Part shown: positions 1 through 53,119 of the stretch, piece by piece
How the letters are laid out: each line of letters begins with the position of its first letter
Position numbering within the stretch: the stretch's first letter is position 1
From: a virus
Taxonomy: Duplodnaviria; Caudoviricetes
Length of the DNA stretch: 53,119 nt
Reading direction: 5' to 3' (one strand)
Virus record (IMG/VR): IMGVR_UViG_3300044608_001820
Coordinates: 1 to 53,119 of that record
The notes under the pieces: generated by a model
Databases searched by the model: none
Seen by the model: the letters and a program-made list of their open reading frames with translations, nothing else
Told to the model about the DNA's origin: nothing
Program-made: the position numbers and the translations under genes

Positions 1-5
1 TGTTC

Positions 6-200
6 ATGCTCTCGCTGAAGCCTGATCAGCGGGAGTTTGTTACCGACACCGTCGAGGAGGCGGTGAAGATGAGATCGGAGGGATTAGACGAGAAAGACAT
101 TGAATCCCAGCTCAAACAGGCAATTCAGATGATCGAAGGGTGGACGACCACACCTCGAATAGTTCGAAGGATCGTCCTCGGAATCTATGGCTCAAATTAG
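6..200 (+). CDS. hypothetical protein
   Basis: ORF overlapping the next gene in operon fashion. Confidence 0.5.
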   Translation: MLSLKPDQREFVTDTVEEAVKMRSEGLDEKDIESQLKQAIQMIEGWTTTPRIVRRIVLGIYGSN

Positions 201-630
201 TCGACTCGTGTGCCCCACTGCGGGGCACTTTTTAATACAGACCAAAAGAGGGAACATGCGGACCATGTGGAGATCTGTCACGAAGTTCTTGAAGCGGTCC
301 GTGCCGCTAGTGCTACGGAGGCCGAATGTGCCCGGGATGAGCTACGACGAGGCAATCTCATTCCTTGAGAACCTGTCGATCGGTGATCTCGTCAACGGAA
401 AGATTAAAATCAAGATTGATGCTTACGACTTGATCATGCTCATTGAGGCGACGAGAGTAAGGTCCGAGAGTACGATTCTCAATTCCAAAGGCGACCCGGT
501 AAAACTCCTGTCGATGTGGGGAGAGACTGACGAGTGTGGCATGGGACAGTTCGTCGAGATCAATGTGGCGCCAGGACTGAACTACTCAGCGGTGTATGAG
601 CACGTGAAAACTGTACGGACTGGGCAGTAG
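187..630 (+). CDS. hypothetical protein
   Basis: 147-aa ORF ending just before a promoter unit. Confidence 0.55.
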   Translation: MAQISRLVCPTAGHFLIQTKRGNMRTMWRSVTKFLKRSVPLVLRRPNVPGMSYDEAISFLENLSIGDLVNGKIKIKIDAYDLIMLIEATRVRSESTILNSKGDPVKLLSMWGETDECGMGQFVEINVAPGLNYSAVYEHVKTVRTGQ

Positions 631-642
631 TACACTCGTACT
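629..642. promoter_or_regulatory. LexA-box-like palindrome
   Basis: AGTAC-ACTC-GTACT, abutting the promoter palindrome. Confidence 0.6.
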
Positions 643-701
643 ATGGCCACTTAAGCAACTGTCCACTCTTTTCGCCACGGACCCTCGAAAAGCTGTATAG
701 T
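643..701 (+). promoter_or_regulatory. phage promoter P1 (palindrome + -10)
   Basis: GGCCACTT-AAGC-AACTGTCCAC-N29-TATAGT. Confidence 0.75.
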
Positions 702-707
702 ACCTTC

Positions 708-1031
708 ATGAACAAAACCAAAGTCACCGTTTCCAACCTCGCCCCTGACCAGATCGTTCAGGCGGGTTACAAGCGTCGTCACCTCAATGTCGACTCCAAT
801 CGCTTCCTTGGCTTCAAGTACAATGGCCTCTGGTTCTCGGACCTCAAGTCCCTGAAAGAGTTCATCGGCGTCAAGAACCTCAGGGAGATCGAGTTCGAAG
901 CTGATCGTCTCGAGGGTGGTTCCGTCACTGCCGAGTTCCGCAACGTCGAGGAAGGTTACATGTGGGGAGCGTACCTCTGGAACGGCGCTTTTCGCGTCGG
1001 TACCTCCGCTGACCGTCTCGTCCTGGGTTGA
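708..1031 (+). CDS. hypothetical early protein (probably leaderless mRNA)
   Basis: ATG 6 nt after the -10 hexamer. Confidence 0.7.
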   Translation: MNKTKVTVSNLAPDQIVQAGYKRRHLNVDSNRFLGFKYNGLWFSDLKSLKEFIGVKNLREIEFEADRLEGGSVTAEFRNVEEGYMWGAYLWNGAFRVGTSADRLVLG

Positions 1032-1036
1032 TAAAG

Positions 1037-1258
1037 ATGGAAGAAACAAAAGCTGTGTTGAATGAGACCGAGATGAAGCGTCTCGCTGGTCTCGTAGCTG
1101 ATAAGTTAAATGAGTGGTTGCTCGACAATCACTACGACCTGATTCACGATGTCTGCAATGATGTGGTCCTCGAGGAGTATCCGAACCTTGAAGAGGAAGA
1201 TTTCTGGGAGGTCGTGCCTGACATTTTCGATCGGATCGTTCCCTTCACCTCGATCTGA
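1037..1258 (+). CDS. hypothetical acidic protein
   Basis: ORF from ATG 1037. Confidence 0.6.
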   Translation: MEETKAVLNETEMKRLAGLVADKLNEWLLDNHYDLIHDVCNDVVLEEYPNLEEEDFWEVVPDIFDRIVPFTSI

Positions 1259-1315
1259 GGCCACTTCGAAAACTGTCCACTAAACTCCCCGCGAGCCCTC
1301 AAAACCCTGTATAGT
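1257..1315 (+). promoter_or_regulatory. phage promoter P2
   Basis: GGCCACTT-CGAA-AACTGTCCAC-N29-TATAGT. Confidence 0.75.
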
Positions 1316-1339
1316 AAGGACATCAAAACAAAACAACCA

Positions 1340-1609
1340 ATGACTAACGACATTCTCACCGTCCGATATGATATGTGTGGCGACGGGTCGATGTGGGAAG
1401 GATTCGCATACATCGTCGATCAACTCCCCGTCGACGGCGACGACATGATCCACAGCGCTAAGTTCGCCGGTTACGCTCCAAACGGTTACCCGATCCTCGA
1501 AGTCAAGTTCGGCAATCTGGACGTCGCTAAGGGTTTCACGGCGGTTTACTTCGGTCTTCCTGATGCCGACGACGCTGACGTGCTTGAGTATCTTGGGATT
1601 GCTGCTTGA
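1340..1609 (+). CDS. hypothetical early protein
   Basis: ORF after P2 with an A/C-rich leader. Confidence 0.65.
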   Translation: MTNDILTVRYDMCGDGSMWEGFAYIVDQLPVDGDDMIHSAKFAGYAPNGYPILEVKFGNLDVAKGFTAVYFGLPDADDADVLEYLGIAA

Positions 1610-1611
1610 AT

Positions 1612-1818
1612 ATGACTAATCTTTCTCCCGCCGCCCAGGCCGTGCTCGCTGCCTACGAGGAGTCAAGCGACGCCTACTTCGAGGAGCGAGGTCAGCTCGC
1701 CGCCGCACTTCGTGCTGTGGCCGAGATGTGTGTTTACCCCGACGACCACGGAGTTGACTGGATACTTCCCTCGGAAATCCTTGCCATCGCTGACGAACTG
1801 GATGCAAGCAATGACTGA
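1612..1818 (+). CDS. hypothetical protein, MTNLSPAAQAVL family
   Basis: paralog of 2850-3101. Confidence 0.7.
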   Translation: MTNLSPAAQAVLAAYEESSDAYFEERGQLAAALRAVAEMCVYPDDHGVDWILPSEILAIADELDASND

Positions 1819-2302
1819 CACCCGAGACCTCATCTACAAACTGCTGGAAGTGGCCGATTGTTACTCTGACGGTAGAGAAACCTACGAGCCGTTCGAGCAG
1901 GTTCTCAGGGAAGCCCGTTCTTACCTACTAAATGGCGATAAACCAACAATGACCGAGCACAACCCCATCACCCCGCCGCCGGAGCTGGTGCAGCAGTGGT
2001 GGGAACAAGCCGACCAGTACCAAGACGATCCAAAGACTTACTTCGACTATGTAGCTACCGAAGCAGCCCAATGGGGCGCAGATCAGGAGCTTTTGGCTTG
2101 TGGCAACTACCTCAAACAGTGCGCTGCCTGGGAAGAAGAGGATGTAACCGAGTTCTATAACTATCGCCGCCCGAGGCCACTGAGTTTGAAGGAACTGGCC
2201 TTGGAAAGTGTAAAACGATTTGAGAAGAGCGGTGAGTTTTTCTCGGACCAAATGCGTGAACTTGAGTTTATTCGTAAAGCACTGGAGACTATCGATGACT
2301 AA
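1811..2302 (+). CDS. hypothetical protein, AAQWGADQEL family (possible second start at 1949)
   Basis: C-terminal part is paralogous to 2295-2627. Confidence 0.65.
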   Translation: MTDTRDLIYKLLEVADCYSDGRETYEPFEQVLREARSYLLNGDKPTMTEHNPITPPPELVQQWWEQADQYQDDPKTYFDYVATEAAQWGADQELLACGNYLKQCAAWEEEDVTEFYNYRRPRPLSLKELALESVKRFEKSGEFFSDQMRELEFIRKALETIDD

Positions 2303-2627
2303 CCAACACCCCATCACCCCATCGCCGGAGCTGGCGCTGCAATGGATTAACGAATACTTAAACGAGCATCCTGAAGGAGTGGACGTTGAAGTTCTTGTTG
2401 TTAACGCCGCCCAATGGGGCGCCGACCAGGAGCTGGAGGCGTGCTGCCATTACTTTGCCCGCGATCTCCGCGAAAGTCTTGCACTAGAACTCCGCGCCGC
2501 CCGCCGCCCCAAGCCGTCGAGCTTGAAAGAGCAAGCGCTAGCTCTGCTAAATAAAGCAGAAGACCCAAGTTGGGACATTAACGACTTTTCAATCGTCCGC
2601 CGCGCACTGGAGCAACTCGATGACTGA
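2295..2627 (+). CDS. hypothetical protein, AAQWGADQEL family
   Basis: HPITPSPEL...AAQWGADQELEAC...RRPKPSSLKEQAL. Confidence 0.7.
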   Translation: MTNQHPITPSPELALQWINEYLNEHPEGVDVEVLVVNAAQWGADQELEACCHYFARDLRESLALELRAARRPKPSSLKEQALALLNKAEDPSWDINDFSIVRRALEQLDD

Positions 2628-2853
2628 CTTTCGAGCGCTGTGCACTGAGCTGCTGTGCAGCCTGGAACAGTATCCGGTGCAACCTCCCAGGGACCGCAAC
2701 TTGATTGACCGCGTTCGCGCCGCCCTGGCTGAGCCCGAGGAGCAGGAGCCGACGGATGAAGAGTTAGTTGAACTCTTTAACGACAACGACTGGAATTACA
2801 TCAGCCCAGAAACTTTCCTTAACATTGCTCGTTCTGTACTGGAGTTACGATGA
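2620..2853 (+). CDS. hypothetical protein (MTDFRALCTELL)
   Basis: overlapping start/stop coupling. Confidence 0.65.
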   Translation: MTDFRALCTELLCSLEQYPVQPPRDRNLIDRVRAALAEPEEQEPTDEELVELFNDNDWNYISPETFLNIARSVLELR

Positions 2854-3101
2854 CTAACCTCTCCCCCGCCGCGCAGGCGGTGCTGGCCGCCTGTGGCTGC
2901 CCCGACCCAGACTCTCCGTTTCGACTGGTAGCGCGAGGCTTTGCCGGCGCCGCCCTGCGAGCTGCTGCGGATCAGGTTGCTCCTGAGCACTACTCTTGTT
3001 ATACCGGTCACGGTGAGTTTGACTTTGGCATGGATGCAAGAAATGAAGCGATCCGTGAGGATCTCCTCGCCATCGCCGCCGAGCTGGAGGGTTTCGAATG
3101 A
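2850..3101 (+). CDS. hypothetical protein, MTNLSPAAQAVL family
   Basis: paralog of 1612-1818; ATGA coupling. Confidence 0.7.
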   Translation: MTNLSPAAQAVLAACGCPDPDSPFRLVARGFAGAALRAAADQVAPEHYSCYTGHGEFDFGMDARNEAIREDLLAIAAELEGFE

Positions 3102-3289
3102 AACTCGAGCACAAGCGAGCACTCCGTTGCTTCATCCTCGAAAAGCTTGGCGAGGTGACGTGTCTTCAGCTGGCGGAGTTAGCTGAGACACACGACTGCT
3201 GCCCGTTCAGCATGGCCGAACAGTTCGACATTGAGTTCGAGCGCATCGCGAAGCTATTCAACTACCCCAACTACTCCGACGAAGAATGA
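3098..3289 (+). CDS. hypothetical protein
   Basis: ATGA coupling on both ends. Confidence 0.6.
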   Translation: MKLEHKRALRCFILEKLGEVTCLQLAELAETHDCCPFSMAEQFDIEFERIAKLFNYPNYSDEE

Positions 3290-3558
3290 CCGACACAAAG
3301 TCCATTGAGCGCTCCGCCGCAAACTTCTTCGCTCACTTCTTCGGAGATACAAGCCTTCTTGATGCCCTCGAAGACGGTCGCAGTTTTCGTTACGAACCCA
3401 AACCAGACATCACTACGTACGAATTAGCACTATGCATGTACCTTCTCATAGTGCAGGCATGGAACAAACCACTAAGGGATGAACAAAAGATTTACGACCA
3501 GTTGCCCGCCGAGGCGCAACGCCACTTTGTAGTTGTTCGAGAGGATGGTAATGACTGA
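3286..3558 (+). CDS. hypothetical protein
   Basis: ATGA coupling. Confidence 0.6.
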   Translation: MTDTKSIERSAANFFAHFFGDTSLLDALEDGRSFRYEPKPDITTYELALCMYLLIVQAWNKPLRDEQKIYDQLPAEAQRHFVVVREDGND

Positions 3559-3940
3559 GTACCGTGCAACTTCCGATCAGTGGGAGAAAGTTCTGGGTTG
3601 GTCAGAAGACCACGACGTCAGTGTAAGCTGTGATGCCGCTTGCATTCTCGAACTGCGTGCCAGGGTTGAGGCACTGGAAGCCAGGAATAAGCCGGGGTTC
3701 ATGGAGCTGAGTGTCACGACAGCCACGGTGCCAACACCCAAATCTCTATGCAGTGATTCTCTGGTGAGGCGGGTGGCCGCAGCTCTTCATAGCGAAACAA
3801 ATAGCGGATTACCGGTGGAGGATTGGGGACCCGAAGCTCGCGCAGCCATTAGCGAGGTGGCAACGTGGTTGGAGGAGGAGTTTGGTCCTCAGATTGATTG
3901 GATTACAACTGAACTCAGAGAGGAGGCATGCAGTGACTGA
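3551..3940 (+). CDS. hypothetical protein
   Basis: coupled ORF (CILELRARVEALE...EARAAISEVATWL). Confidence 0.6.
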   Translation: MTEYRATSDQWEKVLGWSEDHDVSVSCDAACILELRARVEALEARNKPGFMELSVTTATVPTPKSLCSDSLVRRVAAALHSETNSGLPVEDWGPEARAAISEVATWLEEEFGPQIDWITTELREEACSD

Positions 3941-4205
3941 AACCATCGAGAAGAAGGATGGGCGCCCGAGTCGCAAAGTCACCGTCATAAACGAACGCTA
4001 CCCGTACCGGTACATCATCGCGGGTACACTCGAGAACGGCAAACCCGACTATAGACTTCAGAAGATGCACGACTGGTCGAACCGTTACCGTGACATCTAC
4101 CTCTTCGACAACTCCATGCAATGCGACATCGCTATGGAGGATTTTGAGTACACCAAATGGTTGGATCCCGATCCTTCCGTCTCCGCTTACCGTCATTTGG
4201 ATTGA
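3933..4205 (+). CDS. hypothetical protein
   Basis: GTG start after GGAGG. Confidence 0.6.
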   Translation: MTETIEKKDGRPSRKVTVINERYPYRYIIAGTLENGKPDYRLQKMHDWSNRYRDIYLFDNSMQCDIAMEDFEYTKWLDPDPSVSAYRHLD

Positions 4206-4208
4206 ACT

Positions 4209-4364
4209 ATGAAAGAGAAAAAGCTAAGGAAACTTATCCAAGGCCCGCTAAGATTTCACCATCAAGACATTCACGAGGAGATCGATAAGATTAACATCAC
4301 ACTCGCCGAGATTTTAGCCAGCATCAAGCTCATTCGAGAGGAACTCAAGGACAATGCCGACTGA
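4209..4364 (+). CDS. small hypothetical protein (not in ORF track)
   Basis: MKEKKLRKLIQGPLRFHHQDIHEE...; fills the gap between genes. Confidence 0.5.
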   Translation: MKEKKLRKLIQGPLRFHHQDIHEEIDKINITLAEILASIKLIREELKDNAD

Positions 4365-4911
4365 AAAGCCTATGCGATACAGCGTTCAGTGGGATTGCCC
4401 AAATTGCGGCAATAGCCACAACTGGTGGTGGGAGGATAAGCGGGAGGCATACTCAGAGGATGAAATCGAAATGATATGCGATCGGTGTATGGAACCCACG
4501 AAGTGCAGGGGGGATGGTAATGGTTTTTATGAACCAATCGAAGATTCGTGCCCTGCTAACGATACGACCGCTCAGATCAAGACTCTTTTCGATTCCGTCA
4601 ATTCCCTCGCAAAACGACTGGCGGAAGTCGAGAATATAGTAAAACCGGCTAAGTCTGAACCTAGCTTCATCGATCTGATTCACGGTGTCAAACCGCCGTT
4701 CTACACACGTTTTCGTGAAGGGTGCCAATTCACTAAGGAGGAGATGCCGCCGGAGAAGTTGGCAAGTGTGCTTCGGTTTATCGCTGTGGAGGTGGAGCGC
4801 ATGACGGAGCGAGATATGGGCGGATCTTTCACAATTAGCAATCTCAAAGTCGCCGAGAAGTTACGGGAACTCGCTACCGACGCCTTAGTCGAAGATTTTC
4901 ACTCTGGTTGA
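4354..4911 (+). CDS. hypothetical protein with N-terminal Zn-ribbon (CPNC...CDRC)
   Basis: two CxxC motifs. Confidence 0.6.
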   Translation: MPTEKPMRYSVQWDCPNCGNSHNWWWEDKREAYSEDEIEMICDRCMEPTKCRGDGNGFYEPIEDSCPANDTTAQIKTLFDSVNSLAKRLAEVENIVKPAKSEPSFIDLIHGVKPPFYTRFREGCQFTKEEMPPEKLASVLRFIAVEVERMTERDMGGSFTISNLKVAEKLRELATDALVEDFHSG

Positions 4912-4977
4912 AAAACTCAAAAATGTGAAAAACCACGAGGGCTCCCCGATGGATTCCCCGCCTCAGGACCTCGAGAC

Positions 4978-5046
4978 GAAAAAAGCGGAAAGTGTGAGCC
5001 TCAAAACCCTTGCGGCACCGTGGCCTCGGATAGTACAAATGTGCTA
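4978..5046 (+). repeat. intergenic repeat family B, copy 1
   Basis: AAAAA-N3-AAAGTGT-x-AG-x-CTCAAA-x-CCCTTGC-N18-AGTACAAATGTGCT. Confidence 0.75.
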
Positions 5047-5088
5047 GAGGTCTGAGCCTGGCCCTCAGGACGGGAATCCCAAGAGCCC

Positions 5089-5147
5089 TAGGCCAATCGC
5101 AAAACTGTCCACTCTCCTCGCCAAAGGCTCCCTGGATGCCGTATAGT
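5089..5147 (+). promoter_or_regulatory. phage promoter P3
   Basis: AACTGTCCAC-N29-TATAGT. Confidence 0.7.
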
Positions 5148-5171
5148 AGCTCTATCAACCAAACGAAACGA

Positions 5172-5633
5172 ATGGTAGGAACCATCACTCACAACGGAGT
5201 TCTTCCTCGCGGCACTTACTATGTCGGGGATCTGTGTTACGTGGTCAAAGATGATGAGTGGGAGAATTATTGCGATCGGTCATTCCCTGATGATGGTTAC
5301 GAGCACATCGGAATCTTTGAAAATTACGACGGGATCGAGTACGCAACCTTCGGAACTAAGTACGGAGACGGCGAGTATTTTGACCAATACGGCGATAGTT
5401 ATGCTGTAGACAGCGGGTCTATCGGTTGTATTCCGATTAGCGCCGTCGCAGATAAGTATGACATGGATGAGATCATCCGACTTGGTAATATCGTCAGCTT
5501 TAACGAACCGTTCTATTGCGAATACGATAACGAGACGGGCACTATTCGCATCGGACACGTTGAGATTGTGACCGGACAATCTGAGGATGAGGATGAGGAC
5601 GAATACGATTACGATTCGGAGGATGAGGAATGA
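5172..5633 (+). CDS. hypothetical acidic protein (DUF4241-like motifs)
   Basis: YYVGDLCY and VDSGSIG motifs; D/E-rich tail. Confidence 0.6.
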   Translation: MVGTITHNGVLPRGTYYVGDLCYVVKDDEWENYCDRSFPDDGYEHIGIFENYDGIEYATFGTKYGDGEYFDQYGDSYAVDSGSIGCIPISAVADKYDMDEIIRLGNIVSFNEPFYCEYDNETGTIRIGHVEIVTGQSEDEDEDEYDYDSEDEE

Positions 5634-5806
5634 GACCGAAATTTAGGGTGATCCTCGAGCAAGCGATCGAGGAAGGTGTGAGACGTGGTTATACTCGAGC
5701 GTTCAAACACAATGATAGTCCTTCCGAGGGCGCCATCCTTGAGTCGCTTGAGGAGCATGTCATGAGTTCCATTTACGAGTATTTCACATTTGATGAGGAT
5801 GAGTAA
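5630..5806 (+). CDS. small hypothetical protein (not in ORF track)
   Basis: MRPKFRVILEQAIEEGVRRG...; ATGA coupling. Confidence 0.55.
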   Translation: MRPKFRVILEQAIEEGVRRGYTRAFKHNDSPSEGAILESLEEHVMSSIYEYFTFDEDE

Positions 5807-6011
5807 TAAGACGAAACTCCTGAGAGACATTACAGAAGTCATCAACTTCCATGGCGAACGCGATTCCAGCCCTGGGGAGTTAGCTCAGGCGGTGATCAAC
5901 ACCACAGCTGACTGGTTTGAGGACGTTCTTCTAAATATCGGAATCGCTCCCAGCACCATCCCGGCGCTTCTCCGCTGGCAAGCACACCAACACGAGTACA
6001 TCGATGACTGA
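5799..6011 (+). CDS. hypothetical protein
   Basis: coupled ORF. Confidence 0.55.
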   Translation: MSNKTKLLRDITEVINFHGERDSSPGELAQAVINTTADWFEDVLLNIGIAPSTIPALLRWQAHQHEYIDD

Positions 6012-6222
6012 AGAGCAACCAACGACTTACGACGAAGCGTTCACAGTGACTAAACAACGGTGGGGCACCTACGTCTCTCGTGATCTCGAGGGAAACACTC
6101 TCGTTACGTCATACACAGAGGAAGCCTGCATCGCGGCAACTCGCTGGTATCTCAAAGGGCGCCAGGATGGTTTCCCGCAGATCGAAATCAAGTATGATAG
6201 CACCGTTGGAGGTAAGCTTTGA
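6004..6222 (+). CDS. hypothetical protein
   Basis: coupled ORF ending YDSTVGGKL. Confidence 0.6.
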   Translation: MTEEQPTTYDEAFTVTKQRWGTYVSRDLEGNTLVTSYTEEACIAATRWYLKGRQDGFPQIEIKYDSTVGGKL

Positions 6223-6458
6223 TGAACAAACCGGAACTCTACGAAGTCGAAATTAAGTACACTGTGATGGTTGCGGCTGATACCGAGACCAAAGCCGAAC
6301 AGTATGTCTACGACAGTCTCCAAGACATCGTTCGAGACGAACCGGTCGATCTCGTGTATTGCACAGGAAAAGTCTTCTCCGTCGGTATGCCATGGAAGGG
6401 AACTGTTGCCTGGGGCGACAATCCGACCGAAGAAATCTGTGAGTTTTTCGTCAAATGA
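6222..6458 (+). CDS. hypothetical protein
   Basis: coupled ORF. Confidence 0.55.
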   Translation: MNKPELYEVEIKYTVMVAADTETKAEQYVYDSLQDIVRDEPVDLVYCTGKVFSVGMPWKGTVAWGDNPTEEICEFFVK

Positions 6459-6808
6459 AAGCAACTATCTTCACGCTCTTCGCTCTCGTCATTGGTAACG
6501 CGACTCTCGCCATCGCGCAGCAACCTTGCAACACATCATTCTGGGTTTGGCAGGGCGGTGAACGAGTAAAAGTCTGCTGCAACCAACAGAACTTCTGCTT
6601 CACCAAGTACGGAATCTACAATCAGTGATGCTTCCTTTCCTTCTCGCCACTGTGATTCAATATGACTTCACTAACCGACCAGTTCCTGAATCGATTGCGA
6701 GGCGGTGCGCGGAGGACGTTGGAATCCCCTACGCTTCCGACAACTTCTCAGACACAGAGTGGCAGGAGTTCAAACGATGCATTATCCAACGAACAGGAAA
6801 CTAAACAA

Positions 6809-7030
6809 ATGAAACTCATGCCAACTTTCAAGAAGGCGAAGATCAGCTGGGGCGAGACTATAGCAATCATCCTCGGAATGCTTGTAGGTGCCGCCGTAAG
6901 TATCGCCCTTGGCGCCTGGATCATTCATTGGATCCTTGGTCTGATCAACATCGGGAATCTAACTTACGGTCAGATCGCCGGTCTTCTTGTCATCTGGGAA
7001 CTCATCAAACCTCGACCCTCCAATGACTAA
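6809..7030 (+). CDS. small membrane protein
   Basis: two hydrophobic segments. Confidence 0.5.
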   Translation: MKLMPTFKKAKISWGETIAIILGMLVGAAVSIALGAWIIHWILGLINIGNLTYGQIAGLLVIWELIKPRPSND

Positions 7031-7196
7031 CTTTACGGAAGAACAAGTTGAAATCATTTATGAAGCGGTGAGTCGCCTTCAGAAAGAGTACGGCAGTGTG
7101 CACCCGATGTACTTCCGATGTGAGGAAGTATTGAATCGGGCGCATTCTACTGTTATCTCTCGACGTAAGCGACTTAACGCTGTTTGTGATTCCTAA
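7023..7196 (+). CDS. hypothetical protein
   Basis: coupled ORF, convergent with the methyltransferase. Confidence 0.45.
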   Translation: MTNFTEEQVEIIYEAVSRLQKEYGSVHPMYFRCEEVLNRAHSTVISRRKRLNAVCDS

Positions 7197-8423
7197 TCAC
7201 TTGATATTCCAAATCGGTGCCATCTGATTCTCCCGCGAGATGTTATTCTGGCGGAGAATCTTGTAGGATCCGTCCTCCTTCTTCTCCGGTTCGATCCACT
7301 GACGCTGACCATCGAGAGCCGCTGCGACCTCGCGGATCCAGTCACCTGCGGTGCACGCCGGCACGTTTTGGCAAATGATGTTGATGTCCTTCGTCGGCAT
7401 TTGCACTTTCTCAGCAAAGTCAGGTGGGAATCCCATCAGTGCGAATGCTTCCGAGGTCATCAGCCAGCGGTCCTCATACGGATGCATGAGATAGGGCAAT
7501 GTCTGCCACATCAGACTACGCGTGTGATCCCATGCGAGTTTGATCGACTTATCGAGGATGCAACTATCGGTCTCAAACTTGTGTTTCGCGTGGCGCAGAA
7601 ACTTATTCGTCTTCGGATCCGAGATAGCATCAATCGCGTCGTCAAACCAGTTATTCTCCTTCACGACACGAACGATCGTCGTCATTCGATCGCTTGCGAC
7701 TTCCGCCAAAATCTCTTGCTTGGTGTAGCCCTTAAACTTCGACTGGATGAATTGCCAGATGAGATCCGCACTCGGTGGCAGGTCGGTGTCGTAGTTGACT
7801 GACGCTGTCTTAGCGAAGTTGCCACTCTTGAGAAACTCGTGATATTGCTTGTACGGTCTCTTGATGTGATTAAGCACGGGAACCTTGTCGCCCTTCCACA
7901 GGAAGAAAAAGCTACGAGTTCTCTCCTGAGGTACACCGTGATTGATCGAAGAAGTCTTCACGAGACTCATCGTGTACCCGTGCTCGAATGCCAACGCGTT
8001 CAGTCGCTCCGCGAACTCCTCGCCCATTTTAGTGAATAGGGTCGGGGCATTCTCGACCATGATCGCTTTCGGCTTGAGGTACTTCACCGAGTACAGCGCC
8101 GCGTTGTGCATGTGCATGTTGCTGGGAGCCATGCACCCACGAGGATTTTTTGACTTCTCGTTTTTGCCTGTGGATTGGTTAGCTAAACTCAGTCCCGCGC
8201 AAGGAGGCAGCGAGGTGATGATGTCAACGTACTTCACCGGAAGTTGATCCATGGTGAAGTCCAGAAACGGAACATCATCCATATACTCGAGGCAGTACTT
8301 ATCGTTCGCGGCGAATGCGCTACTCCACGATGCGATCCACTCAGGCTTATTCCCCAGAGCCATCGTGGTCCCGATGACACTACCGCCCACGAGTGGAATA
8401 ATATGTCCGTGCGTATACGTCAT
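7197..8423 (-). CDS. DNA (cytosine-5)-methyltransferase family protein
   Basis: motif IV PPCAGLS, VI ENAP, VIII PQERTR, IX/X EAFALMGFP...QNVP; motif I variant IPLVGG; start trimmed to MTYTHG. Confidence 0.8.
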   Translation of the reverse strand: MTYTHGHIIPLVGGSVIGTTMALGNKPEWIASWSSAFAANDKYCLEYMDDVPFLDFTMDQLPVKYVDIITSLPPCAGLSLANQSTGKNEKSKNPRGCMAPSNMHMHNAALYSVKYLKPKAIMVENAPTLFTKMGEEFAERLNALAFEHGYTMSLVKTSSINHGVPQERTRSFFFLWKGDKVPVLNHIKRPYKQYHEFLKSGNFAKTASVNYDTDLPPSADLIWQFIQSKFKGYTKQEILAEVASDRMTTIVRVVKENNWFDDAIDAISDPKTNKFLRHAKHKFETDSCILDKSIKLAWDHTRSLMWQTLPYLMHPYEDRWLMTSEAFALMGFPPDFAEKVQMPTKDINIICQNVPACTAGDWIREVAAALDGQRQWIEPEKKEDGSYKILRQNNISRENQMAPIWNIK

Positions 8424-8474
8424 TGGTGACGTTTGCCAAAGTCCCATTCTAACAAAAGGTAGAACAAGTGAACC

Positions 8475-8532
8475 TGTGACAGTTGGAGAAGTGGCACGTA
8501 AAAAGTCACCGATCCCCGTCATGGAGTACAAT
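8475..8532 (+). promoter_or_regulatory. phage promoter P4 (degenerate LexA-like box at 8461-8474)
   Basis: GTGACAGTT-GGAG-AAGTGGCAC-N29-TACAAT. Confidence 0.7.
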
Positions 8533-8538
8533 AGATCT

Positions 8539-8742
8539 ATGAACAACCCCATTGCACGAGCTCGAGCCCTTTACGACAAGGGTTCCCGAGAGAACATCGT
8601 CCAGTTCCTGCAGGAGATGGACCCCAACGGTTCTTGGACTGACGAGGCATCTTACGCCGAAGGACTGGAGCCTCTGACCTACGATGAGGCACTCCTCGAA
8701 CTCGAGGACATGATCAAGGAACTGGAAGCCGTGCCCGCCTGA
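8539..8742 (+). CDS. hypothetical protein (probably leaderless)
   Basis: ATG 6 nt after -10; coupled to the topoisomerase gene. Confidence 0.6.
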   Translation: MNNPIARARALYDKGSRENIVQFLQEMDPNGSWTDEASYAEGLEPLTYDEALLELEDMIKELEAVPA

Positions 8743-10727
8743 TGACTGATTCAAATATCACCCCCGTAAATCTCGTCAACGAGATGAAGACGGCATATCT
8801 CGACTACAGCATGGCTGTGCTTGTCGGGCGCGCAATTCCTGATCTCTACGATGGCTTGAAGCCTGTTACTCGTCGTGTGCTCACGGCGATGAAGTGGCTT
8901 AACCTTAAGCCTGACGCCCGCTATATGAAAGCCGCCCGTGTCGAGGGCGAGACCATGGGCAAACTCCACCCCCACGGTGGAGCGTACGGCGCGATGGTTA
9001 CTGCCGCCTCGTGGTGGACGAACAATCACCCTCTTGTCGACGGACACGGAAATTGGGGCTCCCCGACTGACGGTCCCGCCGCCGCACGTTACACCGAAGC
9101 CAAACTCACTTCGTTCGCGTACGAGGCCCTCCTTCAGGACTCTGAGACGTGGGTGACTCGTCCGAACTACGACGGAAGTCTGGAAGAGCCGGTGCAATTC
9201 AACGCTCGACTTCCCGTACTGCTGATGAATGGTGGTGAGGGCATCGGTGTGGGTTATGCGACGAAGATCCCGACTCATAACCTCCGTGGAGTGGCTAAGG
9301 CACTCCGTGCTCTCGTCGATGATGATATGATCACGGCGAAGAATAATCTCGCACCAGACTTTCCAACGGGTTGCGATATCGTCAAGGACGAAGGATTGGT
9401 CGAGTATCTAAACACGGGCGCCGGATCGATTCGGATGCGAGCTGTGTGCACTCGTGAGAAGCTTGACTACGGCAAGCGATCGAAGCGTGATGCTTTAGTG
9501 TTCACCAACCTGCCTCTCCACATCAACACCGAGCAGGTGGGAGAGCAGGTGAAGGAAGCTATCGAGAAAGGAAAGATCACCACCGTCGCTGACGTTCGGG
9601 ATGAGACCGATAAAGCCGGTGTGCGCCTCGTTATCGTTCTCAAGGCGGCCGCTGACGTCGATCAAGCCGAAGCGGAACTCTTCCACCACACGTCACTCGA
9701 CACGCGATTCGCAGCACGGAATCTCGCCATCGACGGTTTGAAGCCAGTGCAGTTGGCGCCGCACGACATCCTGATCAAGTGGGCAGGATGGAGGGATCAG
9801 CGACTACTTGCCTCCCTCAAAGCCGAACTCGAGAAGCGTCGCAATCGCCTCGAGGTAGTGCAGGGACTGATCACAGCGATCACGATGATCGACGAGGTGA
9901 TCGTCCAGATTCGTATGGCGAAGGATCGTCCAGATGCACGTAAGCGCCTCGAGAAGATGCAGTTTACACCTGCACAGGCTGATGCCATCCTCGATATGAG
10001 GTTAGCGCAGCTAACCAAGCTCGACGACAAGCAACTACAAACCGACGCGAAGGAGATTCAGGCGCGGATCAAGGAGATCCTCGGACTGACGTCCTCCGAG
10101 AAGAAACGCCGTGAGTACATCGTTACCGAAGTGGAGCAACTCGCGGAACGTCATGGGAATGCGAGGCGTTCCAAGGCTATCGCTGAGCCTAAACAACTTT
10201 CCGTTCAGACTGTCAAGGTCGGACGGAAGAATGTAGAGGTCAAGACTACTGGTCCGAAGACTCGGTTCATGTTGCTCGATGAGGAGAAGGGAATCATCAC
10301 TCAGCTGAAGGGTCCACGTGGTGCTAATGTCACTGCTCAGGACGATCAGAAACTGGTGGTGGTTTGCGGTAACGGGATGTTCTACAAACTGACGTCTAAG
10401 CATCGTGGTCCGATCACGACGGAACCGACGAAAGTTCTCTCCCGTGGTAACACCGGAAAGCTTTCCGACACCCCATTGATCGCTGTTTGGAAGACAAATG
10501 AGGGTGTGTTCGCTAACGTGATTCCGTGGGAAACGCTGACAAAGACGACGTCTAAAGGCAAGCGTTGGTTGCCAGAGGGAGCGGAGCTTCTTAGCCTTGG
10601 AGGCACTTACACTCTGAAGATGCAGGGACGGAAGAAGGATAAGGTCATTGGGATCAACACCGTGAAGCCTCGTCCTGTTGGAGGTCCTGGCACGAAGCTG
10701 GCGAAGCTCGAGGAAGTTTCGGTGTAA
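8742..10727 (+). CDS. gyrA: type IIA topoisomerase subunit A (GyrA/ParC family)
   Basis: YLDYSM, DGLKPVTRR, HPHG, AAARYTE catalytic Tyr, PDFPTG, QADAILDMRL. Confidence 0.92.
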   Translation: MTDSNITPVNLVNEMKTAYLDYSMAVLVGRAIPDLYDGLKPVTRRVLTAMKWLNLKPDARYMKAARVEGETMGKLHPHGGAYGAMVTAASWWTNNHPLVDGHGNWGSPTDGPAAARYTEAKLTSFAYEALLQDSETWVTRPNYDGSLEEPVQFNARLPVLLMNGGEGIGVGYATKIPTHNLRGVAKALRALVDDDMITAKNNLAPDFPTGCDIVKDEGLVEYLNTGAGSIRMRAVCTREKLDYGKRSKRDALVFTNLPLHINTEQVGEQVKEAIEKGKITTVADVRDETDKAGVRLVIVLKAAADVDQAEAELFHHTSLDTRFAARNLAIDGLKPVQLAPHDILIKWAGWRDQRLLASLKAELEKRRNRLEVVQGLITAITMIDEVIVQIRMAKDRPDARKRLEKMQFTPAQADAILDMRLAQLTKLDDKQLQTDAKEIQARIKEILGLTSSEKKRREYIVTEVEQLAERHGNARRSKAIAEPKQLSVQTVKVGRKNVEVKTTGPKTRFMLLDEEKGIITQLKGPRGANVTAQDDQKLVVVCGNGMFYKLTSKHRGPITTEPTKVLSRGNTGKLSDTPLIAVWKTNEGVFANVIPWETLTKTTSKGKRWLPEGAELLSLGGTYTLKMQGRKKDKVIGINTVKPRPVGGPGTKLAKLEEVSV

Positions 10728-10831
10728 AGTGCAATGTGCGCTCTCGCGATGAGAACTTGAGCTTCTTGACAAGAGCGCATATAACAATAAATAAATATAG
10801 GGTAATAATTAAACATCCTCGCGATGTTTTA

Positions 10832-11170
10832 ATGTTGCAGTTCAACGACCCAAACTTTTATTCTGATGGACGTCCAAGAAGATTTGGTAAGACCAAAACT
10901 ATAGATAATAAATTCAGTAAGCACAACAATCCAATGGACAAAGTACAAGTAGAGTACTTCACTCCCACTGTAGAAAAAGCTCGCGAATGGCGACCTATTA
11001 AGTTAATCAATGATTCAATCGGGGTAGCTTACACGATTCCTGAAAAGCTACGTTGGGTTGACATTACTCGTAACCTGCTTAAAGATGGCACAAACCCGTC
11101 AAACATCGCTAAACTAATTCGAGGAGAATGTAAACGCGTTAACGGCTGGCGTTGCGAGTTCCTCGACTGA
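10832..11170 (+). CDS. AT-rich hypothetical protein with NUMOD1-like C-terminus
   Basis: NIAKLIRGECKRVNGWRC; visibly lower GC than the flanks. Confidence 0.45.
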   Translation: MLQFNDPNFYSDGRPRRFGKTKTIDNKFSKHNNPMDKVQVEYFTPTVEKAREWRPIKLINDSIGVAYTIPEKLRWVDITRNLLKDGTNPSNIAKLIRGECKRVNGWRCEFLD

Positions 11171-11241
11171 TACAACTGTACTTGTGACACTTCACTAAGT
11201 GTCCACTAAACTCCCCATGAGTCCCTTGGACCCTGTACAGT
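11169..11241 (+). promoter_or_regulatory. LexA-like box (11169-11182) + phage promoter P5
   Basis: GATACAACTGTACT then TGTGACACTT-CACT-AAGTGTCCAC-N29-TACAGT. Confidence 0.72.
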
Positions 11242-11265
11242 AGTCCTATCAACAAAACAAATCGA

Positions 11266-11703
11266 ATGGCAACCCGTTCTCGCATTGGCATCATGCTCCC
11301 CGACGAATCCGTCCTCTCCGTGTATCACCACTGGGATGGCTATCCGGAGTGGCTTGGACGTATCCTGAAGACTCACTATAACTCTCGAGAGAAAGCCGCT
11401 GAGCTCATCGATGGTGGAGATATGTCCTGCGCGTGGACTAAAGATCGTTGGACCGGTGTTGAGATCGATAAGTACGTGATCGAGAATAAGGAGGTTGAGG
11501 AGTACGGTCCGCAGTATTACGCTCAGCGCGGTGACGACTGTCCTCCTCGTCTCGATGCGAACATCTACGACTACATCGCGGAAGGTGAGGAGTACGCGTA
11601 CATCTTCACTCGAAATGATGAGTGGGTGTGTTATGACCGGCATCAGTGGGGCGATGCGTATCCCACCGTCGTCGAGATCCCGCCCAGTGCCTTAGCTGTG
11701 TGA
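11266..11703 (+). CDS. hypothetical phage protein
   Basis: MATRSRIG...SVYHHWDGYPEWLG...EYAYIF. Confidence 0.7.
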   Translation: MATRSRIGIMLPDESVLSVYHHWDGYPEWLGRILKTHYNSREKAAELIDGGDMSCAWTKDRWTGVEIDKYVIENKEVEEYGPQYYAQRGDDCPPRLDANIYDYIAEGEEYAYIFTRNDEWVCYDRHQWGDAYPTVVEIPPSALAV

Positions 11704-11756
11704 CACTTAGACAACTGTCCACCAAACTCCCCAAAGCCCCCGGGATGCCGTATAGT
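11699..11756 (+). promoter_or_regulatory. phage promoter P6
   Basis: TGTGACACTT-AGAC-AACTGTCCAC-N28-TATAGT. Confidence 0.75.
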
Positions 11757-11762
11757 ACCTTC

Positions 11763-11975
11763 ATGAACGAAACCAAAACCAAAGTCTACGTCATCGAGGT
11801 CCGCGGGAACGACTACTACGACCAGCTCGAATTCTTCGGAGTTTACGCCGACAAGTTCAAGGCCGAGCATGTCGCTAATGAACTGCGCTGTAAAGTCGAG
11901 GACAACGACGATGCTTGCGAAGATGGCGAGTTGCTCTACGAAGAAGTGGTCGTCTCCGAAGTCACCCTTAACTGA
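11763..11975 (+). CDS. hypothetical protein (probably leaderless)
   Basis: ATG 6 nt after -10. Confidence 0.65.
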   Translation: MNETKTKVYVIEVRGNDYYDQLEFFGVYADKFKAEHVANELRCKVEDNDDACEDGELLYEEVVVSEVTLN

Positions 11976-11983
11976 AACAACAC

Positions 11984-12265
11984 ATGAACTGGCGTAAGAA
12001 CCTTGAGAGTCTACTCCTCAGAAATGAAGACAAGTTGGAAGAGCTTGTGATTCAGGAGTCAGGAGAGCCTGTGCGGGCGACTATCGACCACCCATCGTTC
12101 ACCCGTGAATTCGATGGCGGTTTTGGTTGCTCAGAGGGATGTAGCTTCACGGCATGGGGAGAGAAGTACGTTTACTTCCCGGCGGTTTACGATGGGTCGG
12201 AGTGGATCGAGTGCGTGCCTCGTAATCCGTGCCTCGAAGCGACTTTCCACATTGGAGGACAATGA
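11984..12265 (+). CDS. hypothetical protein
   Basis: FTAWGEKYVYFPAVYDGSEW...VPRNP. Confidence 0.65.
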   Translation: MNWRKNLESLLLRNEDKLEELVIQESGEPVRATIDHPSFTREFDGGFGCSEGCSFTAWGEKYVYFPAVYDGSEWIECVPRNPCLEATFHIGGQ

Positions 12266-12435
12266 TGACTAAACTAACGGCTTCGCAGTTGATGGTAATC
12301 ATTGAGGTTCTCTATCGTAGTTTGAGAGTCGCTAACTATTCTGGAATGTATGATGAGAAAACCAGACAAGAAACACTAGAGGACGTTGTGAAAATTCTCG
12401 ATAGTGTTCGATTGAACGTAATTGAAGAGTTATGA
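12262..12435 (+). CDS. hypothetical protein
   Basis: coupled ORF. Confidence 0.5.
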   Translation: MMTKLTASQLMVIIEVLYRSLRVANYSGMYDEKTRQETLEDVVKILDSVRLNVIEEL

Positions 12436-12626
12436 TCGAAGAACGCGACTGGAAACACTACGTCACTCTCATCGGACTTGAGATTGAGGACACAATTCCT
12501 AATCCGTCCGAGATAGAGACTCTCGATGCGGTAAGATTGCTGGTGAGAGAAGTCAACGCTCTTCGCAAAGCTATGGGACTTCCGTCATACAAGGATCTTG
12601 CTAAAGAGGAGGAAAAAGATGGCTAA
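12432..12626 (+). CDS. hypothetical protein
   Basis: coupled ORF. Confidence 0.55.
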   Translation: MIEERDWKHYVTLIGLEIEDTIPNPSEIETLDAVRLLVREVNALRKAMGLPSYKDLAKEEEKDG

Positions 12627-13131
12627 GGTTGTCCTGTCGCTGGGCGGTAACATCAACCGTTTAGACACGTCAATCGAGTTAGTTAAACAAAATCCAGGAT
12701 CGTATCTCTTCATCTCGTCAGAGAGTGACCCCGCTGCGTGCTTACAAAAAGTTCACGATGCCGGACTGGATCCCACGCGTGTCTTTCTTAACTACTACGC
12801 CTGGGACACGGTTACTAACTTCACGAACACGAAGCGCCCGCTATCCACACTCAATCCGGACGAGATTCTCGTCGTCACTGACGGGTATCACATGCTTCGG
12901 GCGATGACGATCGGACGTATCATCTACTTCGGTTCGAATGTAAAACTCACCGAGCATCCGAGTTCTCCAAAGGATCACAGTGAGCCTCTCACGGAGGTCA
13001 TCACTGACGCGATCCGAGCACTCATCTCTCGTTTTCTGGGCATGACGATCTTCAGTCAAAATGTCTATGACGATCGTATTCCCTACTACTATGACTGTTA
13101 CTACGTAGCACGGACACTTCAAGGAGGCTGA
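12619..13131 (+). CDS. YdcF/DUF218-family protein
   Basis: LSLGG...R, AWDTVTNF, VVTDGYHMLRA. Confidence 0.75.
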   Translation: MAKVVLSLGGNINRLDTSIELVKQNPGSYLFISSESDPAACLQKVHDAGLDPTRVFLNYYAWDTVTNFTNTKRPLSTLNPDEILVVTDGYHMLRAMTIGRIIYFGSNVKLTEHPSSPKDHSEPLTEVITDAIRALISRFLGMTIFSQNVYDDRIPYYYDCYYVARTLQGG

Positions 13132-13133
13132 TC

Positions 13134-13340
13134 ATGGGACGTCCAACCGATCGTGACCCAAATTACATGCGCCAGAAGTTTGGCACTACCAAACTTGCTA
13201 CTGACTACGGCGTATTCGACGCGGTGGAACGTCCGCGTGATCCGTCCCTCATTCGTAACTCCGACGACTACGACGACTGGGAGTACGGAACCGAACCCAT
13301 CCCACATGATAGCACATGGACGAGAAAACCCAGTTCATAG
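13134..13340 (+). CDS. hypothetical protein
   Basis: GGAGG RBS; DDWEYGTEPIP. Confidence 0.6.
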   Translation: MGRPTDRDPNYMRQKFGTTKLATDYGVFDAVERPRDPSLIRNSDDYDDWEYGTEPIPHDSTWTRKPSS

Positions 13341-13480
13341 AAGCCACTCTCGATTGGGCGGAAAGTCGAATCGAAGTGCTTCTAAATGATGGGATGATCG
13401 AGGAAGCTCTGGCAATCGGTCATGAGTTTCATGAGTGGTCGCGGGCTCCCCTGGGATTTGATCACGACCTCGAGTACCCG

Positions 13481-13539
13481 GTGGACACTTGATTAAGTGT
13501 CTACTCGGGGTTCCCAGAGCACCGATGGCGGTGTAGAAT
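13481..13539 (+). promoter_or_regulatory. phage promoter P7
   Basis: GTGGACACTT-GATT-AAGTGTCTAC-N29-TAGAAT. Confidence 0.75.
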
Positions 13540-13559
13540 AAACCTAGTTGAAAACAACC

Positions 13560-13808
13560 ATGATCCAAACCTTCAACCTCGCCGTGGACCGCATCGAGCA
13601 CCTGATCGATATGGCAAAGGACCATAGCGAGCGTGGCGATAACGACACCAAAGAGTTCCTTCTCGCCGAGGCGAAGATCCTCGCGATGGTGATGGACGGC
13701 GCCGATGACGTATTCCAGATGAAGTACCATCGTTACGCTTCCGATTCCTTTGGCGTAGACTTTGAGATCACGCACGGTGATCCCGACCTGATGTTTGGTG
13801 GCGTGTGA
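13560..13808 (+). CDS. hypothetical protein, LAVDRI family
   Basis: shares LAVDRIxxL with 29307-29468. Confidence 0.6.
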   Translation: MIQTFNLAVDRIEHLIDMAKDHSERGDNDTKEFLLAEAKILAMVMDGADDVFQMKYHRYASDSFGVDFEITHGDPDLMFGGV

Positions 13809-13971
13809 TGTTTACAAAAGGTCCCTTAGCCGGCATCCACAGTGGATTTTGGTGGTGCGGTCAATGCTTTGAAGTCTGGCTTCATCTGATGTCAGAAGAC
13901 GTGGATGTTGACTACAACTGTTGGGACTTTTTCTATCATTTAAGCTATTGGTACCCCGATCACGAAGGACT

Positions 13972-14337
13972 ATGAGCGACATTCAAACATGCGGCTTCCA
14001 CGACTCTCTCACCGACGAGTTTAGTTTGTCGATGGCATTCGGGGATGGTCCCGCGCTGACATTCGAGGGACTCACTCGGGAACAAGTGATCAACCTACGT
14101 GATTGCCTTGACTGTATGATCTGGGATAAACTCGACGGCGGTTACGATGAGGTCCTCGACGACATTCGAGCCACTATCGGACCCTACACTTCCGTGATGG
14201 ATGAGAAGGTGGCGGCGAAGGAAGCGCTTGAAACGATAAAGGCACTTCTTTCACGAAAGGTCGATTATTCTGGCGATCCTGAGGGAATCCTCTACTGGCA
14301 GGATGTTGAGGGAATGCTGACACCACCGCTTAACTAA
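13972..14337 (+). CDS. hypothetical protein
   Basis: ATG after AAGGA. Confidence 0.55.
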   Translation: MSDIQTCGFHDSLTDEFSLSMAFGDGPALTFEGLTREQVINLRDCLDCMIWDKLDGGYDEVLDDIRATIGPYTSVMDEKVAAKEALETIKALLSRKVDYSGDPEGILYWQDVEGMLTPPLN

Positions 14338-14339
14338 CC

Positions 14340-14864
14340 ATGGACTCACCCTCGTTCGAAATCCTGCACTTCTCCGTGCGGTATCCAAATGATCCTTTGG
14401 ATCCTCCACGGTATCCGTATTTCACTCACAATTTAGTATGGAGGGCCATCGACCCTGAGTTTCATAGCTTCTGCGTCGACTGGACGAAAGATTGGGTGAA
14501 GACGACCGTGGTGTTTGACACGGAGAGGGCCGAGGAGTATATTCGCGGGTTGAGTATGGAGGAGGATGAGCAGGTCGTCGAGAATCAGTTCGGTTACGCG
14601 CCGGTGAAACTGGTACAACGTGACGGTATTCGCCGCGACACCATCTATCATGACGCGTGGCAGATGCAGTTTCCGTTTGTGTTCCACCTCGAGAAGTTCG
14701 ATGTCTTCCGCCACTGGGGATTCACGGAATCCAATGCGATCACGCAAGCGTGCATCCACGAGATCGAGATGTTGAAGCTGGGCGAGCACATGTACCGGGG
14801 ACGGTTCGCTCCGTGGTGTCACTTCCGCAGGGTGATTGAAACGTTAGATCGGTTTTGGGACTAA
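14340..14864 (+). CDS. hypothetical protein
   Basis: 174-aa ORF in operon. Confidence 0.65.
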   Translation: MDSPSFEILHFSVRYPNDPLDPPRYPYFTHNLVWRAIDPEFHSFCVDWTKDWVKTTVVFDTERAEEYIRGLSMEEDEQVVENQFGYAPVKLVQRDGIRRDTIYHDAWQMQFPFVFHLEKFDVFRHWGFTESNAITQACIHEIEMLKLGEHMYRGRFAPWCHFRRVIETLDRFWD

Positions 14865-14865
14865 A

Positions 14866-15054
14866 ATGAACTACCTATGCTTCGTCGACGGAGTCATTGA
14901 GTACGGCAGCACAGATCTCGATGACTTCAACCATTATCACATGATGTACGCTGAAGATCATGCCAATGCAAATGTGGAGTATCTCGCGCTAACCGATGAA
15001 GAATATGAGGCGATGCTCTCCTTAGACGAAGATGATCTGGAACATCAAGAATGA
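14866..15054 (+). CDS. hypothetical acidic protein
   Basis: ORF in operon. Confidence 0.55.
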   Translation: MNYLCFVDGVIEYGSTDLDDFNHYHMMYAEDHANANVEYLALTDEEYEAMLSLDEDDLEHQE

Positions 15055-15238
15055 CTTCGAAGATCCGATGGAGAAAGCCATCAAGAAGATGCTTTCCTAT
15101 GGGGGCAACATACCATCGGAGTGCATGAACGCATACGACTATGAGGTCTACCTGAAAGTAGCGCCACCTCATGAGTTAGAGCGCGATATAGTCTCCGAGG
15201 ACACGATGCGAAAGATGTGTACATTTTACAATTTTTAG
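15032..15238 (+). CDS. hypothetical protein
   Basis: ORF in operon. Confidence 0.5.
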   Translation: MIWNIKNDFEDPMEKAIKKMLSYGGNIPSECMNAYDYEVYLKVAPPHELERDIVSEDTMRKMCTFYNF

Positions 15239-15290
15239 CTCATGGGACGGGGGACCTACGAGGTATCCATCGCCAAGCGGCTCGTCGCGC

Positions 15291-15358
15291 AAAAATCAAA
15301 AAGTGTAAGGCTCAAAGCCCTTGCAGTGCCTGGGTCGACGTGTGGTACGGACGTACTA
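15291..15358 (+). repeat. intergenic repeat family B, copy 2
   Basis: AAAAATCAAAAAGTGTAAGGCTCAAAGCCCTTGC-N19-GGTACGGACGTACT. Confidence 0.75.
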
Positions 15359-15394
15359 GAGACCAGGCAGGGTCTGGCTCCTCGAAACCCAGGC

Positions 15395-15467
15395 AGTACA
15401 AGTGTACTTGTGCCACTCAAGCAACTGTCCACTAAACCCGCCACGAGGCCCCTGGAGGCTGTATAGT
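15395..15467 (+). promoter_or_regulatory. LexA-like box (15395-15408) + phage promoter P8
   Basis: AGTACAAGTGTACT then TGTGCCACTC-AAGC-AACTGTCCAC-N29-TATAGT. Confidence 0.75.
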
Positions 15468-15494
15468 AAGATCATCAACCAAAAGGAAAACCAT

Positions 15495-15659
15495 ATGAAC
15501 GTCTACGAAAAGCAACTGGTCCAGAAGGGCTACTCCCTCTCCGAGATCCGGGCTACGAAAGCTCCGAAGCGCGAGTTCCCTTGCACGATCGGTGCTCGTT
15601 ACTTCGAATCCGAAGCCGAGTACAATGAGGCTCTGGCTGACTTCCTGAACGGGAACTGA
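15495..15659 (+). CDS. hypothetical protein
   Basis: AAGGA RBS; MNVYEKQL. Confidence 0.6.
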   Translation: MNVYEKQLVQKGYSLSEIRATKAPKREFPCTIGARYFESEAEYNEALADFLNGN

Positions 15660-15716
15660 GGCCAGTTCAAAAACTGTCCACTAAACTCCCCGCCGCCTCT
15701 CAAAAAGCTGTATAGT
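15658..15716 (+). promoter_or_regulatory. phage promoter P9
   Basis: GGCCAGTT-CAAA-AACTGTCCAC-N29-TATAGT. Confidence 0.75.
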
Positions 15717-15722
15717 ACACTC

Positions 15723-16019
15723 ATGAATCAAATCAAAGCTATCGGAGCTCGTACCTCCGCCAAGACTGGTAAAGTCTACTCCTACGATCTCGAGCGTCAG
15801 ACCCGTACGGACTACGCCGAGTTTATGAATCCCGAGTCCAAGTACGAGCGGGTGTACTATCAGGTCAACGTCTATGACGCTGGCGGTAAACTCGTCAACT
15901 TCGCCTTCGTCGATGACGCGGACGATCTCATGGCAGTGTATGATGCCGTGAGTGGTGTTATCGAGTGGGACGAAACTCCCAACGAAGTCCTCGCTTCCAT
16001 GCACTCCCGCTACGACTGA
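15723..16019 (+). CDS. hypothetical protein (probably leaderless)
   Basis: ATG 6 nt after -10. Confidence 0.65.
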   Translation: MNQIKAIGARTSAKTGKVYSYDLERQTRTDYAEFMNPESKYERVYYQVNVYDAGGKLVNFAFVDDADDLMAVYDAVSGVIEWDETPNEVLASMHSRYD

Positions 16020-16041
16020 GGTCCTCAGAGGTAAACAACTA

Positions 16042-16227
16042 ATGTTAACTAACGAAGCCTACATCGAGCGCCTCGAGCAGCTCATCAGTGACTTACATCA
16101 CGAGCTGGGGATGACCGTCTACAGCGTTGAGGACACTTCGGCCGCTAGCGATATTTACCGCACAGCTGATAAGCTGTGGGACGAATTCTGCGCGACCAAA
16201 GCCGCCCACTACACGGAGGAGCAATGA
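16042..16227 (+). CDS. hypothetical protein
   Basis: GAGGT RBS. Confidence 0.55.
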   Translation: MLTNEAYIERLEQLISDLHHELGMTVYSVEDTSAASDIYRTADKLWDEFCATKAAHYTEEQ

Positions 16228-16370
16228 GCCTCATCTCGAAGCAGGACCACGATCTCGCCATCTGCGCGCTCGCCATCGTGGTCGAAATGGAAGATCCCAA
16301 AGATCCCGCTGTGGTACAAATGAAACAGCTCCTTCAGTGGCTAAGACTTCAGCGCCGTAAATTCGATTAG
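16224..16370 (+). CDS. hypothetical protein
   Basis: GGAGG RBS, ATGA coupling. Confidence 0.5.
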   Translation: MSLISKQDHDLAICALAIVVEMEDPKDPAVVQMKQLLQWLRLQRRKFD

Positions 16371-16377
16371 ACTCATC

Positions 16378-16851
16378 ATGTCGCCGCCCGTTGCGCTCAA
16401 CAAAAGTATCCTTGTTCTCAACGCATCGTACGAGCCTCTCAACGTATGCTCAGGGCGGAGAGCATTTGTGCTGGTATTGAAAAAGAAGGCACAGGTGCTA
16501 TCAAGGCAGGTCATCCGACTTCTTAGCTACATCAGACTTCCGATGAGTCGGATCAATGCGAAGAAGCCAAGTCGGAATCTCATCCTCAAGCGCGACAATT
16601 TCACTTGTCAGTACTGCGGCGCAGACCGCAATCTGACAATCGATCATGTCTTACCGCAATCACGAGGAGGGAAGGATACGTGGGAGAATCTTGTTGCCTG
16701 CTGTTATACTTGCAACAACGCAAAAGATAATCGTACTCCTGAGGAGTGGGGCGTCCCACTTCGCAGCAATCCGCACGCTCCCTTTAGTCGGTTTCTTCTG
16801 ACGCTAAGTACAAACTCAGTGCCAGAGTGGCGTGAGTACTTATATGTCTAA
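16378..16851 (+). CDS. HNH endonuclease (McrA/HNH_5 type)
   Basis: LVLNASYEP, RDNFTCQYCG, TIDHVLPQSRGG, WENLVACCYTCNNAK. Confidence 0.9.
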   Translation: MSPPVALNKSILVLNASYEPLNVCSGRRAFVLVLKKKAQVLSRQVIRLLSYIRLPMSRINAKKPSRNLILKRDNFTCQYCGADRNLTIDHVLPQSRGGKDTWENLVACCYTCNNAKDNRTPEEWGVPLRSNPHAPFSRFLLTLSTNSVPEWREYLYV

Positions 16852-16892
16852 GTTCACATTTAGACAGATCTTTGATAATCAAAGAACTTGAT

Positions 16893-16965
16893 CGGGATGT
16901 AGCCCAGCGGAAGAGGCCATGGACTTAAAATCCATTCAGGGTGGGTTCGAATCCCACCATCCCGA
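16893..16965 (+). tRNA. tRNA-Leu(TAA), short variable arm
   Basis: cloverleaf; ATGGA-CTTAAAA-TCCAT. Confidence 0.88.
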
Positions 16966-16971
16966 TCGAAT

Positions 16972-17052
16972 GCCCAGATGGTGGAATGGTATACACAGCA
17001 CGCTTAGAACGTGCCGCTGCAAGGCATGGAGGTTCGAGTCCTCTTCTGGGCA
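16972..17052 (+). tRNA. tRNA-Leu(TAG)
   Basis: GCACG-CTTAGAA-CGTGC; long variable arm. Confidence 0.92.
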
Positions 17053-17090
17053 TAGTCCAATCTTTGGACTAAATATACTCAACTTAGGGT

Positions 17091-17163
17091 AATACAAGTG
17101 TACTTGTGACACTTGCCTAAGTGTCCACTAAAAGTCCCAAGGGGCGCGTGGATCCTGTATATT
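17091..17163 (+). promoter_or_regulatory. LexA-like box (17091-17104) + phage promoter P10
   Basis: AATACAAGTGTACT then TGTGACACTT-GCCT-AAGTGTCCAC-N29-TATATT. Confidence 0.72.
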
Positions 17164-17171
17164 GATTTCAT

Positions 17172-17211
17172 GGTTGGGGGAGACACCCCGCCGAACCTCG
17201 AAAACTTCATA
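17172..17211 (+). promoter_or_regulatory. boxB-like hairpin + rrn boxA-like antitermination site
   Basis: hairpin followed by GAACCTCGAAAACTTCATA. Confidence 0.65.
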
Positions 17212-17224
17212 AGCAATATTCTCT

Positions 17225-17296
17225 GGGTCGCTAACTCAGTGGTAGAGTAGTCGGCTCTTAACCGATCTGTCCTCGGTTCGAATCCGAGGCGACCCA
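17225..17296 (+). tRNA. tRNA-Lys(CTT)
   Basis: GTCGG-CTCTTAA-CCGAT. Confidence 0.93.
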
Positions 17297-17298
17297 TC

Positions 17299-17402
17299 GA
17301 GACCGGATCACGGGGTGCCTGGGCGGCACTCGGAAAGAAAAGCCTCCAGTAGGAACTTTCCAGTGACGGGTTCGATTCCCGTCCATTCCACTTTCCGGTC
17401 TC
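17299..17402 (+). ncRNA. tRNA-like RNA (Ala-type acceptor, T arm, no canonical anticodon arm)
   Basis: GGGGTG/CATTCC-A stem with G3.U70; GACGGG-TTCGATT-CCCGTC; flanking 9-bp inverted repeat. Confidence 0.55.
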
Positions 17403-17413
17403 AAGGCGCCGCT

Positions 17414-17486
17414 AGTACCCCTGTACTAGGGACACTTCACCAAGTGTCCACTAAGCGCGCCACCCGCCCCTTGGGCGGTGTATATT
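17414..17486 (+). promoter_or_regulatory. LexA-like box (17414-17427) + phage promoter P11
   Basis: AGTACCCCTGTACT then AGGGACACTT-CACC-AAGTGTCCAC-N29-TATATT. Confidence 0.75.
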
Positions 17487-17494
17487 AGATTCAT

Positions 17495-17538
17495 GGTTGG
17501 GAGGGCGATCACCGCTCCTCCGACCCGAACCTCGAAAA
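17495..17538 (+). promoter_or_regulatory. boxB-like hairpin + boxA-like site
   Basis: GGTTGGGAGGGCG...CGCTCCTCCGACC followed by GAACCTCGAAAA. Confidence 0.65.
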
Positions 17539-17552
17539 TCTAAATTCTTCTC

Positions 17553-17624
17553 GGTCCTATCGACTAGCGGTTAGGTCACAACCCTTTCAAGGTTGCAGCA
17601 CGGGTTCGAATCCCGTTGGGACTA
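17553..17624 (+). tRNA. tRNA-Glu(TTC)
   Basis: CAACC-CTTTCAA-GGTTG. Confidence 0.92.
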
Positions 17625-17768
17625 CTGGGAGTGAAGCTGAATGACTTCGGTCAGGGAGGTCACTCCACCCAGTTCTTGGATAAAACGCGGGGACTAGGGA
17701 CGCCCGCCTTTTGGTAACCTCTGGGGAGGAGGTTAATGACGGCTGCACCGTCCCAGCCAAAAGTCCAT
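17625..17768 (+). ncRNA. unassigned structured RNA
   Basis: UUCG-capped hairpin plus a multi-stem domain. Confidence 0.45.
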
Positions 17769-17842
17769 GACCCATTAGTGTAGCGGTCTATCACGCCACC
17801 CTGTCACGGTGGAGATCACGGGTTCGAATCCCGTATGGGTCG
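17769..17842 (+). tRNA. tRNA-Asp(GTC)
   Basis: CCACC-CTGTCAC-GGTGG. Confidence 0.93.
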
Positions 17843-17843
17843 T

Positions 17844-17972
17844 TGGGTTGCTGCCCGATATGAGAAACACTCTTTTCTGCCCCGGTGGAATTGGTGAAAA
17901 GTCGGAATTACCCTTGCCCCGTCTCTTGGGGATGCGAATTGGGGAAAGGTAAAGGGAAGAGACAGCAACCCA
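17844..17972 (+). ncRNA. unassigned structured RNA with pseudoknot
   Basis: 10-bp closing stem; loop GTCTCTT complementary to AAGAGAC. Confidence 0.5.
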
Positions 17973-17976
17973 TATT

Positions 17977-18048
17977 GGAATCGTAGCTCAGTGGTAGAGC
18001 ACTCGGCTGATAACCGAGCGGTCACAAGTTCAAATCTTGTCGGTTCCA
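17977..18048 (+). tRNA. tRNA-Ile(GAT)
   Basis: CTCGG-CTGATAA-CCGAG. Confidence 0.93.
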
Positions 18049-18052
18049 CTCT

Positions 18053-18125
<73 letters not shown>

Positions 18126-18149
18126 TCGAGAATCTTTCGATTCTCTTAC

Positions 18150-18226
18150 TGTGGAGTAGAGCAGTCCGGTAGCTCGCCAGGCTCATAACCTGGAGGTCGC
18201 AGGTTCGAATCCTGCCTCCGCCACCA
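18150..18226 (+). tRNA. tRNA-fMet(CAT), initiator type
   Basis: 1:72 mismatch, CCAGG-CTCATAA-CCTGG, encoded CCA. Confidence 0.88.
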
Positions 18227-18227
18227 T

Positions 18228-18299
18228 TGGCCTGTAGTTCAGCGGTAGAACGCCTGACTGTTAATCAGGTTGTCGCAGGTTCGATCCCTGCCGGGCCAG
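18228..18299 (+). tRNA. tRNA-Asn(GTT)
   Basis: CCTGA-CTGTTAA-TCAGG. Confidence 0.93.
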
Positions 18300-18300
18300 T

Positions 18301-18749
18301 TCCGCTCTGCTTGGTCTGGAAATGTCCGGGTCAAGTATCGGATCTAAGTCCTAGTTCTGGGGCCCTCCATCGGTGAGGATCACCCTTCCTAGGCCGGGGG
18401 ACTGATCACCCCCGCCCGTTTGACCCACTGTCGGGTCGCGATGGCGGGCAGTTGCCATCGTTCCATTGCGGTTTGCCTCACCGTCCCGCGTTCTTCGGAT
18501 CGCCCGAGGGAGAACGAGGCAATCTCCGTTCTAGACACCGGAGTCGTATGGAATACGTCGTTAAGTTCCCGAAACGGCCACGCACACATTCGTTAAAGTG
18601 TGGACTAGCAGATTGCTCCTAGCTCGCACTAGCTGTGGGCCACCGAAAGGTGACCAATCCCGGTCTCTGCCCGTATGGGGAGCAACTAGCTAGAAAAGCC
18701 CCCACCTCTGTACGTCCTTGAGGCGTTTCATGTGTTAAATGGGGCCTTC
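18301..18749 (+). ncRNA. large (~450 nt) highly structured non-coding RNA candidate
   Basis: many helices with G.U pairs, a GAAA tetraloop and long-range complementarity; no credible ORF. Confidence 0.55.
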
Positions 18750-18823
<74 letters not shown>

Positions 18824-18845
18824 TTGCCTTCAAGGAAGGCACAAT

Positions 18846-18936
18846 GAGAGGGTGGCTACTGTTGGCAATACGTGTGGCTGCGGTCTGTAAAACCGTTACA
18901 TAGGAACCATCGGGGGTTCGATTCCCTCCCCTCTCA
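18846..18936 (+). tRNA. tRNA-Tyr(GTA), atypical D arm
   Basis: GCGGT-CTGTAAA-ACCGT. Confidence 0.82.
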
Positions 18937-18939
18937 TCC

Positions 18940-19014
18940 GCCGCCATAGCTCAGTGGTAGAGCACCTCTTTGGTAAAGAGGAGGTCTCGAGTTCAAGTCT
19001 CGATGGTGGCTCCA
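18940..19014 (+). tRNA. tRNA-Thr(GGT)
   Basis: CCTCT-TTGGTAA-AGAGG; CCA. Confidence 0.93.
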
Positions 19015-19086
19015 GGTCGCTTAGCTCAGCGGTAGAGCTCTTGCCTTACAAGCAAGCTGTCACTGGTTCGATCCCAGTAGCGACCA
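19015..19086 (+). tRNA. tRNA-Val(TAC)
   Basis: CTTGC-CTTACAA-GCAAG. Confidence 0.93.
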
Positions 19087-19210
19087 TTGGTAGTCGTTGT
19101 GCAGATAGCACAGAAAGACGCCAAAGGGGGTGCAACAAGGAACGTTGCATTAAACGAAAGGTCCCGTAGGCCACATCGTAGATTATCGTTGGTGGACACC
19201 TTCGCCCTGC
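19087..19210 (+). ncRNA. unassigned structured spacer RNA
   Basis: three hairpins, one with an internal GAAA bulge. Confidence 0.35.
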
Positions 19211-19212
19211 TC

Positions 19213-19285
19213 GGGGAATTAGCTCAGTTGGTAGAGCGCCTGCTTTGCAAGCAGGCTGTCAGGAGTTCGAGTCTCCTATTCTCCA
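19213..19285 (+). tRNA. tRNA-Ala(TGC)
   Basis: CCTGC-TTTGCAA-GCAGG; G3.U70. Confidence 0.95.
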
Positions 19286-19305
19286 TCGTTCCTTCGGGAA
19301 CACCC

Positions 19306-19380
19306 GCGGATGTAGCTCAGTGGTAGAGCATCTCCTTGCCAAGGAGAAAGTCGAGGGTTCGAATCCCTTCATCCGCTCCA
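19306..19380 (+). tRNA. tRNA-Gly(GCC)
   Basis: TCTCC-TTGCCAA-GGAGA; CCA. Confidence 0.95.
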
Positions 19381-19383
19381 CTT

Positions 19384-19466
19384 GGAGGGAGTCCGGTTGG
19401 TCGAGGAAAGCGTCTTGAAAACGCCTGGGTGTTAAAGCCTCACGGGTTCGATTCCTGTTCCCTCCG
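19384..19466 (+). tRNA. tRNA-Ser(TGA)
   Basis: GCGT-CTTGAAA-ACGC; variable arm. Confidence 0.85.
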
Positions 19467-19468
19467 CT

Positions 19469-19541
19469 GTGGTCGTAGCATAATGGTTAATGCGCCAGAT
19501 TGTGGATCTGGTTTATGTGAGTTCAAATCTCATCGGCCACC
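19469..19541 (+). tRNA. tRNA-His(GTG)
   Basis: CCAGA-TTGTGGA-TCTGG; C73; T at position -1. Confidence 0.9.
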
Positions 19542-19543
19542 CC

Positions 19544-19615
19544 GCTCGATTAGCTCAGTGGTAGAGCAACTGTTTCGTAAACAGTAGGTCGTCGGTTCAA
19601 GTCCGACATTGAGCT
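19544..19615 (+). tRNA. tRNA-Thr(CGT)
   Basis: ACTGT-TTCGTAA-ACAGT. Confidence 0.92.
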
Positions 19616-19632
19616 TCTGCTTTCGCAGAAAT

Positions 19633-19704
19633 GTTTCGGTAGCCAAGCGGTAAGGCGAAGGTCTGCAAAATCTTCATTCGTCGGTTCGATTCCGACCCGA
19701 AACT
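19633..19704 (+). tRNA. tRNA-Cys(GCA)
   Basis: AAGGT-CTGCAAA-ATCTT; U73. Confidence 0.92.
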
Positions 19705-19723
19705 TTGGCCGCGTGCCAAATAA

Positions 19724-19798
19724 TCTGGAGTCGCCAAGCGGTAAGGCAGCGGGTTTTGGTCCCGCCATTCGTGGGTTCGAATCCTACCTCCAGAACCA
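19724..19798 (+). tRNA. tRNA-Gln(TTG)
   Basis: GCGGG-TTTTGGT-CCCGC; CCA. Confidence 0.92.
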
Positions 19799-19800
19799 AT

Positions 19801-19874
19801 GTCCGTGTGGCGCAATTGGTAGACGCGCTACTTTGAGGTGGTAGTTGTTGGAGGTTCGAGTCCTCTCACGGACA
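19801..19874 (+). tRNA. tRNA-Leu(GAG), short variable arm
   Basis: CTACT-TTGAGGT-GGTAG. Confidence 0.88.
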
Positions 19875-19876
19875 TT

Positions 19877-19948
19877 GTCAGAATAGTGTAGTTGGAAACA
19901 CGGCGGTCTCCAAAACCGTAATCCGGGGTTCGAATCCTCGTTCTGGCG
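19877..19948 (+). tRNA. tRNA-Trp(CCA)
   Basis: GCGGT-CTCCAAA-ACCGT. Confidence 0.92.
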
Positions 19949-19952
19949 CCTT

Positions 19953-20026
19953 GCTCCCCTAGCTCAGCGGATTAGAGCGTCTGACTACGGATCAGAAGGT
20001 CGAAGGTTCGAATCCTTCGGGGAGCG
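19953..20026 (+). tRNA. tRNA-Arg(ACG)
   Basis: TCTGA-CTACGGA-TCAGA. Confidence 0.93.
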
Positions 20027-20029
20027 TGT

Positions 20030-20103
20030 GTGCCCTTAGCTCAGCGGATTAGAGCAACCGCCTTCTAAGCGGTCGGTCATAGGTTCAAATCCTATAGGGC
20101 GCG
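20030..20103 (+). tRNA. tRNA-Arg(TCT)
   Basis: ACCGC-CTTCTAA-GCGGT. Confidence 0.93.
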
Positions 20104-20107
20104 CCTT

Positions 20108-20181
20108 GAGAGATTAGCTCAGTCTGGTAGAGTACGGGTCTCATATGCCTATGGTCGGTGGTTCAAATCCACCATCTCTCA
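20108..20181 (+). tRNA. tRNA with CAT anticodon (Ile2 or elongator Met)
   Basis: GGGT-CTCATAT-GCCT; identity ambiguous. Confidence 0.8.
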
Positions 20182-20184
20182 TCC

Positions 20185-20258
20185 GCCCTCTTAGCTCAGT
20201 GGAATAGAGCATCTGGCTTCGAACCAGAAAGTCGTAGGTTCGAATCCTACAGGGGGCA
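20185..20258 (+). tRNA. tRNA-Arg(TCG)
   Basis: TCTGG-CTTCGAA-CCAGA. Confidence 0.9.
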
Positions 20259-20262
20259 CCTT

Positions 20263-20352
20263 GGAAGATTGGCCGAGTGGTTTAAGGCGACGGTTTGCTA
20301 AACCGTTGTGTCGGTAACGGCACCACTGGTTCGAATCCAGTATCTTCCGCCA
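20263..20352 (+). tRNA. tRNA-Ser(GCT)
   Basis: ACGGT-TTGCTAA-ACCGT; long variable arm; CCA. Confidence 0.93.
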
Positions 20353-20424
20353 GGGCGATTAACTCAGAGGTAGAGTACTTCCTTGACACGGAAGAAGTCA
20401 CTGGTTCGAATCCAGTATCGCCCA
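20353..20424 (+). tRNA. tRNA-Val(GAC)
   Basis: CTTCC-TTGACAC-GGAAG. Confidence 0.93.
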
Positions 20425-20426
20425 TC

Positions 20427-20499
20427 GCTTCCTTAGCTATCTGGTGAAAGCGCCCGACTCATAATCGGAATCAGGCGAGTTCGATCCTCGCAGGAAGCA
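20427..20499 (+). tRNA. tRNA with CAT anticodon (elongator Met or Ile2)
   Basis: CCGA-CTCATAA-TCGG. Confidence 0.82.
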
Positions 20500-20504
20500 C
20501 CTAA

Positions 20505-20576
20505 GGGTTATTAGCTCAGCGGTAGAGCATCCGGCTTTTAACCGGTCGGTCCCCAGTTCGAATCTGGGATGACCCA
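20505..20576 (+). tRNA. tRNA-Lys(TTT)
   Basis: CCGG-CTTTTAA-CCGG. Confidence 0.92.
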
Positions 20577-20594
20577 TCGTTCCTCACGGAACGA

Positions 20595-20799
20595 CAATCC
20601 AGTTCGGACACGGGTTCGACTCCCGTATGCTCCATTGAATAATTTTGTTGAAGTAGTTTCCCTAAGAAAGGAACTGTGACCACAAAACTATTCATCATGG
20701 GGCATAAAGGCTTTCGACGGGCTGGAGGGTTCTGAGAACAAATCTCAACAACATCGTACGTTTCGAACGCGTTGCCGTCGCCGCCTGAGCGAACAACCC
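20595..20799 (+). ncRNA. ssrA: permuted two-piece tmRNA
   Basis: acceptor piece ending ATGCTCCA (20634) precedes the coding piece GGGGCAT...TTCGAC (from 20699); tag LNNIVRFERVAVAA* at 20744-20788. Confidence 0.88.
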
Positions 20800-20851
20800 G
20801 TGACGATATCTGGGAGGGACATTTGTGCCCTCCCTTTCTCTAAGACTAACA

Positions 20852-21472
20852 ATGCCACTCCTCAATCGGGCTGACGGGAAATCGATCAATTTTATCCACA
20901 TTCCGCGCACAGGCGGAAGATTTGTCGTAGAACTTTTTCGGAGTAACGGGTTCGACTTCACCTTCCCTGAAGACCATCGATTGCACTGGTCAAAGACAGT
21001 TGATGGGCATGAGGTGATGCATTTTCATGCGGAGTTGATGACCAGATATTTGAATCTCGTTGGCATTAGATCATTTACGATCGTTAGAAATCCGATATCC
21101 AGGTTTATCTCCGCGGCTCCTGCGATGTTAGACTTGTTGCACGCGCCGCTAACTGAAATATCTCCCGAGGAGCTGGAGAAAAGTCTAAGCGCAGCCCTCG
21201 CTTTTGCGCCAAATTGGTTTAGACCTCAGCATGAGTTCATACTTCCTGGCACCTTAATTTGGAGATATGAAGATGGACTCGATGAGAAATTTTTTGATTG
21301 GTTACGCAGAGTCGTGGGGGTTTCTCTCTCATTAAATCACAACATAGCTTTGGGATCTCACCCGCATGACAGATCACACAAGCCGTATTTGCCTGAACGT
21401 CTTATACCGACTCTAAAAAAGTTTTACGCCAGAGACTTTGAGTTACTAAACTCTCGTCATAGCTACATTTAA
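20852..21472 (+). CDS. sulfotransferase family 2-like protein
   Basis: FIHIPRTGG (5'-PSB-like), FTIVRNPISRFIS (3'-PB-like), WFRPQHEF. Confidence 0.75.
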   Translation: MPLLNRADGKSINFIHIPRTGGRFVVELFRSNGFDFTFPEDHRLHWSKTVDGHEVMHFHAELMTRYLNLVGIRSFTIVRNPISRFISAAPAMLDLLHAPLTEISPEELEKSLSAALAFAPNWFRPQHEFILPGTLIWRYEDGLDEKFFDWLRRVVGVSLSLNHNIALGSHPHDRSHKPYLPERLIPTLKKFYARDFELLNSRHSYI

Positions 21473-21533
21473 GGATTTTTTCACGACGAGACGGCGTCCC
21501 GCGATAGATACTACGTCAAGGCCCCTCAGAACG

Positions 21534-21602
21534 AAAAAATCGAAAAGTGTAAGGCTCAAACCCCTTGCAGCACCTAGTCTCGAGACTAGTACGATCGTAC
21601 TA
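21534..21602 (+). repeat. intergenic repeat family B, copy 3
   Basis: AAAAAATCGAAAAGTGTAAGGCTCAAACCCCTTGC-N19-AGTACGATCGTACT. Confidence 0.75.
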
Positions 21603-21653
21603 ATCGCAGGCCGCGGGAGCCGAGGCCCCAATTTCACTGGGCCTTAACAATCC

Positions 21654-21830
21654 TATAATAATCAGGTCTCGTAGCGATACAAACTCGCAACGGTTATGAG
21701 ACGTTCCGGCGCACCACGCACCGGCGAGACTCGGAAGTGCAACGCTTCTTAAACACCTAGAGCCCGGCGAGGTGCCTCCTGAGATGGAGGATGTGTGACC
21801 CTCGCGATACGGGATGTCGAATTCTATTCT
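21654..21830 (+). promoter_or_regulatory. -10 TATAAT and structured 5' leader (riboswitch-like)
   Basis: nested stems upstream of the RlpA-like gene. Confidence 0.5.
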
Positions 21831-21835
21831 TTCTA

Positions 21836-22204
21836 ATGCTTTTTTCGAGACTCAAATCCCTAGTTGGTTTATCAGCGATCGCCATCTTGACCGCAATTCC
21901 AAGTCCGTCTCTCGCAGCAACTCGTTGTTCGGGAGCAAGCTTCTACGGAGTTGGAGATGGCTATCACGGACAAACCACAGCGAGCGGCGAACGATTCAAC
22001 ACGTACGCAATGACGACAGCTCACCGCTCACTGCCCTTCGGAACTCGGCTTCGTGTCACAAGCAATGGACGATCAGTTATCGTTCGAGTGAATGACCGCG
22101 GTCCGTTTGTCGGAGGTAGGGATCTCGACCTCTCGTACGCGGCGTTCAGCACGCTTGCGGCACCGAGCAGAGGTCACATCGATGTGTGCTACTCGCGTGT
22201 CTGA
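21836..22204 (+). CDS. rlpA: RlpA-like double-psi beta-barrel lytic transglycosylase with signal peptide
   Basis: [34 protein letters not shown]. Confidence 0.88.
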
Positions 22205-22263
22205 TCGCTATAATTGATAAGCGATATTCAAGGGAAGAGACTCATTATCTTCCCTTTCCTTTT

Positions 22264-22337
22264 GCCTCCATAGCTCAGCTGGATAGAGCAACTGTTTTGT
22301 AAACAGTAGGTCGCGGGTTCAAGTCCTGCTGGGGGCT
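22264..22337 (+). tRNA. tRNA-Thr(TGT)
   Basis: ACTGT-TTTGTAA-ACAGT. Confidence 0.92.
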
Positions 22338-22381
22338 TGGGACACATGTCCCACTCATGAGTTCAAAGCATTTTAGGTAAC

Positions 22382-22924
22382 ATGCAAGTTCCTTATATCG
22401 ATTTCATCTTCCGCGAGGGCGGTGAGTTTGTGACCCGCACTTCGAAGGAGATCTTCAGCGGCAAGCGTGTGGTTGTGTTCGCCCTACCTGGCGCCTTCAC
22501 ACCTACCTGCACCGAACAACAACTCCCCGGGTTCGAAGCCTCCTACGACGAGATCAAGTCGTTTGGCGTCGATGAGATCTATTGCCTCGCCGTGAATGAC
22601 GCATTCGTGATGAATGCCTGGTTCAAGGATCTAGGCATCACTAAGGTGAAACCTCTGCCCGATGGCAATGGTTCGTTCACCGCCAGTGCTGGCATGGCTG
22701 TAGCCAAGACTAACCTCGGTTTCGCTTCGCGTAGCTGGCGTTATGCCGTGGTGATCAACGACGGCGCCATCGAGTGGGCTGGCGTGGAGCAGGGCAAACG
22801 TGACAATGCCTCCGATGATCCGTACACCGAGTCCACACCCGAGCGTGTGATCCAATATCTTCAAGCCAAGCAAAATCAAGGCAGCGAGGCTAATGTCAGT
22901 GAGATCCTGACCGCTTCGAGGTAA
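22382..22924 (+). CDS. peroxiredoxin (Prx5/type II)
   Basis: LPGAFTPTC, VNDAFVMNAW, DGNG, RSWRYA. Confidence 0.92.
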   Translation: MQVPYIDFIFREGGEFVTRTSKEIFSGKRVVVFALPGAFTPTCTEQQLPGFEASYDEIKSFGVDEIYCLAVNDAFVMNAWFKDLGITKVKPLPDGNGSFTASAGMAVAKTNLGFASRSWRYAVVINDGAIEWAGVEQGKRDNASDDPYTESTPERVIQYLQAKQNQGSEANVSEILTASR

Positions 22925-22947
22925 AATTCTTCGGCAGAAGAATTACC

Positions 22948-23265
22948 ATGCTCTCCCCAAAAACCCGGCTTCGTCTTGAGGATATCGCCGCACGTATAGC
23001 CGGGGGATTAGATGTCTCGTTTGAAGAGATGACGTGGGCGCAAAAGTGGGCCGATCACAATCGGGTCGCTGCCCGCATCATCAATCAAGCGAGGAGGGAG
23101 GCGATTCAGGGAAAGCCTGAACCCGGGTCGTTGGACGAATTTCTTAACGACCTCGACCTGGGAGACCCTGATCCTAGCAATCATCTGATTGGTCCACAAG
23201 ACCCAATAGACCTTGCTCGGTGGTTCACTAAATCAGACAATTGGTTCTTAACTGACGATGACTGA
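22948..23265 (+). CDS. hypothetical protein
   Basis: MLSPKTRLRLE...LDLGDPDPSNH. Confidence 0.65.
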   Translation: MLSPKTRLRLEDIAARIAGGLDVSFEEMTWAQKWADHNRVAARIINQARREAIQGKPEPGSLDEFLNDLDLGDPDPSNHLIGPQDPIDLARWFTKSDNWFLTDDD

Positions 23266-23354
23266 TCCAGTATGGTCCCTAAATATCCTCATCGGTTTCG
23301 GATTGTTCTTCGTCATCGGTGTGATCGTGATCGTTATTAAAGAGGCGATCAGCG

Positions 23355-23414
23355 AGTAGACAGTTTATAAAGTGGAATGTAGGGGCTCTCATAGGGAGCC
23401 CTTTTCAGTAATAT
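23355..23414 (+). promoter_or_regulatory. degenerate phage promoter P12
   Basis: GTAGACAGTT-TATA-AAGTGGAAT-N30-TAATAT; ATG 6 nt later. Confidence 0.45.
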
Positions 23415-23420
23415 ATCAAT

Positions 23421-23717
23421 ATGAGCTTCACAAAAACCATCTCCGTTTTCGCTGCTCTTGCCAGCATCTTTGGCGCCGGCGCCGCTGGCTGGAAGTTGGC
23501 ACAGGACAACAACTCACAAGCCCCCGCGTATGAAAAACAAATTGAGGAGTTAAAGCAACAAGTTTCGACTCTGGAGCAACAAGCCACTAACGTGAATCCT
23601 CCGCCGCCCGTCGCACTCCCGACTCCTCAAGAGCCGGTGAGCGTACAAGCTCCTAAACCAACTCCGCTGCCTCCGCCGCCCGTTCCTCCCGCACCTCCGA
23701 CCGAATCAACACCGTGA
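23421..23717 (+). CDS. membrane-anchored coiled-coil, proline-rich protein
   Basis: N-terminal hydrophobic segment, poly-Pro tail. Confidence 0.65.
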   Translation: MSFTKTISVFAALASIFGAGAAGWKLAQDNNSQAPAYEKQIEELKQQVSTLEQQATNVNPPPPVALPTPQEPVSVQAPKPTPLPPPPVPPAPPTESTP

Positions 23718-23968
23718 CTGAGAACAACATCCCCAATCCCTGGGAGAACAAACCAGAGATAAACATCGGAGGATCTCCCATTTTAGACCATACGTTTACC
23801 ATCACTGGCAAACCTCTCGAACTAAAGTTACCGAACTATGTCGGTTATTGGGATGTGATTCCACCAGATGATTCTGTTCACTTTCGAATTTACAGACCCA
23901 ATCGACCGAACTTCTTTCACAGGCTAATGAACAAGTGGCTGATCGGGTGGGAGTGGAATGATACGTGA
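23714..23968 (+). CDS. hypothetical protein
   Basis: GTGA coupling. Confidence 0.55.
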   Translation: MTENNIPNPWENKPEINIGGSPILDHTFTITGKPLELKLPNYVGYWDVIPPDDSVHFRIYRPNRPNFFHRLMNKWLIGWEWNDT

Positions 23969-24594
23969 CAGCTATTCGATTCATCGGAGATGTTCACGGC
24001 AAGTGGAAACGCTATGAGAAGACTATTAAGGATGCTCCGAGGTCAATCCAAGTCGGAGACTTTGGGATCGGATTCTATAATCCTCGTACGGAAACTTATA
24101 CGCGCCCACCGTACGATAAAATGTCAAAGGGCGACCACAAGTTCATTCGAGGAAACCATGATAACCCCAAGCAGTGCCGTGATCACCCGTATTGGATCGC
24201 GGATGGGTCGCTTATTGATGAGAGTATCTTCTGCATCGGAGGAGCTAAGTCGATCGATACGCACCTTCGTACGGAAGGATGGGATTGGTGGGCGGATGAG
24301 GAGCTCAACTACTCTGAATTCCTCCAACTCATTCAGACGTACGAGGAAGCGAGACCGTCTATCGTCGTTTCTCACGACGCTCCGGAAGATATGGTGAATC
24401 ACATATTGAAGACGCGGGGCGCGTATAAGTACGACATTCCAAGTATCACACGCCAATTCTTCGACAATCTCCTGCATGTGCACAAACCGGATCTCTGGAT
24501 TCACGGACATTGGCACATCGATCACCACACGGTGTTTAAGGGCGTAGAATATATTGGTCTCGGCGAACTCTCATATGTTGATTTAGACCTCTGA
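23965..24594 (+). CDS. calcineurin-like metallophosphoesterase
   Basis: GDVHG, GDFG, GNHD, SHDAP, GHWH. Confidence 0.88.
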   Translation: MTAIRFIGDVHGKWKRYEKTIKDAPRSIQVGDFGIGFYNPRTETYTRPPYDKMSKGDHKFIRGNHDNPKQCRDHPYWIADGSLIDESIFCIGGAKSIDTHLRTEGWDWWADEELNYSEFLQLIQTYEEARPSIVVSHDAPEDMVNHILKTRGAYKYDIPSITRQFFDNLLHVHKPDLWIHGHWHIDHHTVFKGVEYIGLGELSYVDLDL

Positions 24595-24776
24595 TGGACA
24601 CTATTCACAAGGCACTCTACGCCGTCGACCACTTCCAAATGACCAGAAAACAACAGTTATGGGGAGATGTCTATCGGTGTGCTTTCTACCGATGGAAAGC
24701 CTCCGACTACAGGTCTGAGGGAGACTACACCACGATGGTCGCTGCGCTCGGTCTTGGAGACCGATTCTGGGAATGA
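24594..24776 (+). CDS. hypothetical protein
   Basis: coupled ORF. Confidence 0.5.
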   Translation: MDTIHKALYAVDHFQMTRKQQLWGDVYRCAFYRWKASDYRSEGDYTTMVAALGLGDRFWE

Positions 24777-24862
24777 CTACCTTTTTCGGTCTTTGGCTAG
24801 TAAGTTCATTCTTCGCCGCCTACTTCCATTATCTACTCGTAAGAAACAATCCTCAGGATTAG

Positions 24863-25270
24863 ATGAAACAACAAAACGGATTTATTGACCCCGGTATCGC
24901 CGCTCTTGCACTCGGTATAGGCATATTTGCTGCCATCGTATTCATCGGCGGTCCGCAATACAACGTCTGGCAACAGTCTCTTGCTGGTAAGGCAGAGCTA
25001 CAAAAAGCAGAATACACCCGTCAGGTTGCAGTTCTGGAAGCGCAAGCCAAGAAGGATTCTGCTCAACAACTCGCCGATGCCGAGATCATTCGCGCCACGG
25101 GTGTTGCAAAAGCTAACCAAATCATCGGTGATTCACTGAAAGACAACCGTGAGTATCTTCAGTATCTATACATCACCGGGCTGGAAGAAGGTGCCAATAA
25201 AGGTAACGTAACGATCTACGTTCCCACTGAAGGTGGGATGCCTGTGCCCACTTTGCAGATGAATAAGTGA
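24863..25270 (+). CDS. membrane protein, SPFH/Band-7 C-terminal-like
   Basis: TM helix; AEIIRATGVAKANQIIGDSL...IYVPTE. Confidence 0.6.
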   Translation: MKQQNGFIDPGIAALALGIGIFAAIVFIGGPQYNVWQQSLAGKAELQKAEYTRQVAVLEAQAKKDSAQQLADAEIIRATGVAKANQIIGDSLKDNREYLQYLYITGLEEGANKGNVTIYVPTEGGMPVPTLQMNK

Positions 25271-25479
25271 TGGAGATAGGTGTACCGCCCGGGTTTACAC
25301 AAGAAGAGTTCGAGAGGCTACTCGAAGAACACATCACTAAGTCCATGTTTGACGCAATTATCACGTACCTGAAAGGCACAGCGGATGTGATGGAGAAAAA
25401 TGGGCTAGAATATATGACTCCCGATGACCTAAGGCGTCTCGCCTTCGAAATGACGGTGCAGGGATACCAACCCCAATGA
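25270..25479 (+). CDS. hypothetical protein
   Basis: coupled ORF. Confidence 0.5.
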   Translation: MEIGVPPGFTQEEFERLLEEHITKSMFDAIITYLKGTADVMEKNGLEYMTPDDLRRLAFEMTVQGYQPQ

Positions 25480-25661
25480 CCGGATACAAGTTTGAGTTTT
25501 GGGCCGATGCCACAACAAACACGACTTTCTACGTGATAAAGGTAACAGATCCGCACGGTGATACGATCGGAGAGGTAAGAAGTCTCGCGGAAGAAACGTC
25601 GTTGAGGCTTGCATATGAGCTTAAGAAAGCTGACGGTACACGCCTCAAGATCGGCGGTTGA
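25476..25661 (+). CDS. hypothetical protein
   Basis: coupled ORF. Confidence 0.5.
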   Translation: MTGYKFEFWADATTNTTFYVIKVTDPHGDTIGEVRSLAEETSLRLAYELKKADGTRLKIGG

Positions 25662-25793
25662 GTCAATGGATGATCGCATGCAGGAACTCTATAGTCGAAT
25701 GAACGACATAGGTGTTTCCTGTATGACTACTGAAGAGCTGGAGGAGTGGTCGTATCTAATGGCCGAGAGTTTGGAAGGCAAAGGCAATCCTAT

Positions 25794-25851
25794 TGTGCCA
25801 GTTCGATAAGTGTCCACTTTGATATCAGAGAGCTCGAATTCGATGTATAAT
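25794..25851 (+). promoter_or_regulatory. phage promoter P13
   Basis: TGTGCCAGTT-CGAT-AAGTGTCCAC-N28-TATAAT. Confidence 0.72.
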
Positions 25852-25884
25852 TGAGCTATCTACAGAGAAACCACGTGACCACGC

Positions 25885-26610
25885 ATGCTTAACGCTACTA
25901 AGTCCCCGCCTAAACAGCGGGGTGTTTTATTTTCTGACCACGAACTTGATGAACACTCAGTGGTTGTCATCGGCGACATTCACGGGTGCGCGCAGGCACT
26001 GCGAGAACTGCTGATAGAGATAATCAATACCAACTGTCAAGTCGTATTCGTAGGCGACCTAGTCGATCGCGGCACTCACTTCAAGTCCGTAGTCACTATC
26101 GTGCACTCGATGTGTACTGAACCCGAGAAGTGGGGGATCAGAAGCGCAATCTGCCTCATGGGCAACCACGAGAGAATGATTGTTGATGCCCGTAATGGAG
26201 ATGATTTCCGTCTGTGGCGTCAAAATGGCGGCCGTCTTGACGACTTTCTATTCATCTCTGACACTGACCGTTGGGAGTGGCTGAGCGGGCTGCCGCTATA
26301 CTATGAGCACCCGACAAAGATTGAGTGGGACGGCGAGAAACTCGACTTACTCGTGACGCACGGATCGGTAGCTCCCGGCGTCAGTCTCAATCAACAAGAC
26401 CCAGAGACTCTCTACTGGGGCCGGGACATTCAGGGATTCTCGCAAAATCACCTGACGGTGCATGGTCACACTATCTGTCGCCATGGCGAACCACTACAGT
26501 ACGACACTCCGACAGGAAAAGTTCTCCGGATCGACACAGGTTCATATGCCACTGGCATAGTGACCGGGGTCGCCTTTCGGGAAGTCGTTACTTCTGGCAA
26601 ATCTGAGTAA
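25885..26610 (+). CDS. PPP-family Ser/Thr phosphatase / metallophosphoesterase
   Basis: GDIHG, GDLVDRG, GNHE, HGHT, IDTG. Confidence 0.9.
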   Translation: MLNATKSPPKQRGVLFSDHELDEHSVVVIGDIHGCAQALRELLIEIINTNCQVVFVGDLVDRGTHFKSVVTIVHSMCTEPEKWGIRSAICLMGNHERMIVDARNGDDFRLWRQNGGRLDDFLFISDTDRWEWLSGLPLYYEHPTKIEWDGEKLDLLVTHGSVAPGVSLNQQDPETLYWGRDIQGFSQNHLTVHGHTICRHGEPLQYDTPTGKVLRIDTGSYATGIVTGVAFREVVTSGKSE

Positions 26611-26638
26611 AATTACAATAGGAGTCCACTTGGGTCCA

Positions 26639-27217
26639 ATGGAGACAAAGCAGATCATCTATCCCGTCAGTCGATTGCTGGCAAATCCACGAGTCTTCAT
26701 GGCGATCGCGAAAGAGTTCGAGGGACCGGACTGGGAAACAATTGCCAGCGCCTTCTACGATCTGATCGAGAATGACATTCTCAATGAGGAAGATCCTGAG
26801 GACGTGGCATTCAATGCGCCCGAAGTTTGTTTTCGACTGAAACCTGAAGCTGAGGATGTGTTACAAATCATTCTTCCGGACGGGAATGCCGTTGAGCTCC
26901 ATCCCACTGCGAGTTCGATTGATGGCGCGGAGGAATACTATTCGGCGATCCGGACTGAGGAGGAGTTCGCTATCACGTCTACGATCAACGCTCGTTTGAT
27001 TCGTGCTATTGAGGAGGCGGCTCCTGAGGTGGCTGGAGATATCGCCCTGTGCGAACCTCCTACTCCCGCAAATGAGTTCCTTCGCGACGTCGACAATGAT
27101 TGCTTTAGCGGGCAGTTTCACCTGATGTCTGACCCCGAGAAACTCTATGACTTCCGTGTGGAAGTTGTCGATCTGTCCACCGATCAGCTAAAAGCGTCGA
27201 TCCGTAGGATACAATGA
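26639..27217 (+). CDS. hypothetical acidic protein
   Basis: long ORF with an AGGAG upstream. Confidence 0.65.
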   Translation: METKQIIYPVSRLLANPRVFMAIAKEFEGPDWETIASAFYDLIENDILNEEDPEDVAFNAPEVCFRLKPEAEDVLQIILPDGNAVELHPTASSIDGAEEYYSAIRTEEEFAITSTINARLIRAIEEAAPEVAGDIALCEPPTPANEFLRDVDNDCFSGQFHLMSDPEKLYDFRVEVVDLSTDQLKASIRRIQ

Positions 27218-27229
27218 GAAGGAGCAAAT

Positions 27230-27826
27230 TTGATACTCGACCAAACCACCCGAGACCTGATGTTTTTCTCCGAAACTCCCGCTCCCTATACTCGGGATGG
27301 TTGGCTCATTCAAGAGCAACTTCCCACGGAGTGGCATATTCTCGTCGCGGCAATCTTATTAAATCAAAGCAAGCGTACCGCCGCTTGGGACGATATGCTG
27401 TGGAGGCTATTCGAAAAGTGGCCGACTGCCTCAGCCCTTTCCGTTTCCGATACTTCTCTTGAGGAGTTATTGAAACCGCAGGGTTTTTCGAACATGAAGG
27501 CTAAACGCCTTCGGCGAATGTCATCGGAGTATTTAGTGTGGGACCACAAGAATGCTCGGGATCTCTACGGTTGTGGGCAGTACGCTTACGATTCGTGGAG
27601 AGTTTTTGTTAAGGGCGACCGTCCTAAGCCACACGAGATTAACGACAAAGCCTTAGTTAAATTTCTGGAGAGGTATCATGCGGGCTGGCGAATTGGACGG
27701 CCTCTACCACCACTTTTTAGAATCAGCGAGACGCCTAAACCTCGAACAGCAGTTCGAAGAAAGGTATCGGTACTATCGACAAAGGTGTTGGGCTCGGAGA
27801 GAGTGCATCCTGGTAGCAGCAACTGA
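27230..27826 (+). CDS. HhH DNA glycosylase, MBD4-like
   Basis: WHILVAAILLNQS, LLKPQGF, LYGCGQYAYDSWRVF, DKAL. Confidence 0.8.
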   Translation: MILDQTTRDLMFFSETPAPYTRDGWLIQEQLPTEWHILVAAILLNQSKRTAAWDDMLWRLFEKWPTASALSVSDTSLEELLKPQGFSNMKAKRLRRMSSEYLVWDHKNARDLYGCGQYAYDSWRVFVKGDRPKPHEINDKALVKFLERYHAGWRIGRPLPPLFRISETPKPRTAVRRKVSVLSTKVLGSERVHPGSSN

Positions 27827-27868
27827 GCTGAATCTGCCATAATAGACCAAACAACGAAGAATCCAACG

Positions 27869-28699
27869 ATGCTCGACTATGAACTCACACGATTCATTGG
27901 GCGCAAGAACGCTCTCTCGAATCAAATCAAAAAACTTGAGTCGGAGATCCAAGTAAAAATCAGAAAGCTTGAGGAAGCTGCTGATAAGCTTGATGAGTCG
28001 CAGGAGCGTATCATGATCGCCATTGCCGCTTACAAGAAGCAGTGCGAGCGAGGAGCGAACACTGAGCTTCGGAGAGCGGAGCGCCGCATCAAAGAGCTCG
28101 AGAAACTTGTCGCGAACGGTGGAGGACAAGCGCGGGCGGATGTTGATCTTATGGCAGTTGCCCGTGGCCGAACCTTCGCTATCTTCGATGCGATTTTATT
28201 CAGCATCTCGAATTGGTCTACGAGCGGCGATACAGCTCCCGACTTTGAACTTGTGTCTCAGTCGATTCTGTTCCCCGTAGTCTACGAGCAGGTGATGAAT
28301 GGTCCTGAAGGATACTTACTTGACACTGTGCCAACTAGCGCATTAGAGGTTGTCAGGCGCGGACGGGAGTGGGTCAGGCACCTTCGCCAAACCTGCGAAC
28401 GTTCCCTCATCGACCCGGATGTCTGGCATCGATATCAACCCGCTGTCGTGGAGTGGTGGTTGAATGACGCGCTGCCGCTGATCTATGAGTATCGCAATCC
28501 GGAGTGGGATGATTTCGAGGCTTTCTCCCAGCAGGAGATGATCGCCTGGCGAGATTTCCCTGCAAATCGGGCACTGTCATTCCCGCTGATCTTTGACGGC
28601 ATGGAAACAGTCACTCGGTACCGCGACGAGATTCGCGAATCTTCTGGGATACCAGAATTAGATAAGAACGCGATACAAACTCGCCTCGATCCCCTATGA
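27869..28699 (+). CDS. hypothetical protein, N-terminal coiled coil
   Basis: 276-aa ORF. Confidence 0.7.
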   Translation: MLDYELTRFIGRKNALSNQIKKLESEIQVKIRKLEEAADKLDESQERIMIAIAAYKKQCERGANTELRRAERRIKELEKLVANGGGQARADVDLMAVARGRTFAIFDAILFSISNWSTSGDTAPDFELVSQSILFPVVYEQVMNGPEGYLLDTVPTSALEVVRRGREWVRHLRQTCERSLIDPDVWHRYQPAVVEWWLNDALPLIYEYRNPEWDDFEAFSQQEMIAWRDFPANRALSFPLIFDGMETVTRYRDEIRESSGIPELDKNAIQTRLDPL

Positions 28700-29097
28700 A
28701 TGACATTCGGAATCTAGAAAACTGGGCGATTGACACGATCGCTGAGAATAAAAAGCTCGGGCATCTCAAGATGAAGGCTGGTTACGGCCTCATCGATGCC
28801 CTAGAAACTCTCTACATGCAATGGCAGACGAAGAGAACTAAACGTGTCCAAACTGAATATATGAAGTGGAGGGTGCGTCTTCACCGTAAGTGGAACGCCG
28901 ACCACGACTTTCTGCATGAACTCGATGATAATTTTAAGATCGGGTTAAATGATGACACAATAGGTAAAACACTCTGGGATGTTCCACCTGAAGACTCCGT
29001 CAATCTCTCGAATGGATACAACTGGCGCCGCGACTCCGGATACGCACTTCGGGGAGGATCGCGAGATCGAACCAGTCCTTCGGATTTGGTGGAGTGA
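28696..29097 (+). CDS. hypothetical protein
   Basis: ATGA coupling. Confidence 0.55.
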   Translation: MNDIRNLENWAIDTIAENKKLGHLKMKAGYGLIDALETLYMQWQTKRTKRVQTEYMKWRVRLHRKWNADHDFLHELDDNFKIGLNDDTIGKTLWDVPPEDSVNLSNGYNWRRDSGYALRGGSRDRTSPSDLVE

Positions 29098-29251
29098 GCA
29101 CGTAGATCAGTTCAGGTGGGTGCTCACTTTTAGCGCTTCCGAGTACAAAGTTTTTCATGGCAACGCTCTGACCTTAGAACAGGCAATGAGTGACGTTGAG
29201 CATTGTCGTAAAATCTACGAATCAAGGGACAGTTTTCTAACTGTCTACTGA
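29012..29251 (+). CDS. hypothetical protein
   Basis: IWWSEHVDQFRWVL; overlaps the previous ORF. Confidence 0.45.
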   Translation: MDTTGAATPDTHFGEDREIEPVLRIWWSEHVDQFRWVLTFSASEYKVFHGNALTLEQAMSDVEHCRKIYESRDSFLTVY

Positions 29252-29283
29252 GGCACCTAGACCGTCCCTTGGCGTAGTATGAT
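29225..29283 (+). promoter_or_regulatory. phage promoter P14
   Basis: AGGGACAGTT-TTCT-AACTGTCTAC-N29-TATGAT. Confidence 0.7.
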
Positions 29284-29306
29284 ATTTCTGTACAACGCAA
29301 GCACAG

Positions 29307-29468
29307 ATGGACTACCGCGACCTCGCTGTGGATCGTATTCACTACCTTGTGGAACGAGCGCAGGACCTGTACTATGATGAGATGTACGAAGAAGGCGATC
29401 TCCTAATGGAGCAAGCCTGCGAGATCGCTGACGAACTTCGTGATACTTTACAACCAGCCCTCGCCTGA
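29307..29468 (+). CDS. small hypothetical protein, LAVDRI family (not in ORF track)
   Basis: MDYRDLAVDRIHYL... Confidence 0.55.
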   Translation: MDYRDLAVDRIHYLVERAQDLYYDEMYEEGDLLMEQACEIADELRDTLQPALA

Positions 29469-29476
29469 TATAATAG

Positions 29477-32407
29477 ATGCGAACAAAAACTTATCAGATG
29501 GTAACGTCTATGAACTTGAATGAGCAAGGTTATCCTGTACTCAACAACGATCTCCATAAAAAGCTCTTCGGTTCCGCCAGCCGCCCCGTACCTAAGAGCT
29601 TCATGCTCGAACGGTCGAGGCGGCTTCTTAGTAGGTTTGACATCCCCGTGCCGGTAGACTATCCGGATGGGATGTATGATGGTGACTTGCCATTTCCTGA
29701 ACTAATTGGTGGAAACATTGAGTCTCACTTTGAGGCTATGGCTGGGGAGTTCGTCGATGACTATAAGTCATACGCTGACCAATTCTCCACCGCAAAACTT
29801 CCAAAGATCCCTGGCTACGATGATTTCATCTTTCAGCCTGGGTGGACTCGCTATACGTTCGTAAACAACAAGTGGGTCACTGAGAAAGTCCCGTATCCTC
29901 TCGAAAAAGCATTCACGTTCGATACGGAGACCTTCGTTACTGGAGGCGCATTCCCGGTTATTGGCACTGCCTTGTCGGAGGAAGCATCGTACATTTGGCT
30001 AGCCGCCGAGATGTGTGATCCCTCTCTGCCTGTCGATGAATGGACTCAACATGACCTTATCCCACTTGGTGATGGGAACTTCATTGTCGGTCATAACATT
30101 TCCTATGACCGCGTTCGCGCTCGTGACGGCTACACGCTTGATAAAACGGAGCCTGAGAATTTCTACTTCGACACGCTCTCGGCGCACATTGCTGTCTCGG
30201 GTCTTGCGTCGGGTCAACGGTGGCTTTACGTCCTTGCCGGGAAGGATCCAGACTCCCTCACGGAGGAGGAAAAGAAGAAGCTCCGCTTCCGTCCACGATG
30301 GGCAACCGAGGGTGCGACAAACTCCCTAGTGAATGTGTATAACTTCCACGTCGCGGCCGTGCGTGAGTACTTTGGCGAGGAAGTCCACTTCATGGAGGAT
30401 GCTGATAAGGACATCCGGGATGTGTTCGTGAAGGCAACCGAGATGCATCAGTTGGCTAATCGCCGTGATCTTCTCGAGTACGCAATGCTTGACGCCTTCT
30501 ACACATCCGAGTTGTTCCAGGCTCTGTGGCGTAAGTACCTCGAGTCAACTCCTTCGAAGGTAGCACTCGCGGGCCACATGTTCCTCAATGGATCACGTAT
30601 TCCTGTCTCCACGGATTGGCCGCAATGGATCGATCAGGTGGAGAAAGTCTTCGCGAAGTACAACCGTGAGATGTCTGACATCTGTCACGAGTTGATTCAG
30701 AAGTACGTGGATGAATGGCGTGTAGAGCTCGAGAAGGATATTGCCGCCGTACAATCTGCACTGGATGGCGAAGACCGAGCTGACATCATCGCCGCAGCCG
30801 GACTCGAGAAGAAGAAAGTCGTGAAGATCACTGACGTTCTCAAAGGTCTGGATAAGAACGCGGTGTTTAATTGGACTCATCACGCTGATGCCTGGGTTCG
30901 GAAGGATCCATGGATGAGCCAACTTGATTGGACTCCACGTGGATATGCCGGGAAGTATGCCTACATGCCAAAGTGGGCGAGTAAGTATCTGGCGGATACT
31001 TCAGAGCGGATCACGACCAAAGCCCAGGTCTCTCACCTTCTGCTTAAGCTGAAGTGGGAAGACACACCGATTCAACTCACAAAGAGCAAGGGCTGGTGCT
31101 TCCGCACCGAGGAAGGAAAGCTGGAGAAGATTCCGCACCCGAAAGGCAATGGCGACAATGTTGGTATTCTCCTGTCGAAAGACTTTCTAGTCGATATGGA
31201 GAATGGTCGTCTGAGCAGTGACCTTCCCGAGGCGCGAAGGGCGCTTGATATTGCAAATGCCACATCGTATTGGACGTCAGTGCGTAAGCGTGTTCATGAC
31301 CGAATCTTCATGGATGTGGAAAATCCGTACGGGAAGAGTTGGTATATGATGATGCCGGAGATCATCGCTCACGGCACGGTGACTCGCCGAACTGTGGAGA
31401 GCCTGATGGTTACGATGTGTTCTACCAAGAAGCATCGGATTGGCACCGAGCTTAAGACTCGTATTCAGTGCCCTCCTGGCTGGAAGATCGTTGGTGCTGA
31501 CTTCGACGGTCAGGAACTTCAGATCGCTAGCATCTACGCGGATGCCTGGGAGGGAGGATTCATCGGTGCATCGCCAATGGCTCACACGGTGCTGTCCGGA
31601 TCGAAGGAAAAGGGAACGGATGCCCACACCAAGCTCGCTAAGGCAATTAACACCAACCGTGATGTTGCTAAGGGCGTGGGCTTCGCAATGCTATACGGCG
31701 CGGGTGTTCGCACCATCGCTAATACCATCAAGAAGACTTACAAGGACCGGTCCGCAGCTGAACTCCGTCAGTTCGGTAACCGAGCGCTCTCATTCAAGAA
31801 GGGTCAGAAGACTCCCGATGGTCACTATGAGGGAGGGAGTGACAGCGGCTGCTATAACTACATGGAAGGTATCGCCCTTCGCACGAAGATTCCTACGCTT
31901 CCCTGTCTCGGAACCAAGATCTCAACTGCACTCCGCCCTGCGGCAGTAGGCGATGACTTCCACACCGGTCGGATCAACTGGACTATTCAATCGTCCGGCG
32001 CTGAGATGCTTGCCGTGATCCTTACCGCCTCACATTGGTTGGCTCGTAGGTTCAAGATTCCCGCTCAGTTCATCCTCTCGATTCACGACGAGACATGGTT
32101 CATGGTCCCGGAGAAGTACGCTGAGAGCTTTGCTGTATTATTCCAGATGGCTCACCTCTACTCCTGGGCACGCTTCCAAGCAAGCGTAAAGATGAATGAT
32201 GTGCCGCTAAGCCGGGCATTCTTCTCTTCCGTGGCAATCGATGATCGGCTTCGTAAATCAGTTCGAGAGTGTACTGTGACACCCTCAAATCCCGAGGGTG
32301 CCGATGAACCCGACGGCAATGAGTATTCGATGGCTCAAATGGCGGAGCTCGGGTGGGTGAAGAAGCTTAAGACTCGAGCGGATATGGTTGCGAAGGGGTT
32401 GCTTTGA
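29477..32407 (+). CDS. DNA polymerase family A, mitochondrial Pol-gamma-like
   Basis: FDTE, VGHNISYDR, DTLSAHIAVSG, GTVTRR, VGADFDGQEL, RDVAKGVGFAMLYGAG, IHDE. Confidence 0.93.
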   Translation: MRTKTYQMVTSMNLNEQGYPVLNNDLHKKLFGSASRPVPKSFMLERSRRLLSRFDIPVPVDYPDGMYDGDLPFPELIGGNIESHFEAMAGEFVDDYKSYADQFSTAKLPKIPGYDDFIFQPGWTRYTFVNNKWVTEKVPYPLEKAFTFDTETFVTGGAFPVIGTALSEEASYIWLAAEMCDPSLPVDEWTQHDLIPLGDGNFIVGHNISYDRVRARDGYTLDKTEPENFYFDTLSAHIAVSGLASGQRWLYVLAGKDPDSLTEEEKKKLRFRPRWATEGATNSLVNVYNFHVAAVREYFGEEVHFMEDADKDIRDVFVKATEMHQLANRRDLLEYAMLDAFYTSELFQALWRKYLESTPSKVALAGHMFLNGSRIPVSTDWPQWIDQVEKVFAKYNREMSDICHELIQKYVDEWRVELEKDIAAVQSALDGEDRADIIAAAGLEKKKVVKITDVLKGLDKNAVFNWTHHADAWVRKDPWMSQLDWTPRGYAGKYAYMPKWASKYLADTSERITTKAQVSHLLLKLKWEDTPIQLTKSKGWCFRTEEGKLEKIPHPKGNGDNVGILLSKDFLVDMENGRLSSDLPEARRALDIANATSYWTSVRKRVHDRIFMDVENPYGKSWYMMMPEIIAHGTVTRRTVESLMVTMCSTKKHRIGTELKTRIQCPPGWKIVGADFDGQELQIASIYADAWEGGFIGASPMAHTVLSGSKEKGTDAHTKLAKAINTNRDVAKGVGFAMLYGAGVRTIANTIKKTYKDRSAAELRQFGNRALSFKKGQKTPDGHYEGGSDSGCYNYMEGIALRTKIPTLPCLGTKISTALRPAAVGDDFHTGRINWTIQSSGAEMLAVILTASHWLARRFKIPAQFILSIHDETWFMVPEKYAESFAVLFQMAHLYSWARFQASVKMNDVPLSRAFFSSVAIDDRLRKSVRECTVTPSNPEGADEPDGNEYSMAQMAELGWVKKLKTRADMVAKGLL

Positions 32408-32579
32408 CTAAACTCGAACGTGCCATCGACGCCCTATATCGTGGAAGATGCAACCTTATTCAAGCATGCTCGTTAGCCGAAGTCGATCAGGAAACGATGA
32501 AAAAGTTCTTGCTTGACAAAGTTCAGTGCACGCCGTCACACCCGCTCCAACTCTCTCTCGACCTAAGGAACTCTGACCA

Positions 32580-32756
32580 ATGAGCAAGAAAAAGGCACAA
32601 TTTTACAATCTAACGCTTCTGGCTAATAATAGACCGTACGTCTCGATCACTTTCTTCGATCACAAGGAGCGCCGAATGCTAAGCTCTGTTGATGTTGTTC
32701 TCAACCTCGACTACCATGACGACGCAACCATCGGATCCTTTGTCACCTCTCGTTAA
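32580..32756 (+). CDS. small hypothetical protein (not in ORF track)
   Basis: AAGGA RBS; MSKKKAQFY. Confidence 0.45.
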   Translation: MSKKKAQFYNLTLLANNRPYVSITFFDHKERRMLSSVDVVLNLDYHDDATIGSFVTSR

Positions 32757-32761
32757 TCAAC

Positions 32762-33337
32762 ATGTCAATGCTAATCATCGTTTCTGGTCCAGACCGAGTT
32801 GGTAAGTCAACTCTCATTGATTCCATGGCTCAGGAGCTAGGAGTGGACAATACGTTCGTAGCTCACCACGGTCCTCCGCCAAAGCATAACGACAATATCT
32901 TTGACATGTACCGGGACACTCTTCAGGACTGGAGGTGGTCTAAGAAACCTTATGCGATCTTCGATAGGGCATACCCATGCAGCTATATTCTTGAGCAGCA
33001 CCGCCGCCACAATGCCGGACATTTCGAGGACATCATTGACCTGGAGATCGAGACATCCGAGGCTGTGGACTCTGTGGTTCACCTTGGCGTCTTTCGCCCA
33101 TGGTATTGGTCAGCTCCCCTGCACCTTGAGGAGATCCGAGAGGAGGAGCCTGGCGCCGCTCTATGGTACATCCGCGACCAGTACATCGCACGCATGCAGG
33201 AGCACGAGATCTATACTCAGCAGCTCCTTAACTTCTACGAGAACATTACGATGTTCCCGAACTATCAGATCCACAATCAAGATACCAATGGACGGGCGGC
33301 ACTTGCCAACTGTCGCGAAGCTCTACGTAAATCCTGA
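32762..33337 (+). CDS. dNMP/thymidylate kinase-like P-loop protein
   Basis: SGPDRVGKST, IFDR. Confidence 0.75.
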   Translation: MSMLIIVSGPDRVGKSTLIDSMAQELGVDNTFVAHHGPPPKHNDNIFDMYRDTLQDWRWSKKPYAIFDRAYPCSYILEQHRRHNAGHFEDIIDLEIETSEAVDSVVHLGVFRPWYWSAPLHLEEIREEEPGAALWYIRDQYIARMQEHEIYTQQLLNFYENITMFPNYQIHNQDTNGRAALANCREALRKS

Positions 33338-33552
33338 TGCCATTTCCTATGCCACGCGATCCTAACTTCATGCTTGAATACTGTCGAGAGTGGGTGGATG
33401 ACGCCAACTATCGATATGATCACGGAATGCGATCGATGGCACAGGAAAGTATACGAACGGCGGCACAACTATATGTTCAGTTGCCGCCGGGATTTTCTGA
33501 TTTAGAGTTTGAAAAGTATTACGAGGAAACACTCAAGAAGGTTTACGGATGA
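33337..33552 (+). CDS. hypothetical protein
   Basis: coupled ORF. Confidence 0.55.
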   Translation: MPFPMPRDPNFMLEYCREWVDDANYRYDHGMRSMAQESIRTAAQLYVQLPPGFSDLEFEKYYEETLKKVYG

Positions 33553-34457
33553 GACTACAAAGTTTGGAAGCAAAAACACAGCTTGGTCACGTTCTTCATG
33601 CCGGTGATTACGCGATTAAGCATGATAATTGGGACTATATCTACAGCGAGTATCTCTATGAAATCATGACTAACGGCGAGAAGTTCGTCGGTAGGAATGG
33701 CGAGACTCGCGCGCTCTTCGGTTGTTCAGCGAAGGTTGATCTTCGTGTTGGATTCCCGCTCACCCGCCTTCGGAAGATGCCATGGATGAATATCCTTCGG
33801 GAACTAAAGTTTGACATCGGGTTCAACACCAACGTCGAAGCTCTTGGTCCCGCTAAGCACTTCTGGGATTTTCTCGCCGATGAGAACGGTGAGCTGGGTG
33901 CCTCCGCTTACTGTCGGCAGTGGCGCCAGTGGCCACCATCATCACCGGGATACGAGATGCCTAACGAGCGACTCGTTACTGACAGGTCTATCGATCAGCT
34001 CAAAGATGTGATCGTCAAACTCATTGAGCAACCTAACACCCGTCAAGGCACTGTCATCACTCACAATCCGACTGCGATCGATCCAGCGTGCCCACCCTGT
34101 CACATTGCGATGCAGTTTGCCCCATCGGTGGATGGCTGGTTGGATCTGATGGTGCCCGCCCGGTCTAACGATATGGTTGTCGGGTTCCCGCTGGATATTG
34201 CCCGCTACGCCTTGATTCTCAAGATTGTAGCGATGAGAAGCGGTAAGGCTGCTCGTTTCGTGTACATGCCAAGCGCTAACTCGCATATCTACCAAAATTG
34301 CTATGATATTGTCGATGAGATGCTTGACCGAGAGCCTAAGCCTGAGTGTCAAGTTCGCCTCACCCGTTGCCCTGGAAGCCTCTCAGATGTAAATCTTGAG
34401 GACTTTGAGCTAACTGATTACGACCCGCATCCCGCGATTAAGATCGCAGTTAACTAA
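33549..34457 (+). CDS. thymidylate synthase-fold enzyme, probable dCMP (hydroxy)methyltransferase
   Basis: GFPL, YCRQWR, DQL, PPCH, RSNDMVVGFPLDIARY, HIY. Confidence 0.85.
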   Translation: MRLQSLEAKTQLGHVLHAGDYAIKHDNWDYIYSEYLYEIMTNGEKFVGRNGETRALFGCSAKVDLRVGFPLTRLRKMPWMNILRELKFDIGFNTNVEALGPAKHFWDFLADENGELGASAYCRQWRQWPPSSPGYEMPNERLVTDRSIDQLKDVIVKLIEQPNTRQGTVITHNPTAIDPACPPCHIAMQFAPSVDGWLDLMVPARSNDMVVGFPLDIARYALILKIVAMRSGKAARFVYMPSANSHIYQNCYDIVDEMLDREPKPECQVRLTRCPGSLSDVNLEDFELTDYDPHPAIKIAVN

Positions 34458-34500
34458 CGGGGTAAAAAATTACGATAGAGGTAACTCGAAACACACTTTC

Positions 34501-34866
34501 ATGGAAGAAACACCTAAACCCGGCGTTCGTGTCATGCGAAAGTCTCCTGAGGAAATGGCTCAGGGTGCTGCAATTCAAACGCAAAACTCTTTCGAAGACG
34601 CTGACTCCACATTCTTCACGACTCTCTCGAATGGCCGCGATGTCATTCTCCGAGAGATGACAGCGAGCGATCTGCTTTTCATCGAGAAGCTAAACACCGC
34701 CGGAGATATGGAGCGTTCGCTAAAACTCGTCGCTCGGCTCTCCACAGGGTCAGGCAAGATCACCTACGATGAGTTGCAAAAACTCAAGATGAAGGATCTT
34801 CGCAAGGTGACTGAATTGCTCGGTAAAGCCGGCGGCACTGACGAGGACGAGGACCCAAACGACTGA
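34501..34866 (+). CDS. tail assembly chaperone (G-like)
   Basis: LREMTASD...YDELQKLKMKD; ends at a slippery site. Confidence 0.7.
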   Translation: MEETPKPGVRVMRKSPEEMAQGAAIQTQNSFEDADSTFFTTLSNGRDVILREMTASDLLFIEKLNTAGDMERSLKLVARLSTGSGKITYDELQKLKMKDLRKVTELLGKAGGTDEDEDPND

Positions 34867-34921
34867 TAGTCGTCCCGCGAGAGGACTTCTCCTATGAGGT
34901 CACTCTCGCGAATGGAACGAC
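34854..34921 (+). other. programmed -1 ribosomal frameshift signal
   Basis: C CCA AAC, 8-nt spacer, strong hairpin. Confidence 0.75.
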
Positions 34922-35309
34922 TCTTATAATTCGTGAGATCATCCCGAAGGATTTCTATTTCTTCAACCTGATCGAAAACGATTTCCCCGACATCACCACA
35001 AACCACCTTGTGTTGCTTGTGATCATGCGATTGAGCGGCATGACCGAGCAGGATCTAGAAACGATCCCTTCGAGATATGTAGCCCCGCTCGGACAGTGGA
35101 TGGCGAAGAACGTTCTCGAAGAGAAGGTGATGAAAGTGGAGCAATGGCTCGAGATGGCATTTCACTTTTGTAAGCAAAGGTGGGATGCATCCATCGATTG
35201 GTTGGAACAACAACCGGTCTCTAAAATACTTCTCATGGCAAGGATTCTCTCCGACTTTGTCGAGAAACAAAAAGAGGAGACGAAACGAGCAGCACGGAGG
35301 AAAAAGTGA
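34860..35309 (+). CDS. -1 frame extension of tail chaperone (T-like part of G-T fusion)
   Basis: -1 frame open from the slip site to 35309. Confidence 0.65.
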   Translation, partial: RLIVVPREDFSYEVTLANGTTLIIREIIPKDFYFFNLIENDFPDITTNHLVLLVIMRLSGMTEQDLETIPSRYVAPLGQWMAKNVLEEKVMKVEQWLEMAFHFCKQRWDASIDWLEQQPVSKILLMARILSDFVEKQKEETKRAARRKK

Positions 35310-35701
35310 CCTTTAAGTTCAAAGGTTCCGTCCAACTTTTTAACGAGAACTGGTGGGCATCTTCAAAGAGCCCTATCGCTGATGTCCTTCAGCAGGATAA
35401 TGAGGAAGCCTGGTCGAGAGAAAGAGATCCGCAGACGGGTCAGGGCTGGAAACCTCGGAAGCAACCCACCGGTGGGTGGCCCATCCTCAGGAAGAGCGGT
35501 AAGATGCAGGATATGGTGAAGATCCGTGCCGTTGGCGCGGGAGTCTTCTCCACTAAAACGACGTCGTATGGTCCGTTCCATATGACCGGAACAAGTCGAA
35601 TGGCGGCTCGCCCTTGGCTTGGTGTTCCGCAATCATCGATGCCGAAGATGACGATGGTCGCTAAAAAGGCAATTCTCAAGGGCAAGACCCTTCGCTTTTA
35701 A
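35306..35701 (+). CDS. phage virion morphogenesis / tail completion protein
   Basis: DPQTGQGWKP, LRKSG, YGPFHMTG, ARPWLG. Confidence 0.75.
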   Translation: MTFKFKGSVQLFNENWWASSKSPIADVLQQDNEEAWSRERDPQTGQGWKPRKQPTGGWPILRKSGKMQDMVKIRAVGAGVFSTKTTSYGPFHMTGTSRMAARPWLGVPQSSMPKMTMVAKKAILKGKTLRF

Positions 35702-36135
35702 TGGCAGGAAAAGTACGCGTCTGGCAAACAGGCGACAGTTGGAATAAGCTCGCTTACGCATATTACGGCGATTCGCGAGAGTTTCGGCGCCTCATCGACC
35801 TGAATCCCGGGTTTGATATTCGAACGAATCCGGCTTCCACGGTTCCAGTGTTTATCACAGGGCCTGACGGGATCCTGGGTAAAACCGGCTCGAGCGACGC
35901 AGCGGGATCCCCGGGAACTCTCAATCAACTGAGCACTGCTCTGAATCTTTCAGGTGGATCCAACCCAAATCCCGAACAACAGGACATTGCGACCGCTATC
36001 TTCCCATGGACAAGTTTGCCCGAGTACGCTGAGAGACTCTCAGAATACACGGCTTATGCGATCCTCGAGAAGGACAGAATGAACGGGTACGGCTTAGACT
36101 CGCCACAAGCGAAAGCCGATACTCAGCGTGGTTGA
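35701..36135 (+). CDS. LysM / tail-X-like baseplate protein
   Basis: GDSWNKLAYAYYG...LIDLNP. Confidence 0.65.
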   Translation: MAGKVRVWQTGDSWNKLAYAYYGDSREFRRLIDLNPGFDIRTNPASTVPVFITGPDGILGKTGSSDAAGSPGTLNQLSTALNLSGGSNPNPEQQDIATAIFPWTSLPEYAERLSEYTAYAILEKDRMNGYGLDSPQAKADTQRG

Positions 36136-36214
36136 GAGACCTCCACGGAGACCACGGTGGGACAGTCCGAAGCCCTCAGCTCTCTCAACATCTAAAGAAG
36201 GAGTTAAACTCTAA

Positions 36215-39200
36215 ATGGCTACTATTTCCCTTGGAGGCGCCCGCGGCGGCGCGCCGGGAACATTTATCTATGAGTCAGCGATCGCGTCTCGCGCGTCTGT
36301 CGCCAGCTTCAACACGATCTACATGGTTGTTGAGGCACCTCAAGAGACATCTGTTGCCCGTTTCCCATATAACCGCCCCATCTTCGTGGGCAGTCTCAAC
36401 GACTACGTGAACCTAATCGGTACCATTCCTGCTGGTGGTGCTGAGCTTGATTCATATTTTGGCGTTAAGGCTTTCTTCCAGCAGTGCACTGTCGGCGACC
36501 TTCGTGTTGTTCGCGTTGGCACTCCTTCCAATATTGTCCAGGTCGCTTTCGATCCGAGCGCCAATAAGGACAATGGCGTGGCTGCTCCTAGCCAACTGAG
36601 CAAAGGCGATCAAGTCTACATCAAGCTCGTCATCAATGGCATCCAGCTTGGTGTTAAGAACAGCGCTGGTGCATGGCTTGGTGTGCCCGTCATCATCCCT
36701 GTTGACTACGTATCCGGCAACACCACTAACAATCTCGAGATCTCTGGCGCTATTCGCGACGCTGTGCGCGACGCCATCGAGGCTAACAGCGACATTTCCG
36801 CTAGCGTTTACGTGCGCTATGAGGGTGAAGGCACCTCCGGCTGCAGTGACTGTGCATTCCTGTACCTGACAGGTCGCGTATTCAATGCCCCTGTGGAAGT
36901 TGTCAACTCCAACGAAGTCACTGGCGCTCAGTTCATTCTGGCTGCTGCCGGTTATTCGATCGAGAACATCTCCGAATCCGACGAGACCGTTTACGACTGG
37001 ATCCAGTGCGTTCGCACCGCATTCGAAGATCCCCGTCTTCCTCAGGGATACCTGATTGCTCCCGCTGGCTTCGGTAAGTTCAGCCAGTCTGAGCGCGTGA
37101 ACCTCGGTCAGTCGATGGAGGAAGTGTGCTCGGATCAGAACCACAAGTGGATGGCTCTGGTTGATTGCGGTCCGTTTGACGTGACCGATATCACCACATA
37201 TAGCCAGTTCACCCCTGCTAATCCTTCAAATGGATTCTCAGAAGGCGGACTCTACCTTGTGGATAACGTGATCTATGAGTGGACTGATAACAATCCACTT
37301 AGCTTCACATCTGCTAACTATGACGCCGCAAGCGCTCTCAACTCGGTGAATGCGTCTCTGGCTGACGGATCACGCCGCGCGCTCAAGGATGATCAACTGG
37401 TCTCCTGCAACTCGGGCGTCAATACTGGCACCGATGTGGTGACACTGGCTAGTGATTGGCCTGTTAGCGCACTTCCCTCGGGAACTCTGGTTAGTGTTGA
37501 GCTGTTCCAAAACACTCCGCTGCCAACCGCTCCTCTTTACACTGACGTTGCCACTGGCGTAACTAACGAGCCTCTGATTGGTTCGTTCTACGTGATCGCT
37601 AGCGACATCGACGGAACTCTCGCTGCCAATCAGATCCGTCTGGCTACAAGCAGCACCCGCGCAGCTATCAATCAAGCTGTGAACTTCACCACCGCTGGTA
37701 CTCCCCAAGGTGGCGGACTTCTGGTTCTGTCCTACGCCGATCCCGCTTGGGAATTCGAGGTGGAAATCAAGGGCAAGATCAGCAGCCTGATCGAAGCCAA
37801 TGGTGGCGTGAATGCGGTGTCCTTCAACACCCTGCACCTGCCTGGCACGCTGCAATCTCCCACCACCCAGCATGACTTCAAGGGTCTGGTTCGTCAGCTG
37901 ACTGATCCTTCCCAATCGATTGTCAAGGGCGGTCTGACTCTGCAGTACTTCAATGCTGCCGACGTCAACACTGGTACCAACGCCATCACTGTGATCGGTC
38001 ACGGTTACAACACTGGCGATGCTATCAACTACTATCTGCTTCCTTCCGACGGTGCTGCCGCTCCGGGCACTCTGGCTAGCGGAACTCAGTACTTCGTCAT
38101 CAAAGTTGACGACAACACCATTCAGCTGGCTTCGTCTCTCGCCAACGCTAACGCTGGCACTGAGCTGACAATCGGAACCGCTGGTACTGACTCCTCGACT
38201 GTCAAGAATCCTCAGGGTGGTGCTGCTCAGTCGGTACTGACAACTGGTGGTGATTGCCTGGTCTTCTCCTCGGCTCACGGTGTGGCCACCGCTGATAAGA
38301 TCTACTTTGACGGTAGCATTGTCACCGCATCTTCCACCGTATTTAGCGGAACTTCTGCAACTGCAACCTCCGCTTTCTACGCCCAGCAGGTTGACCTCAA
38401 CTTCTTCCGCCTCGCTCGTTCGTCTTCGGACCTGGCTTCCAACGCTTTCGTTGACTTCCCCAGCTCCGCTATCACCACTTCAACTGCTCGCCGCTTCTAT
38501 AAGAAGTATAGCGTGGCTGTCGATGGTGGTCAGTACAGCGACTCCGGTCTGATCCGTTACATTCGCGGTCGTAAGTACCAGCTGGATGTGACTCTGGCTA
38601 ATGCCGCTGTGAAGGACGAAGCTGGCGTAAGCATTGCATCAGGTTCTAACGATCCTTACGGCGTTGCTTACACCGACGACATCAGCTCCGACCTGCGACT
38701 GTCTTACAGCGCTGCTCCTGTTGGTGTTCCCGTGTGGCAAGTTGCCTCAGGCGACATCACCGCCCTGTCGGATGAGATCGCTATCTCCAGCCACGGTTAT
38801 CTGACTGGCGATGAGGTGGTGATCAACACCGCAACTGGCGCTGTTCTCGCACCTGGTCTCTCGGATAACACAGTCTACTACGTGATCGCTCTCACCGCGA
38901 ACACGCTGCAGTTGGCTGAAACCGCCGCCGATGCTGTTGCTGCAAACCCGGTCGACATCACCGGTACCGGCACCAATAACGGCGCAGGCGTGGAGTTCAC
39001 TCTGACCTCTACTTCCAGCCCGTACACCTGGCAGTATACCGAGGACGCTGACGCTTATCCTCTGAATCCTGCACAGGACTTCTCCGGCGAGAACAACTTC
39101 TACTGTGTGCCTCTGAGCGCCGGTGCCCAGGCTAACAATGCCCGCGGTGCTTACGCTCACCCAGTCCTGCAAGTTGGTCAAGCTTACACCACCCTGTATG

Positions 39201-40120
39201 CTGGCTTCACCGAGATCGAGTACATCGAGCCCTCAGGCGACACTCCGACCACTTTGTGGAACTTCGACGCTATCACCTCCGGTGATCTTGTGAGCGAAGC
39301 ACTCCGCGGTGTGAATAACGCTGGTATCCCTCAGATGGTTGCCATCGAGAAGGGTATCGATAGCCATGCTCGCCTCTTCGCCGAGTCACAGTTCTACAGC
39401 ACAACCCAAGGATTCCTGGCTTACTACGCTCCTTACATCAGAAATGATGCAGGAGTCTTCACTCAGCCTACTCCTTACGTTGCTGGTCTTGCTATTCGTC
39501 GCTATCGCGATGAGGCTGGTGGATTCAAGCTTCCTCCGGCTGGAGCTAAGTATAGCCTCGCTGGTGCTCGCGGTTGCGAAATCGCCATCACAAGCGCTCA
39601 GCAGGAAGTCAGCACTCCTCAGGGTCTGAACGCTCTGCGTCAGCTTCCTGGCTACAGCAGCACTGATCCCGACACCGGTGAGACCTACGGTCCCGTGTTC
39701 GTGTGGGGTTCACGTACTCGCGTCAATCGCGGAAATTCCGAGCAGGCTCTGTACCAGTTCGTGAACACCCGTGTGATCCTGAACGTGATCTTCGGTACGC
39801 TGCGTAGCGCCTTCGATGGTCAGATCTTCGATGTTATCGATGGTCGCGCAGTTACCTTCAACCAGATCCGTGCAATCGCCTACAACACCCTGTACGAGAG
39901 CTTCTACGTCCCCGGTGCACTGTTCGGTTCTACTCCGGCTGAAGCCTTCGAGGTTGTTGTCGACGAGCGTAACAACCCGCCGGGTGCTCTGGAGAACGGC
40001 TTCATCAACGTGAAGGTGTTCGTGGTTCCAGTTCCAACTCTCGAGCGTATCGAAGTGGATCTCATCCGCGTTGGTATTGGTGGAATCCAGGACGCCCTCC
40101 AAGCTTCCGGAATCTTCTGA
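36215..40120 (+). CDS. contractile tail sheath protein with large insertions
   Basis: N-terminal APGTFIYE; C-terminal VWGSRT, FVNTR, FEVVVDERNN, VPVPTLERI. Confidence 0.88.
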   Translation: MATISLGGARGGAPGTFIYESAIASRASVASFNTIYMVVEAPQETSVARFPYNRPIFVGSLNDYVNLIGTIPAGGAELDSYFGVKAFFQQCTVGDLRVVRVGTPSNIVQVAFDPSANKDNGVAAPSQLSKGDQVYIKLVINGIQLGVKNSAGAWLGVPVIIPVDYVSGNTTNNLEISGAIRDAVRDAIEANSDISASVYVRYEGEGTSGCSDCAFLYLTGRVFNAPVEVVNSNEVTGAQFILAAAGYSIENISESDETVYDWIQCVRTAFEDPRLPQGYLIAPAGFGKFSQSERVNLGQSMEEVCSDQNHKWMALVDCGPFDVTDITTYSQFTPANPSNGFSEGGLYLVDNVIYEWTDNNPLSFTSANYDAASALNSVNASLADGSRRALKDDQLVSCNSGVNTGTDVVTLASDWPVSALPSGTLVSVELFQNTPLPTAPLYTDVATGVTNEPLIGSFYVIASDIDGTLAANQIRLATSSTRAAINQAVNFTTAGTPQGGGLLVLSYADPAWEFEVEIKGKISSLIEANGGVNAVSFNTLHLPGTLQSPTTQHDFKGLVRQLTDPSQSIVKGGLTLQYFNAADVNTGTNAITVIGHGYNTGDAINYYLLPSDGAAAPGTLASGTQYFVIKVDDNTIQLASSLANANAGTELTIGTAGTDSSTVKNPQGGAAQSVLTTGGDCLVFSSAHGVATADKIYFDGSIVTASSTVFSGTSATATSAFYAQQVDLNFFRLARSSSDLASNAFVDFPSSAITTSTARRFYKKYSVAVDGGQYSDSGLIRYIRGRKYQLDVTLANAAVKDEAGVSIASGSNDPYGVAYTDDISSDLRLSYSAAPVGVPVWQVASGDITALSDEIAISSHGYLTGDEVVINTATGAVLAPGLSDNTVYYVIALTANTLQLAETAADAVAANPVDITGTGTNNGAGVEFTLTSTSSPYTWQYTEDADAYPLNPAQDFSGENNFYCVPLSAGAQANNARGAYAHPVLQVGQAYTTLYAGFTEIEYIEPSGDTPTTLWNFDAITSGDLVSEALRGVNNAGIPQMVAIEKGIDSHARLFAESQFYSTTQGFLAYYAPYIRNDAGVFTQPTPYVAGLAIRRYRDEAGGFKLPPAGAKYSLAGARGCEIAITSAQQEVSTPQGLNALRQLPGYSSTDPDTGETYGPVFVWGSRTRVNRGNSEQALYQFVNTRVILNVIFGTLRSAFDGQIFDVIDGRAVTFNQIRAIAYNTLYESFYVPGALFGSTPAEAFEVVVDERNNPPGALENGFINVKVFVVPVPTLERIEVDLIRVGIGGIQDALQASGIF

Positions 40121-40138
40121 TAGTTACGGCGATCAAAC

Positions 40139-40438
40139 ATGGCCAAAAAACGCCTGGCATTCGATGTCGAGGAAGATCTTCATTCCCGTCTAAAACAATT
40201 GGCTGCAGAGCAGGGAGTCCTTCTTGGGGCTTTCTGCTCCAGCCTTATCGAAACTGGACTGGAAGTGAATGGTTTAACCAGCACTTCCGTTGAAATCGAT
40301 CCCAGCTCATACGCTAACCTTCCGCTCGACGCGTTACGCACGGAAGCTAATAGGATCTCAACCGCAAGACCAAAGAACTGGGAGACAGCGGTTAGGCGCA
40401 TTAACGCAGAAATTGTCAAAAGGTACGTCGCTCGATGA
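40139..40438 (+). CDS. ribbon-helix-helix-like DNA-binding protein
   Basis: KRLAFDVEEDLHSRLKQLAAEQG. Confidence 0.6.
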   Translation: MAKKRLAFDVEEDLHSRLKQLAAEQGVLLGAFCSSLIETGLEVNGLTSTSVEIDPSSYANLPLDALRTEANRISTARPKNWETAVRRINAEIVKRYVAR

Positions 40439-40788
40439 CCAGCGTTCGCGGGCTTCTTTATCCGCTACAGGTTAGCAACGGTCAATTAGTGCTAGCCGAA
40501 GATGAGGCGATTGTTGAGCAACAGATAATTTCAGTGCTCGAGACACGACCATTTGAGCGCATCATGCGGGCTGATTACGGATTGCCCGATAATATCTTTG
40601 AGACAATGAATCCCGCCGCTATCGACTCTAAGATATCCGAAGCGATTTTAGAGCAAGTCGGCGGCATTGATGATCTATCCGTCAAAGGATCTTGGACGGG
40701 TGGGGATAACGGCATCTATGCCGTGAACATTTTGTATTCGGTGCGGGGAACACTTCAACCTCCGCTTTCACTCTCCCTGGTGGTCTGA
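40435..40788 (+). CDS. baseplate wedge protein, gp25/GPW family
   Basis: LETRPFERIMRADYG. Confidence 0.85.
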   Translation: MTSVRGLLYPLQVSNGQLVLAEDEAIVEQQIISVLETRPFERIMRADYGLPDNIFETMNPAAIDSKISEAILEQVGGIDDLSVKGSWTGGDNGIYAVNILYSVRGTLQPPLSLSLVV

Positions 40789-42275
40789 TGGCAAAGAGAT
40801 TCGATATTCCGCCAATTCCCAAGGGGGATATTGCTCAATACGCGACAAACCCGTACGCAAGACAGACGATCTACGGATACTATCCGGGACTCTTTAACGA
40901 CCAGTCACCGAATAATCTTGTAGTTCGTCCGAACGATGACCTCCTAATCCAAAAGGGCGGCATCTCGGCCCTCATCGTTTATCAGCGTCTGCTGTTTGAT
41001 CCAAACGTTCAAGCAGCTTGGATGAAGGTGATCCAGGAAATTACATCGCGTGACTTAGTTGTTGATCCCGCTTCCGATCTTGCTGGCGATATTGCGATAA
41101 AGGATTTCGTTGAAGAACAACTAAAAGATCTCCCCATGGATGAGATCTTCCGCGCGATGCTTGAGGCATACATCGTCGGATTCTCAGTTGGTGAGATCAT
41201 GTGGCGCCGCACGCCGGCCGGTGTGAAGGCTTACGATGTGCGACCAAGAGACCCTCGGCGCTTTCTCTTCGCGGTAGACGAGAAGGCGGACATGGGCTTC
41301 TCGATGAAGATGGTGACGTACGCCAACACTCTCGTCGGTGAGGACCTTCCCGCTCGTAAGTTTATTGTGTTCCGTTACTGGACACAGTCCAACGGTGACC
41401 CGTACGGTTGTGGATTAGGCCGGACACTCTACCCGATCGTTAAGTTTAAGCGCCGTGCGCTTGAGTCGCAGTTGCTTTATAGCGACCGCTACGCTAATCC
41501 CACGGCAGTCGCCAAAGCTCCACTTGCGGCAACAACGCAAGAAATTGACACTCTCTACAATCACCTCGTCAATCTCTCTCAGGAAACCGCACTCATCCTC
41601 CCAGAGGGATATGACCTTGAGTTCGTGAATCCCCAGGGATCACCTGACACATTCACTCAATTGCGTGAGTCACTGATCCGCGAAATCAATATGCTTATTT
41701 CCGGCGAAGATGAAACCGGAAATGCCGACGCGGGATCTCGTGCATCCTCTGAAGTTGCTCTTCAAGTTCGAGAAGTGCGGGCAAAAGAACTTGCCGAACT
41801 ACTCTGTGAGACATTAAACGAAACTCTTGTCCGCTGGATCGTTGATCTAAACTACGGCACGAATGTTGTCGCTCCTAAGGTGAGACGTGACTTCCGAGTC
41901 GAGGAAGGTAGCAAACTCACGATGAGTGACGTAAGTATTCTCATCTCTCAAGTAGGATATCGTCCGACCAAAGAGTGGATCGAGACAACATACAAAGTGG
42001 AGCTCGAAGAGGGTGAGGAGGTTCAGCCTGGAGCTGAAATGGCAGTGCCAACTGAGGAAGTAGCACCAGAGGCAGAAGCAGCAAGCGAGGAGATGACTGA
42101 TGAAGATCTTGATGCTGAGATTGCGGAACTCGAAGGTCAATTAGAATCAACTCCCCCCGAAGAGGAAGACGATGATGCTGAATTAGATGAACTACTTTCT
42201 GATTTAGAACAATCGCCGACTGCTGAGGCTGAGACCGAAGACGAACAGCTCAGAAAAATAATTGATGAACTTTGA
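40788..42275 (+). CDS. portal protein (Mu gp29/DUF935 family)
   Basis: GFSVGEIMW, DPYGCGLGR, acidic C-tail. Confidence 0.85.
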   Translation: MAKRFDIPPIPKGDIAQYATNPYARQTIYGYYPGLFNDQSPNNLVVRPNDDLLIQKGGISALIVYQRLLFDPNVQAAWMKVIQEITSRDLVVDPASDLAGDIAIKDFVEEQLKDLPMDEIFRAMLEAYIVGFSVGEIMWRRTPAGVKAYDVRPRDPRRFLFAVDEKADMGFSMKMVTYANTLVGEDLPARKFIVFRYWTQSNGDPYGCGLGRTLYPIVKFKRRALESQLLYSDRYANPTAVAKAPLAATTQEIDTLYNHLVNLSQETALILPEGYDLEFVNPQGSPDTFTQLRESLIREINMLISGEDETGNADAGSRASSEVALQVREVRAKELAELLCETLNETLVRWIVDLNYGTNVVAPKVRRDFRVEEGSKLTMSDVSILISQVGYRPTKEWIETTYKVELEEGEEVQPGAEMAVPTEEVAPEAEAASEEMTDEDLDAEIAELEGQLESTPPEEEDDDAELDELLSDLEQSPTAEAETEDEQLRKIIDEL

Positions 42276-42319
42276 CCTACAACCGGGTAAAACCTTAGGG
42301 GCTTCCCAGCTTGATTAAA

Positions 42320-44461
42320 ATGATTAAGGAAGTACACATTTTTAAGGCTGGGAAACAAACCTCAGCCCAGGGCATCACGAGAGAATTCACTAAAAACGAT
42401 CTTCAGCAAATCGTGGATTCCTACCGACCTGAAGTTCATGAGGCGCCAATCCGCATCGGTCATGAAGACAACGATAAAGTTCCTTCATGGGGGTGGGTCA
42501 AGGGAGTCAAAGTGAAAGGCGATGAGCTCTTCGCGGAGATTGATTTCTCTCCGCTAGCAGAGGAGTACATCAAGAATGGTCTCTACAAAAAAGTTAGCGC
42601 ATCGTTCTACTCTCCTGACTCAAAAATCAATCCGGAGCCGGGCAAGTGGTCGCTCCGTCACGTTGCTCTATTAGGAGCCCAACCACCTGCAGTTAAAGGA
42701 CTAAAAGGCTTCGCCTACGAAGAGAACTCTGACGGAGTCCTTGACTTCGCAGTAACTCTCACTCCTGATCAAGTGTTCGATGAGGAGCTTGGTCCCACTC
42801 TCAAGCGTGATCTTGGTCCGCTTGAGATCCTTAAAGAAAAACTCGATGAGGCACGCTCTCAGATGATCGAAGAAGAAAAGGGCGCTGAGCAACAGCTCGA
42901 AGCTCCCCAAATTGAAGAAGTAACCGCCGAAGAGGAACAATTCGGCGAAGGCAAAGTGTCCCACATGGGCATGATGGCCAAGACTTCTAAAAAGTCAATG
43001 TCCGGTGGCAAGATGGGCCACGAGGGTGATGACGAGGATGAGGAGGATGAGGATTCCGTAAAGTCTGCCGAAATGGAAGGCAAGAATCTCCCCGAGCCTC
43101 TGAAGAAGCAAGCCGCCAAAAAGATGGCTAAGTCTAAAGGTATTTCCGAAGACGAGGCTATGGGCGAGAAGGACATGAACTACATGTCTTGCGGATCTAA
43201 AGGCAAGAAAATGAACTACGAAGAAACTGATTCCACCGAGCACGGTGAAGCTACCGCCGAGCACGACGGAAAGGTCAAGGGTCTGAAGGCTCCCGCTCCA
43301 AAGGGAATGTCTGATATGTCTCCTGAGACTGTCGACGGTGAAGGTCCCGAGGCTTCTAAAGTCAAGAAGAATCCAAAGTCGGGCGCTTGTGATCCCGAGT
43401 GCGAGGATGATGACAAGAAGTACGAAGAGCCTACTTTCGAAGCCAACAAGAAGAAGCGCGGTACCGATCACCTGAACGCTTCCGATGTCGGAGCCAAGGA
43501 AACCGAAGGCGGTCCTGGCGGGCTCGTTCGTACTCGTTCCACCTCAAAGGGCATCAACCTCGGTTACGAGGAAGCCGACGAGGAGGACCTCGAGGATGAT
43601 GATGAGCAGCATGTCGAGACCGACAACAACAAGTACGTCGATAAGGCCACTGAGCCCAAGCGCGGTAAGGATGGTCTGAAGGGACGTAAGGCTCAAGATC
43701 CTTACAACGACCAGTCAGGTCGTGGCGAACTCGGCAAAGCCGGAGTCGAAGGCGAAACTGACCGTGGCATGAAGGGAACTGCCCCTGAGATCAAGGGATT
43801 CCCCAACGGTAAGGGTCAGGATTCTGCCAAGGGTGGCGACGGCGGCGAGATGTCCAAGAACTACGAGGACTCCTACAAGGGTCAATCCTCTGGTCAGGAT
43901 GAGGACCGCAAGATGACCGGCAAGCATGCTGAGATTCAGGGCTATCCCGGTAAGTACATGACTCTCGGGTCACCCAAGGGTGGCGGCAAGCAGATCAAGG
44001 GCGGTAAAGTCCGCGTGATGGAGATCAACCACTCCGAGAGCGATCCTATCGCCCAGATGATGGCACGTCTCGAGGAGCTGGAAGCCGCTAACGCTCGTCT
44101 TCGTGAGCAGGCCGAGTACGCTGAGCGTCAAGCAAATCGTATGCGTCTCGAGCAATTTGCTGAGGGACTGTACGAGTCAGGCAAACTTACCGATGCGATC
44201 GTCGCTCAAGACGATCTGGTTGAGTATCTCGAGGGACTCGAGTATGGCACTCTGGAGTTTGCTGAGGGTGAAACCGCAGCTACTCCGCTGATGAAGATCC
44301 TGGAGGGTCTGCCTTCTCAAGTATGCTACTCCGAAGTAGCTGGTGGCGAGCCTGTCGTTCGTGAAGAGGACCTTAATCCTCACGAGCGTGCAGTGAAACT
44401 CTCCAAAGAGGAGAACATCGACTACACCGAAGCCCTGAAGCAAGTTCTCTTCTCCGCCTGA
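42320..44461 (+). CDS. Mu-like prohead protease / scaffold
   Basis: IFKAG, APIRIGH, WGWV, YKKVSASF, LRHVALLGAQPPAVKGL. Confidence 0.85.
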   Translation: MIKEVHIFKAGKQTSAQGITREFTKNDLQQIVDSYRPEVHEAPIRIGHEDNDKVPSWGWVKGVKVKGDELFAEIDFSPLAEEYIKNGLYKKVSASFYSPDSKINPEPGKWSLRHVALLGAQPPAVKGLKGFAYEENSDGVLDFAVTLTPDQVFDEELGPTLKRDLGPLEILKEKLDEARSQMIEEEKGAEQQLEAPQIEEVTAEEEQFGEGKVSHMGMMAKTSKKSMSGGKMGHEGDDEDEEDEDSVKSAEMEGKNLPEPLKKQAAKKMAKSKGISEDEAMGEKDMNYMSCGSKGKKMNYEETDSTEHGEATAEHDGKVKGLKAPAPKGMSDMSPETVDGEGPEASKVKKNPKSGACDPECEDDDKKYEEPTFEANKKKRGTDHLNASDVGAKETEGGPGGLVRTRSTSKGINLGYEEADEEDLEDDDEQHVETDNNKYVDKATEPKRGKDGLKGRKAQDPYNDQSGRGELGKAGVEGETDRGMKGTAPEIKGFPNGKGQDSAKGGDGGEMSKNYEDSYKGQSSGQDEDRKMTGKHAEIQGYPGKYMTLGSPKGGGKQIKGGKVRVMEINHSESDPIAQMMARLEELEAANARLREQAEYAERQANRMRLEQFAEGLYESGKLTDAIVAQDDLVEYLEGLEYGTLEFAEGETAATPLMKILEGLPSQVCYSEVAGGEPVVREEDLNPHERAVKLSKEENIDYTEALKQVLFSA

Positions 44462-44465
44462 TCCT

Positions 44466-45179
44466 GTGGAACTTCTGACCTTCATCGGTCAGGCGGCTAG
44501 GCGCAAAAGCGATTATATCGAACGCGCCGAGAATCTGGCCGATTCAGCCAAGACCCTCGAAAAACTCGAGGAAGAGATGAGCGGGAGAGCCCAAGCACTC
44601 TCCCGTAAACTCGCAAACACCAAGATCACCCTCGCTGAATTTAAGCGTGCAGCGGCGGAGGACACTTTAATCTCGTCCCTCGCCGCAACTCACCTCGGAC
44701 GTGGCAAACGAACGGAATTATCCGACGCAGCTTACGCCGAGGCAATGGGTCAGATGCAGTATCTTTGGAGGTTCTTCGAAGATATTGAGAAAGCTTTGTC
44801 CGAGGGTAAAATTGAGTACGGTAAGGTAGATTTCGCCACAGCGGACGAGATCGAAGACGATATCCTTGGGATCATTCCAGAGGACAGTCTCGATGCCAAA
44901 CCGGGCAAGTCAATTCCAGCGAGTTGGTCCGGGGTTCAAACAAGATTAGACCGGTATCTTGTCACCCCGGCTTACCGTTGGTTCAACGCGGGAGAGATGG
45001 CCCGCCGTCAAGAATTAGGCGCAAGCGAGATGCGACGCATCGCCAGACGAGATAAGCGAGTCTGTCGTGATTGCCTCGACTATGACGCCGCGGGATGGCA
45101 ACCAATTGGTGGCCTCCCCGTACCAGGAACCCGTTGCAGGTGCCTAGATCGCTGTAGGTGCCGCTTAGAATATCGGTAA
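44466..45179 (+). CDS. minor head / head morphogenesis protein (Mu gpF-like)
   Basis: DKRVCRDC...PVPG...CRCRL. Confidence 0.6.
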   Translation: MELLTFIGQAARRKSDYIERAENLADSAKTLEKLEEEMSGRAQALSRKLANTKITLAEFKRAAAEDTLISSLAATHLGRGKRTELSDAAYAEAMGQMQYLWRFFEDIEKALSEGKIEYGKVDFATADEIEDDILGIIPEDSLDAKPGKSIPASWSGVQTRLDRYLVTPAYRWFNAGEMARRQELGASEMRRIARRDKRVCRDCLDYDAAGWQPIGGLPVPGTRCRCLDRCRCRLEYR

Positions 45180-45244
45180 CGGGTAAATCAGTTACAAGAA
45201 CGCTTCAATCTCGAAGCGATTGAATTCCATTAGCTCTATACAAA

Positions 45245-45691
45245 ATGGCAGCTCCTGTATACGGCAAGCAGTACATCCGCTTCGCCGAAACCTTCCGTGT
45301 CGCTGAAGGCACCGTCGTAAACCAGTTCCGCGTCGTTGAACTGACTGGCGCCCCTGGAGATCATCCTCCCCTGCTCGTTGAGCAGTCCAATGGTGGTGCC
45401 GCCATCGGCGTGGCTCAGTACACCGTGAACGATAACGTGCCTCCTACCGGTTTCGCTACCGATGAAGTGCGTCTTCTGACCGTGGCTACTTCCGGCCTCC
45501 TGCTGGTTGACGCCGACGGCACTCTGGGCACCAATGACATCGGTACCGCTCTGGAAGTGATTGCCGGTGGTATCGCTTCTGACGCCGGCACTGTCGGCTC
45601 CACCGCTGTGACCGTGAACGGCACCACTCCGATCATTCGTGACGTGCTGAACATTGGCGGTGAGCAATATGCTCTCGTGAGCTTCAGCTGA
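45245..45691 (+). CDS. capsid decoration/cement protein (DUF2190-like)
   Basis: position before the MCP; YGKQYIR; G/A/T-rich. Confidence 0.65.
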   Translation: MAAPVYGKQYIRFAETFRVAEGTVVNQFRVVELTGAPGDHPPLLVEQSNGGAAIGVAQYTVNDNVPPTGFATDEVRLLTVATSGLLLVDADGTLGTNDIGTALEVIAGGIASDAGTVGSTAVTVNGTTPIIRDVLNIGGEQYALVSFS

Positions 45692-45786
45692 TCTAATCTT
45701 ATACGTAAACTTCGATCTTGGCTTCGGTCACTTCCGTGTAAGTCCAAGATCGTCTCTAACCTTCTGCAGAAGGAGACTTAAAGTCC

Positions 45787-46833
45787 ATGATGAATCTAAG
45801 GGACACCTACGGTGGTGTCGATCCTATTCTGACTACACTGGCTCAGGGCTTCATGCTGCCCGAGACCAGCATTGCTAACTTCATCGCTCCCGTGGTGGAC
45901 ACCCCCACTCGGGCTGGTAAGATCCTGCGCTTCGGCAAGGAAGCTTTTGCTATCCAAGACTATCGTCGCGCATACGGATCCAACATTCCTGCTGTTCAGA
46001 GCCGCTTCGATACCGACGCTTACGCTCTGCAACAAGAAGTGATCGCTTGGGAACTTCCCGAAGAAGTGATCGAGAACGCTGGTGAAGGTCCTGCTCAGGT
46101 TGATCTGCGTGCTATTGAGACACGCAACGCCATGAGCCGCCTGATGAACAGCTATGAGGTGAACGTTGCTGACGCTGTGAGCACCGTCGCCAACTACGAA
46201 GCTGTGAGCGCCACGAGCCTGGGTCTTGGCTACGCTGACTGGACCGCTTATGCTGCCGATGCTACTGCTCTCGGTATCGCTGACGGTGGCAACCCTTGGG
46301 GCACCCCTACCAACAACCCGATCGTTGACGTTCTGAACTGGAAGCGTGCCGTTTCCAACCAGATCGGTATTCGTCCCAATAGCGCTGTTATCGGTACTGC
46401 CGTATTCGATAGCCTGCTGACCAACCCTGCAATCCTGGAGCGTATCCAGTTCACCACCGCCGACTCGATCGACGTGGATGTGCTGGCACGTTACTTCGGT
46501 CTTGAGCGCGGTATCCGCGTGGCTGAGGGTCGTAGACTGGCTGACAATGGCGAACTGCTGCCCGTGTTCCCTGAGAACGGTGTGCTGCTGTTCTACAGCC
46601 CGCTGTCTGCTTCTGACTCGGTGATGCCTGCCGGTGGCGCTAATGCTGCTACACCTGCCTTCGCTTACACCTACCAGCTGACCGGCACTCCTGCTGTACG
46701 TCCTGAGTACTACATCCGTGAGCGTCGTGTGGTCCGTGCTGAGATCACCGTTGAGCGCGTGATCAATATCACTGGTCTGGGTGCTACTGGTGCTTTCGGT
46801 TCTGGCTTCTACATCGACGACGTATTCGCCTGA
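45787..46833 (+). CDS. major capsid protein
   Basis: VDPILTTLAQGF, FGKEAF, GIRPN; strong codon bias; AAGGAG RBS. Confidence 0.88.
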   Translation: MMNLRDTYGGVDPILTTLAQGFMLPETSIANFIAPVVDTPTRAGKILRFGKEAFAIQDYRRAYGSNIPAVQSRFDTDAYALQQEVIAWELPEEVIENAGEGPAQVDLRAIETRNAMSRLMNSYEVNVADAVSTVANYEAVSATSLGLGYADWTAYAADATALGIADGGNPWGTPTNNPIVDVLNWKRAVSNQIGIRPNSAVIGTAVFDSLLTNPAILERIQFTTADSIDVDVLARYFGLERGIRVAEGRRLADNGELLPVFPENGVLLFYSPLSASDSVMPAGGANAATPAFAYTYQLTGTPAVRPEYYIRERRVVRAEITVERVINITGLGATGAFGSGFYIDDVFA

Positions 46834-46868
46834 TCCTTCTTAAATCTTTTTCTTAAGGAGGACCTCCG

Positions 46869-47291
46869 ATGCCTGTTATCACACCAATCCCAAAGTCAGC
46901 GTTTATCGTTACCATCTCTGGAATGGAAACGATTTGGACTCAGTTTTCTGGGATTTCGGATACGGCGGAAAGTGGTCAGTACGCTAATGGAACTGGGAAC
47001 CGCATCTATAAAGTTGTTGGTCCCCGCTCTATTGACGATGTAACTGTCACAGCTCCGTACGATCCTGCATTGGCTCACACAATTGAGCAAATTTGGGCAA
47101 ACTACAACTGCGAATTTATCACCATCACCGTTCAACCAACTGCTTGCGATGGCGACACAGCTAATAGCACTGCTTACGTGCTTAGCGGTTGCCAACTGCA
47201 GCAGCTGACTGTCGCTGAGATGGATCGCGAATCTGGCGACGTTGGAACCATTGAGTTGGTCTTCACAGTCAACACTTGGAACTACGCCTGA
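46869..47291 (+). CDS. tail tube protein
   Basis: FIVTISG...FSGI...LSGCQ...IELVF. Confidence 0.7.
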   Translation: MPVITPIPKSAFIVTISGMETIWTQFSGISDTAESGQYANGTGNRIYKVVGPRSIDDVTVTAPYDPALAHTIEQIWANYNCEFITITVQPTACDGDTANSTAYVLSGCQLQQLTVAEMDRESGDVGTIELVFTVNTWNYA

Positions 47292-47311
47292 TCAGTCGTA
47301 ATTATCCTATT

Positions 47312-47337
47312 AAGCCTCGCTTCGGCGGGGCTTTTTT
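47312..47337 (+). terminator. rho-independent terminator
   Basis: AAGCCTCGC-TTCG-GCGGGGCTT-TTTT. Confidence 0.9.
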
Positions 47338-47379
47338 ATTGAGGGTAAAATACACACAAGAAATCTAGCGCCGGAGTGC

Positions 47380-47811
47380 ATGGCGAAGACATTATTTGGG
47401 CCTGGAGTCATTGTAACGTCCCAGTGGCTCAACGGTGCACGTGAGATTAGTTTTGATGGAGCCGATGCTGATTGGCATTATGCGCCCATCAACGGAAATG
47501 ATATTCAACGCGGCGGCGATAACGGTCTAGACTCTGTTTACGTCACGCTTCAAACCGACCAGAGTTACGGATCCATTCCCGTCACTGGCCGCAAGAGCTT
47601 TATGGGCTTGGTGCAGTTTGGCGACCAAGTTAACACCAGTGGACTCAACGCTCCGCTGTCTTGGAATACGAATGCCAAGTTCAATCAAGGCGGATCACAA
47701 CAGAGCTTCTTAGTCAAGTACGCTCAGCTTGACTCTCCCGATCTCATCACGAAGGAGATCCTCAATGAGCGAATCAATAACTTCCCAGTTGTAGACGAAG
47801 GGTTCTTCTAA
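47380..47811 (+). CDS. virion structural protein (putative)
   Basis: MAKTLFGPGVIVTSQWLN; late operon. Confidence 0.6.
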   Translation: MAKTLFGPGVIVTSQWLNGAREISFDGADADWHYAPINGNDIQRGGDNGLDSVYVTLQTDQSYGSIPVTGRKSFMGLVQFGDQVNTSGLNAPLSWNTNAKFNQGGSQQSFLVKYAQLDSPDLITKEILNERINNFPVVDEGFF

Positions 47812-50800
47812 TGCCGCAGTACGCGCCGCTTCCTCCCATCGACCTCGATCCGAGGAACGAATCGGAGTTGGTAGCCGCCGCAGCGCAGAGAGTCTACGAA
47901 GCGTCCGGCGCCACAATCAATGATTTCTCGAGTGGTTCGCCGGTTCTCGCACTACTTGAGGGTCAAGCCTTTGCGCAAGCTGAATTGCTTGCTTTTGCTA
48001 ACTCATTCCCCGAGTCCGTTCTTGTTGAATGGATCGGGCCATTTCTTGGTGCTCAGCGGCGTACAGGCGCTGGTGCTGTGGTTGAAGTCGAGTTTTCAAT
48101 CACTCCCACGATCCAAGAGTTTGTCATTTTCCCGGGATTTCAGGTCTCAACTAATCCCAATCTGACTGGTGGTCAGTCAATATCTTTTGTAACAACGGAT
48201 CTCCTTCGCATCTCACCCGGCGAAGAATCGGGTCGTGTTAGAGCCGTAGCGTTGCTCCGCGGATCAGCAACGAATGTTCCTGCTGGGTCCATCGTAAATA
48301 CGGTTACGTCCCTTGCGGGAGTCACGGGAGTAATCAACCCTGAAGCCGCGGCTGGTGGCCAAGATCCAGAGCTACTGCAAGAAGTTAAAGAACGCTTCTT
48401 CTCACTTATTCGCCGTCGCAATCCGGTTTCCGCTGAGGACTGGGAAGATTTCTTCTCCGATGCTCTTGGTCCTGGAACGGGCGTCAATGTGTTACCTCGT
48501 CGGTCTGAGAAAGACGTATATCGCTACGACACTAACTTTGTTGAGAGTGCTCCCGCAGTAGCATTCTTCATCATCAACCCAGATGGGAGTCCGCTGACAA
48601 CGGCACAAAGATCATCGCTTCAAAATTTGATTCGCTGGGCCCTTCCGACTGAATTTCAGGGAACGGTTTATTCGATGGAAGTTGACGATGTTGACATTTC
48701 CGTTGATCTGCTCTACGACCCGAATAAGCCATACGCCCAAGATCTCCGAACATTCACGGAGACCGTAAGGAATAATCTCTTCGGCATTCTAACACCGAAT
48801 GCGGTTTTTCCTGTTAGCTACGATCCGAATGTCTCAGATATTGAAGGAGCTCTGGCTACATCGTTCCCACTCACCCTTGGGACCACAAATCAGTTTATTG
48901 ATCCAGACATCGCTCAACTAAACGCGTATTATACTCCGCGTGGACTCGGATCACCTTCATTCACCGTGGTGACACCGCAGGCGTTTGAGACTGGGGCCAC
49001 ATTCCAGCCCGGCGACGTTTTAGTGAATGCCACAGGATCACTTCCCACTTATTATCCGGTACTTCAAGCATTCACCCCGGTTAATGCAAATAAGTCATAT
49101 TACGCCAACATCAATAATCTGTCATTTACGCTAATTCGTGAGTTAGCTCCTGGCGAATACGAGACCGGTGATGTAATCAGCGTCGTAAATGAGATAGGAG
49201 CTTCCCTCCACGTTGCCCTGGCAAGTTTCACGTATACGGGAAACCGGACACTGTCCAATCTAATCGATGCTGGACTTATCTCCGCGGCGAAAGCTTTCAC
49301 CGAGTGGTCCGTTGGAGCAAATATCGAAGCACGTACTCAACAAGGATTGTATGATCCGGACATCATCGCGTTCCAGAGCGGTGATCTTAACACGGAGGTC
49401 TTTGAACCTCGGACGCCTGAGAATGTTGATCTCAATCGCCGTGCGGGCTATCCGATTTGGGTGGCTAAGCAGAACTTCGTTGTTGAAGCTAGCACAGTAG
49501 ACCTCGGCACTGCACAGCAATCGGGATTCGTTTCCACTCAGCGTATTGAGTTCGAACTTCTTCTTAGCGAGGAGTCATACACAGCGGGACAATTCGTCGC
49601 ATCGCCCACTCCCGAGCAGTTCCTCACTGGAACTATCTCTGAGGATTCATGCTACATCGATCGTCTTCAAGGCGTCGTACGGATCTACGCGAGAGTTCTC
49701 ACAGCTTTCACCTTCCCTGCCTTAGGCGATAGGTCATACAAACAAGTCATCGACGATCTTGTTGCGGCTGGAATCCTGCAAATTATTCAGGTTGTTGACT
49801 ATATCGACTGTGCGGGACGTCCGCTCTTCATCGACAAATCTTTCCGTTATCAGGCTCGATTCCAACTCGGTGAGTATGTGCGCTATCGTCCCGAAGGCGG
49901 ATTTGATGCGGCACAGCTGGAAGACTGTTTCCTGCAAGCGGAAACCTGTGCTGAGGTCTCGTCCGGATGCAAGCGGCTGCTTGAGGCTAATTTGCCGTTG
50001 CCTCGGTACTTCCAAGCCCTTATCGATTTCACACCCGCAACACAAGACCCCGGTCAAATGATCGAAGATGGTCTGCTGATCGAGGTGGCTCCGGAGATCT
50101 TCCGCTACAACTACGTAGTCCCTTCAACAAGCATTCCGCTTAATTTCAGCCCTTCGCAGCTGACCCAAATTCTGCTTGAGCAGGGCGCAATCACAAATCA
50201 GTCTGATCTAGTCGCTGGGCAGACTTTAATTATACTTGGGCCGCTGAATGAGAACCTCGGAACGTATTTCTGGTCTCGTTTAGGATGGCTCACTGAGACC
50301 GGTGGCATTCCCACTTACAGGGATCTCTTCAGGTTTGCTCCGAAGGATGCCGCAACATTCAGGAACGGTTCGTTACTTCGTCAATACGAGGCAACCGAGC
50401 ATGTGACGCCTATTCTCGATCTCGAAGTGTACTTTGACGCCGGCGTGTTCGTTCGCTCGGAAAGACCTGAGACTGTTAAGTATTATGACTCCTCGTATCG
50501 GTACGAGGATGTTATCGCTGACATCACGGGATCTTCGCAAAAGTTCTACCGTGTGGAGAGGTCTTTCACGCCTCCCGATGTAATTCAAACGTGGGCAGGG
50601 GAGCAACCCAACACACCTCGCATCGAAGAAGTATACGGAAATCTTCTCAAGTTCGTTATTCGAGCTCAGTGTGATGAGAGAGTTTTCTCACGACTCGGCG
50701 CGCAAGTCTCCGCAAACAAGCTTGGTGTGGCGACTGTGAAGATTACATCGAAGTCTAACACAGAAGCATCATACACTTACGTCTGGGAGAGTACTCGCTA

Positions 50801-50891
50801 CATCTCGGATCCCGCGCAACTGTCATATTCTCCGACTAGCACATTCGGATACGGTCCGATCAACTACGGCATTGGTACTCTGTCGCTATGA
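47811..50891 (+). CDS. baseplate J-like protein with long C-terminal extension
   Basis: LDPRNESEL, GSATNVPAGSI, AGGQDPE, VSAEDWE. Confidence 0.82.
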   Translation: MPQYAPLPPIDLDPRNESELVAAAAQRVYEASGATINDFSSGSPVLALLEGQAFAQAELLAFANSFPESVLVEWIGPFLGAQRRTGAGAVVEVEFSITPTIQEFVIFPGFQVSTNPNLTGGQSISFVTTDLLRISPGEESGRVRAVALLRGSATNVPAGSIVNTVTSLAGVTGVINPEAAAGGQDPELLQEVKERFFSLIRRRNPVSAEDWEDFFSDALGPGTGVNVLPRRSEKDVYRYDTNFVESAPAVAFFIINPDGSPLTTAQRSSLQNLIRWALPTEFQGTVYSMEVDDVDISVDLLYDPNKPYAQDLRTFTETVRNNLFGILTPNAVFPVSYDPNVSDIEGALATSFPLTLGTTNQFIDPDIAQLNAYYTPRGLGSPSFTVVTPQAFETGATFQPGDVLVNATGSLPTYYPVLQAFTPVNANKSYYANINNLSFTLIRELAPGEYETGDVISVVNEIGASLHVALASFTYTGNRTLSNLIDAGLISAAKAFTEWSVGANIEARTQQGLYDPDIIAFQSGDLNTEVFEPRTPENVDLNRRAGYPIWVAKQNFVVEASTVDLGTAQQSGFVSTQRIEFELLLSEESYTAGQFVASPTPEQFLTGTISEDSCYIDRLQGVVRIYARVLTAFTFPALGDRSYKQVIDDLVAAGILQIIQVVDYIDCAGRPLFIDKSFRYQARFQLGEYVRYRPEGGFDAAQLEDCFLQAETCAEVSSGCKRLLEANLPLPRYFQALIDFTPATQDPGQMIEDGLLIEVAPEIFRYNYVVPSTSIPLNFSPSQLTQILLEQGAITNQSDLVAGQTLIILGPLNENLGTYFWSRLGWLTETGGIPTYRDLFRFAPKDAATFRNGSLLRQYEATEHVTPILDLEVYFDAGVFVRSERPETVKYYDSSYRYEDVIADITGSSQKFYRVERSFTPPDVIQTWAGEQPNTPRIEEVYGNLLKFVIRAQCDERVFSRLGAQVSANKLGVATVKITSKSNTEASYTYVWESTRYISDPAQLSYSPTSTFGYGPINYGIGTLSL

Positions 50892-52390
50892 GCGAAGTAT
50901 TGCCTCAGTCAGAACTAGGAAGGATCGTCACCAAGCCACTGGCTGATGGATTCGCGAAAGTTAACGTTGCAAACCAAGAAGCTCTAGAGATCTTAGCACT
51001 CACTCCGACTAGTACGGTCTGGGGTGGTCCTTTCGGACGTCCAATTTACGACCGTCTTCCAGGAGTTTCTGAAGGATATCGCCGAGAGTTTTTCGGGGAA
51101 CGCGGGCGGGGATTCGTCTACATTGATCCTCAATTCGGATCCTCAGTTGGTCCCGGATCACTGCAAGTCGGCGCGTGGCAGGAAGATCCTCAGGTTCTTA
51201 TCGTTTACAATGGTACGATCACCTGGGCATTTGGTCAGATTGAGACAAATACGCTTGCACTCAACCTTTCAAATGTCGTTCCGAACGGGATTCAGGATGG
51301 GTCATATCAGATAGGTTACTACCTCAATCGTGTAGATCCTGATAAGGCTACGTTCTCAAAATTTGCGGTAGAGAACTATTCTCTCGGCGCAAGTGAAACT
51401 ATTTACGCCGCGGACGCTGAAGCAAAATATCACCCGGTAGTATCGATGTTCTCTGAGCCAAGTGATGGCTCGTGGAAACCAAGTGAGTTTGGGGAGACCG
51501 GAGATTACGTTGACGGATCATCCGTCACGATGGATTTCACTGAAGCAGTTGTTGCCAAAACCTTCACGTTAGTGGCCGCTGAAACCGGTCTAGCTACGGC
51601 TCTTTGCGCACTTTATAGTTCAGACGATGCTATTGTATGGAATTTAGAGGATTCAGTTGCACCTCGTAACAACGAGTGGATACTCAATTGCGGGCTGAAT
51701 GACGGCGCAAGATACTATCGCCTATTCTTTTGGGGCGGAGAAGCCGATATCTCTGAGGTAAGATACACTGGCGAAGCAATTTTTAGGGACCGACAACCAG
51801 TAGTCCCACGCTCAGAGGCTGAACTCTTTCTCGAGGGAGAGTTCGATCAGATTGATCGTCCTCACCTTGTACTTGCCATCGTTACGGTAAGTAACTATGA
51901 GATCACCGAGATTCGGGATACTCGTAGTCAGACATCAATCAAGTACGAGCCAGTTGCTTCATGGCTCACGGAGTTTCAGGACTCATCACTACGATTCTTA
52001 ATCACGAGCATCGAGAATTACTCGTCGCTCTACATGGCTCCTACGGCCACGTTAGACACTTATTATGAGCGTCTGCTTGAGGAGAACTTCGTCTTCGAAT
52101 CGGAGACTAAGACGCCGGTCATCACCTTCCCCTCAAGTATTGAACTAGAGGATGGGTGGATACTTATCGGTGACGCCTTACTCGAAACAGATCCTCTCGT
52201 TGAAAACCTTGCCGTCGATCCGTCTGGCTTAATTATCGACGGGCAGGAGATCGCTCAATTTCAGTCTAATTCCTCTGTCACTCCTTTTAACATCATCCTT
52301 CTAGCAGAGCCGACCGCCGCTGAGGATCTTGCTACAAAGGTGTACGCAGACATCGCGCTCATCCCCTCATTAGACAATGGCCAATACTAA
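50888..52390 (+). CDS. baseplate/tail structural protein with discoidin-like segment
   Basis: YSSDDAIVW...ARYYRLF; coupled to the J-like gene. Confidence 0.6.
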   Translation: MSEVLPQSELGRIVTKPLADGFAKVNVANQEALEILALTPTSTVWGGPFGRPIYDRLPGVSEGYRREFFGERGRGFVYIDPQFGSSVGPGSLQVGAWQEDPQVLIVYNGTITWAFGQIETNTLALNLSNVVPNGIQDGSYQIGYYLNRVDPDKATFSKFAVENYSLGASETIYAADAEAKYHPVVSMFSEPSDGSWKPSEFGETGDYVDGSSVTMDFTEAVVAKTFTLVAAETGLATALCALYSSDDAIVWNLEDSVAPRNNEWILNCGLNDGARYYRLFFWGGEADISEVRYTGEAIFRDRQPVVPRSEAELFLEGEFDQIDRPHLVLAIVTVSNYEITEIRDTRSQTSIKYEPVASWLTEFQDSSLRFLITSIENYSSLYMAPTATLDTYYERLLEENFVFESETKTPVITFPSSIELEDGWILIGDALLETDPLVENLAVDPSGLIIDGQEIAQFQSNSSVTPFNIILLAEPTAAEDLATKVYADIALIPSLDNGQY

Positions 52391-52583
52391 CGTCGTAGCT
52401 GGAGCTAATGTTCAGATCACCGGAACATTGGATATGAGGGAAAATCCAATCACCGGGCTGAATGCGAACGTTAATGAGTACCCGTTATCGCCGAGTGATG
52501 GGGCAACAAAGGCGTACGTAGACTATCAGCGTTCTCTTATTGAGTCGCAGCTTCCTGCCACAGCTAATAACGGGACTTATTGA
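52377..52583 (+). CDS. small structural protein with tail-fibre-type motif
   Basis: ITGL...DGATKAYVD. Confidence 0.55.
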   Translation: MANTNVVAGANVQITGTLDMRENPITGLNANVNEYPLSPSDGATKAYVDYQRSLIESQLPATANNGTY

Positions 52584-52591
52584 GTCGAAGC

Positions 52592-53119
52592 ATGGCGAGT
52601 CCAGTATTTGACAAGGAACAATATGAACTGAGGGGTCATCTTCCGACTCCAATGACAGAGGCGCAAAAGGACGCGCTTAATCTGGCTCTGTCACGAGTTA
52701 ACGGACAGCTTGATTGGAACGCCCAGCTTCTCGGCTATAGCGGACCGAATTATTGGGGGAAGCGAATCCCCACGACCGATGGATCATATAAGTGGAAAGG
52801 ACTTCCTGAAACGGTTTCCGAGAAGCGCGCAGTGCAAACTGGCGCGTTTGGCGTTTACAACAAGAACAAAGAGTATAGTCAGCGCCCAGCTCCGTTTAAT
52901 CGTGAGCAAGTTCGTGCCTCAGCTGACCAAACGTTTGATATTTTTGAGGAGAATGGAGTTACGCGGGTCGCTCCTTTCGGTCAACCACGCGGAGTTCTCT
53001 ACGAGACGAATCCCCGTCTTATCACGGGCGGCGAGTACATCTTCAACGCGCTTGTTGATGTAGAGGCCAATACGGGGGAGACCGAGTGGCTCTACGTAGT
53101 TCAGGACCTTGATCAGGGC
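52592..53119 (+). CDS. structural protein, 5' part (runs off the window)
   Basis: MASPVFDKEQYELRG...; frame open to the end. Confidence 0.65.
   Translation, partial: MASPVFDKEQYELRGHLPTPMTEAQKDALNLALSRVNGQLDWNAQLLGYSGPNYWGKRIPTTDGSYKWKGLPETVSEKRAVQTGAFGVYNKNKEYSQRPAPFNREQVRASADQTFDIFEENGVTRVAPFGQPRGVLYETNPRLITGGEYIFNALVDVEANTGETEWLYVVQDLDQG

What the first reader, a model, noticed from the sequence alone, without database searches (positions are those of the whole stretch)
17299..17402. Ala-identity tRNA-like RNA with no canonical anticodon arm
Seen: GGGGTG (17312-17) pairs with CATTCC-A (17384-90), giving G3.U70 and A73. A 6-bp T stem with a TTCGATT loop gives 12 stacked bp. The D region is unpaired, and an interrupted stem (GGAAAG...CTTTCC) replaces the anticodon arm. 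A 9-bp inverted repeat GAGACCGGA/TCCGGTCTC brackets the element. An alternative 5' hairpin (GGGTGCC/GGCACTC) would compete with the acceptor stem. Inference: a tmRNA tRNA-like domain without a message, or a tRNA mimic acting as a decoy for AlaRS, SmpB, EF-Tu or anticodon nucleases.
Basis: partly seen in the sequence, partly recalled or inferred. Interest (0 to 1): 0.7.

Follow-up and report, generated by a model that had tools for sequence, protein, structure and literature searches.

The report
Anticodon-less alanine-type tRNA-like phage RNA
A 79-base RNA gene in the tRNA array of an uncultured phage descends from an alanine tRNA but has lost its D and anticodon arms; its fold is conserved in six related sequences, so it is a working RNA and not a dead tRNA gene.

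Summary
Window 17312-17390 has GGGGTG/CATTCC-A (G3.U70, A73), a 6-bp T stem with a TTCGATT loop, no D or anticodon arm, a competing 5' hairpin and a 9-bp bracketing repeat. ARAGORN and Rfam do not call it.

I found six homologs, all in tRNA arrays: three syntenic relatives and two further lineages. On seven sequences, the 5' hairpin, middle hairpin and T arm are 97.4% paired. Nine pairs changed on both sides, against 0 of 500 shuffles. The core has no indels in four relatives and varies about as much as the neighbouring tRNA-Lys. It is therefore not a pseudogene.

The acceptor halves are invariant. They match the acceptor of 30 of 30 phage tRNA-Ala(UGC) genes that start GGGGTG.

The architecture matches the "TLD-only" tmRNA of mycobacteriophage DS6A. 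However, the tmRNA D-loop signature is missing and tmRNA models match only the T arm.

Best reading: a tRNA-Ala-derived, non-decoding tRNA mimic that is processed like a tRNA and probably charged with alanine. Its cellular role is unproven.

The parts
17224..17298 (+). tRNA-Lys(CUU), co-transcribed upstream neighbour of the element
   Evidence: ARAGORN and Rfam at 66.1 bits. The same neighbour stands in L289, L326 and L357. No promoter-like unit lies between it and the element.
17299..17307 (+). 5' arm of the bracketing stem (GAGACCGGA)
   Evidence: Pairs with 17394-17402 in the minimum-energy fold. Read by eye: C-G becomes U-A in L350/L353, G-C becomes A-U in L357, L289 has one uncompensated change, the arm is deleted in L326, and there is no clear equivalent in L002.
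17312..17317 (+). 5' strand of the acceptor-like helix (GGGGTG); also part of the competing 5' hairpin
   Evidence: Invariant in 7 of 7 sequences. Same 5' strand as 30 of 30 ARAGORN-called phage tRNA-Ala(tgc) genes that start GGGGTG.
17313..17331 (+). 5' hairpin: 7-bp stem and a 5-nt loop NNGGY with invariant GG. It stands in the D-arm position and excludes the acceptor helix.
   Evidence: Minimum-energy fold and RNAalifold consensus. Paired in 100% of cells; one pair changes C-G to U-A and three pairs change to wobble.
17332..17361 (+). Middle hairpin replacing the anticodon arm: 6-bp stem, A-rich internal loop (AAA invariant), 3-bp inner stem CCU/AGG, 5-nt loop
   Evidence: All 6 outer pairs show a change on both sides in at least one sequence; the inner pair changes U-A to C-G in L357.
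17365..17383 (+). T arm: 6-bp stem and canonical T loop TTCGATT
   Evidence: Matches the tmRNA T-arm consensus. C-G becomes U-A in L002; 97.6% of cells are paired.
17384..17390 (+). 3' strand of the acceptor-like helix (CATTCC) plus discriminator A; no encoded CCA
   Evidence: Invariant in 7 of 7 sequences. The neighbouring tRNA-Lys and tRNA-Glu genes also encode no CCA.
17394..17402 (+). 3' arm of the bracketing stem (TCCGGTCTC)
   Evidence: comparison with relatives.
17108..17163 (+). Promoter-like unit of the tRNA-Lys/element transcription unit: palindrome GACACTT-N4-AAGTGTCCACTAA, then TGTATATT
   Evidence: The palindrome has 9 matches in the window against 0.01 expected. The unit repeats at 17431-17486 before tRNA-Glu. 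The consensus sigma-70 scan does not call it, so its promoter role is inferred.

Best explanation
The element is a functional small-RNA gene that descends from a phage-type tRNA-Ala(UGC).

What it keeps: the alanine-type acceptor halves (G3.U70, A73), a canonical T arm, and a GG-containing loop in the D position.
What it has lost: the D stem and the anticodon arm. A 7-bp 5' hairpin and a 30-nt irregular hairpin stand in their place.

Inferred mechanism: it is transcribed with neighbouring tRNAs from the array's own promoters. The host tRNA-processing enzymes cut it out (RNase P at G17312, 3' trimming, CCA addition). When the acceptor helix forms and stacks on the T stem, the RNA presents a 12-bp alanine-type minihelix that AlaRS can charge. 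With no anticodon it cannot decode. It would therefore act as a non-decoding tRNA mimic that engages factors reading the acceptor/T-arm/elbow: AlaRS, EF-Tu, RNase P, and possibly the ribosome-rescue machinery.

The conserved 5' hairpin competes with the acceptor helix and may gate that state.

Shown: the RNA, its homologs, its fold and its tRNA-Ala ancestry. Inferred: processing, charging and the cellular role.
For: 1. Seven distinct family members, always inside tRNA arrays, in three contexts. After tRNA-Lys(CUU): window, L289, L326, L357. Before tRNA-Leu(UAG): L350, L353. After tRNA-Leu(GAG): L002.
2. Fold: 97.4% of 154 cells are paired and 9 of 22 pairs changed on both sides. 0 of 500 shuffles reach this, and slid controls give 38-57% paired. 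RNAalifold finds the same hairpins independently.
3. Rate in four syntenic relatives: 22 of 79 core columns vary with 0 indels. tRNA-Lys has 16 of 72. Spacers have 50-58% variable or gapped columns.
4. The acceptor halves are invariant in 7 of 7 although the hairpin partner strand of GGGGTGC varies, which suggests a second constraint on them.
5. All 30 ARAGORN-called tRNAs starting GGGGTG, among 94 loci ending CATTCCA, are tRNA-Ala(tgc). Partial GenBank hits fall on annotated tRNA-Ala genes.
6. The acceptor conformer lies only 1.4-4.0 kcal/mol above the hairpin conformer in 7 of 7 sequences.
7. Established knowledge, recalled and not from a call: G3.U70 in an acceptor/T-arm minihelix is enough for alanylation by bacterial AlaRS (Francklyn and Schimmel 1989).
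Against: - No expression, processing or charging data; no RNA run was listed.
- Nearest-neighbour energies and RNAalifold favour the 5' hairpin, which excludes the acceptor helix.
- The acceptor helix has no covariation, because nothing in it varies, so its formation is unproven.
- CATT (17384-17387) can instead pair with AGTG (17362-17365) and extend the T hairpin.
- The bracketing stem covaries, so the working form could be the unprocessed 104-nt RNA.
- Seven sequences from about three lineages is a small sample. The shuffle control does not correct for relatedness.
Confidence: 0.5

Rival explanations
1. A functional analogue of a TLD-only tmRNA. Once charged with alanine it binds SmpB and EF-Tu like the tRNA-like domain of tmRNA. 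It then competes with, or blocks, trans-translation, whether of the host or alongside the phage's own two-piece tmRNA.
For: - Same layout and size as the DS6A TLD-only RNA: 80 nt, 7-bp acceptor with G3.U70 and A73, an unpaired D region of about 14 nt, a closed 30-nt hairpin with an A-rich 5' internal loop, then the T arm.
- PMC4131195 (passages read) states that such a molecule strongly inhibits tmRNA, perhaps by titrating SmpB.
- Every element-bearing record that could be searched also has a permuted-tmRNA match: window 52.3 bits, G003 84.1, G004 42.8, G001 32.2 and G002 30.2 bits. Only one of those last four is over the cut-off. ARAGORN confirms the G003 gene and I read the G001 one by eye.
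Against: - The conserved tmRNA D-loop motif, present in the window's tmRNA and in the Rfam consensus, is absent from the element.
- tmRNA models match only the T arm, at 12 bits against 47.
- The family model ranks tRNA-Ala above the DS6A TLD.
- An SmpB sponge would also hinder the phage's own tmRNA.
- No SmpB gene in 3 of 3 phage records, but all are fragments.
- Co-occurrence with tmRNA may only reflect that these large phages carry full tRNA arrays.
Confidence: 0.15
2. A structured RNA that works in the hairpin form: three hairpins, with or without the bracketing stem. The acceptor helix never forms. It could be a processing, stability or termination element for the tRNA transcription unit. 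Or it could be an sRNA whose single-stranded CAUUCCA tail pairs with another RNA, for example guiding RNase P as a natural external guide sequence.
For: - The 5' hairpin is the minimum-energy and the RNAalifold solution. It keeps pairing in 100% of cells, with one double change and three wobble changes.
- The bracketing stem has two compensatory changes.
- In the window lineage the element is the last gene of a two-gene unit, just before the next promoter-like unit.
Against: - The 5' strand GGGGTGC never varies while its hairpin partner does, which points to an extra constraint.
- CATTCCA is invariant even in the distant L002, and six bases is short for a trans target.
- The bracketing stem is dispensable: deleted in L326, absent in L002.
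- In L350/L353 the element is first in its unit, 5 nt before tRNA-Leu, so it is not a terminator.
- There is no T-run after it.
Confidence: 0.2
3. A decoy for a host defence or toxin that attacks the acceptor end or elbow of tRNA, or a sponge for AlaRS.
For: Phage tRNA arrays are known to counter tRNA-targeting defences (recalled literature, not read here). The element keeps exactly the acceptor, T arm and elbow features.
Against: No defence or toxin partner was identified. An anticodon-nuclease decoy is excluded because there is no 7-nt anticodon loop. Nothing here tests this reading.
Confidence: 0.1
4. A decaying tRNA-Ala pseudogene with no function.
For: ARAGORN and Rfam do not recognise it. 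The L002 record carries several other T-arm-bearing stretches that are not canonical tRNAs.
Against: - Compensatory changes in four helices.
- No indels in 79 nt across four relatives and only one in the distant L002.
- Variability is like that of a working tRNA and well below the spacers.
- It is retained in three lineages whose flanks share no other similarity.
Confidence: 0.03

Closest known systems
TLD-only tmRNA of Mycobacterium phage DS6A (tmRNA Website entry cited in PMC4131195)
   Same: Phage-encoded and about 80 nt. G3.U70 and A73 acceptor, no anticodon arm, an unpaired or poorly paired D region of about 14 nt, a closed hairpin of about 30 nt with an A-rich internal loop, a canonical T arm, and no message.
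   Different: DS6A keeps the tmRNA D-loop motif and a GGGGCCG acceptor, stands alone between protein genes, and has no competing 5' hairpin. The element lacks that motif and has the acceptor of phage tRNA-Ala. It sits in a tRNA array and co-exists with a full two-piece tmRNA. DS6A scores only 29.8 bits with the family model.
Canonical phage tRNA-Ala(UGC) genes with acceptor GGGGUG(N)/(N)CAUUCCA
   Same: Identical acceptor pairs 1-6 with 67-72, the same discriminator A73 and a near-identical T arm. They are the best non-family hits of the family model, at 24-40 bits.
   Different: They have a D arm and an anticodon arm with UGC. The element has neither. The window has its own separate canonical tRNA-Ala (19213-19285) with a different acceptor, GGGGAAU.
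tmRNA (RF00023, RF04321), tRNA-like domain
   Same: Alanine identity, a T arm, no anticodon arm, and a helix leaving the body where the anticodon stem would be.
   Different: No mRNA-like domain, no pseudoknots and no conserved D-loop motif. Rfam scores are 12.0 and 10.9 bits against a cut-off of 47.
Stable non-tRNA RNAs in the T4 tRNA cluster (species 1 and 2) and bacterial Y RNAs (YrlA); both recalled from memory, not read here
   Same: Small stable RNAs with tRNA-like modules. The T4 ones are encoded among phage tRNA genes, and their function is still unclear.
   Different: No sequence or model comparison was possible for the T4 RNAs. For Y RNAs the order of modules differs, no Rfam Y-RNA match appeared, and no Ro/TROVE gene was found in 4 of 4 fragmentary records.

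Membership tests
tRNA (Rfam RF00005 / ARAGORN) | Cloverleaf with a D arm and an anticodon arm carrying a 7-nt loop | tested here: not met
   Not called by ARAGORN or by Rfam at gathering score. In the loose scan the best hit of the tRNA clan is 12 bits, on the T arm only. The inner stem closing a 5-nt loop covaries.
tRNA (Rfam RF00005 / ARAGORN) | Acceptor stem stacked on a T arm with a canonical T loop | tested here: inconclusive
   Six complementary pairs plus a 6-bp T stem are present in 7 of 7 sequences. The acceptor pairs never vary, and a competing hairpin is predicted to be 1.4-4.0 kcal/mol more stable.
tRNA-Ala identity set | G3.U70 wobble pair and A73 in an acceptor helix | tested here: met
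   Read from the sequence and invariant in 7 of 7. The same acceptor occurs in 30 of 30 ARAGORN-called tRNA-Ala(tgc) genes starting GGGGTG. Actual charging cannot be tested with these tools.
tmRNA / TLD-only tmRNA | Conserved D-loop motif of the tRNA-like domain, which lies in the region that SmpB contacts | tested here: not met
   The motif is present in the window's own tmRNA and in the Rfam consensus and in DS6A. It is absent from all seven family members.
tmRNA / TLD-only tmRNA | Match to tmRNA covariance models | tested here: not met
   12.0 bits (RF00023) and 10.9 bits (RF04321) against a gathering score of 47, on the T arm only.
tmRNA / TLD-only tmRNA | Binding of SmpB and entry into stalled ribosomes | not testable with these tools
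   No RNA-protein prediction tool was on hand. No SmpB gene in 3 of 3 phage records, all of them fragments.
Bacterial Y RNA (YrlA) | Ro-binding terminal stem, a tRNA-like module, and a linked Ro (TROVE) gene | tested here: not met
   No Rfam match. TROVE was found in 0 of 4 records, all fragments. The terminal stem is absent in L326 and L002.

The most novel reading that the evidence does not exclude
A phage tRNA-Ala has evolved, independently of tmRNA, into an alanine-charged RNA without anticodon or message. It enters ribosomes whose A site is empty, or titrates rescue factors, and so works with or against the phage's own two-piece tmRNA to control ribosome rescue during infection. The conserved 5' hairpin would act as a switch that hides or exposes the acceptor end.
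Probability: 0.15. Interest if true: 0.8.

Novelty: new variant of a known kind. Interest (0 to 1): 0.62.

Why it matters
Phage tRNA arrays are usually read as codon-usage or anti-defence toolkits made of ordinary tRNAs. This is a conserved array member that cannot decode yet keeps the features read by AlaRS, RNase P and EF-Tu.

The only precedent I found in print is one TLD-only tmRNA in phage DS6A. This family reaches the same layout from a tRNA-Ala ancestor and occurs in at least three phage lineages. That suggests acceptor/T-arm mimics without anticodons are a recurring phage device.

It gives a small, testable object for three questions. What do non-decoding aminoacyl-RNA mimics do in infected cells? 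Does a competing hairpin gate aminoacylation? How did the tRNA-like domain of tmRNA arise?

tRNA and Rfam scans miss it, so current phage annotation does not show such genes.

Tried and rejected
- Expression: the look-up of sequencing runs on window 17200-17560; no RNA holder was listed.
- GenBank phages: blastn of the element found 8 records, none covering 80% of the query, only T-arm/acceptor pieces. Megablast of 16800-18400 found only single tRNAs.
Only two of these (L289, L326) are family members, so more members probably exist.
- Genome scan: 2 stretches. L357 is a member. L356 is a chance match inside GC-rich sequence with no tRNA nearby.
- Viral scans found only L002, L350 and L353. A pattern that ignores the acceptor and the 5' hairpin found the same three.
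- Protein partners: SmpB 0 of 3 phage records, with one hit on another contig of the MAG, presumably the bacterium's own gene. TROVE, FemAB and AlaRS: 0 of 4 records each. All records are fragments (14-51% complete), so these blanks decide nothing.
- Pfam and PHROGs on 40 window ORFs showed no tRNA-related enzyme.
- Decoding tRNA with an odd body: rejected. The loop is 5 nt and closed by a covarying pair, and the would-be anticodons differ between homologs.
- Mobile element with terminal inverted repeats: rejected. There is no target duplication, the repeat covaries as a helix, and L326 lacks it.
- attP core: rejected, because the 5' acceptor strand is present as well.
- T-box-like pairing of the hairpin loop with NCCA ends: rejected, because the base before GG is not conserved.
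- Literature searches found no description of this family; that is the basis for saying it is not in print. Of PMC4131195 and PMC11143913 I read only the passages returned by 'find'. Other papers were seen as search listings and abstracts only. Mao et al. 2009 was not seen; it is cited only through PMC4131195. Supplements were not consulted.
- Host: the tmRNA tags read reminded me of cyanobacterial tags. This is recalled, not tested, and I make no host claim. The MAG label Microbacteriaceae may reflect mis-binning.

Full report
**Setting.** The window is a 53-kb fragment of an uncultured virus record, estimated at 24% complete. It carries myovirus-type structural and replication genes: portal, major head protein, sheath-like protein, DNA polymerase, topoisomerase II. 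It also carries thymidylate synthase and a cytosine methylase. Between 16892 and 22337 lies an array of 31 tRNA genes plus a permuted (two-piece) tmRNA. The finding sits between tRNA-Lys(CUU) (17224-17298) and tRNA-Glu (17553-17625).

**The observation.**
- the six-pair acceptor-like helix GGGGTG/CATTCC with G.U at the third and fourth pairs, and A17390 as discriminator;
- a 6-bp T stem with loop TTCGATT;
- the interrupted GGAAAG/CTTTCC stem;
- the 9-bp bracketing repeat;
- the competing hairpin GGGTGCC/GGCACTC.

ARAGORN and Rfam do not call it. With loose thresholds only the 17-nt T arm matches tmRNA models, at 12.0 and 10.9 bits against a cut-off of 47. The minimum-energy fold of the 104-nt stretch is the bracketing stem plus three hairpins. 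Its energy is -44.9 kcal/mol with z = -2.74, and 3 of 200 shuffles fold as well. The 79-nt core alone is not exceptional in energy.

**Homologs.** Pattern scans found six further distinct copies.
- L002, L350 and L353 came from viral contigs.
- L289 and L326 came from metagenome contigs.
- L357 came from a contig binned into a MAG.
- A pattern that ignores the acceptor and the 5' hairpin found the same three viral contigs.
- GenBank phages hold no full-length copy.

L289, L326 and L357 are syntenic with the window: promoter-like unit, tRNA-Lys(CUU), element, promoter-like unit, tRNA-Glu. In L350 and L353 the element follows a sigma-70-like promoter and a leader, and stands 5 nt before tRNA-Leu(UAG). 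In L002 it follows tRNA-Leu(GAG), and the 5 kb around it share only tRNAs with the window. Each record has one copy. A covariance model of the family scores the seven members at 79-104 bits. The next best hits are canonical phage tRNA-Ala genes at up to 39.9 bits, so the family is discrete.

**A working fold, not decay.** I tested the structure made of the 5' hairpin, middle hairpin, inner stem and T arm on the seven-sequence alignment.
- 97.4% of 154 cells form standard pairs.
- 9 of 22 pairs show a change on both sides.
- 0 of 500 shuffles reach these values, and sliding the partners gives 38-57% paired.
- All six pairs of the middle stem have double changes.
- The inner stem changes U-A to C-G in L357, and the T stem changes C-G to U-A in L002.
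- The 5' hairpin changes C-G to U-A in L326 and L357 and keeps pairing through wobble in L350 and L353.

RNAalifold predicts the same hairpins without my input. Seven sequences from about three lineages is a small sample, and the shuffle control does not correct for relatedness.

Among the four syntenic relatives the core has 22 of 79 variable columns and no indel. The adjacent tRNA-Lys has 16 of 72. Spacers and leaders have 50-58% variable or gapped columns.

The bracketing stem also has compensatory changes, read by eye: C-G to U-A in L350/L353 and G-C to A-U in L357. It is weakened in L289, deleted in L326 and absent in L002, so it is not essential.

**Ancestry.** The acceptor halves GGGGTG and CATTCCA are invariant in 7 of 7 sequences. 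I examined 94 viral loci that carry a T loop followed by CATTCCA. ARAGORN of them as tRNAs that start GGGGTG, and all 30 are tRNA-Ala(tgc). It calls no tRNA at 46 of the 94, which include the four family members in that set. Partial GenBank hits fall on annotated tRNA-Ala genes. L002 even keeps the seventh pair, C-G, of that tRNA-Ala clade. The element is therefore a derivative of a phage-type tRNA-Ala. It is not a recent copy of the window's own tRNA-Ala, which has a different acceptor.

**Acceptor helix or hairpin.** The two are mutually exclusive. Predicted energies favour the hairpin by 1.4-4.0 kcal/mol in 7 of 7 sequences. That margin is within what stacking on the T stem, an elbow contact or a bound protein could reverse.

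The hairpin has some covariation. The acceptor helix has none, because nothing in it varies. Two points suggest the acceptor pairing still matters:
- The 5' strand never varies while its hairpin partner does.
- CATTCCA is kept even in the most distant member.

The loop of the 5' hairpin has an invariant GG, as a D loop does, opposite a canonical T loop. This fits a tRNA-type elbow. I read the hairpin as either a folding intermediate or a gate on the acceptor state. This is inference.

**Comparison with tmRNA.** Hudson, Lau and Williams 2014 (PMC4131195, passages read) list mycobacteriophage DS6A as having a TLD-only tmRNA. They note that a similar molecule strongly inhibits tmRNA, perhaps by titrating SmpB.

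I located the DS6A sequence at 28478-28557 of the record. It is 80 nt and has the same layout as the element: acceptor with G3.U70 and A73, a D region of about 14 nt, a closed 30-nt hairpin with an A-rich internal loop, and a T arm.

All element-bearing records that could be searched also hold a permuted tmRNA match: 4 of 4 at E of 0.001 or better, with one over the cut-off. ARAGORN confirms the one in the L002 record, and I read the one in the L350 record by eye.

Against membership:
- The element lacks the conserved D-loop motif that the window's own tmRNA, the Rfam consensus and DS6A all carry.
- tmRNA models see only its T arm.
- The family model ranks tRNA-Ala above the DS6A TLD.

So the element resembles a TLD-only RNA in form but is not a tmRNA. 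Whether it binds SmpB is open.

**Verdict.** The finding is a real, conserved, previously unannotated family of tRNA-Ala-derived tRNA-like RNAs without an anticodon arm, encoded in phage tRNA arrays. The most likely mechanism is maturation by the tRNA-processing enzymes and presentation of an alanine-type acceptor/T-arm minihelix that cannot decode (confidence about 0.5). A TLD-like role in ribosome rescue (0.15), a role in the hairpin form (0.2) and a decoy role (0.1) remain open. A pseudogene is very unlikely (0.03).

Noticed in passing
window 18845-18939: ARAGORN calls this 95-nt gene tRNA-Arg(gcg) and Rfam does not call it at all. The fold shows a cloverleaf whose anticodon loop reads CUGUAAA, that is tRNA-Tyr(GUA), with an unusually long D arm and a 15-nt variable region. 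This would give the array all 20 amino-acid types. L353 has a tRNA-Tyr at the matching place.
   Followed up: partly
window 20588-20788: Two-piece (permuted) tmRNA with acceptor GGGGCAT/ATGCTCC and a tag frame ending ...NNIVRFERVAVAA. ARAGORN's tag is a different and probably wrong frame. Homologous genes with similar tags stand in the L002 record (ANKIVKFERAVVAV) and the L350 record.
   Followed up: partly
window 17627-17673: A 47-nt hairpin with a TTCG loop directly after tRNA-Glu has no variable column (1 gapped) across four relatives, so it is more conserved than the tRNAs. No Rfam match and an unremarkable folding energy. Function unknown.
   Followed up: partly
window 1260, 11186, 11702, 13478/13484, 15412, 15661, 17108, 17431: The palindromic motif GACACTT-N4-AAGTGTCCACTAA has 9 matches against 0.01 expected, all in the first third of the window. 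At the two tRNA units it lies about 25 nt upstream of TGTATATT. It is probably the binding site of a dimeric regulator of one promoter class. The consensus sigma-70 scan finds no -35 box there.
   Followed up: partly
window 17185-17204 and 17502-17538; L350 and L353 leaders: Each tRNA transcription unit starts with a leader of the form GGTTG, GC-rich hairpin, CGAACCTCGAAAA. This holds in the window lineage and also in the L350/L353 lineage, which has a different promoter. It may be a processing or stability signal.
   Followed up: no
L155, L157, L160, L169, L184, L191, L192, L193, L197, L205, L217 (viral contigs): Another tRNA-like sequence without an anticodon arm, about 60 nt: acceptor GGAATGT/ACATTCC, one short hairpin and a canonical T arm. 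It is near-identical in at least 11 contigs, is not called by ARAGORN, and scores 27-31 bits with my model. Of the 94 loci ending CATTCCA, 46 have no tRNA call, so such minimal tRNA-like genes may be common in phages.
   Followed up: no
L369 minus strand, about 1100-1700 (record of L002): Several further stretches with a T arm and a complementary acceptor-like end but no canonical cloverleaf. One is an ARAGORN 'tRNA-???' and one is a 30-bit match to my model. They lie upstream of the L002 element.
   Followed up: no
window 16378-16851: An HNH endonuclease gene (PHROG E = 1.2e-49) lies immediately upstream of the tRNA array.
   Followed up: no
window 18300-18750: A 450-nt gap inside the tRNA array with no tRNA and only short overlapping ORFs of at most 66 aa. 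Not examined for RNA structure.
   Followed up: no

Follow-up and report, generated by a model that had tools for sequence, protein, structure and literature searches.

Comparison with related loci shows that the 449 bases that separate the tRNA-Asn and tRNA-Pro genes of a lake cyanophage (18301-18749, on the tRNA strand) form a chain of about eight modules that are conserved independently of one another, are predicted to be RNA elements, and re-assort among lake cyanophage-like contigs; and that the 5' part of the chain (M5-hpA-hpB, 18299-18414, ~115 nt) is homologous, at the level of sequence and predicted structure, to a family of bacterial small RNAs (sRNAs). Positions are those of the window, i.e. 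the whole 53,119-nucleotide stretch of IMG/VR record IMGVR_UViG_3300044608_001820. It is very probable that this modular RNA is real and that its M5-hpA-hpB segment shares ancestry with the bacterial sRNA. The spacer RNA is best read as an orphan RNA antitoxin mimic, an explanation that, taken whole, stands at about even chances. The frame formed by M5 and M3, the position of M5 at RNA starts, the bacterial homolog and the homology test with a bacteria-only model are new. The modules are listed in Table 1.

Table 1. Modules of the spacer and flanking tRNA genes in the window (z, fold-energy score; R1, the bacteria-only covariance model described in the text)
Feature	Positions	Strand	Description
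tRNA-Asn (GUU)	18228-18299	+	Rfam; discriminator G18299; acceptor pairing from sequence
M5, 5' terminal hairpin	18300-18344	+	z -4.54; R1 model positions 1-26; lower stem UCCG/CGGA, internal loop CUC/U, upper stem UGC/GUA, G.U-rich hairpin extension
Linker UAAGUCC (18345-18351) and hairpin hpA (CCUAG/CUAGG)	18345-18393	+	MX in hpA loop
MX (GUUCUG...)	18354-18388	+	Inserted in hpA loop
hpB, GGGGG/CCCCC hairpin	18394-18414	+	z -2.53; loop ACUGAUCA; in the place of bacterial sRNA hairpin hp2
MY, two adjacent hairpins	18415-18465	+	z -2.96; GACCC/GGGUC and GCGAUGGCGG/UUGCCAUCGU (predicted fold)
MZ	18466-18522	+	Hairpin GCGGU/ACCGU, UUCG-capped hairpin, conserved 3' stretch GAGAACGAGGCAA
MW	18523-18603	+	~80 nt, almost invariant
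MV, multibranch domain	18604-18693	+	z -2.56; closed by UUGCUCC/GGAGCAA, contains CACC-GAAA-GGUG
M3, 3' terminal hairpin	18694-18749	+	Abuts tRNA-Pro; closing stem GCCCC/GGGGC, conserved strand CCUCUG, inner hairpin ACGUC/GGCGU, then UUCAU, tail CUUC
tRNA-Pro (UGG)	18750-18823	+	Directly 3' of M3

The first-pass annotation of the window had described the spacer as a non-coding structured RNA that it could not assign to a known family, and this description holds. The longest ORF overlapping the spacer is 66 aa. The covariance-model search that the annotation had itself proposed places no Rfam family within the spacer, whether at gathering score, in the whole window with E up to 0.05, or in 16500-22500 with E up to 10. 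ARAGORN and Rfam find no tRNA/tmRNA cloverleaf or tRNA-like domain inside the spacer, Tandem Repeats Finder (18200-18850, minimum score 30) returned 0 rows, and a blastn search with the spacer found nothing in 50,697 phage records. ORFs of 49-66 aa do overlap the spacer on both strands, but the chance that they hide a small protein gene is negligible: no ORF spans a conserved block, and relatives differ by whole-module insertions and deletions and by stem-preserving changes, not by codon-like ones.

Folding energy of the spacer as a whole is mildly better than chance (+ strand z -1.96, with 2 of 100 shuffles equally good; - strand z -1.57), and the minimum free energy (MFE) structure has a near-zero ensemble frequency. 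Taken singly, hpA with MX, MZ, MW and M3 have fold energies of no significance; the z scores of M5, hpB, MY and MV are given in Table 1. The main support for a structured RNA comes from the relatives, in which the local hairpins stay paired despite changes on both strands of their stems. Read base by base, every helix that had been named in the annotation is found in its place, e.g. the 13-bp G.U-rich hairpin (18308-18337, with 4 G.U pairs), the GGGGG/CCCCC hairpin with loop ACUGAUCA (18396-18413), and TTGCTCC (18613-19) paired to GGAGCAA (18679-85) around CACC-GAAA-GGTG (18641-52). The paired changes also bear on a DNA-level reading, according to which the spacer would be a recombination or homing hot spot, or a remnant of decayed tRNA genes, within an array shuffled by homing endonucleases. 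Such a reading would account for the strong mosaicism of the spacers, for tRNA-like inserts within some M5-M3 frames, and for a mobile HNH endonuclease gene (16378-16851) that lies just 5' of the tRNA array and has non-syntenic relatives. It is nevertheless very improbable, given that stems remain paired through both-sided changes, UUCG and GAAA tetraloops cap stems that vary in length, the G.U pairs are compatible with the + strand only, and no tRNA remnant is detected in the spacer by ARAGORN or Rfam. Relatives of the HNH endonuclease (80 kept of 215) showed no synteny, 0 tRNAs being found in 14 of 14 loci scanned, and blastn and nhmmer searches for the spacer in 102 loci found nothing.

Every part of the spacer has homologs elsewhere, in other combinations. 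The lower stem of M5 departs from the consensus CCCG/CGGG by a C-G to U-A replacement that is changed on both sides, and the long-extension form of M5 is common to L144, L183, L249 and other loci at 82-87% identity. Bacterial and viral loci together hold 35 distinct hpA hairpins, whose stems are of many kinds, and 13 distinct MX sequences, compared by a per-sequence stem search, have 7 distinct inner stems. hpB recurs in relatives with stems CGGGGGG, CAGAGG, CAGGAGG and CGCAGGG and with loops AUGGCC or UUGAUCA-like; in cyanophage-type elements every hpB loop behind an hpA contains one of two 4-base palindromes, GAUC or GGCC, on stems that covary. The palindromes, of two loop types only, are suggestive of kissing-loop dimerization, which the RNA may undergo. 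MY is 89% identical to L167 and L169 across 18421-18465 and is also present in L151, and homologs of MZ are found at 74-84% identity in L249, L197, L169, L140, L141 and L315. MW is near-identical in L140, L141, L212 and L249 despite their differing flanks, and MV has its sole homolog in L140 (91% identity), a different module standing in its place in L141, L212 and L249. The M3 core pattern occurs at 27 loci of IMG/VR and 45 of metagenomes; GTDB genomes gave 0 occurrences, so that M3 has no bacterial counterpart there, and the variants of its closing and inner stems keep their pairing. M5 and M3 homologs were collected by exact patterns, and the invariance of the pattern bases is therefore partly by construction.

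In 44 of the 57 distinct loci M5 stands upstream of M3, and the two enclose a cargo that varies. The two are separated by 33-404 nt in 43 of these 44, the window included, and by 567 nt in L141; tRNAs lie between them in three loci. The window has the largest clear frame, its M5 and its M3 core lying 404 nt apart. This frame, its size in the window, the GAUC or GGCC in all hpB loops and the mildly favorable whole-spacer z would suit a single, large and ornate RNA that folds as a whole, comparable to GOLLD (RF01998) and ROOL (RF03087); such an RNA would perhaps form dimers or cages through the palindromic hpB loop. Like the spacer, GOLLD and ROOL are structured non-coding RNAs that adjoin phage tRNA genes; however, the spacer is shorter, matches no Rfam model even at E 10, has no conserved global core, and consists of modules that are separable. 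The modules also occur in other orders, e.g. M3 ahead of hpA-MX-hpB in L171, and stand alone, an M5+M3 unit of 80 nt being found in many loci. Five phages found via their DNA polymerase have spacers that are much shorter or differently built, and the interior of the spacer (18466-18696) is missing from all five. G002 has an Asn-Pro spacer of 137 nt, and 26 nt of the 3' module are kept in this phage at 88% identity; this module is 88-90% identical in G001, G003 and G004, with different tRNAs behind it in G003 and G004. The closest named phage, S-CBWM1 (capsid identity 62%), has no M3 core even when 3 mismatches are allowed. Two long-range helices had been named in the annotation, CGGTGAGG (18371-78) with CCTCACCG (18476-83) and TTCCAT (18461-66) with ATGGAA (18548-53), the latter as closing a multibranch domain. 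The complementarity of both is present in the window but is not conserved in relatives; the halves of each sit in modules that occur without each other there. With the near-zero ensemble frequency of the MFE structure, these observations make a single global fold quite improbable, and kinship with GOLLD or ROOL is not supported. Where the annotation had left a choice between one large ncRNA and several, "several" is nearer the truth than a single RNA, the spacer being a mosaic of ~8 modules in varied orders and combinations, and the interpretation given in the annotation is overall partly supported.

Homology of the 5' modules to the bacterial sRNA was assessed with R1, a covariance model made from bacterial sRNAs alone, which was run on both strands of the window with filters off. 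The best match in the window is 18299-18405 on the + strand, at 17.7 bits and E 0.0022 (E-values are rough because calibration was shortened), and the next match scores 10.3 bits. R1 aligns its positions 1-26 to 18299-18342 and the UAAGUCC linker to 18345-18351; the window score is modest and is carried mostly by the linker and by M5, whose stem-loop-stem plan is present. Because of the 34-nt MX insert, R1 sets hpA and hp2 in the wrong register in the window, where the order after the linker is the CCUAG/CUAGG hairpin and then hpB. In the insert-free loci L181, L187 and L144 the alignments run end to end at 31-40 bits, and hp2 is placed on hpB. R1 matches 43 of 56 M3-anchored phage loci. Neither a promoter nor an intrinsic terminator of the R1-type sRNA is found in or beside the spacer, and tRNA-Asn lies directly upstream.

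The bacterial sRNA is an unannotated RNA of ~130 nt with its own sigma-70 promoter (TTGACA/TATAAT-like boxes are visible) and terminator. The exact M5 pattern, with 22 bases specified, is found in 91 GTDB genomes of many phyla, with no cyanobacteria among their titles, and in all 5 genomes tested the sRNA is present once; 11 of its 21 consensus pairs show both-sided changes. A Rfam search assigns it to no family, and it has no match among 50,697 phage records or E. coli genomes. A copy on plasmid pH8NP1 is likewise unannotated, and at title and abstract level no literature on the bacterial sRNA or the phage cassettes was found. The sRNA adjoins an ORF for a YifN/PemK (MazF-like) toxin in 64 of the 91 loci, no toxin gene being found within the flanks examined in the other 27, and in 3 of 3 loci measured it starts 18-19 nt past the toxin stop codon. 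The loci examined showed no gene for a protein antitoxin, and RefSeq labels the toxin "type II" without a partner. The toxin matches Pfam PemK and is commonest in Pseudomonadota in a protein atlas; it has no PADLOC match and no PDB sequence match. Of three toxins compared with NCBIfam none matches a family above cut-off, one of them giving a weak match to endoribonuclease MazF (E 0.0042; 17.1 bits, where the cut-off is 120). Antisense control at the translation start of the toxin was considered and rejected, as no complementarity was found in 3 of 3 loci (sRNA z +1.2, +1.3 and +0.1). A PemK ORF lies beside M5 or M3 in only 3 of 193 viral or metagenome loci, and a tblastn search of the window with five toxin-locus ORFs gave nothing credible (best E 0.025).

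Position relative to RNA ends is a recurrent feature of M5. In about two thirds of 110 distinct viral loci it lies 6 bases past a -10 box, at the predicted transcription start (T at -15 in 70 loci, A at -14 in 73, T at -10 in 77), and GTT precedes it at -3 to -1 in 96, 102 and 90 of the 110. The transcripts that it heads are many and unrelated, among them tRNAs and apparent mRNAs, and other modules also follow it. In the window M5 begins one base past the tRNA-Asn discriminator, at the 3' processing site; since G18299 is this discriminator, 3' processing would leave M5 as the 5' end of a spacer RNA, and M3 would become its 3' end once RNase P cuts at 18750. No promoter-like or terminator-like site was found inside the spacer, and tRNA processing, the route of release that the annotation had envisaged, would thus be the natural one. 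Release of the spacer as a stable RNA is somewhat likely. Assembled RNA-library contigs cover 18467-18558, 18596-18745 and 18524-18603, the last (MW) by a 415-nt contig of depth 255 from runs X23/X22. These contigs come from three RNA-library runs, of which X22 and X23 are apparently one data set filed twice, and they carry neither ends nor strand and may originate from DNA; they are a weak hint of transcription.

A rival reading is that the spacer serves processing and stability alone, as leader, trailer and spacer hairpins with no function in trans; transcript ends would be shielded from 5'- and 3'-dependent nucleases, RNase P and RNase Z would be presented with the neighboring tRNAs, and a shared, mobile 5' stabilizer would account for the resemblance to the bacterial sRNA. 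The varied transcripts headed by M5, with very different sequences behind it, fit a general 5' stabilizer as well as they fit a decoy; 18 of the 57 distinct loci have a tRNA immediately behind M3, and in the window M5 and M3 lie exactly at the two spacer ends. But a plain stabilizer need not conserve at least 22 identical bases across bacterial phyla, nor the whole three-hairpin body M5-hpA-hp2/hpB, and it would not lead one to expect a link to one toxin family. It also leaves the near-invariant MW unaccounted for, and no tRNA is called directly after M3 in the remaining 39 of the 57 loci. A function confined to processing and stability is unlikely.

The antitoxin-mimic explanation runs as follows. 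The spacer would be co-transcribed with the tRNA array and excised by the tRNA 3' and 5' processing enzymes, so that M5 becomes the 5' end of the RNA, as in the promoter-driven copies, and M3 the 3' end. The bacterial sRNA would be the RNA antitoxin of the neighboring YifN/PemK toxin, the two forming a type III-like pair, and the phage copy, with no toxin gene alongside, would be an antitoxin mimic or decoy that keeps a putative host toxin of this type silent once host transcription stops, abortive infection being thereby avoided. The remaining modules may be further decoys, or stabilizing or processing elements. An antitoxin-mimic function for the phage RNA, argued here from homology and gene neighborhood, is a tentative proposal that falls somewhat short of even chances.

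The proposal has a close parallel among type III toxin-antitoxin systems. In ToxIN the antitoxin ToxI consists of tandem 36-nt repeats that lie upstream of toxN and are cut by the toxin. Phage PhiTE reportedly carries a pseudo-ToxI RNA directed against ToxIN, as Blower et al. are said to have described in 2012. As in PhiTE, a phage RNA would here resemble the antitoxin of an endoribonuclease of MazF/Kid-like fold, with no toxin gene alongside. Unlike ToxI, the bacterial RNA consists of one unit of three hairpins and lies 3' of the toxin gene; the phage copy lies within a tRNA array together with extra modules, and binding and neutralization are putative. The spacer has no tandem direct repeats, in contrast to ToxI, CptI and TenpI. 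Type III antitoxins bind and inhibit their toxins; the tie of the bacterial sRNA to its putative partner toxin is one of genetic linkage.

Stable small RNAs are also encoded in the tRNA gene cluster of phage T4, i.e. species 1 and 2 RNAs (RNA C and RNA D), which are released by tRNA processing. They resemble the spacer solely in lying among tRNA genes, and they are encoded by two fixed genes, in contrast to the shuffled modules with a toxin-linked bacterial homolog seen here. The abiF RNA motif (RF03085), which in bacteria is tied to abortive-infection genes, is a small hairpin RNA and a further module of the same phage cassette chains. It is found in L202 (53.5 bits) 85 nt past M5, and below threshold in L142, L121 and L127; it is absent from the window, and its sequence is unrelated to M5 or M3. 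A passage of PMC9964418 reports an abiF RNA in cyanophage S-CREM1. It is conceivable, if rather doubtful, that phage tRNA arrays double as RNA anti-defense islands, in which shuffled orphan copies of RNAs that in bacteria accompany toxin or Abi genes are processed to decoys; these would be M5-hpA-hp2 in the present case and, in relatives, abiF RNA as well.

Function aside, M5, M3, MX and MW are new RNA motifs with homologs enough for curation. The unannotated sRNA gene near a widespread MazF-like toxin, present on chromosomes and on a plasmid, is a candidate for a new class of RNA antitoxin. If the anti-defense-island reading were true, the YifN toxin and its downstream three-hairpin sRNA would constitute a new and widespread type III-like family whose RNA antitoxin is a single unit, and the long-puzzling non-tRNA RNAs of phage tRNA clusters would gain a testable function, the mimicry of host antitoxins.

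The 449-base gap at 18301-18749 lies between tRNA-Asn and tRNA-Pro, a placement confirmed by Rfam, and constitutes a set of RNA hairpins that is modular, conserved and specific to one strand, with the end modules M5 and M3 framing a variable cargo. The first-pass annotation had taken it for one large noncoding RNA, or several, of no known family and without a credible ORF. The latter two points hold: Rfam has no match inside the stretch at the gathering score, and relaxing the cutoff to E 0.05 for the whole window or to E 10 for 16500-22500 brings up no family there either, and a hidden ORF is a less likely reading, the longest ORF overlapping the stretch being 66 aa. The helices described were likewise all found at their positions, as read from the sequence. 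The stretch as a whole reads as a series of interchangeable modules rather than one giant RNA. A single ornate fold is less likely; the + strand of the whole stretch folds at -171.7 kcal/mol (z -1.96, 2 of 100 shuffles as good), which is marginal, with z -1.57 for the - strand. Taken module by module, fold energy stands out for M5 (z -4.5), hpB (-2.5), MY (-3.0) and MV (-2.6), and is not outstanding for hpA with MX, MZ, MW or M3, each folded alone. A promoter-like or terminator-like site and a tandem repeat were sought inside the stretch, and none was found.

Modules of the stretch and associated genes
Feature	Position	Strand	Remark
HNH endonuclease gene	16378-16851		directly upstream of tRNA array
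tRNA-Asn	18228-18299 (Rfam)	+	5' flank of stretch; discriminator G18299
M5	18300-18344	+	
UAAGUCC linker and hairpin hpA	18345-18393	+	MX inserted in hpA loop
hpB	18394-18414	+	
MY	18415-18465	+	
MZ	18466-18522	+	
MW	18523-18603	+	
MV	18604-18693	+	
M3	18694-18749	+	
tRNA-Pro	18750-18823	+	3' flank of stretch
Permuted (two-piece) tmRNA	20588-20788 (ARAGORN 20545-20965)	+	closes tRNA array
Toxin gene, bacterial locus L418	5560-5988		sRNA from 6007

All modules have homologues among the collected loci (L-numbers), with differing partners: 18344-18414 is common to L171 (94%), 18421-18465 to L167 and L169 (89%), 18392-18749 to L249 (72%), 18523-18739 to L140 (91%) and 18521-18749 to L141 and L212 (71%). 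MW is nearly invariant in five sequences despite differing flanks, and another module takes the place of MV in L141, L212 and L249. Two of the described helices are not conserved in this comparison; the long-range pairing of 18371-78 with 18476-83 would join MX to MZ, and MX occurs without MZ in L151, L129 and L175 and MZ without MX in L249, L197 and L169, while the ATGGAA of the TTCCAT/ATGGAA helix is part of MW's own hairpin, and L249 and L212 have MW without the upstream TTCCAT. The TTGCTCC/GGAGCAA domain is present where it was described and is kept solely in L140, with no informative change there. Within modules, MX occurs as 13 distinct sequences, whose inner stems are of 7 kinds (e.g. 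CCAC/GUGG, CCUC/GAGG, CCUG/CAGG, CCGA/UCGG), and hpB has stem variants CGGGGGG, CAGAGG, CAGGAGG and CGCAGGG below AUGGCC or UUGAUCA-like loops, each containing a 4-base palindrome.

The M3 search pattern of 26 positions matches 27 IMG/VR and 45 metagenome loci and nothing in GTDB genomes, giving with the window 73 sequences, 57 of them distinct as judged by sequence alone, so that related populations may count more than once. M5 and M3 homologues were collected by exact patterns, in-pattern bases being invariant by construction, and covariation was read from free positions alone, or else from the loci gathered through the other module. The M3 strands CCUCUG and CAC are invariant. Pairing is kept in the variants of the closing stem (GCCCAAGC/GCUUGGGC, GUCCAAGC/GCUUGGAC, GCCCAAGU/ACUUGGGC, GGCCAAGC/GCUUGGUC, GCCUAAGC/GCUUAGGC; GCCCC/GGGGC in the window) and of the inner hairpin (GCGUC/GGCGU, GCGUU/AACGU, CAUC/GGUG, GGCU/AGCC, CCGGUC/GGCCGG, or a longer hairpin), and beside such changes a DNA-level element is less likely. 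M5 (CCCG-CUC-UGC-cap-GCA-U-CGGG, with at most 1 mismatch in the first ten bases) stands upstream of M3 in 44 of the 57 distinct loci, at 33-404 nt from the M3 core in 43 of these (404 in the window) and at 567 nt in L141. The shortest frame is an intergenic 80-nt unit of M5, ~5 nt and M3, without tRNAs; longer frames hold small hairpins, tRNA-like inserts or, in 3 loci, true tRNAs. The frame is optional, the order in L171 being tRNA-Asn, M3, then hpA-MX-hpB.

The M5-alone pattern matches at least 120 IMG/VR loci, and M5 is therefore far commoner than M3. Upstream of M5, the 110 distinct loci among the matches listed show a TAnnnT box (T at -15 in 70, A at -14 in 73, T at -10 in 77) and, six bases past it and directly 5' of CCCG, GTT (96, 102 and 90 of the 110), a geometry suggesting a -10 element with transcription beginning at the G of GUUCCCG, and M5 thus appears to be placed at RNA starts. 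The main rival explanation gives M5 and M3 no role beyond that of hairpins for end protection and processing; an ARAGORN-called tRNA lies immediately 3' of M3 in 18 of the 57 loci, and what follows M5 varies by locus among M3-like hairpins, hpA, tRNAs and an apparent start codon. Another recurrent module occurs near the frame in L140, L141, L144, L212 and L249; it adjoins M5 on the upstream side in L249, L212 and L144 and M3 on the downstream side in L141, starts ...GGUAAGGAAAGCAAAAGGAGCAUGGGAACC (L140, L141, L144) and ends ...GGAUACCGCACCUGCCUC (L140, L144, L212, L249). The abiF RNA motif, tied to abortive-infection genes in bacteria, is found in the same cassette chains: at L202:909-945 a bona fide copy (RF03085) follows M5 by 85 nt and scores 53.5 bits (gathering score 37), and sub-threshold copies of 31-34 bits lie at L142:924-961, L127:598-645 and L121:4544-4591, L121 being a polymerase relative of the window phage. 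An abiF RNA has been reported in cyanophage S-CREM1 (PMC9964418).

The window record (53,119 bases; an IMG/VR virus record with an estimated completeness of 24%) encodes a DNA polymerase, portal, protease, major head protein, sheath-like and baseplate proteins, thymidylate synthase, topoisomerase and peroxiredoxin. Comparison of the capsid protein puts Synechococcus phage S-CBWM1 nearest among named phages (62% identity), with S-TIM5-like cyanophages next (~40%). The DNA runs containing the stretch carry the label lake water or freshwater metagenome. The + strand tRNA array of the window comprises 30 tRNA genes in 16892-20576, with one further tRNA at 22264, and similar cassettes probably occupy its other gaps. 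The HNH endonuclease gene has relatives at 80% identity in non-syntenic, tRNA-free locations and is therefore considered mobile. A permuted tmRNA is also present in the relatives L122, L127, L167 and L169, the latter two scoring 65 bits with the cyanobacterial tmRNA model. At 18845-18939 ARAGORN calls a 95-nt tRNA-Arg (GCG), an odd long-arm tRNA-like gene in which Rfam finds no tRNA match, only tRNA-Sec at 32.5 bits; the matching place in the relative G002 has an 82-nt tRNA-Tyr. Another inter-tRNA gap, 19087-19212, contains a 47-55 nt module common to L140 and L249 (85% identity).

A DNA polymerase search gave nine loci at 69-86% identity, and the tRNA regions of five of these records (G001-G005) were compared; the arrays differ greatly. 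The Asn-Pro junction of G002 is just 137 nt, and other spacers measure 140 nt (Asn to Thr, G003) and 177 nt (Asp to Ile, G004). Among the five, 18697-18749 has 88-90% identity with G001, G003 and G004, directly 5' of tRNA-Thr in G003 and of tRNA-Ile in G004, with no tRNA called directly after it in G001; the match of G002 to the 3' end of the stretch is limited to 26 nt (18705-18730, 88%), 5' of tRNA-Pro. G001 has a counterpart of 18302-18354 and G004 of 18353-18465, and 18466-18696 has none in any of G001-G005. These piecewise matches thus make the stretch a mosaic. In the more distant relative G005, ARAGORN calls a tRNA with anticodon UUA (ochre suppressor type) beside tRNA-Pro (L125:4880-4949).

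A strict M5 pattern, GTTCCCGCTCTGC-N2-10-GCATCGGGC, occurs in 91 GTDB genomes, by record title Alpha-, Beta- and Gammaproteobacteria, Acidobacteriota, Planctomycetota, Nitrospirota, Bacteroidota and others, as a single copy in 5 of 5 genomes searched. Bacterial M5 follows TTGACA/TATAAT-like boxes; two further hairpins and then a terminator come after it, for an sRNA length of ~130 nt. At L319-L409 and L415-L420 this gene is unannotated, with a 5' hairpin GUUCCCGCUCUGC..GCAUCGGGC and two covarying hairpins. Of the 22 UAAGUCC-type copies, 19 were aligned, giving 21 consensus pairs, of which 11 are changed on both sides. Rfam at E up to 1 returned no family for 18 of the loci, the sole hint being BjrC68 at 23 bits. 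The neighboring protein of ~140 aa matches Pfam PemK_toxin (E ~3e-13) in 3 of the 5 loci studied more closely; it is named YifN (PemK superfamily) in one source and type II PemK/MazF toxin at NCBI, and a PemK-family protein adjoins the sRNA in 64 of the 91 loci (tblastn). The toxin gene is mostly on the same strand, ending just upstream of the sRNA (18-19 nt from stop to M5 in 3 of 3 loci), and is sometimes convergent. On the 11-kb Polaromonas plasmid pH8NP1 the sRNA (1579-1660) comes after the toxin gene (locus 1138-1560), in a place without annotation, and no antitoxin gene is annotated beside the toxin gene; in L418 the toxin gene is 100 nt from an upstream transposase gene, thus leaving no room for a protein antitoxin gene. 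Complementarity of the sRNA to the toxin translation start was nothing special in 3 of 3 loci. The pair may therefore be a toxin with an RNA antitoxin acting on the protein, type III-like and a candidate new system; titles and abstracts yielded no paper on this sRNA.

Homology of the phage M5-hpA-hpB to this toxin-linked sRNA is supported by R1, a covariance model built from 19 bacterial sequences only. Searched over the whole window on both strands without filters, R1 matches best at 18299-18405 + (17.7 bits, rough E 0.0022), the next match having 10.3 bits; the alignment is sound over M5 and the UAAGUCC linker and is forced further on because of the MX insert. R1 finds 43 of 56 M3-anchored phage and metagenome loci (E, likewise rough, up to 0.01), and the insert-free long forms L181, L187 and L144 align end to end at 31-40 bits, M5 on M5, hpA on hpA and hp2, the third sRNA hairpin, on hpB; in the 80-nt short forms the M3 closing stem takes the place of hp2. 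A toxin gene lies beside M5 or M3 in 3 of 193 viral or metagenome loci and none is present in the window, and the phage copies are therefore orphans.

Contigs of the RNA-library run X24 cover 18467-18558 and 18596-18745 with 5 differences each, and a 415-nt contig of depth 255 in X23/X22, which look like one data set filed twice, covers 18524-18603; these two data sets, whose contigs give no transcript ends or strand and whose libraries can contain DNA, are a weak hint at most that the stretch is transcribed. A DNA run spans the whole stretch at depth 10-27. From established tRNA maturation, we infer that in the window, where no promoter precedes M5, a 3' cut of tRNA-Asn after G18299 would create a 5' end reading UUCCG..., which lacks one base of the promoter-driven form, and that an RNase P cut at 18750 would make M3, with its CUUC tail, the 3' terminus. 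Processing of the tRNAs would thus release the spacer as an RNA with M5 at one end and M3 at the other, whose 5' domain may mimic the RNA partner of a putative PemK-like toxin of the host, such that the toxin would stay inhibited after phage shutoff of host transcription. The proposed logic is like that of phage PhiTE versus ToxIN, where mimicry of the RNA partner reportedly keeps the toxin inhibited.

Follow-up and report, generated by a model that had tools for sequence, protein, structure and literature searches.

The gene at positions 27230..27826 of the window (the whole stretch of 53,119 nucleotides analysed here) encodes a small HhH-GPD DNA glycosylase in a cyanophage, and raises the questions of which branch of this superfamily the protein belongs to and what the phage might repair with it. 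The record represents about 24% of the full genome. The gene, its ribosome-binding site and the parts of its product are as follows.

27230..27826, plus strand: stand-alone MBD4-type HhH-GPD DNA glycosylase, 198 amino acids plus stop, TTG start
27219..27224, plus strand: Shine-Dalgarno sequence AAGGAG, 5 nt upstream of the TTG, from reading of the sequence and a string check
27290..27700, plus strand: glycosylase core, residues 21-157, which superposes on the entire human MBD4 glycosylase domain (residues 442-577)
27701..27823, plus strand: C-terminal tail, residues 158-198, predicted to be disordered, in which basic residues (8) outnumber acidic ones (2)

The start at 27230 was kept because the Shine-Dalgarno sequence sits before the TTG. 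The internal ATG at 27260, which has no Shine-Dalgarno site of the AAGGAG kind, was dropped as an alternative start, with some uncertainty left since most homologues begin near its position in the alignment. All the strings quoted in the preliminary description (WHILVAAILLNQS, LLKPQGF, LYGCGQYAYDSWRVF and DKAL) are found in the translation of 27230..27826. The translation contains a single cysteine, C115, and therefore a Cys4 motif for a 4Fe-4S cluster is impossible. The AF2 model shows pLDDT values above 90 across about residues 25-155 and of 44-66 in the C-terminal tail. The first part of this tail, PLPPLFRIS, is conserved in the close clade; MBD4 and many of the shorter members of the family have no such tail. 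Only some 20 residues precede the core; a Pfam scan of the protein detected no MBD domain, and a PHROGs scan assigned it to no family.

The fold is that of an HhH-GPD enzyme, as judged from a Pfam score above the cut-off (PF00730, 31.7 bits against 26.2), the conserved G114-C115-G116 hairpin and the superposition on MBD4. By sequence, profile and predicted fold the glycosylase is of the MBD4 type, and not an Nth, MutY or MIG enzyme, and its likeness to MBD4 is well outside what chance would give. A phmmer search of the PDB sequences gave 18 matches at E<=1, of which 15 are MBD4 glycosylase domains (1.2e-16 to 4e-15), the other three being two endonuclease III entries (2.8e-3) and one unrelated protein (0.38). 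With the family profile MBD4 was matched at 1.4e-18 (70 bits) and endonuclease III at 4.7e-7 (33 bits, N-terminal half only), and no match to MutY, MIG, OGG1 or AlkA was found among the PDB sequences at E<=10. The first 16 ranks of Foldseek are all MBD4 (E 3e-7 to 6e-6), followed by MutY at 4e-3 and MIG at 1e-2. VIA-align superposed the predicted model on MBD4 with Z of 18.1-18.7 and an rmsd of 2.0-2.4 Å over 130-133 residues, against Z of 12.4 for MIG, 12.2 for endonuclease III and 11.9 for MutY. MBD4 is ahead of the other HhH enzymes by 11 orders of magnitude in E-value and by 6 Z units; the separation from Nth and MutY rests on these HMM and fold scores, the family tree having been built without Nth or MutY outgroups. 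The preliminary description had preferred MBD4 to Nth and MutY and had noted the lack of an Fe-S cluster, and both points hold, as the comparison with MBD4, Nth, MutY and MIG groups the protein with MBD4 and not with endonuclease III.

It is scarcely credible, and already contradicted by the sequence, that the protein is an Nth-type bifunctional glycosylase/lyase for oxidised pyrimidines. Donnerlittchen, AXL_1 and one JGI cluster contain relatives labelled 'endonuclease III' or 'ENDO3c domain', and weak matches exist both to the Nth equivalog TIGR01083 (2.3e-4) and to the endonuclease III of the PDB mentioned above; however, the equivalog score is 20.9 bits against a cut-off of 211.7, the only cysteine leaves no Cys4 cluster, a Tyr occupies the position of the lyase Lys (Lys120), and the fold score lies 6 Z units under that of MBD4. 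MIG (Mig.MthI, thermostable, PDB 1KEA), MutY and endonuclease III belong to the same HhH-GPD superfamily, and MIG removes T or U opposite G, but these enzymes have their own 4Fe-4S cluster domain, which is missing in the phage protein together with its cysteines, and their Z of 11.9-12.4, against 18.1-18.7, is at the level of the shared superfamily. Nor is the product an MBD4 protein proper, composed of MBD, linker and glycosylase. A search unrestricted in length gave four matches at E<=1e-30, all of 146-202 amino acids, and an MBD is present only in distant family members such as P0179. In metagenomes the family counts over 1,900 cluster representatives. Enzymes of this kind are already known, and their enzymology is left unchanged; we found no paper describing a phage MBD4-type glycosylase of this sort.

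The positions that in MBD4 read the base, contact the DNA and cut the glycosidic bond were located by alignment.

27311..27313, plus strand: Q28, equivalent to MBD4 Gln449 (I27 being equivalent to Val448), at least 90% conserved among 56 sequences
27362..27376, plus strand: DNA-intercalating loop N45-Q46-S47-K48-R49, with Q46 where MBD4 has the Arg468 finger
27476..27487, plus strand: wedge loop P83-Q84-G85-F86, equivalent to MBD4 Pro505-Leu506-Gly507-Leu508 (mouse Leu480/Leu482, PMC3458566)
27569..27583, plus strand: HhH hairpin G114-C115-G116 followed by Y118, equivalent to MBD4 Tyr540
27644..27646, plus strand: D139, predicted catalytic Asp, equivalent to MBD4 Asp560 (mouse Asp534), invariant in the 32- and 56-sequence alignments

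Among 56 diverse members, one of them fused to an MBD, D139, G85 and L142 are invariant and Q28, N45, G114, G116 and Y118 are conserved in at least 90% (MBD4 numbering in the alignment is the 3iho chain index plus 436). In the 56-sequence alignment D139 falls in the same column as the Asp of P0179, a member that bears an MBD, and the VIA-align ranges, 21..153 onto 442..574, require a one-residue shift that places D139 on 560. The HMMER pairwise alignment had given N138 as the equivalent of Asp560, with low posterior probability; this candidate was dropped in favour of D139, because N, K, D, S and R all occur at position 138, whereas D139 never changes. In MBD4, Gln449 reads O2 and N3 of thymine or uracil and the backbone NH of Val448 reads O4 (PMC3479182, PMC3458566), a hydrogen-bond pattern that excludes cytosines (PMC3458566), and the enzyme is fastest on G:U (PMC3458566). 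Tyr514 of mouse MBD4 lies at the position of hOGG1 Lys249, that is, at the lyase Lys site of the bifunctional HhH enzymes (PMC3458566). Lacking both this Lys and the 4Fe-4S cluster, the phage glycosylase is predicted to be monofunctional.

Both the mammalian MBD4 domain (PDB 3IHO, 4DK9, 4E9G, 4EVV, 6VJW) and the phage protein have a purely helical HhH-GPD core, about 135 residues long and free of an Fe-S cluster. Over the whole domain they are 29-32% identical and superpose with a Z of 18-19 and an rmsd of about 2 Å, and they share the Asp (D139 for Asp560), the Gln and Tyr (Q28 and Y118), a Leu-Asn in the intercalating loop and a Pro-x-Gly in the wedge loop. They differ at the Arg468 finger, which is absent from the phage enzyme, with Gln46 at a site that varies in the family (Q, R, L, K, C) and a conserved Arg three residues on (R49, nearly invariant within the close clade), and at the wedge, where Phe86 stands in for the intercalating Leu508 next to the invariant G85. 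Since Arg468 is replaced by Gln and the Leu508 wedge by Phe, the handling of DNA may differ from that of MBD4. Furthermore, Lys562 of MBD4 has no conserved counterpart in the phage family, and the phage-encoded enzyme adds its basic, disordered C-terminal tail.

The surroundings of the gene bear on its possible substrate, and the relevant features of the window are the following.

7197..8552, minus strand: C5 cytosine DNA methyltransferase (Pfam PF00145, 1.9e-19; PHROG DNA methyltransferase, 8.9e-32)
26630..27217, plus strand: upstream neighbour, orthologue of S-CBWM1 gp75 (BLASTP 29% identity, E 3e-20)
27869..28699, plus strand: downstream neighbour, orthologue of S-CBWM1 gp76 (BLASTP 25% identity, E 1e-24)
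29477..32407, plus strand: Pol-gamma-like family A DNA polymerase (Pfam DNApol_Exo, 7.5e-59, and DNA_pol_A)
32762..33337, plus strand: P-loop protein, possible dNMP kinase, directly upstream of the ThyA gene
33549..34457, plus strand: ThyA homologue of the dCMP-using type (Pfam 1.1e-54; alignment to E. coli ThyA)

The family A polymerase nearby, 50% identical to that of S-CBWM1, places the glycosylase in a replication and nucleotide-metabolism module. The upstream neighbour matched no family in Pfam or PHROG. In S-CBWM1 gp75 and gp76 lie side by side, without an intervening glycosylase gene, and that genome has neither a glycosylase nor a ThyA. The ThyA of the window, 5.7 kb downstream of the glycosylase, has D216 at the position of E. 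coli Asn177, C184 at the catalytic Cys146, D208 at Asp169 and C181 at Leu143. An Asp at the Asn177 position marks the use of dCMP (PMC13326640; bioRxiv 10.1101/2024.12.05.627091), and at position 143 methyl-forming enzymes have Leu (hydrophobic) and hydroxymethylases Asp or Glu (PMC13326640). Cys181 fits neither the Leu of the former nor the Asp/Glu of the latter, and Asp169 is retained. For the P-loop protein the matches are no more than weak: residues 1-29 match the PHROG 'thymidylate kinase' at 8.5e-7, and the Pfam match to AAA_14 (5e-4) falls short of the cut-off; a dNMP kinase may be suggested from them. No dCMP deaminase, DHFR or pyrophosphohydrolase was found among the 47 ORFs scanned of this 24%-complete record. 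At the gene level, the earlier remark that the phage appears to modify cytosine is supported by the Asp of its ThyA and by the presence of the C5-methyltransferase.

Across phages, the glycosylase is found repeatedly together with an Asp-type ThyA. Eight of ten close-family or named glycosylase records have a ThyA-family gene, the two misses being fragments 12% and 16% complete, and all nine ThyA genes read, the window's included, are of the Asp type; with DoCa6, AXL_1, Donnerlittchen, G050 and G051 added, the total is 14 of 15 ThyA genes in glycosylase-bearing viral records. The pairing recurs in five separate contexts. The paired glycosylases sit apart in the family tree, some in the window clade, some in the Xp12 group and that of S-TIM54 within the P0067 lineage; another context is provided by the P0077 lineage. 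In Xp12 and Donnerlittchen the glycosylase is the first gene of an operon that continues with pyrophosphohydrolase/HAD, ThyA(Asp), dCMP deaminase and DHFR, and the Xp12 ThyA homologue forms 5mdCMP experimentally, the DNA of this phage being fully 5mC (bioRxiv 10.1101/2024.12.05.627091). Xp12 gp61 and its homologues in seven further named phages are small, stand-alone proteins of the same family in phages with an Asp-type ThyA (tblastn 36% identity; 58 bits to the window-clade profile), but they form a separate branch of the tree, belong to siphoviruses of Proteobacteria and lie inside the dCMP-methylase operon, as opposed to 5.7 kb apart in the window; the 5mC content of Xp12 is known experimentally, whereas that of the phage of the window is predicted from its genes.

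The link between the glycosylase and cytosine modification is nonetheless one-directional (nested), not universal. S-TIM5, S-TIM61 and S-TIM66 share the Asp-type ThyA of S-TIM54 yet have no glycosylase, PaMx74, reported to be all-5mC, has none at the syntenic slot, and among the 26 named phages with an Xp12-type ThyA the gene is present in 8 and absent from 18. In two other lineages no ThyA-family gene was found in the flanks examined of 83 loci, and one of their 34 whole records has such a gene (G009, a complete genome, of the Asn type); G049 (58% complete) has neither ThyA nor C5-methyltransferase. The C5-methyltransferase, which the preliminary description had also named as a candidate partner, was rejected as a steady one, occurring in 6 of 50 holder records and missing from Xp12. 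Scans that used P0066, P0065 or P0090 as the single query protein gave no viral loci. In the MetaGPA supplementary table contigs with modified cytosine are not enriched in HhH-GPD (1 against 231, p 0.74), a count that is family-wide and does not separate the MBD4 branch.

We propose, with confidence slightly better than even, that the protein is a monofunctional, Fe-S-free glycosylase of the MBD4 branch which repairs deaminated C5-modified cytosine in the cyanophage's own DNA. The analysis shows that the protein belongs to this family, that its catalytic and base-reading residues are conserved, and that co-occurrence exists at the level of genes; the substrate, the replacement of cytosine in the phage of the window and when the repair takes place are inferred. 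If it works as MBD4 does, the enzyme would approach via the minor groove and flip the pyrimidine out of the G-mispair, and the Watson-Crick edge of thymine or uracil would be read by Q28, the backbone NH of I27 and Y118, so that cytosine and its C5 derivatives would be rejected. The N-glycosidic bond would then be cut by D139 and, as the lyase Lys is absent, an AP site would be left for an AP endonuclease of the host, a polymerase and a ligase. The DNA of the cyanophage is probably made with C5-modified dCMP supplied by the Asp-type ThyA, whose product may be 5-methyl-dCMP or possibly 5-hydroxymethyl-dCMP. Deamination of such bases would lead to T:G or 5hmU:G, both invisible to uracil-DNA glycosylase, and the phage enzyme would mend these mispairs before or during replication, including the damage built up in the virion in sunlit water. 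Hosts remove U:G by Ung, and thus the phage enzyme would add most for T:G or 5hmU:G.

A different function, possible although we consider it rather unlikely, is general deamination repair, mainly of U:G and also of T:G, within a phage damage toolkit and with no special tie to cytosine modification. Sunlight and time would leave deaminated cytosines in virion DNA, also within UV photoproducts, and the Asp-type ThyA neighbours would be coincidental or secondary. Such a function is suggested by the largest viral lineage, the marine P0067 lineage (302 matching loci, 80 kept), in which no ThyA was found in the fragments examined. In this lineage 3 of 80 loci contain a C5-methyltransferase, and among those with at least 3 kb downstream the figure is 1 of 41. 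Its usual neighbour is a denV-like pyrimidine-dimer (UV-repair) glycosylase, the gene lying between the latter and primase/DnaB/PolA, and the S-TIM54 glycosylase nests in this same lineage. The canonical Asn-type ThyA of G009 points in the same direction, as do the 'DNA endonuclease V' listed among the unique genes of S-TIM54 in the TIM5 paper (PMC10087341) and the preference of MBD4 itself for G:U (PMC3458566). On the other hand, the Asp type of 14 of 15 ThyA genes in holder records, spread over five separate contexts, and the embedding of the Xp12-group gene in a dCMP-methylase operon speak against such a function. Moreover, U:G is a mispair that the Ung of the hosts already clears.

It is improbable that the MBD4 fold has been turned to another job, such as policing phage DNA for canonical bases built in by mistake, attacking host DNA or counter-defence, with no role in deamination repair. 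The Gln at the Arg-finger site, the Phe of the wedge, the basic C-terminal tail specific to the clade and the long stem branch of the window clade (1.03 changes per column in the family tree) would be compatible with such a change; however, the hydrogen-bond pattern by which MBD4 excludes cytosines (PMC3458566) argues against it. Throughout the family, MBD-fused members included, the Gln and Tyr that read the base are retained together with the catalytic Asp, and the PADLOC defence models gave no match for the glycosylase.

The preferred reading, repair of deaminated C5-modified cytosine, shares the logic of the Dcm/Vsr system, in which T:G repair is paired with a source of 5-methylcytosine. 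In E. coli the T:G repair function travels with the function that makes 5-methylcytosine, and Vsr, whose fold is unrelated, acts as a sequence-specific endonuclease and nicks the DNA on the 5' side of the T. The phage protein differs in being a glycosylase, which takes out the base, and methylation, introduced at the nucleotide level, would extend over the whole genome and not be confined to particular sites. The role of repair partner, for which this analogy had been drawn beforehand, is partly supported, by circumstantial evidence from gene content. In its favour are the pairing with Asp-type ThyA in five contexts, the Xp12 operon and the absence of both genes from S-CBWM1; against it stand the many Asp-ThyA phages that have no glycosylase, the P0067 lineage with no ThyA and the Asn-type enzyme of G009. 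The expected co-occurrence with Asp-type ThyA is found in several groups of holders of the glycosylase, and is not general.

As a wider and more doubtful suggestion, stand-alone MBD4-type glycosylases may constitute a widespread module, acquired repeatedly by phages that replace cytosine with 5mC or 5hmC, as a viral, genome-wide counterpart of Dcm/Vsr, and a phage/prokaryote pool may be where the glycosylase domains came from that are now found in eukaryotic MBD4 and in the forms with a fused Chromo or F-box domain. Such a descent is suggested because in the tree the fused forms (MBD4, Chromo-, F-box-) interleave with the stand-alone ones.

If the proposed role is true, it touches a gap in the biology of phage DNA modification, namely that an all-5mC genome deaminates to thymine unseen by the uracil glycosylase of the host; we found no treatment in the literature of how phages cope with this deamination. 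It would also provide the first functional hypothesis for Xp12 gp61, its homologues and the more than 1,900 metagenome cluster representatives, and would bear on the origin of the eukaryotic MBD4 glycosylase domain. In addition, a natural T:G/5hmU:G glycosylase that is compact (about 135 residues) and has evolved on heavily methylated DNA could be of use in methylation-sequencing chemistry and error correction.

Possible remnants of the glycosylase in S-TIM5, S-TIM61 and S-TIM66, and a second match in S-TIM54, were dropped, these being weak 14-bit matches with three stop codons; the 14-bit matches of the glycosylase profile in S-TIM54 and S-TIM5 fall within the range of the C5-methyltransferase gene. 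The homologues of gp61 are annotated as 'hypothetical', 'ENDO3c domain' or 'endonuclease III'.

The window protein is securely placed, by predicted biochemical identity, as a monofunctional, cluster-free glycosylase of the MBD4 branch. The gene upstream ends at 27217, and the start region reads as follows:

27219-27224: Shine-Dalgarno AAGGAG, 5 nt ahead of the TTG
27230..27826, plus strand: glycosylase coding sequence, 198 residues, TTG start

Because most homologues begin near residue 11, an internal ATG at 27260 stays a lesser alternative start. Every string cited in the preliminary description is present in the translation. As stated there, no 4Fe-4S cluster exists: with a single cysteine (C115), the protein cannot form the Cys4 cluster that Nth, MutY and MIG carry. 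HhH-GPD is the sole Pfam match (31.7 bits, cut-off 26.2), the NCBIfam Nth equivalog scores below its cut-off (20.9 against 211.7 bits), and PHROGs and PADLOC gave no match. A search of all PDB sequences returned 18 matches at E<=1, of which 15 belong to MBD4 glycosylase domains (E 1.2e-16 to 4e-15); two endonuclease III entries come next at 2.8e-3. With the A2 profile, built from 32 family members, MBD4 reaches 1.4e-18, endonuclease III 4.7e-7 over the N-terminal half only and MagIII 0.088, and MutY, MIG, OGG1 and AlkA are not recovered at E<=10. An AlphaFold2 model (mean pLDDT 83.6, above 90 over approximately residues 25-155) retrieved MBD4 throughout Foldseek ranks 1-16 (E 3e-7 to 6e-6; TM 0.73-0.84 on target), with MutY (4e-3) and MIG (1e-2) coming after. 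VIA-align superposed the model on MBD4 with Z 18.1-18.7 and an rmsd of 2.0-2.4 Å over 130-133 residues, a match spanning human MBD4 442-577, the entire domain; other HhH enzymes gave Z of 12.4 (MIG), 12.2 (Endo III), 11.9 (MutY) and 9.7 (OGG1 and AlkA). Since sequence, profile and fold scores all put MBD4 first, the protein does not group with endonuclease III, and the initial impression of an MBD4-like rather than Nth/MutY-like enzyme is upheld.

Residues were matched to human MBD4 numbering with the 3IHO chain index and the accessible portions of PMC3479182 and PMC3458566.

Active-site residues of the window glycosylase and their MBD4 counterparts
Q28: Gln449, which in MBD4 reads thymine O2/N3; Q449A is dead
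I27: Val448, whose backbone NH in MBD4 reads O4
Y118: Tyr540, in MBD4 hydrogen-bonded to O2; occupies the hOGG1 lyase Lys position
L44-N45: Leu466-Asn467, intercalating loop
P83, G85: Pro505, Gly507, wedge loop
D139: Asp560, catalytic Asp in MBD4

In an alignment of 56 sequences, which takes in the MBD-fused member P0179, G85, D139 and L142 are invariant, and conservation is 90% or higher at Q28, N45, G114, G116 and Y118. A pairwise HMMER alignment had set Asp560 against N138 with low posterior probability; D139 was taken instead, since it is constant whereas position 138 is variable, and since a one-residue shift is required by the VIA ranges. According to the accessible text of PMC3458566, the hydrogen-bond pattern of MBD4 admits thymine, uracil and 5hmU and shuts out cytosines; as its base-reading residues are conserved, T, U and 5hmU opposite G are the substrates predicted from sequence for the window enzyme. 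The latter differs from MBD4 in having Gln46 in place of the Arg468 finger, with a near-invariant Arg49 three residues on, Phe86 instead of the Leu508 wedge, and a basic, low-confidence C-terminal tail (158-198) found in the close clade only. This tail (27701-27823) is predicted to be disordered, and its opening PLPPLFRIS, conserved within the close clade, might serve to dock a partner in replication or repair.

CheckV estimates the window as a phage record 24% complete. Among its products are portal (Mu-like), capsid and tail proteins, baseplate proteins J and W, a GyrA-like protein, a C5-MTase (minus strand), a ThyA homologue and a family A polymerase of the pol-gamma-like kind, which shares 50% identity with the Synechococcus phage S-CBWM1 enzyme and 36% with the TIM5-like cyanophage polymerases. 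In E. coli ThyA numbering, the ThyA homologue retains the catalytic Cys and Asp169; Asp216 occupies position 177 (Asn in E. coli) and Cys181 position 143 (Leu in E. coli). Under the rules set out in the accessible text of PMC13326640 and bioRxiv 10.1101/2024.12.05.627091, Asp at 177 makes dCMP the substrate; a methyl product accompanies Leu at 143, a hydroxymethyl product accompanies Asp or Glu at that position, and a 5-hydroxy product accompanies Asn at 169. By these rules Asp216 predicts use of dCMP, the product being putatively methyl or hydroxymethyl, and together with the C5-MTase it supports at the gene level the suggestion that this phage modifies cytosine. The Cys at the Leu143 position (34089-34091) is common to window-clade and TIM5-type ThyA homologues and matches neither the methyl-linked Leu nor the hydroxymethyl-linked Asp/Glu; Xp12-type enzymes, which are proven methylases, have Asn-Val there. 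These subfamilies lie outside the published rule.

We rate it as somewhat better than an even chance that the glycosylase would repair deaminated C5-modified cytosines in this phage, because a dCMP-modification gene is present, the glycosylase/ThyA pairing recurs across separate lineages, and the Xp12-group gene belongs to a modification operon. By tblastn of 50,697 phage records the glycosylase was found in 14, representing nine distinct phages (cyanophage S-TIM54, Xp12, Ep029, FMYAK-P1, MET13-T1, DoCa6, YB23, AXL_1 and Donnerlittchen), and IMG/VR yielded eight close-clade loci. A ThyA-family gene is present in 8 of the 10 whole records searched (Xp12, S-TIM54 and the eight from IMG/VR), the other two being fragments, 12% and 16% complete. 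All nine ThyA genes read, the window's among them, have the Asp177-equivalent residue (Asp-type) and represent three subfamilies, that of Xp12 being 25% identical to the window's; those of DoCa6, AXL_1 and Donnerlittchen are likewise Asp-type. In the P0077 lineage (G050, G051) the ThyA homologue shows the hydroxymethylase signature, Asp at 143 as well as at 177, and a C5-MTase is present too. The operon of Xp12 and Donnerlittchen begins with the glycosylase and continues with pyrophosphohydrolase/HAD, ThyA(Asp), dCMP deaminase and DHFR; the Xp12 ThyA homologue produces 5mdCMP and Xp12 DNA is wholly 5mC (accessible text of bioRxiv 10.1101/2024.12.05.627091). The genes flanking the window glycosylase are orthologous to S-CBWM1 gp75 (E 3e-20) and gp76 (E 1e-24), which are adjacent in that phage, and searches of S-CBWM1, Mic1 and A-HIS1 found neither glycosylase nor ThyA. 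Using as a hand yardstick, with no formal test, the share of ThyA-bearing contigs in the cytosine-modified fraction (109/412, MetaGPA table) in place of the Asp-type share, the chance that 5 of 6 readable-ThyA contexts are Asp is ~0.01, the contexts being not strictly independent.

The anticipated co-occurrence with Asp-type ThyA holds for 14 of the 15 ThyA-family genes read in glycosylase holders but not among phages with such a ThyA. S-TIM5, S-TIM61 and S-TIM66 have Asp-type ThyA 94-100% identical to that of S-TIM54, yet no glycosylase. Xp12-type ThyA (at least 64% identity) occurs in at least 26 distinct named phages among 60 listed of 189 matching records, and eight of those 26 carry the glycosylase, all eight holders falling within the set. 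PaMx74 carries the same gene cluster as Xp12, minus the glycosylase; its DNA is all-5mC (bioRxiv 10.1101/2024.12.05.627091, accessible text). Since many modified-cytosine phages manage without it, the module is accessory. No ThyA-family gene was found in the flanks available for 83 loci of two other glycosylase lineages, and among 34 whole records one was found, Asn-type, in G009 (225 kb, complete), the remaining 33 being fragments 5-53% complete; neither ThyA nor C5-MTase was detected in G049 (58% complete). The preliminary description had proposed the dCMP methylase and/or the C5-MTase as repair partner. A C5-MTase is not a consistent companion: it is present in 6 of 50 holder records, and in the marine P0067 lineage in 3 of 80 loci (1 of 41 where the downstream sequence reaches 3 kb or more). 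HhH-GPD overall is not enriched in modified contigs (MetaGPA supplementary table 2; 1 vs 231, p 0.74). A general-repair role, which we hold to be possible though rather unlikely in the window phage, gains from related copies in other marine phages that resemble components of a general kit for damage repair. In the single long locus of the P0067 lineage that was annotated, the glycosylase stands beside a denV-like pyrimidine-dimer glycosylase and primase/DnaB/PolA; a second carries SNF2, AEP primase, UvrD and a C5-MTase. Repair of deaminated C5-modified cytosines and general repair share the same chemistry and are compatible roles.

A word-indexed search gave 62 relatives (51-99% identity, each 127-212 aa), and an exhaustive profile search of cluster representatives gave 1,979 at E<=1e-3, 652 at <=1e-10 and 4 at <=1e-30, mostly stand-alone proteins of 120-170 aa. 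A domain scan of 88 of the 150 matches listed (every longer one plus a sample) found fusions of HhH-GPD with MBD (one) and Chromo (one), and with F-box (six) and PB1/Rxt3 (one); P0087, P0098, P0101, P0116, P0139, P0168, P0093 and P0132 are such eukaryote-type F-box, Chromo or PB1/Rxt3 fusions without MBD. In a maximum-likelihood tree of 62 rows, with no outgroup and most rows lacking an organism label, the window clade is a single group (100/99), the Xp12 group (100/99) lies in the opposite half, the S-TIM54 glycosylase falls inside the abundant P0067 lineage (100/96), and eukaryote-type fusions occupy at least two positions among stand-alone proteins. The S-TIM54 placement, the denV-like neighbour in the P0067 lineage, and a 'DNA endonuclease V' listed among the 11 genes unique to S-TIM54 in the accessible text of PMC10087341, suggest that a repair cassette has passed between marine phages. 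The same text gives glucosyltransferases as common to all TIM5-like phages, which suggests 5hmC-based modification there. G007, an IMG/VR record, has both a TIM5-type ThyA and a glycosylase of the window clade (63% identity), a pairing which, as read from sequence, implies glycosylase exchange between cyanophage lineages. C5-MTase and Asp-type ThyA are separated by no more than 2-4 kb in S-TIM54 (142324-146233) and G007 (34680-39570).

The enzyme kind is known already, while its biological context is new as well as testable. A literature search, with most subscription journals outside its reach, returned no paper on stand-alone phage MBD4-type glycosylases or tying them to cytosine replacement. 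In the accessible text of the Xp12 genome and restriction paper (PMC7653180) a glycosylase is named solely in connection with TDG, and UDG is the only glycosylase mentioned in the deaminase preprint.

Upstream of the glycosylase lies a tRNA array:

16892-20576, plus strand: 30 tRNA genes, most amino acids represented

Portions of it are 87-91% identical to tRNA regions in Synechococcus phages, S-PM2 among them, and an ARAGORN permuted 'tmRNA*' call at 20545-20965, overlapping the last tRNA, is probably spurious. Directly after the array comes an unusual auxiliary gene of the sulfotransferase family (20825-21472; PHROG 'galactose-3-O-sulfotransferase', 3.9e-21; Pfam Sulfotransfer_2). Two calcineurin-like metallophosphoesterases, one NinI-like (PHROGs), lie just upstream of the glycosylase (23965-24594 and 25885-26610). 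A metallophosphoesterase is also near the glycosylase gene in L060, a P0067-lineage marine phage locus, where ~1.4 kb separates the MBD4-type gene (8471-8860) from the denV-like gene (6636-7109) upstream of it.

Follow-up and report, generated by a model that had tools for sequence, protein, structure and literature searches.

Background

Enzymes of the thymidylate synthase (ThyA) fold that act on dCMP are known from phages with modified cytosine, including Xp12 (5-methylcytosine, 5mC) and T4 (5-hydroxymethylcytosine, 5hmC), and a ThyA mutant with Asp in place of Asn177 has been reported to methylate dCMP. Asp177 has been described as a marker of dCMP preference (PMC8670742, the MetaGPA study, and PMC13326640). 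IMG/VR contigs have been screened by this residue, and 5 of 7 Asp177 homologs tested made 5mdC in vivo (bioRxiv 10.1101/2024.12.05.627091); Asp177 as a marker of cytosine modification in viral metagenomes is already published.

Here, a ThyA-fold enzyme with Asp at this position was analysed in a 53,119-nt stretch of phage DNA (IMG/VR record IMGVR_UViG_3300044608_001820; hereafter the window), corresponding to 24% of a genome. The sequence makes it probable that this phage incorporates methylated or hydroxymethylated cytosine into its DNA, as other phages are known to do. E. coli ThyA numbering is used for active-site residues.

Results and discussion

Features of the window

Table 1. Features of the window discussed in the text
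Feature	Position	Strand	Evidence or predicted role
C5 cytosine DNA methyltransferase-like protein	7197..8552	-	PF00145 1.9e-19; phrog_116 8.8e-32; motifs PPC, ENAP, QERTR
HhH-GPD protein, closest to MBD4 glycosylase domain	27230..27826	+	candidate T:G or 5hmU:G mismatch glycosylase
Family-A DNA polymerase, mitochondrial Pol-gamma-type exonuclease domain	29477..32407	+	PF18136 7.5e-59; PF00476 2.4e-11; phrog_22619 2.6e-232
P-loop kinase, 191 aa	32762..33337	+	thymidylate-kinase / deoxynucleoside-kinase / PPK2 fold; candidate modified-dCMP kinase
P-loop GPDRVGKST of the kinase	32786-32812		
ORF, 71 aa, between kinase and enzyme	33337..33552	+	overlaps neighbours at start and stop; ATGA junctions at 33335-33339 and 33549-33552
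ThyA-fold enzyme, 302 aa	33549..34457	+	predicted dCMP C5 one-carbon transferase
CPPCH motif	34089..34103	+	second Cys equivalent to catalytic Cys146; first Cys replaces Leu143
GAT codon, Asp216, base-specificity position (E. coli Asn177)	34194..34196	+	HMMER and MAFFT alignments

The earlier note on this DNA, made from the sequence alone, had described a P-loop kinase two genes upstream of the enzyme and downstream of the polymerase. This order was confirmed, the 71-aa ORF lying between kinase and enzyme.

The ThyA-fold enzyme

The translated ORF of the enzyme, which includes PARSNDMVVGFPLDIARY, matched PF00303 at 1.1e-54 (185.8 bits versus a cut-off of 24.3) over profile positions 2-264 of 266. 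HMMER alignment to the E. coli ThyA chains 2tsc and 1an5 and MAFFT alignment with E. coli ThyA from NC_000913 placed Asp216 opposite Asn177, bearing out what had been read from the GAT codon. The catalytic PPCH and HIY motifs were likewise found intact, with Cys146, His147, H207 and Y209 in place, and the superfamily residues R21, E58, W80, Y94, R126, R166, S167 and D169 were also kept. By MAFFT, the enzyme extends 30 residues beyond the E. coli protein at the N terminus and has 12 additional residues inserted after Trp101-Pro.

Further changes from E. coli ThyA were L143C, Q165A, C168N, W83L, F176L and R127Q. In a canonical dUMP-specific ThyA, Leu143 lies at the active-site entrance and Asn177 is held by Gln165 through a hydrogen bond; the phage enzyme has Cys143, Asp177 and Ala165. 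The combination of Asp177, Asp169 and a non-acidic residue 143, taken as typical of Xp12-type dCMP methyltransferases, was found in the phage enzyme. Of the residues taken as typical of T4 gp42, it has Asp177, with Cys143 in place of the acidic residue. His147 was kept, unlike in Xp12 (Pro) and against the trend reported for modified contigs.

As the earlier note anticipated, automatic annotation tends to name such genes thyA: homologs are called thymidylate synthase, the S-TIM5 copy is annotated ThyA, and TIGR03284 scored 140 against a cut-off of 108.35. For the seven further NCBIfam thymidylate synthase models listed, the score lay far under the cut-off (for example, 168.8 versus 327 for NF002497). 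The best 60 of 120 PDB matches were all named thymidylate synthase except for one designed hydrolase, and T4 gp42 was not among these 60.

Conservation of Asp177

A search gave 1064 homologs at E<=1e-10, and the 120 that were listed all have Asp at position 177; so does every one of the 22 rows of the clade holding the phage enzyme (SH-like support 99), into which the cultured cyanophage S-TIM5 also falls. Since it is fixed in both sets, Asp177 in the phage enzyme is more than chance. Among 150 library representatives, 120 have Asn at this position. The tree comprised 156 rows and was built with FastTree only, with the reference enzymes on long branches; the Xp12 enzyme lay outside the 22-row clade on a branch of length 1.74.

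The neighbouring positions differed as well. Residue 143 is Cys in 16 of the 22 clade rows versus Leu in 119 of the 120 Asn-type representatives; residue 165 is Ala, Gly or Ser in 20/22 versus Gln in 98/120; and residue 168 is Asn or Gln in 18/22 versus 10/120. Asp169 is present in 21 of the clade rows. Pro147 occurs in 5 of 10 scattered other Asp-type representatives, as against His147 in the phage enzyme. In the alignment, Asp177 was present in T4 gp42 (5hmC), as the earlier note had stated, and in the Xp12 (5mC) and RB69 gp48 enzymes, with Asn in SPO1 gp29 (dUMP). Residue 165 is Leu or Met in the Xp12, T4 and RB69 enzymes.

The linked kinase

No Pfam family exceeded its cut-off for the kinase. 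Within its family, PF02223 matched 4 of 14 members at E<=1 (best 0.003; the window protein was unmatched) and PF03976 matched 7 of 14 (best 2.1e-5), none over the cut-off, and the family profile matched PDB PPK2 at 1.8e-5 over residues 2-70. GPDRVGKST and FDRAY, presumably the catalytic motifs (P-loop and DR motif), were invariant across the family. In the structure model (pLDDT 90.3), the predicted fold resembles nucleotide kinases over the whole length: Z (VIA) was 15.2 to YorR and about 14 to thymidylate kinases (14.0-14.1, rmsd 3.4-3.7, 163-172 residues aligned) and PPK2 (14.2, rmsd 4.0, 178 residues aligned), the matched PPK2 chains being 40-100 residues longer. No tblastn match to the kinase was obtained in T-even phages.

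The kinase lies directly upstream of the enzyme in 14 of 15 near-clade contigs, the 15th ending at a contig edge, and this adjacency persists where the surrounding gene order differs (loci L013, L016 and L020). In 5/5 large relatives, S-TIM5 included, the kinase family is encoded elsewhere in the genome. When the search was started from the kinase, an Asp-type enzyme was found in 16 of 18 kinase-bearing viral contigs. By sequence, the kinase belongs to a family outside the assigned ones that is co-inherited with the Asp-type enzyme.

The overlapping start and stop codons indicate that the kinase is translationally coupled to the enzyme through the 71-aa ORF. Eight related loci preserve this small ORF (58-79% identity); it matched nothing in Pfam or PHROG, and its Atlas neighbours were viral hypothetical proteins only.

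Proposed pathway

From the observed fold, residues, conservation, linkage and gene content of relatives, we infer the substrates of enzyme and kinase, the product, its incorporation and how much cytosine it replaces, as follows. The ThyA-fold enzyme would be retargeted from dUMP to dCMP and would use methylene-tetrahydrofolate as the one-carbon donor for C5 of dCMP, most likely forming 5-methyl-dCMP by thymidylate synthase-like reductive chemistry that yields dihydrofolate. The co-transcribed, coupled kinase would phosphorylate the modified dCMP, host kinases would complete the triphosphate step, and the Pol-gamma-like phage polymerase would insert the modified dCTP, replacing cytosine in part or in full. 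Separately, dTMP would be supplied by the dCMP deaminase and ThyX of the fuller relatives, and the MBD4-like glycosylase would remove T from T:G mispairs arising by deamination of 5mC. We rate the chance that this whole pathway is right as about even. The broader suggestion that the enzyme is a dCMP methylase or hydroxymethylase and the kinase acts on its product, predicted in the earlier note, agreed with every sequence-level test run.

Methyl or hydroxymethyl product

For a dCMP-directed enzyme, 5-methyl-dCMP is favoured as product over 5-hydroxymethyl-dCMP, with confidence near the midpoint, because residue 143 is non-acidic, the enzyme retains its whole C-terminal tail and the clade yielded no glycosyltransferase. 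An acidic residue at 143 correlates with hydroxymethyl products (PMC13326640). Residue 143 is Asp or Glu in T4 gp42, SPO1 gp29 and RB69 gp48, the verified hydroxymethylases and hydroxylase in the alignment, and Cys in the phage enzyme. The full-length tail can be aligned as far as the last residues of the E. coli protein and is missing from T4 gp42 and RB69 gp48; Pro175 is present in the phage, E. coli and Xp12 enzymes, with Arg, Gln and Gly in T4, RB69 and SPO1, respectively. Of 12 residues near C5, 8 match E. coli in the phage enzyme and 6 each in the Xp12 and T4 enzymes. A 5-hydroxy-dCMP synthase of the RB69 gp48 / DLP3 gp80 type was also considered; Asp169 speaks against it, RB69 gp48 having Asn169.

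The enzyme may instead be a dCMP hydroxymethylase following the logic of T4 gp42, the exocyclic methylene being resolved by water in place of hydride. The kinase would then act on 5hmdCMP, and the DNA would contain 5hmC, with glucose attached in TIM5-like phages and with no decoration or some other one in the window's clade. We regard this as possible, though somewhat unlikely. It draws on the S-TIM5 sister clade, which encodes a T4-type DNA alpha-glucosyltransferase (PF11440, 37 bits versus a cut-off of 25; 23.5% identity to T4 a-gt over 86% of the length, E 8e-12) in 5/5 cultured TIM5-like records and 2 of 4 large S-TIM5-like metagenomic records, and whose ThyA homologs show the same D177, C143, H147, A165 and N168 as the phage enzyme. 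Asn168, rare among Asn-type enzymes, is also found in T4 gp42 and SPO1 gp29 (RB69 gp48 has Gln); the near-invariant Leu143 as well as the aromatic Trp83 and Phe176 are lost; and the lack of a detected DHFR gene in 5/5 records would fit a reaction that regenerates tetrahydrofolate. Moreover, the position-143 rule is not strict, since the Xp12 methylase has Asn143. Against hydroxymethylation stand Cys143, the tail and Pro175, and the glycosyltransferase survey: searches of the window (24% of a genome) and its clade gave no AGT, GT1 or GT2 glycosyltransferase, an alpha-glucosyltransferase homolog is encoded in 0/11 clade records, among them the terminal-repeat-bounded G001, and the related records G013 and G015 (84-86% complete) have the enzyme without it. 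With His147, Cys143 and Asn168 together, the clade sits between the methyl and hydroxymethyl residue rules.

dTMP supply and gene content of relatives

An ordinary dUMP-to-dTMP synthase that tolerates Asp, or an enzyme whose 5mdCMP is a mere intermediate deaminated to dTMP, is improbable. Such a role would suit the largely intact ThyA catalytic apparatus, His147 included, the TIGR03284 score and the dCMP-deaminase-family gene of relatives, and deamination of 5-methyl-dC nucleotides to thymidine nucleotides has been described (bioRxiv 10.1101/2024.12.05.627091). However, the Asp is fixed throughout the clade and the listed homologs, with Gln165 lost alongside, the enzyme scores far below the cut-offs of seven NCBIfam models, and the enzyme is inherited together with a kinase of its own. 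What relatives encode also speaks against it. ThyX was found in 10 of 22 related records, including G001, G016 (100%-complete) and S-TIM5, and would make a second dTMP route redundant; G001 is a 149.9-kb relative whose enzyme is 77% identical. A dCMP deaminase was found in 6 of the 22, these being every record of at least 118 kb, and lies far from the enzyme gene, at about 77 kb in G001 and about 90 kb in S-TIM5. Each of 5/5 large records has exactly one ThyA-family gene. As ThyX and dCMP deaminase of the relatives cover dTMP, the Asp-type enzyme must do something else. The dCMP direction is thus supported by the fixed Asp, the replaced Gln165, the separate ThyX and deaminase, and the co-inherited kinase.

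The genes that the earlier note had suggested looking for, thyX, a dCTPase and glycosyltransferases, were recovered in part: ThyX was present as above, and neither a dCTPase-like MazG (0/5 large records) nor, in the window's clade, a glycosyltransferase was found. PRA-PH over the cut-off, dUTPase and DHFR were also at 0/5, so full cytosine replacement and folate recycling are left unexplained by the genes found.

MBD4-like glycosylase and C5 methyltransferase

In a phmmer search of the PDB, the HhH-GPD protein matched MBD4 at 1.2e-16 over residues 26-140, with YDSWRVF aligned to NDSYRIF; the Asp of the aligned NDSY/YDSW is, we assume, the MBD4 catalytic Asp. Phage homologs were found in 14 of 50,697 phage records, confined to the Xp12 group and S-TIM54 (TIM5-like), and the Xp12 copy is likewise MBD4-like and one gene away from the dCMP methylase. 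Being present in 5 of 24 related records, the gene is accessory and not universal among relatives. It does not discriminate between methyl and hydroxymethyl products, because S-TIM54 encodes both it and the alpha-glucosyltransferase. The AXL1 paper terms its HhH copy an ENDO3c protein of unclear function, and a literature search returned no description of an MBD4-like repair function tied to modified-cytosine phage genomes. Its occurrence in common with the Xp12 group suggests a repair role linked to such genomes.

These genes could also be read as a cytosine version of thymidine hypermodification, in which 5hmdCMP is the product of the ThyA homolog, the kinase adds phosphate to the 5-hydroxymethyl group in replicated DNA as 5-HMUDK does, and the HhH protein exchanges this phosphate for a different group. 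Thymidine-hypermodifying phages pair a ThyA-family hydroxymethylase, a kinase and an HhH glycosylase-fold enzyme (PMC5889632). One of each lies within 7 kb in the window. This is very improbable, since the kinase model fits nucleotide kinases full-length and its profile aligned to PaMx11 gp49 (by our guess the 5-HMUDK of that phage) over the Walker A stretch only (27 columns; hhalign, one sequence) and gave nothing with gp50. Likewise against it, the HhH protein gives a 1e-16 match to MBD4 in which the catalytic Asp is aligned, bears no sequence resemblance to PaMx11 gp46 (E 0.26), is missing from 19 of 24 related records and has a homolog in Xp12, whose DNA is described as having 5mC in place of all cytosine.

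In 18 of 20 S-TIM5-like loci, a homolog of the C5 DNA methyltransferase (58-65% identity) is encoded 1-4 kb away from the enzyme, and its conservation suggests that some unmodified cytosine remains in the DNA.

Implications

If cytosine is modified as proposed, DNA of this phage group would be protected from many restriction enzymes and would appear abnormal in methylation-sensitive or bisulfite-type analyses, and the same would apply to cultured TIM5-like cyanophages, which have the enzyme, kinase, ThyX, deaminase and C5 methyltransferase in common with it. The co-inherited kinase family would have a clear candidate substrate. A wider reading, tentative and rather unlikely in our estimation, is that the Cys143/His147/Ala165/Asn168 Asp-type lineage, common to TIM5-like marine cyanophages and related large phages with Pol-gamma-like polymerases, is old and distinct and modifies cytosine nucleotides, with a hitherto unrecognised kinase family between thymidylate kinase and PPK2, cyanophage genus-wide modified cytosine and a recurring MBD4-like repair companion also found independently in the Xp12 group. 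If so, a whole cultured cyanophage genus would carry globally modified cytosine so far unreported, and, should the kinase use polyphosphate, supply of the modified nucleotide would be tied to the host polyphosphate store.

Comparison with known systems

The metagenomic Asp177 homologs (PMC8670742; bioRxiv 10.1101/2024.12.05.627091) share the diagnostic residue with the phage enzyme. In those studies, enzymes were picked within 3 kb of a deaminase and position 147 served as a second discriminating site, whereas the phage enzyme retains His147, with a kinase next to it and the deaminase far off. The Asn-to-Asp ThyA mutant likewise has a canonical active site, His147, a full tail and Asp177, but lacks the L143C, Q165A, C168N, W83L, F176L and R127Q changes of the phage enzyme.

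Thymidylate-kinase-like kinases also lie near ThyA homologs in other phages (RB69 gp45, DLP3 gp78 and RL38J1 gp214; PMC13326640). The top Foldseek match of DLP3 gp78 is YorR 3kb2, which is second for the window's kinase (Z 14.7), a likeness of fold. RB69, DLP3 and RL38J1 make 5-hydroxy-dCMP with D169N enzymes (PMC13326640), and Asp169 argues against this product here.

T4 gp42, paired with the gp1 dNMP kinase, likewise has Asp177, Asn168 and a replaced Gln165, with enzyme and kinase acting before replication; it differs in having Asp143, Thr147 and no C-terminal tail. T4 also encodes alpha- and beta-glucosyltransferases, whereas the window's clade is without a glucosyltransferase and its S-TIM5 sister clade has the alpha type.

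The Xp12 methyltransferase (QNN97214.1) is annotated as a thymidylate synthase and shares about 30% identity with the E. coli protein; it has Asn143, Pro147, Ser168 and Phe83 where the phage enzyme has Cys, His, Asn and Leu. Its gene belongs to an unbroken row of DHFR, deaminase, enzyme, hydrolase and glycosylase genes, whereas the phage enzyme has an orphan kinase as neighbour, and its group has ThyX in relatives with no DHFR found (0/5 records). The two enzymes share Asp177, Asp169, a replaced Gln165 and the C-terminal segment, and Xp12 has an MBD4-like HhH-GPD gene alongside its enzyme gene and a dCMP-deaminase-family gene in the genome, as in the phage group.

Identification of the ThyA homolog and its substrate residues

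The 53,119-base window is the entire IMG/VR virus record and represents 24% of the genome as estimated by CheckV; its features are listed in the table below. The ThyA homolog matched Pfam Thymidylat_synt over the full domain and also PHROG 160, and its best relatives in the PDB were bacterial thymidylate synthases (6auj, 1.2e-40; E. coli chains, approximately 1e-36). Alignment with the E. coli chains (HMMER) and with ThyA from NC_000913 (MAFFT) placed Asp216, in the motif FPLDIARY, at the position of Asn177 of E. coli ThyA, the numbering of which is used hereafter. Residues R21, E58, W80, Y94, R126, C146, H147, R166, S167, D169, H207, and Y209 were conserved in this Asp enzyme, with the substitutions Q165 to Ala, L143 to Cys, C168 to Asn, W83 to Leu, F176 to Leu, and R127 to Gln. 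In the alignment, the C-terminal tail extended to the end of E. coli ThyA, approximately 30 residues were added at the N terminus, and 12 were inserted following the Trp101-Pro region. Megablast of positions 29477-34457 against 50,697 phage records revealed no near-identical DNA.

Features of the window
Feature	Coordinates	Strand	Remarks
C5 cytosine DNA methyltransferase-like	7197..8552	-	PF00145, 1.9e-19; motifs PPC, ENAP, and QERTR
Gyrase-like gene	8742..10727		followed by small ORFs without Pfam match, versus alpha-glucosyltransferase in TIM5-like phages
DUF218 protein	12598..13131		placed in the replication-side half
tRNA array	16892..20576	+	30 tRNA genes
Permuted tmRNA (ARAGORN)	20545..20965		probable false call; overlaps tRNA-Lys and the next ORF
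Sulfotransferase-like ORF	20825..21472		right after the tRNA array; PF03567, 1e-5; phrog_3347 'galactose-3-O-sulfotransferase', 3.9e-21
tRNA-Thr	22264..22337
Redoxin/AhpC-type peroxiredoxin	22382..22924		replication-side half
Calcineurin-like metallophosphoesterases (n = 2)	23965..24594, 25885..26610		one NinI-like; replication-side half
MBD4-like HhH-GPD glycosylase	27230..27826	+	MBD4 glycosylase domain, 1.2e-16
Family-A DNA polymerase	29477..32407	+	mitochondrial Pol-gamma-type exonuclease domain (PF18136, 7.5e-59); directly upstream of the kinase group
P-loop protein	32762..33337	+	191 aa; kinase family
71-aa ORF	33337..33552	+	between kinase and enzyme
ThyA homolog (Asp enzyme)	33549..34457	+	302 aa; Thymidylat_synt, 1.1e-54
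CPPCH motif	34089-34103	+	holds Cys143 of the Asp enzyme
GAT codon of Asp216	34194-34196	+	position of Asn177

Asn177 confers dUMP specificity, and its change to Asp leads to methylation of dCMP; in a set of 433 metagenomic homologs, the best discriminators between contigs with and without modified cytosine were positions 177 and 147 (available text of PMC8670742). The principle is established, and mining by this same residue has precedent: IMG/VR was screened for contigs with an Asp-bearing ThyA homolog, and 5mdC was obtained in vivo from 5 of 7 tested homologs and from the enzyme of the 5mC phage Xp12 (bioRxiv 10.1101/2024.12.05.627091, available portion). The reference residues were reproduced in our alignment: D177, N143, P147, and D169 in Xp12; D177, D143, and T147 in the dCMP hydroxymethylase T4 gp42; D177, E143, and N169 in the 5-hydroxy-dCMP synthase RB69 gp48; and N177 and D143 in the dUMP enzyme SPO1 gp29. 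Since the rule is published and these residues were reproduced, the proposal in the earlier note of a dCMP methylase or hydroxymethylase is an application of a known rule.

Phylogeny of the Asp-type enzymes

Asp occupied position 177 in all of the best 120 homologs (58-82% identity) among 1064 with E ≤ 1e-10, in the context PLDI in 119 and PLDM in 1. In the exhaustive representative library, the best 150 representatives had Asn (120), Asp (26), or a gap or other residue (4) at this position. A FastTree tree was built from 156 rows, after removal of the 5 of 161 in which under 200 core columns were filled. The window enzyme fell in a clade of 22 rows (SH-like support of 99), all with Asp, which included the ThyA of the cultured cyanophage S-TIM5 (40% identity to the window enzyme). 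Within this clade, Cys predominated at position 143 (16 rows; Ile, 3; Gln, 2; Val, 1); His147 was found in 20, Ala, Gly, or Ser at position 165 in 20, and Asn or Gln at position 168 in 18. Ten Asp-type representatives lay beyond the clade; Leu143 was kept in 8 and Pro147 was present in 5, resembling Pro147 of the Xp12 enzyme. The Asp label required a minimum of 5 to 9 changes on the tree. Based on the residues at positions 143, 147, 165, and 168, compared with Leu143 and often Pro147 in the other Asp-type representatives, the window's clade is a separate, more derived Asp lineage, as placed by FastTree alone with Xp12, T4 gp42, RB69 gp48, and SPO1 gp29 on long branches. The GC content of the window's clade is about 52%, versus roughly 41% in the TIM5-like phages, of which it is a GC-richer relative.

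Kinase gene linked to the ThyA homolog

The genes for the kinase, the 71-aa ORF, and the enzyme look translationally coupled, because ATGA overlaps occur at both junctions. The 71-aa ORF had no match in Pfam, PHROGs, or ESM Atlas. The DNA polymerase of S-TIM5 has been described with the same Pol-gamma-type exonuclease domain as that encoded upstream (PMC10087341, available portion). The earlier note had pointed out the Asp motif, the intact catalytic residues, the kinase upstream, and the polymerase before it, and was correct in every particular.

The kinase matched no Pfam, NCBIfam, or PHROG family above threshold, and its Pfam matches were weak ones to AAA-type P-loop families. Its ESM Atlas neighbours were viral hypotheticals, apart from a single cluster (0.93) named 'putative deoxynucleoside kinase', a lead only. 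Among 14 family members, PPK2 was touched by 7 (best 2.1e-5) and Thymidylate_kin by 4 (best 0.003), none over the cut-off, and a PDB search with the family profile matched PPK2 chains over residues 2-70 (1.8e-5). An AlphaFold model from the 14-sequence alignment (pLDDT 90.3, pTM 0.86) gave as top VIA-align hits B. subtilis YorR-type 2axp (Z 15.2, rmsd 3.4, 161 residues) and 3kb2 (Z 14.7), followed by PPK2 (Z 14.2) and thymidylate kinases (Z 14.0-14.1); with Z values within about one unit, the three families are tied. Foldseek returned the same families (E about 1e-5). The modelled fold is that of a nucleotide/nucleoside kinase, and the motifs GPDRVGKST and FDRAY were invariant across the family.

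The related viral loci numbered 35, consisting of 15 near-clade and 20 S-TIM5-like loci. In 13 of the 15 near-clade loci, the kinase gene immediately preceded that of the enzyme; a 14th case (L058/L014) was found by searching from the kinase side, and the fifteenth locus is truncated by the end of its contig. The pair was intact in three loci with rearranged neighbours (L013, L016, and L020), in the order kinase, enzyme, gyrase, ..., polymerase. No kinase was found within 10 kb of the enzyme in the 20 S-TIM5-like loci; the family was present elsewhere in the genome in 5/5 large records, including S-TIM5 (AEZ65699.1, annotated as hypothetical). A kinase-profile search of viral contigs detected 18 loci, 14 of them on contigs known from the enzyme search. 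In 2 of the 4 new contigs a CPPCH/Asp enzyme was encoded just downstream, and the other 2, one a fragment of 15.8 kb and one a record of 119 kb (56% completeness), had no Asp enzyme. In RB69, DLP3, and RL38J1, a thymidylate-kinase-like 'nucleotide kinase' adjoins the cytosine-directed ThyA homolog (table of PMC13326640 and the RB69 map). The kinase is read as the predicted phosphorylating enzyme for modified dCMP, with ATP or polyphosphate as the donor.

MBD4-like glycosylase and tRNA genes

The MBD4 match of the glycosylase spans residues 26-140 and includes the motif that contains the Asp; the Pfam HhH-GPD match was weak. Homologs were found in 14 of 50,697 phage records, namely Xp12 and its relatives (of Xanthomonas, Stenotrophomonas, and Janthinobacterium) and cyanophage S-TIM54. 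The Xp12 copy (QNN97216.1; MT664984 46973..47455) is 36% identical to the window protein and MBD4-like at 4.8e-14. A single gene separates it from the dCMP methylase, the gene order being DHFR, deaminase, enzyme, hydrolase, and glycosylase. The same order is given in the available part of the AXL1 paper, where the copy is termed an ENDO3c protein of unclear function; no description of it as MBD4-like turned up in our literature search. The gene is accessory, being present in 5 of 24 related records. A glycosylase removing T or 5hmU opposite G, the activity predicted here, would suit a genome in which 5-substituted cytosine is abundant.

A single in-frame TAG interrupts otherwise full-length matches to the MBD4-like gene in one related record (G008:C1:32864-33400, L072) and to an alpha-glucosyltransferase gene in another (G012:C1:111247-112521, L079); these could be sequencing errors, pseudogenes, or read-through sites. 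No tRNA with a CTA anticodon was found in the window tRNA array. The window tRNA genes cover nearly all amino acids, and the array accounts for a 4-kb stretch without ORFs of at least 90 aa.

Methyl or hydroxymethyl product

Judged from sequence, the predicted product of the Asp enzyme is 5-methyl-dCMP, a reading that we hold with about even confidence; 5-hydroxymethyl-dCMP is possible but doubtful, and all other explanations, even taken together, are improbable. Hydroxymethyl products go with an acidic residue 143 (PMC13326640, available portion), and residue 143 of the Asp enzyme is non-acidic; Asp169 and Pro175 are retained, and the C-terminal tail, lacking in T4 gp42 and RB69 gp48, is present. 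Its near-C5 residues agree with E. coli at 8 of 12 positions, versus 6 for Xp12 and T4, and this residue set is the most ThyA-like of those of the cytosine enzymes compared. However, Asn143 of Xp12 is an exception to the position-143 rule. Also on the side of a hydroxymethylase, Leu143, Trp83, and Phe176 are absent from the Asp enzyme, and its Asn168, also found in T4 gp42 and SPO1 gp29, occurs infrequently among Asn-type enzymes. A 5-hydroxy-dCMP synthase, marked by Asn169 in the same source, was rejected on the basis of the retained Asp169.

Against a hydroxymethylase, no AGT, GT1, or GT2 glycosyltransferase was found in the window, and an alpha-glucosyltransferase homolog was found in 0/11 window-clade records, including G001 (GT1 and GT2, 0/8 records each). 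In its favour, all 5 cultured TIM5-like records, the ThyA homologs of which have the same signature as that of the window, encode a homolog of the T4 DNA alpha-glucosyltransferase (PF11440, 37 bits versus a cut-off of 25; 23.5% identity to T4 over 86% of the length, E 8e-12), and DHFR was not found in 5 related records. The other 645 records matched in the alpha-glucosyltransferase search were nearly all T-even-type phages. In favour of a methylase, the glycosylase ties the window to the Xp12 group; on the hydroxymethylase side, S-TIM54 holds both glucosyltransferase and glycosylase. The window and S-TIM5 clades may differ in product. The TIM5-like alpha-glucosyltransferase gene is situated directly after the gyrase gene in S-TIM5 (JQ245707.2 6754..8034, L078) and in the related records G012 and G016.

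Supply of dTMP and extent of replacement

An ordinary thymidylate synthase is an unlikely alternative. ThyX was found in 10 of 22 related records, including G001, G016 (100% complete), and S-TIM5; G001 is 149.9 kb long with direct terminal repeats, and its enzyme is 77% identical to that of the window. A dCMP-deaminase-family gene was present in 6 of the 22, exactly the six of at least 118 kb, and each of five large records had a single ThyA-family gene. Neither ThyX nor the deaminase was found in the window, which is a quarter of the genome. The lineage thus has its own dTMP route (deaminase and ThyX), and the Asp enzyme is unnecessary for dTMP supply. With Asp fixed in the clade, the kinase linked, and a separate dTMP route, a dCMP methylase or hydroxymethylase whose product is passed to the kinase, as first proposed, is the best-supported interpretation.

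Searches of 5 related records found no MazG, no dUTPase, and no PRA-PH over the cut-off (two weak matches in S-TIM5-like records); no recognisable dCTPase was found, and cytosine replacement may be full or partial. A TET/JBP dioxygenase search (0/5) carries little weight, since the control genomes were silent as well. In 18 of 20 S-TIM5-like loci, a homolog of the C5 methyltransferase-like protein (58-65% identity) is encoded on the strand opposite to the enzyme, at a distance of 1-4 kb, and between the two clades this gene is better conserved than the ThyA homolog; phmmer against the PDB gave no match. Full replacement before replication would leave the methyltransferase without substrate, and the conserved gene is therefore a hint that replacement is partial or that the methyltransferase serves another function.

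A cytosine counterpart of the 5-HMUDK hypermodification triad was unsupported by profile and sequence comparisons with the PaMx11 cluster proteins. A Walker A motif occurs in PaMx11 gp49 (NC_028770 39217..39786; L081:17218-17787), which is annotated as 'terminase small subunit' and is encoded within the thymidine hypermodification cluster, adjoining gp46-gp48; this protein may be a kinase and the terminase annotation wrong.

Comparison with known systems

In the literature covered on S-TIM5, S-TIM54, and TIM5-like phages, including the available portion of PMC10087341, no statement on base modification was found; Sabehi et al. 2012 (PNAS) was outside this coverage. Beyond the published residue rule, four features are new: 1) a separate lineage of Asp enzymes, characterised by a residue signature of its own; 2) the extension of this lineage across a cultured cyanophage genus; 3) a dedicated kinase family, outside the named families, that accompanies it; and 4) an MBD4-like glycosylase common to this lineage and the Xp12-group 5mC phages.
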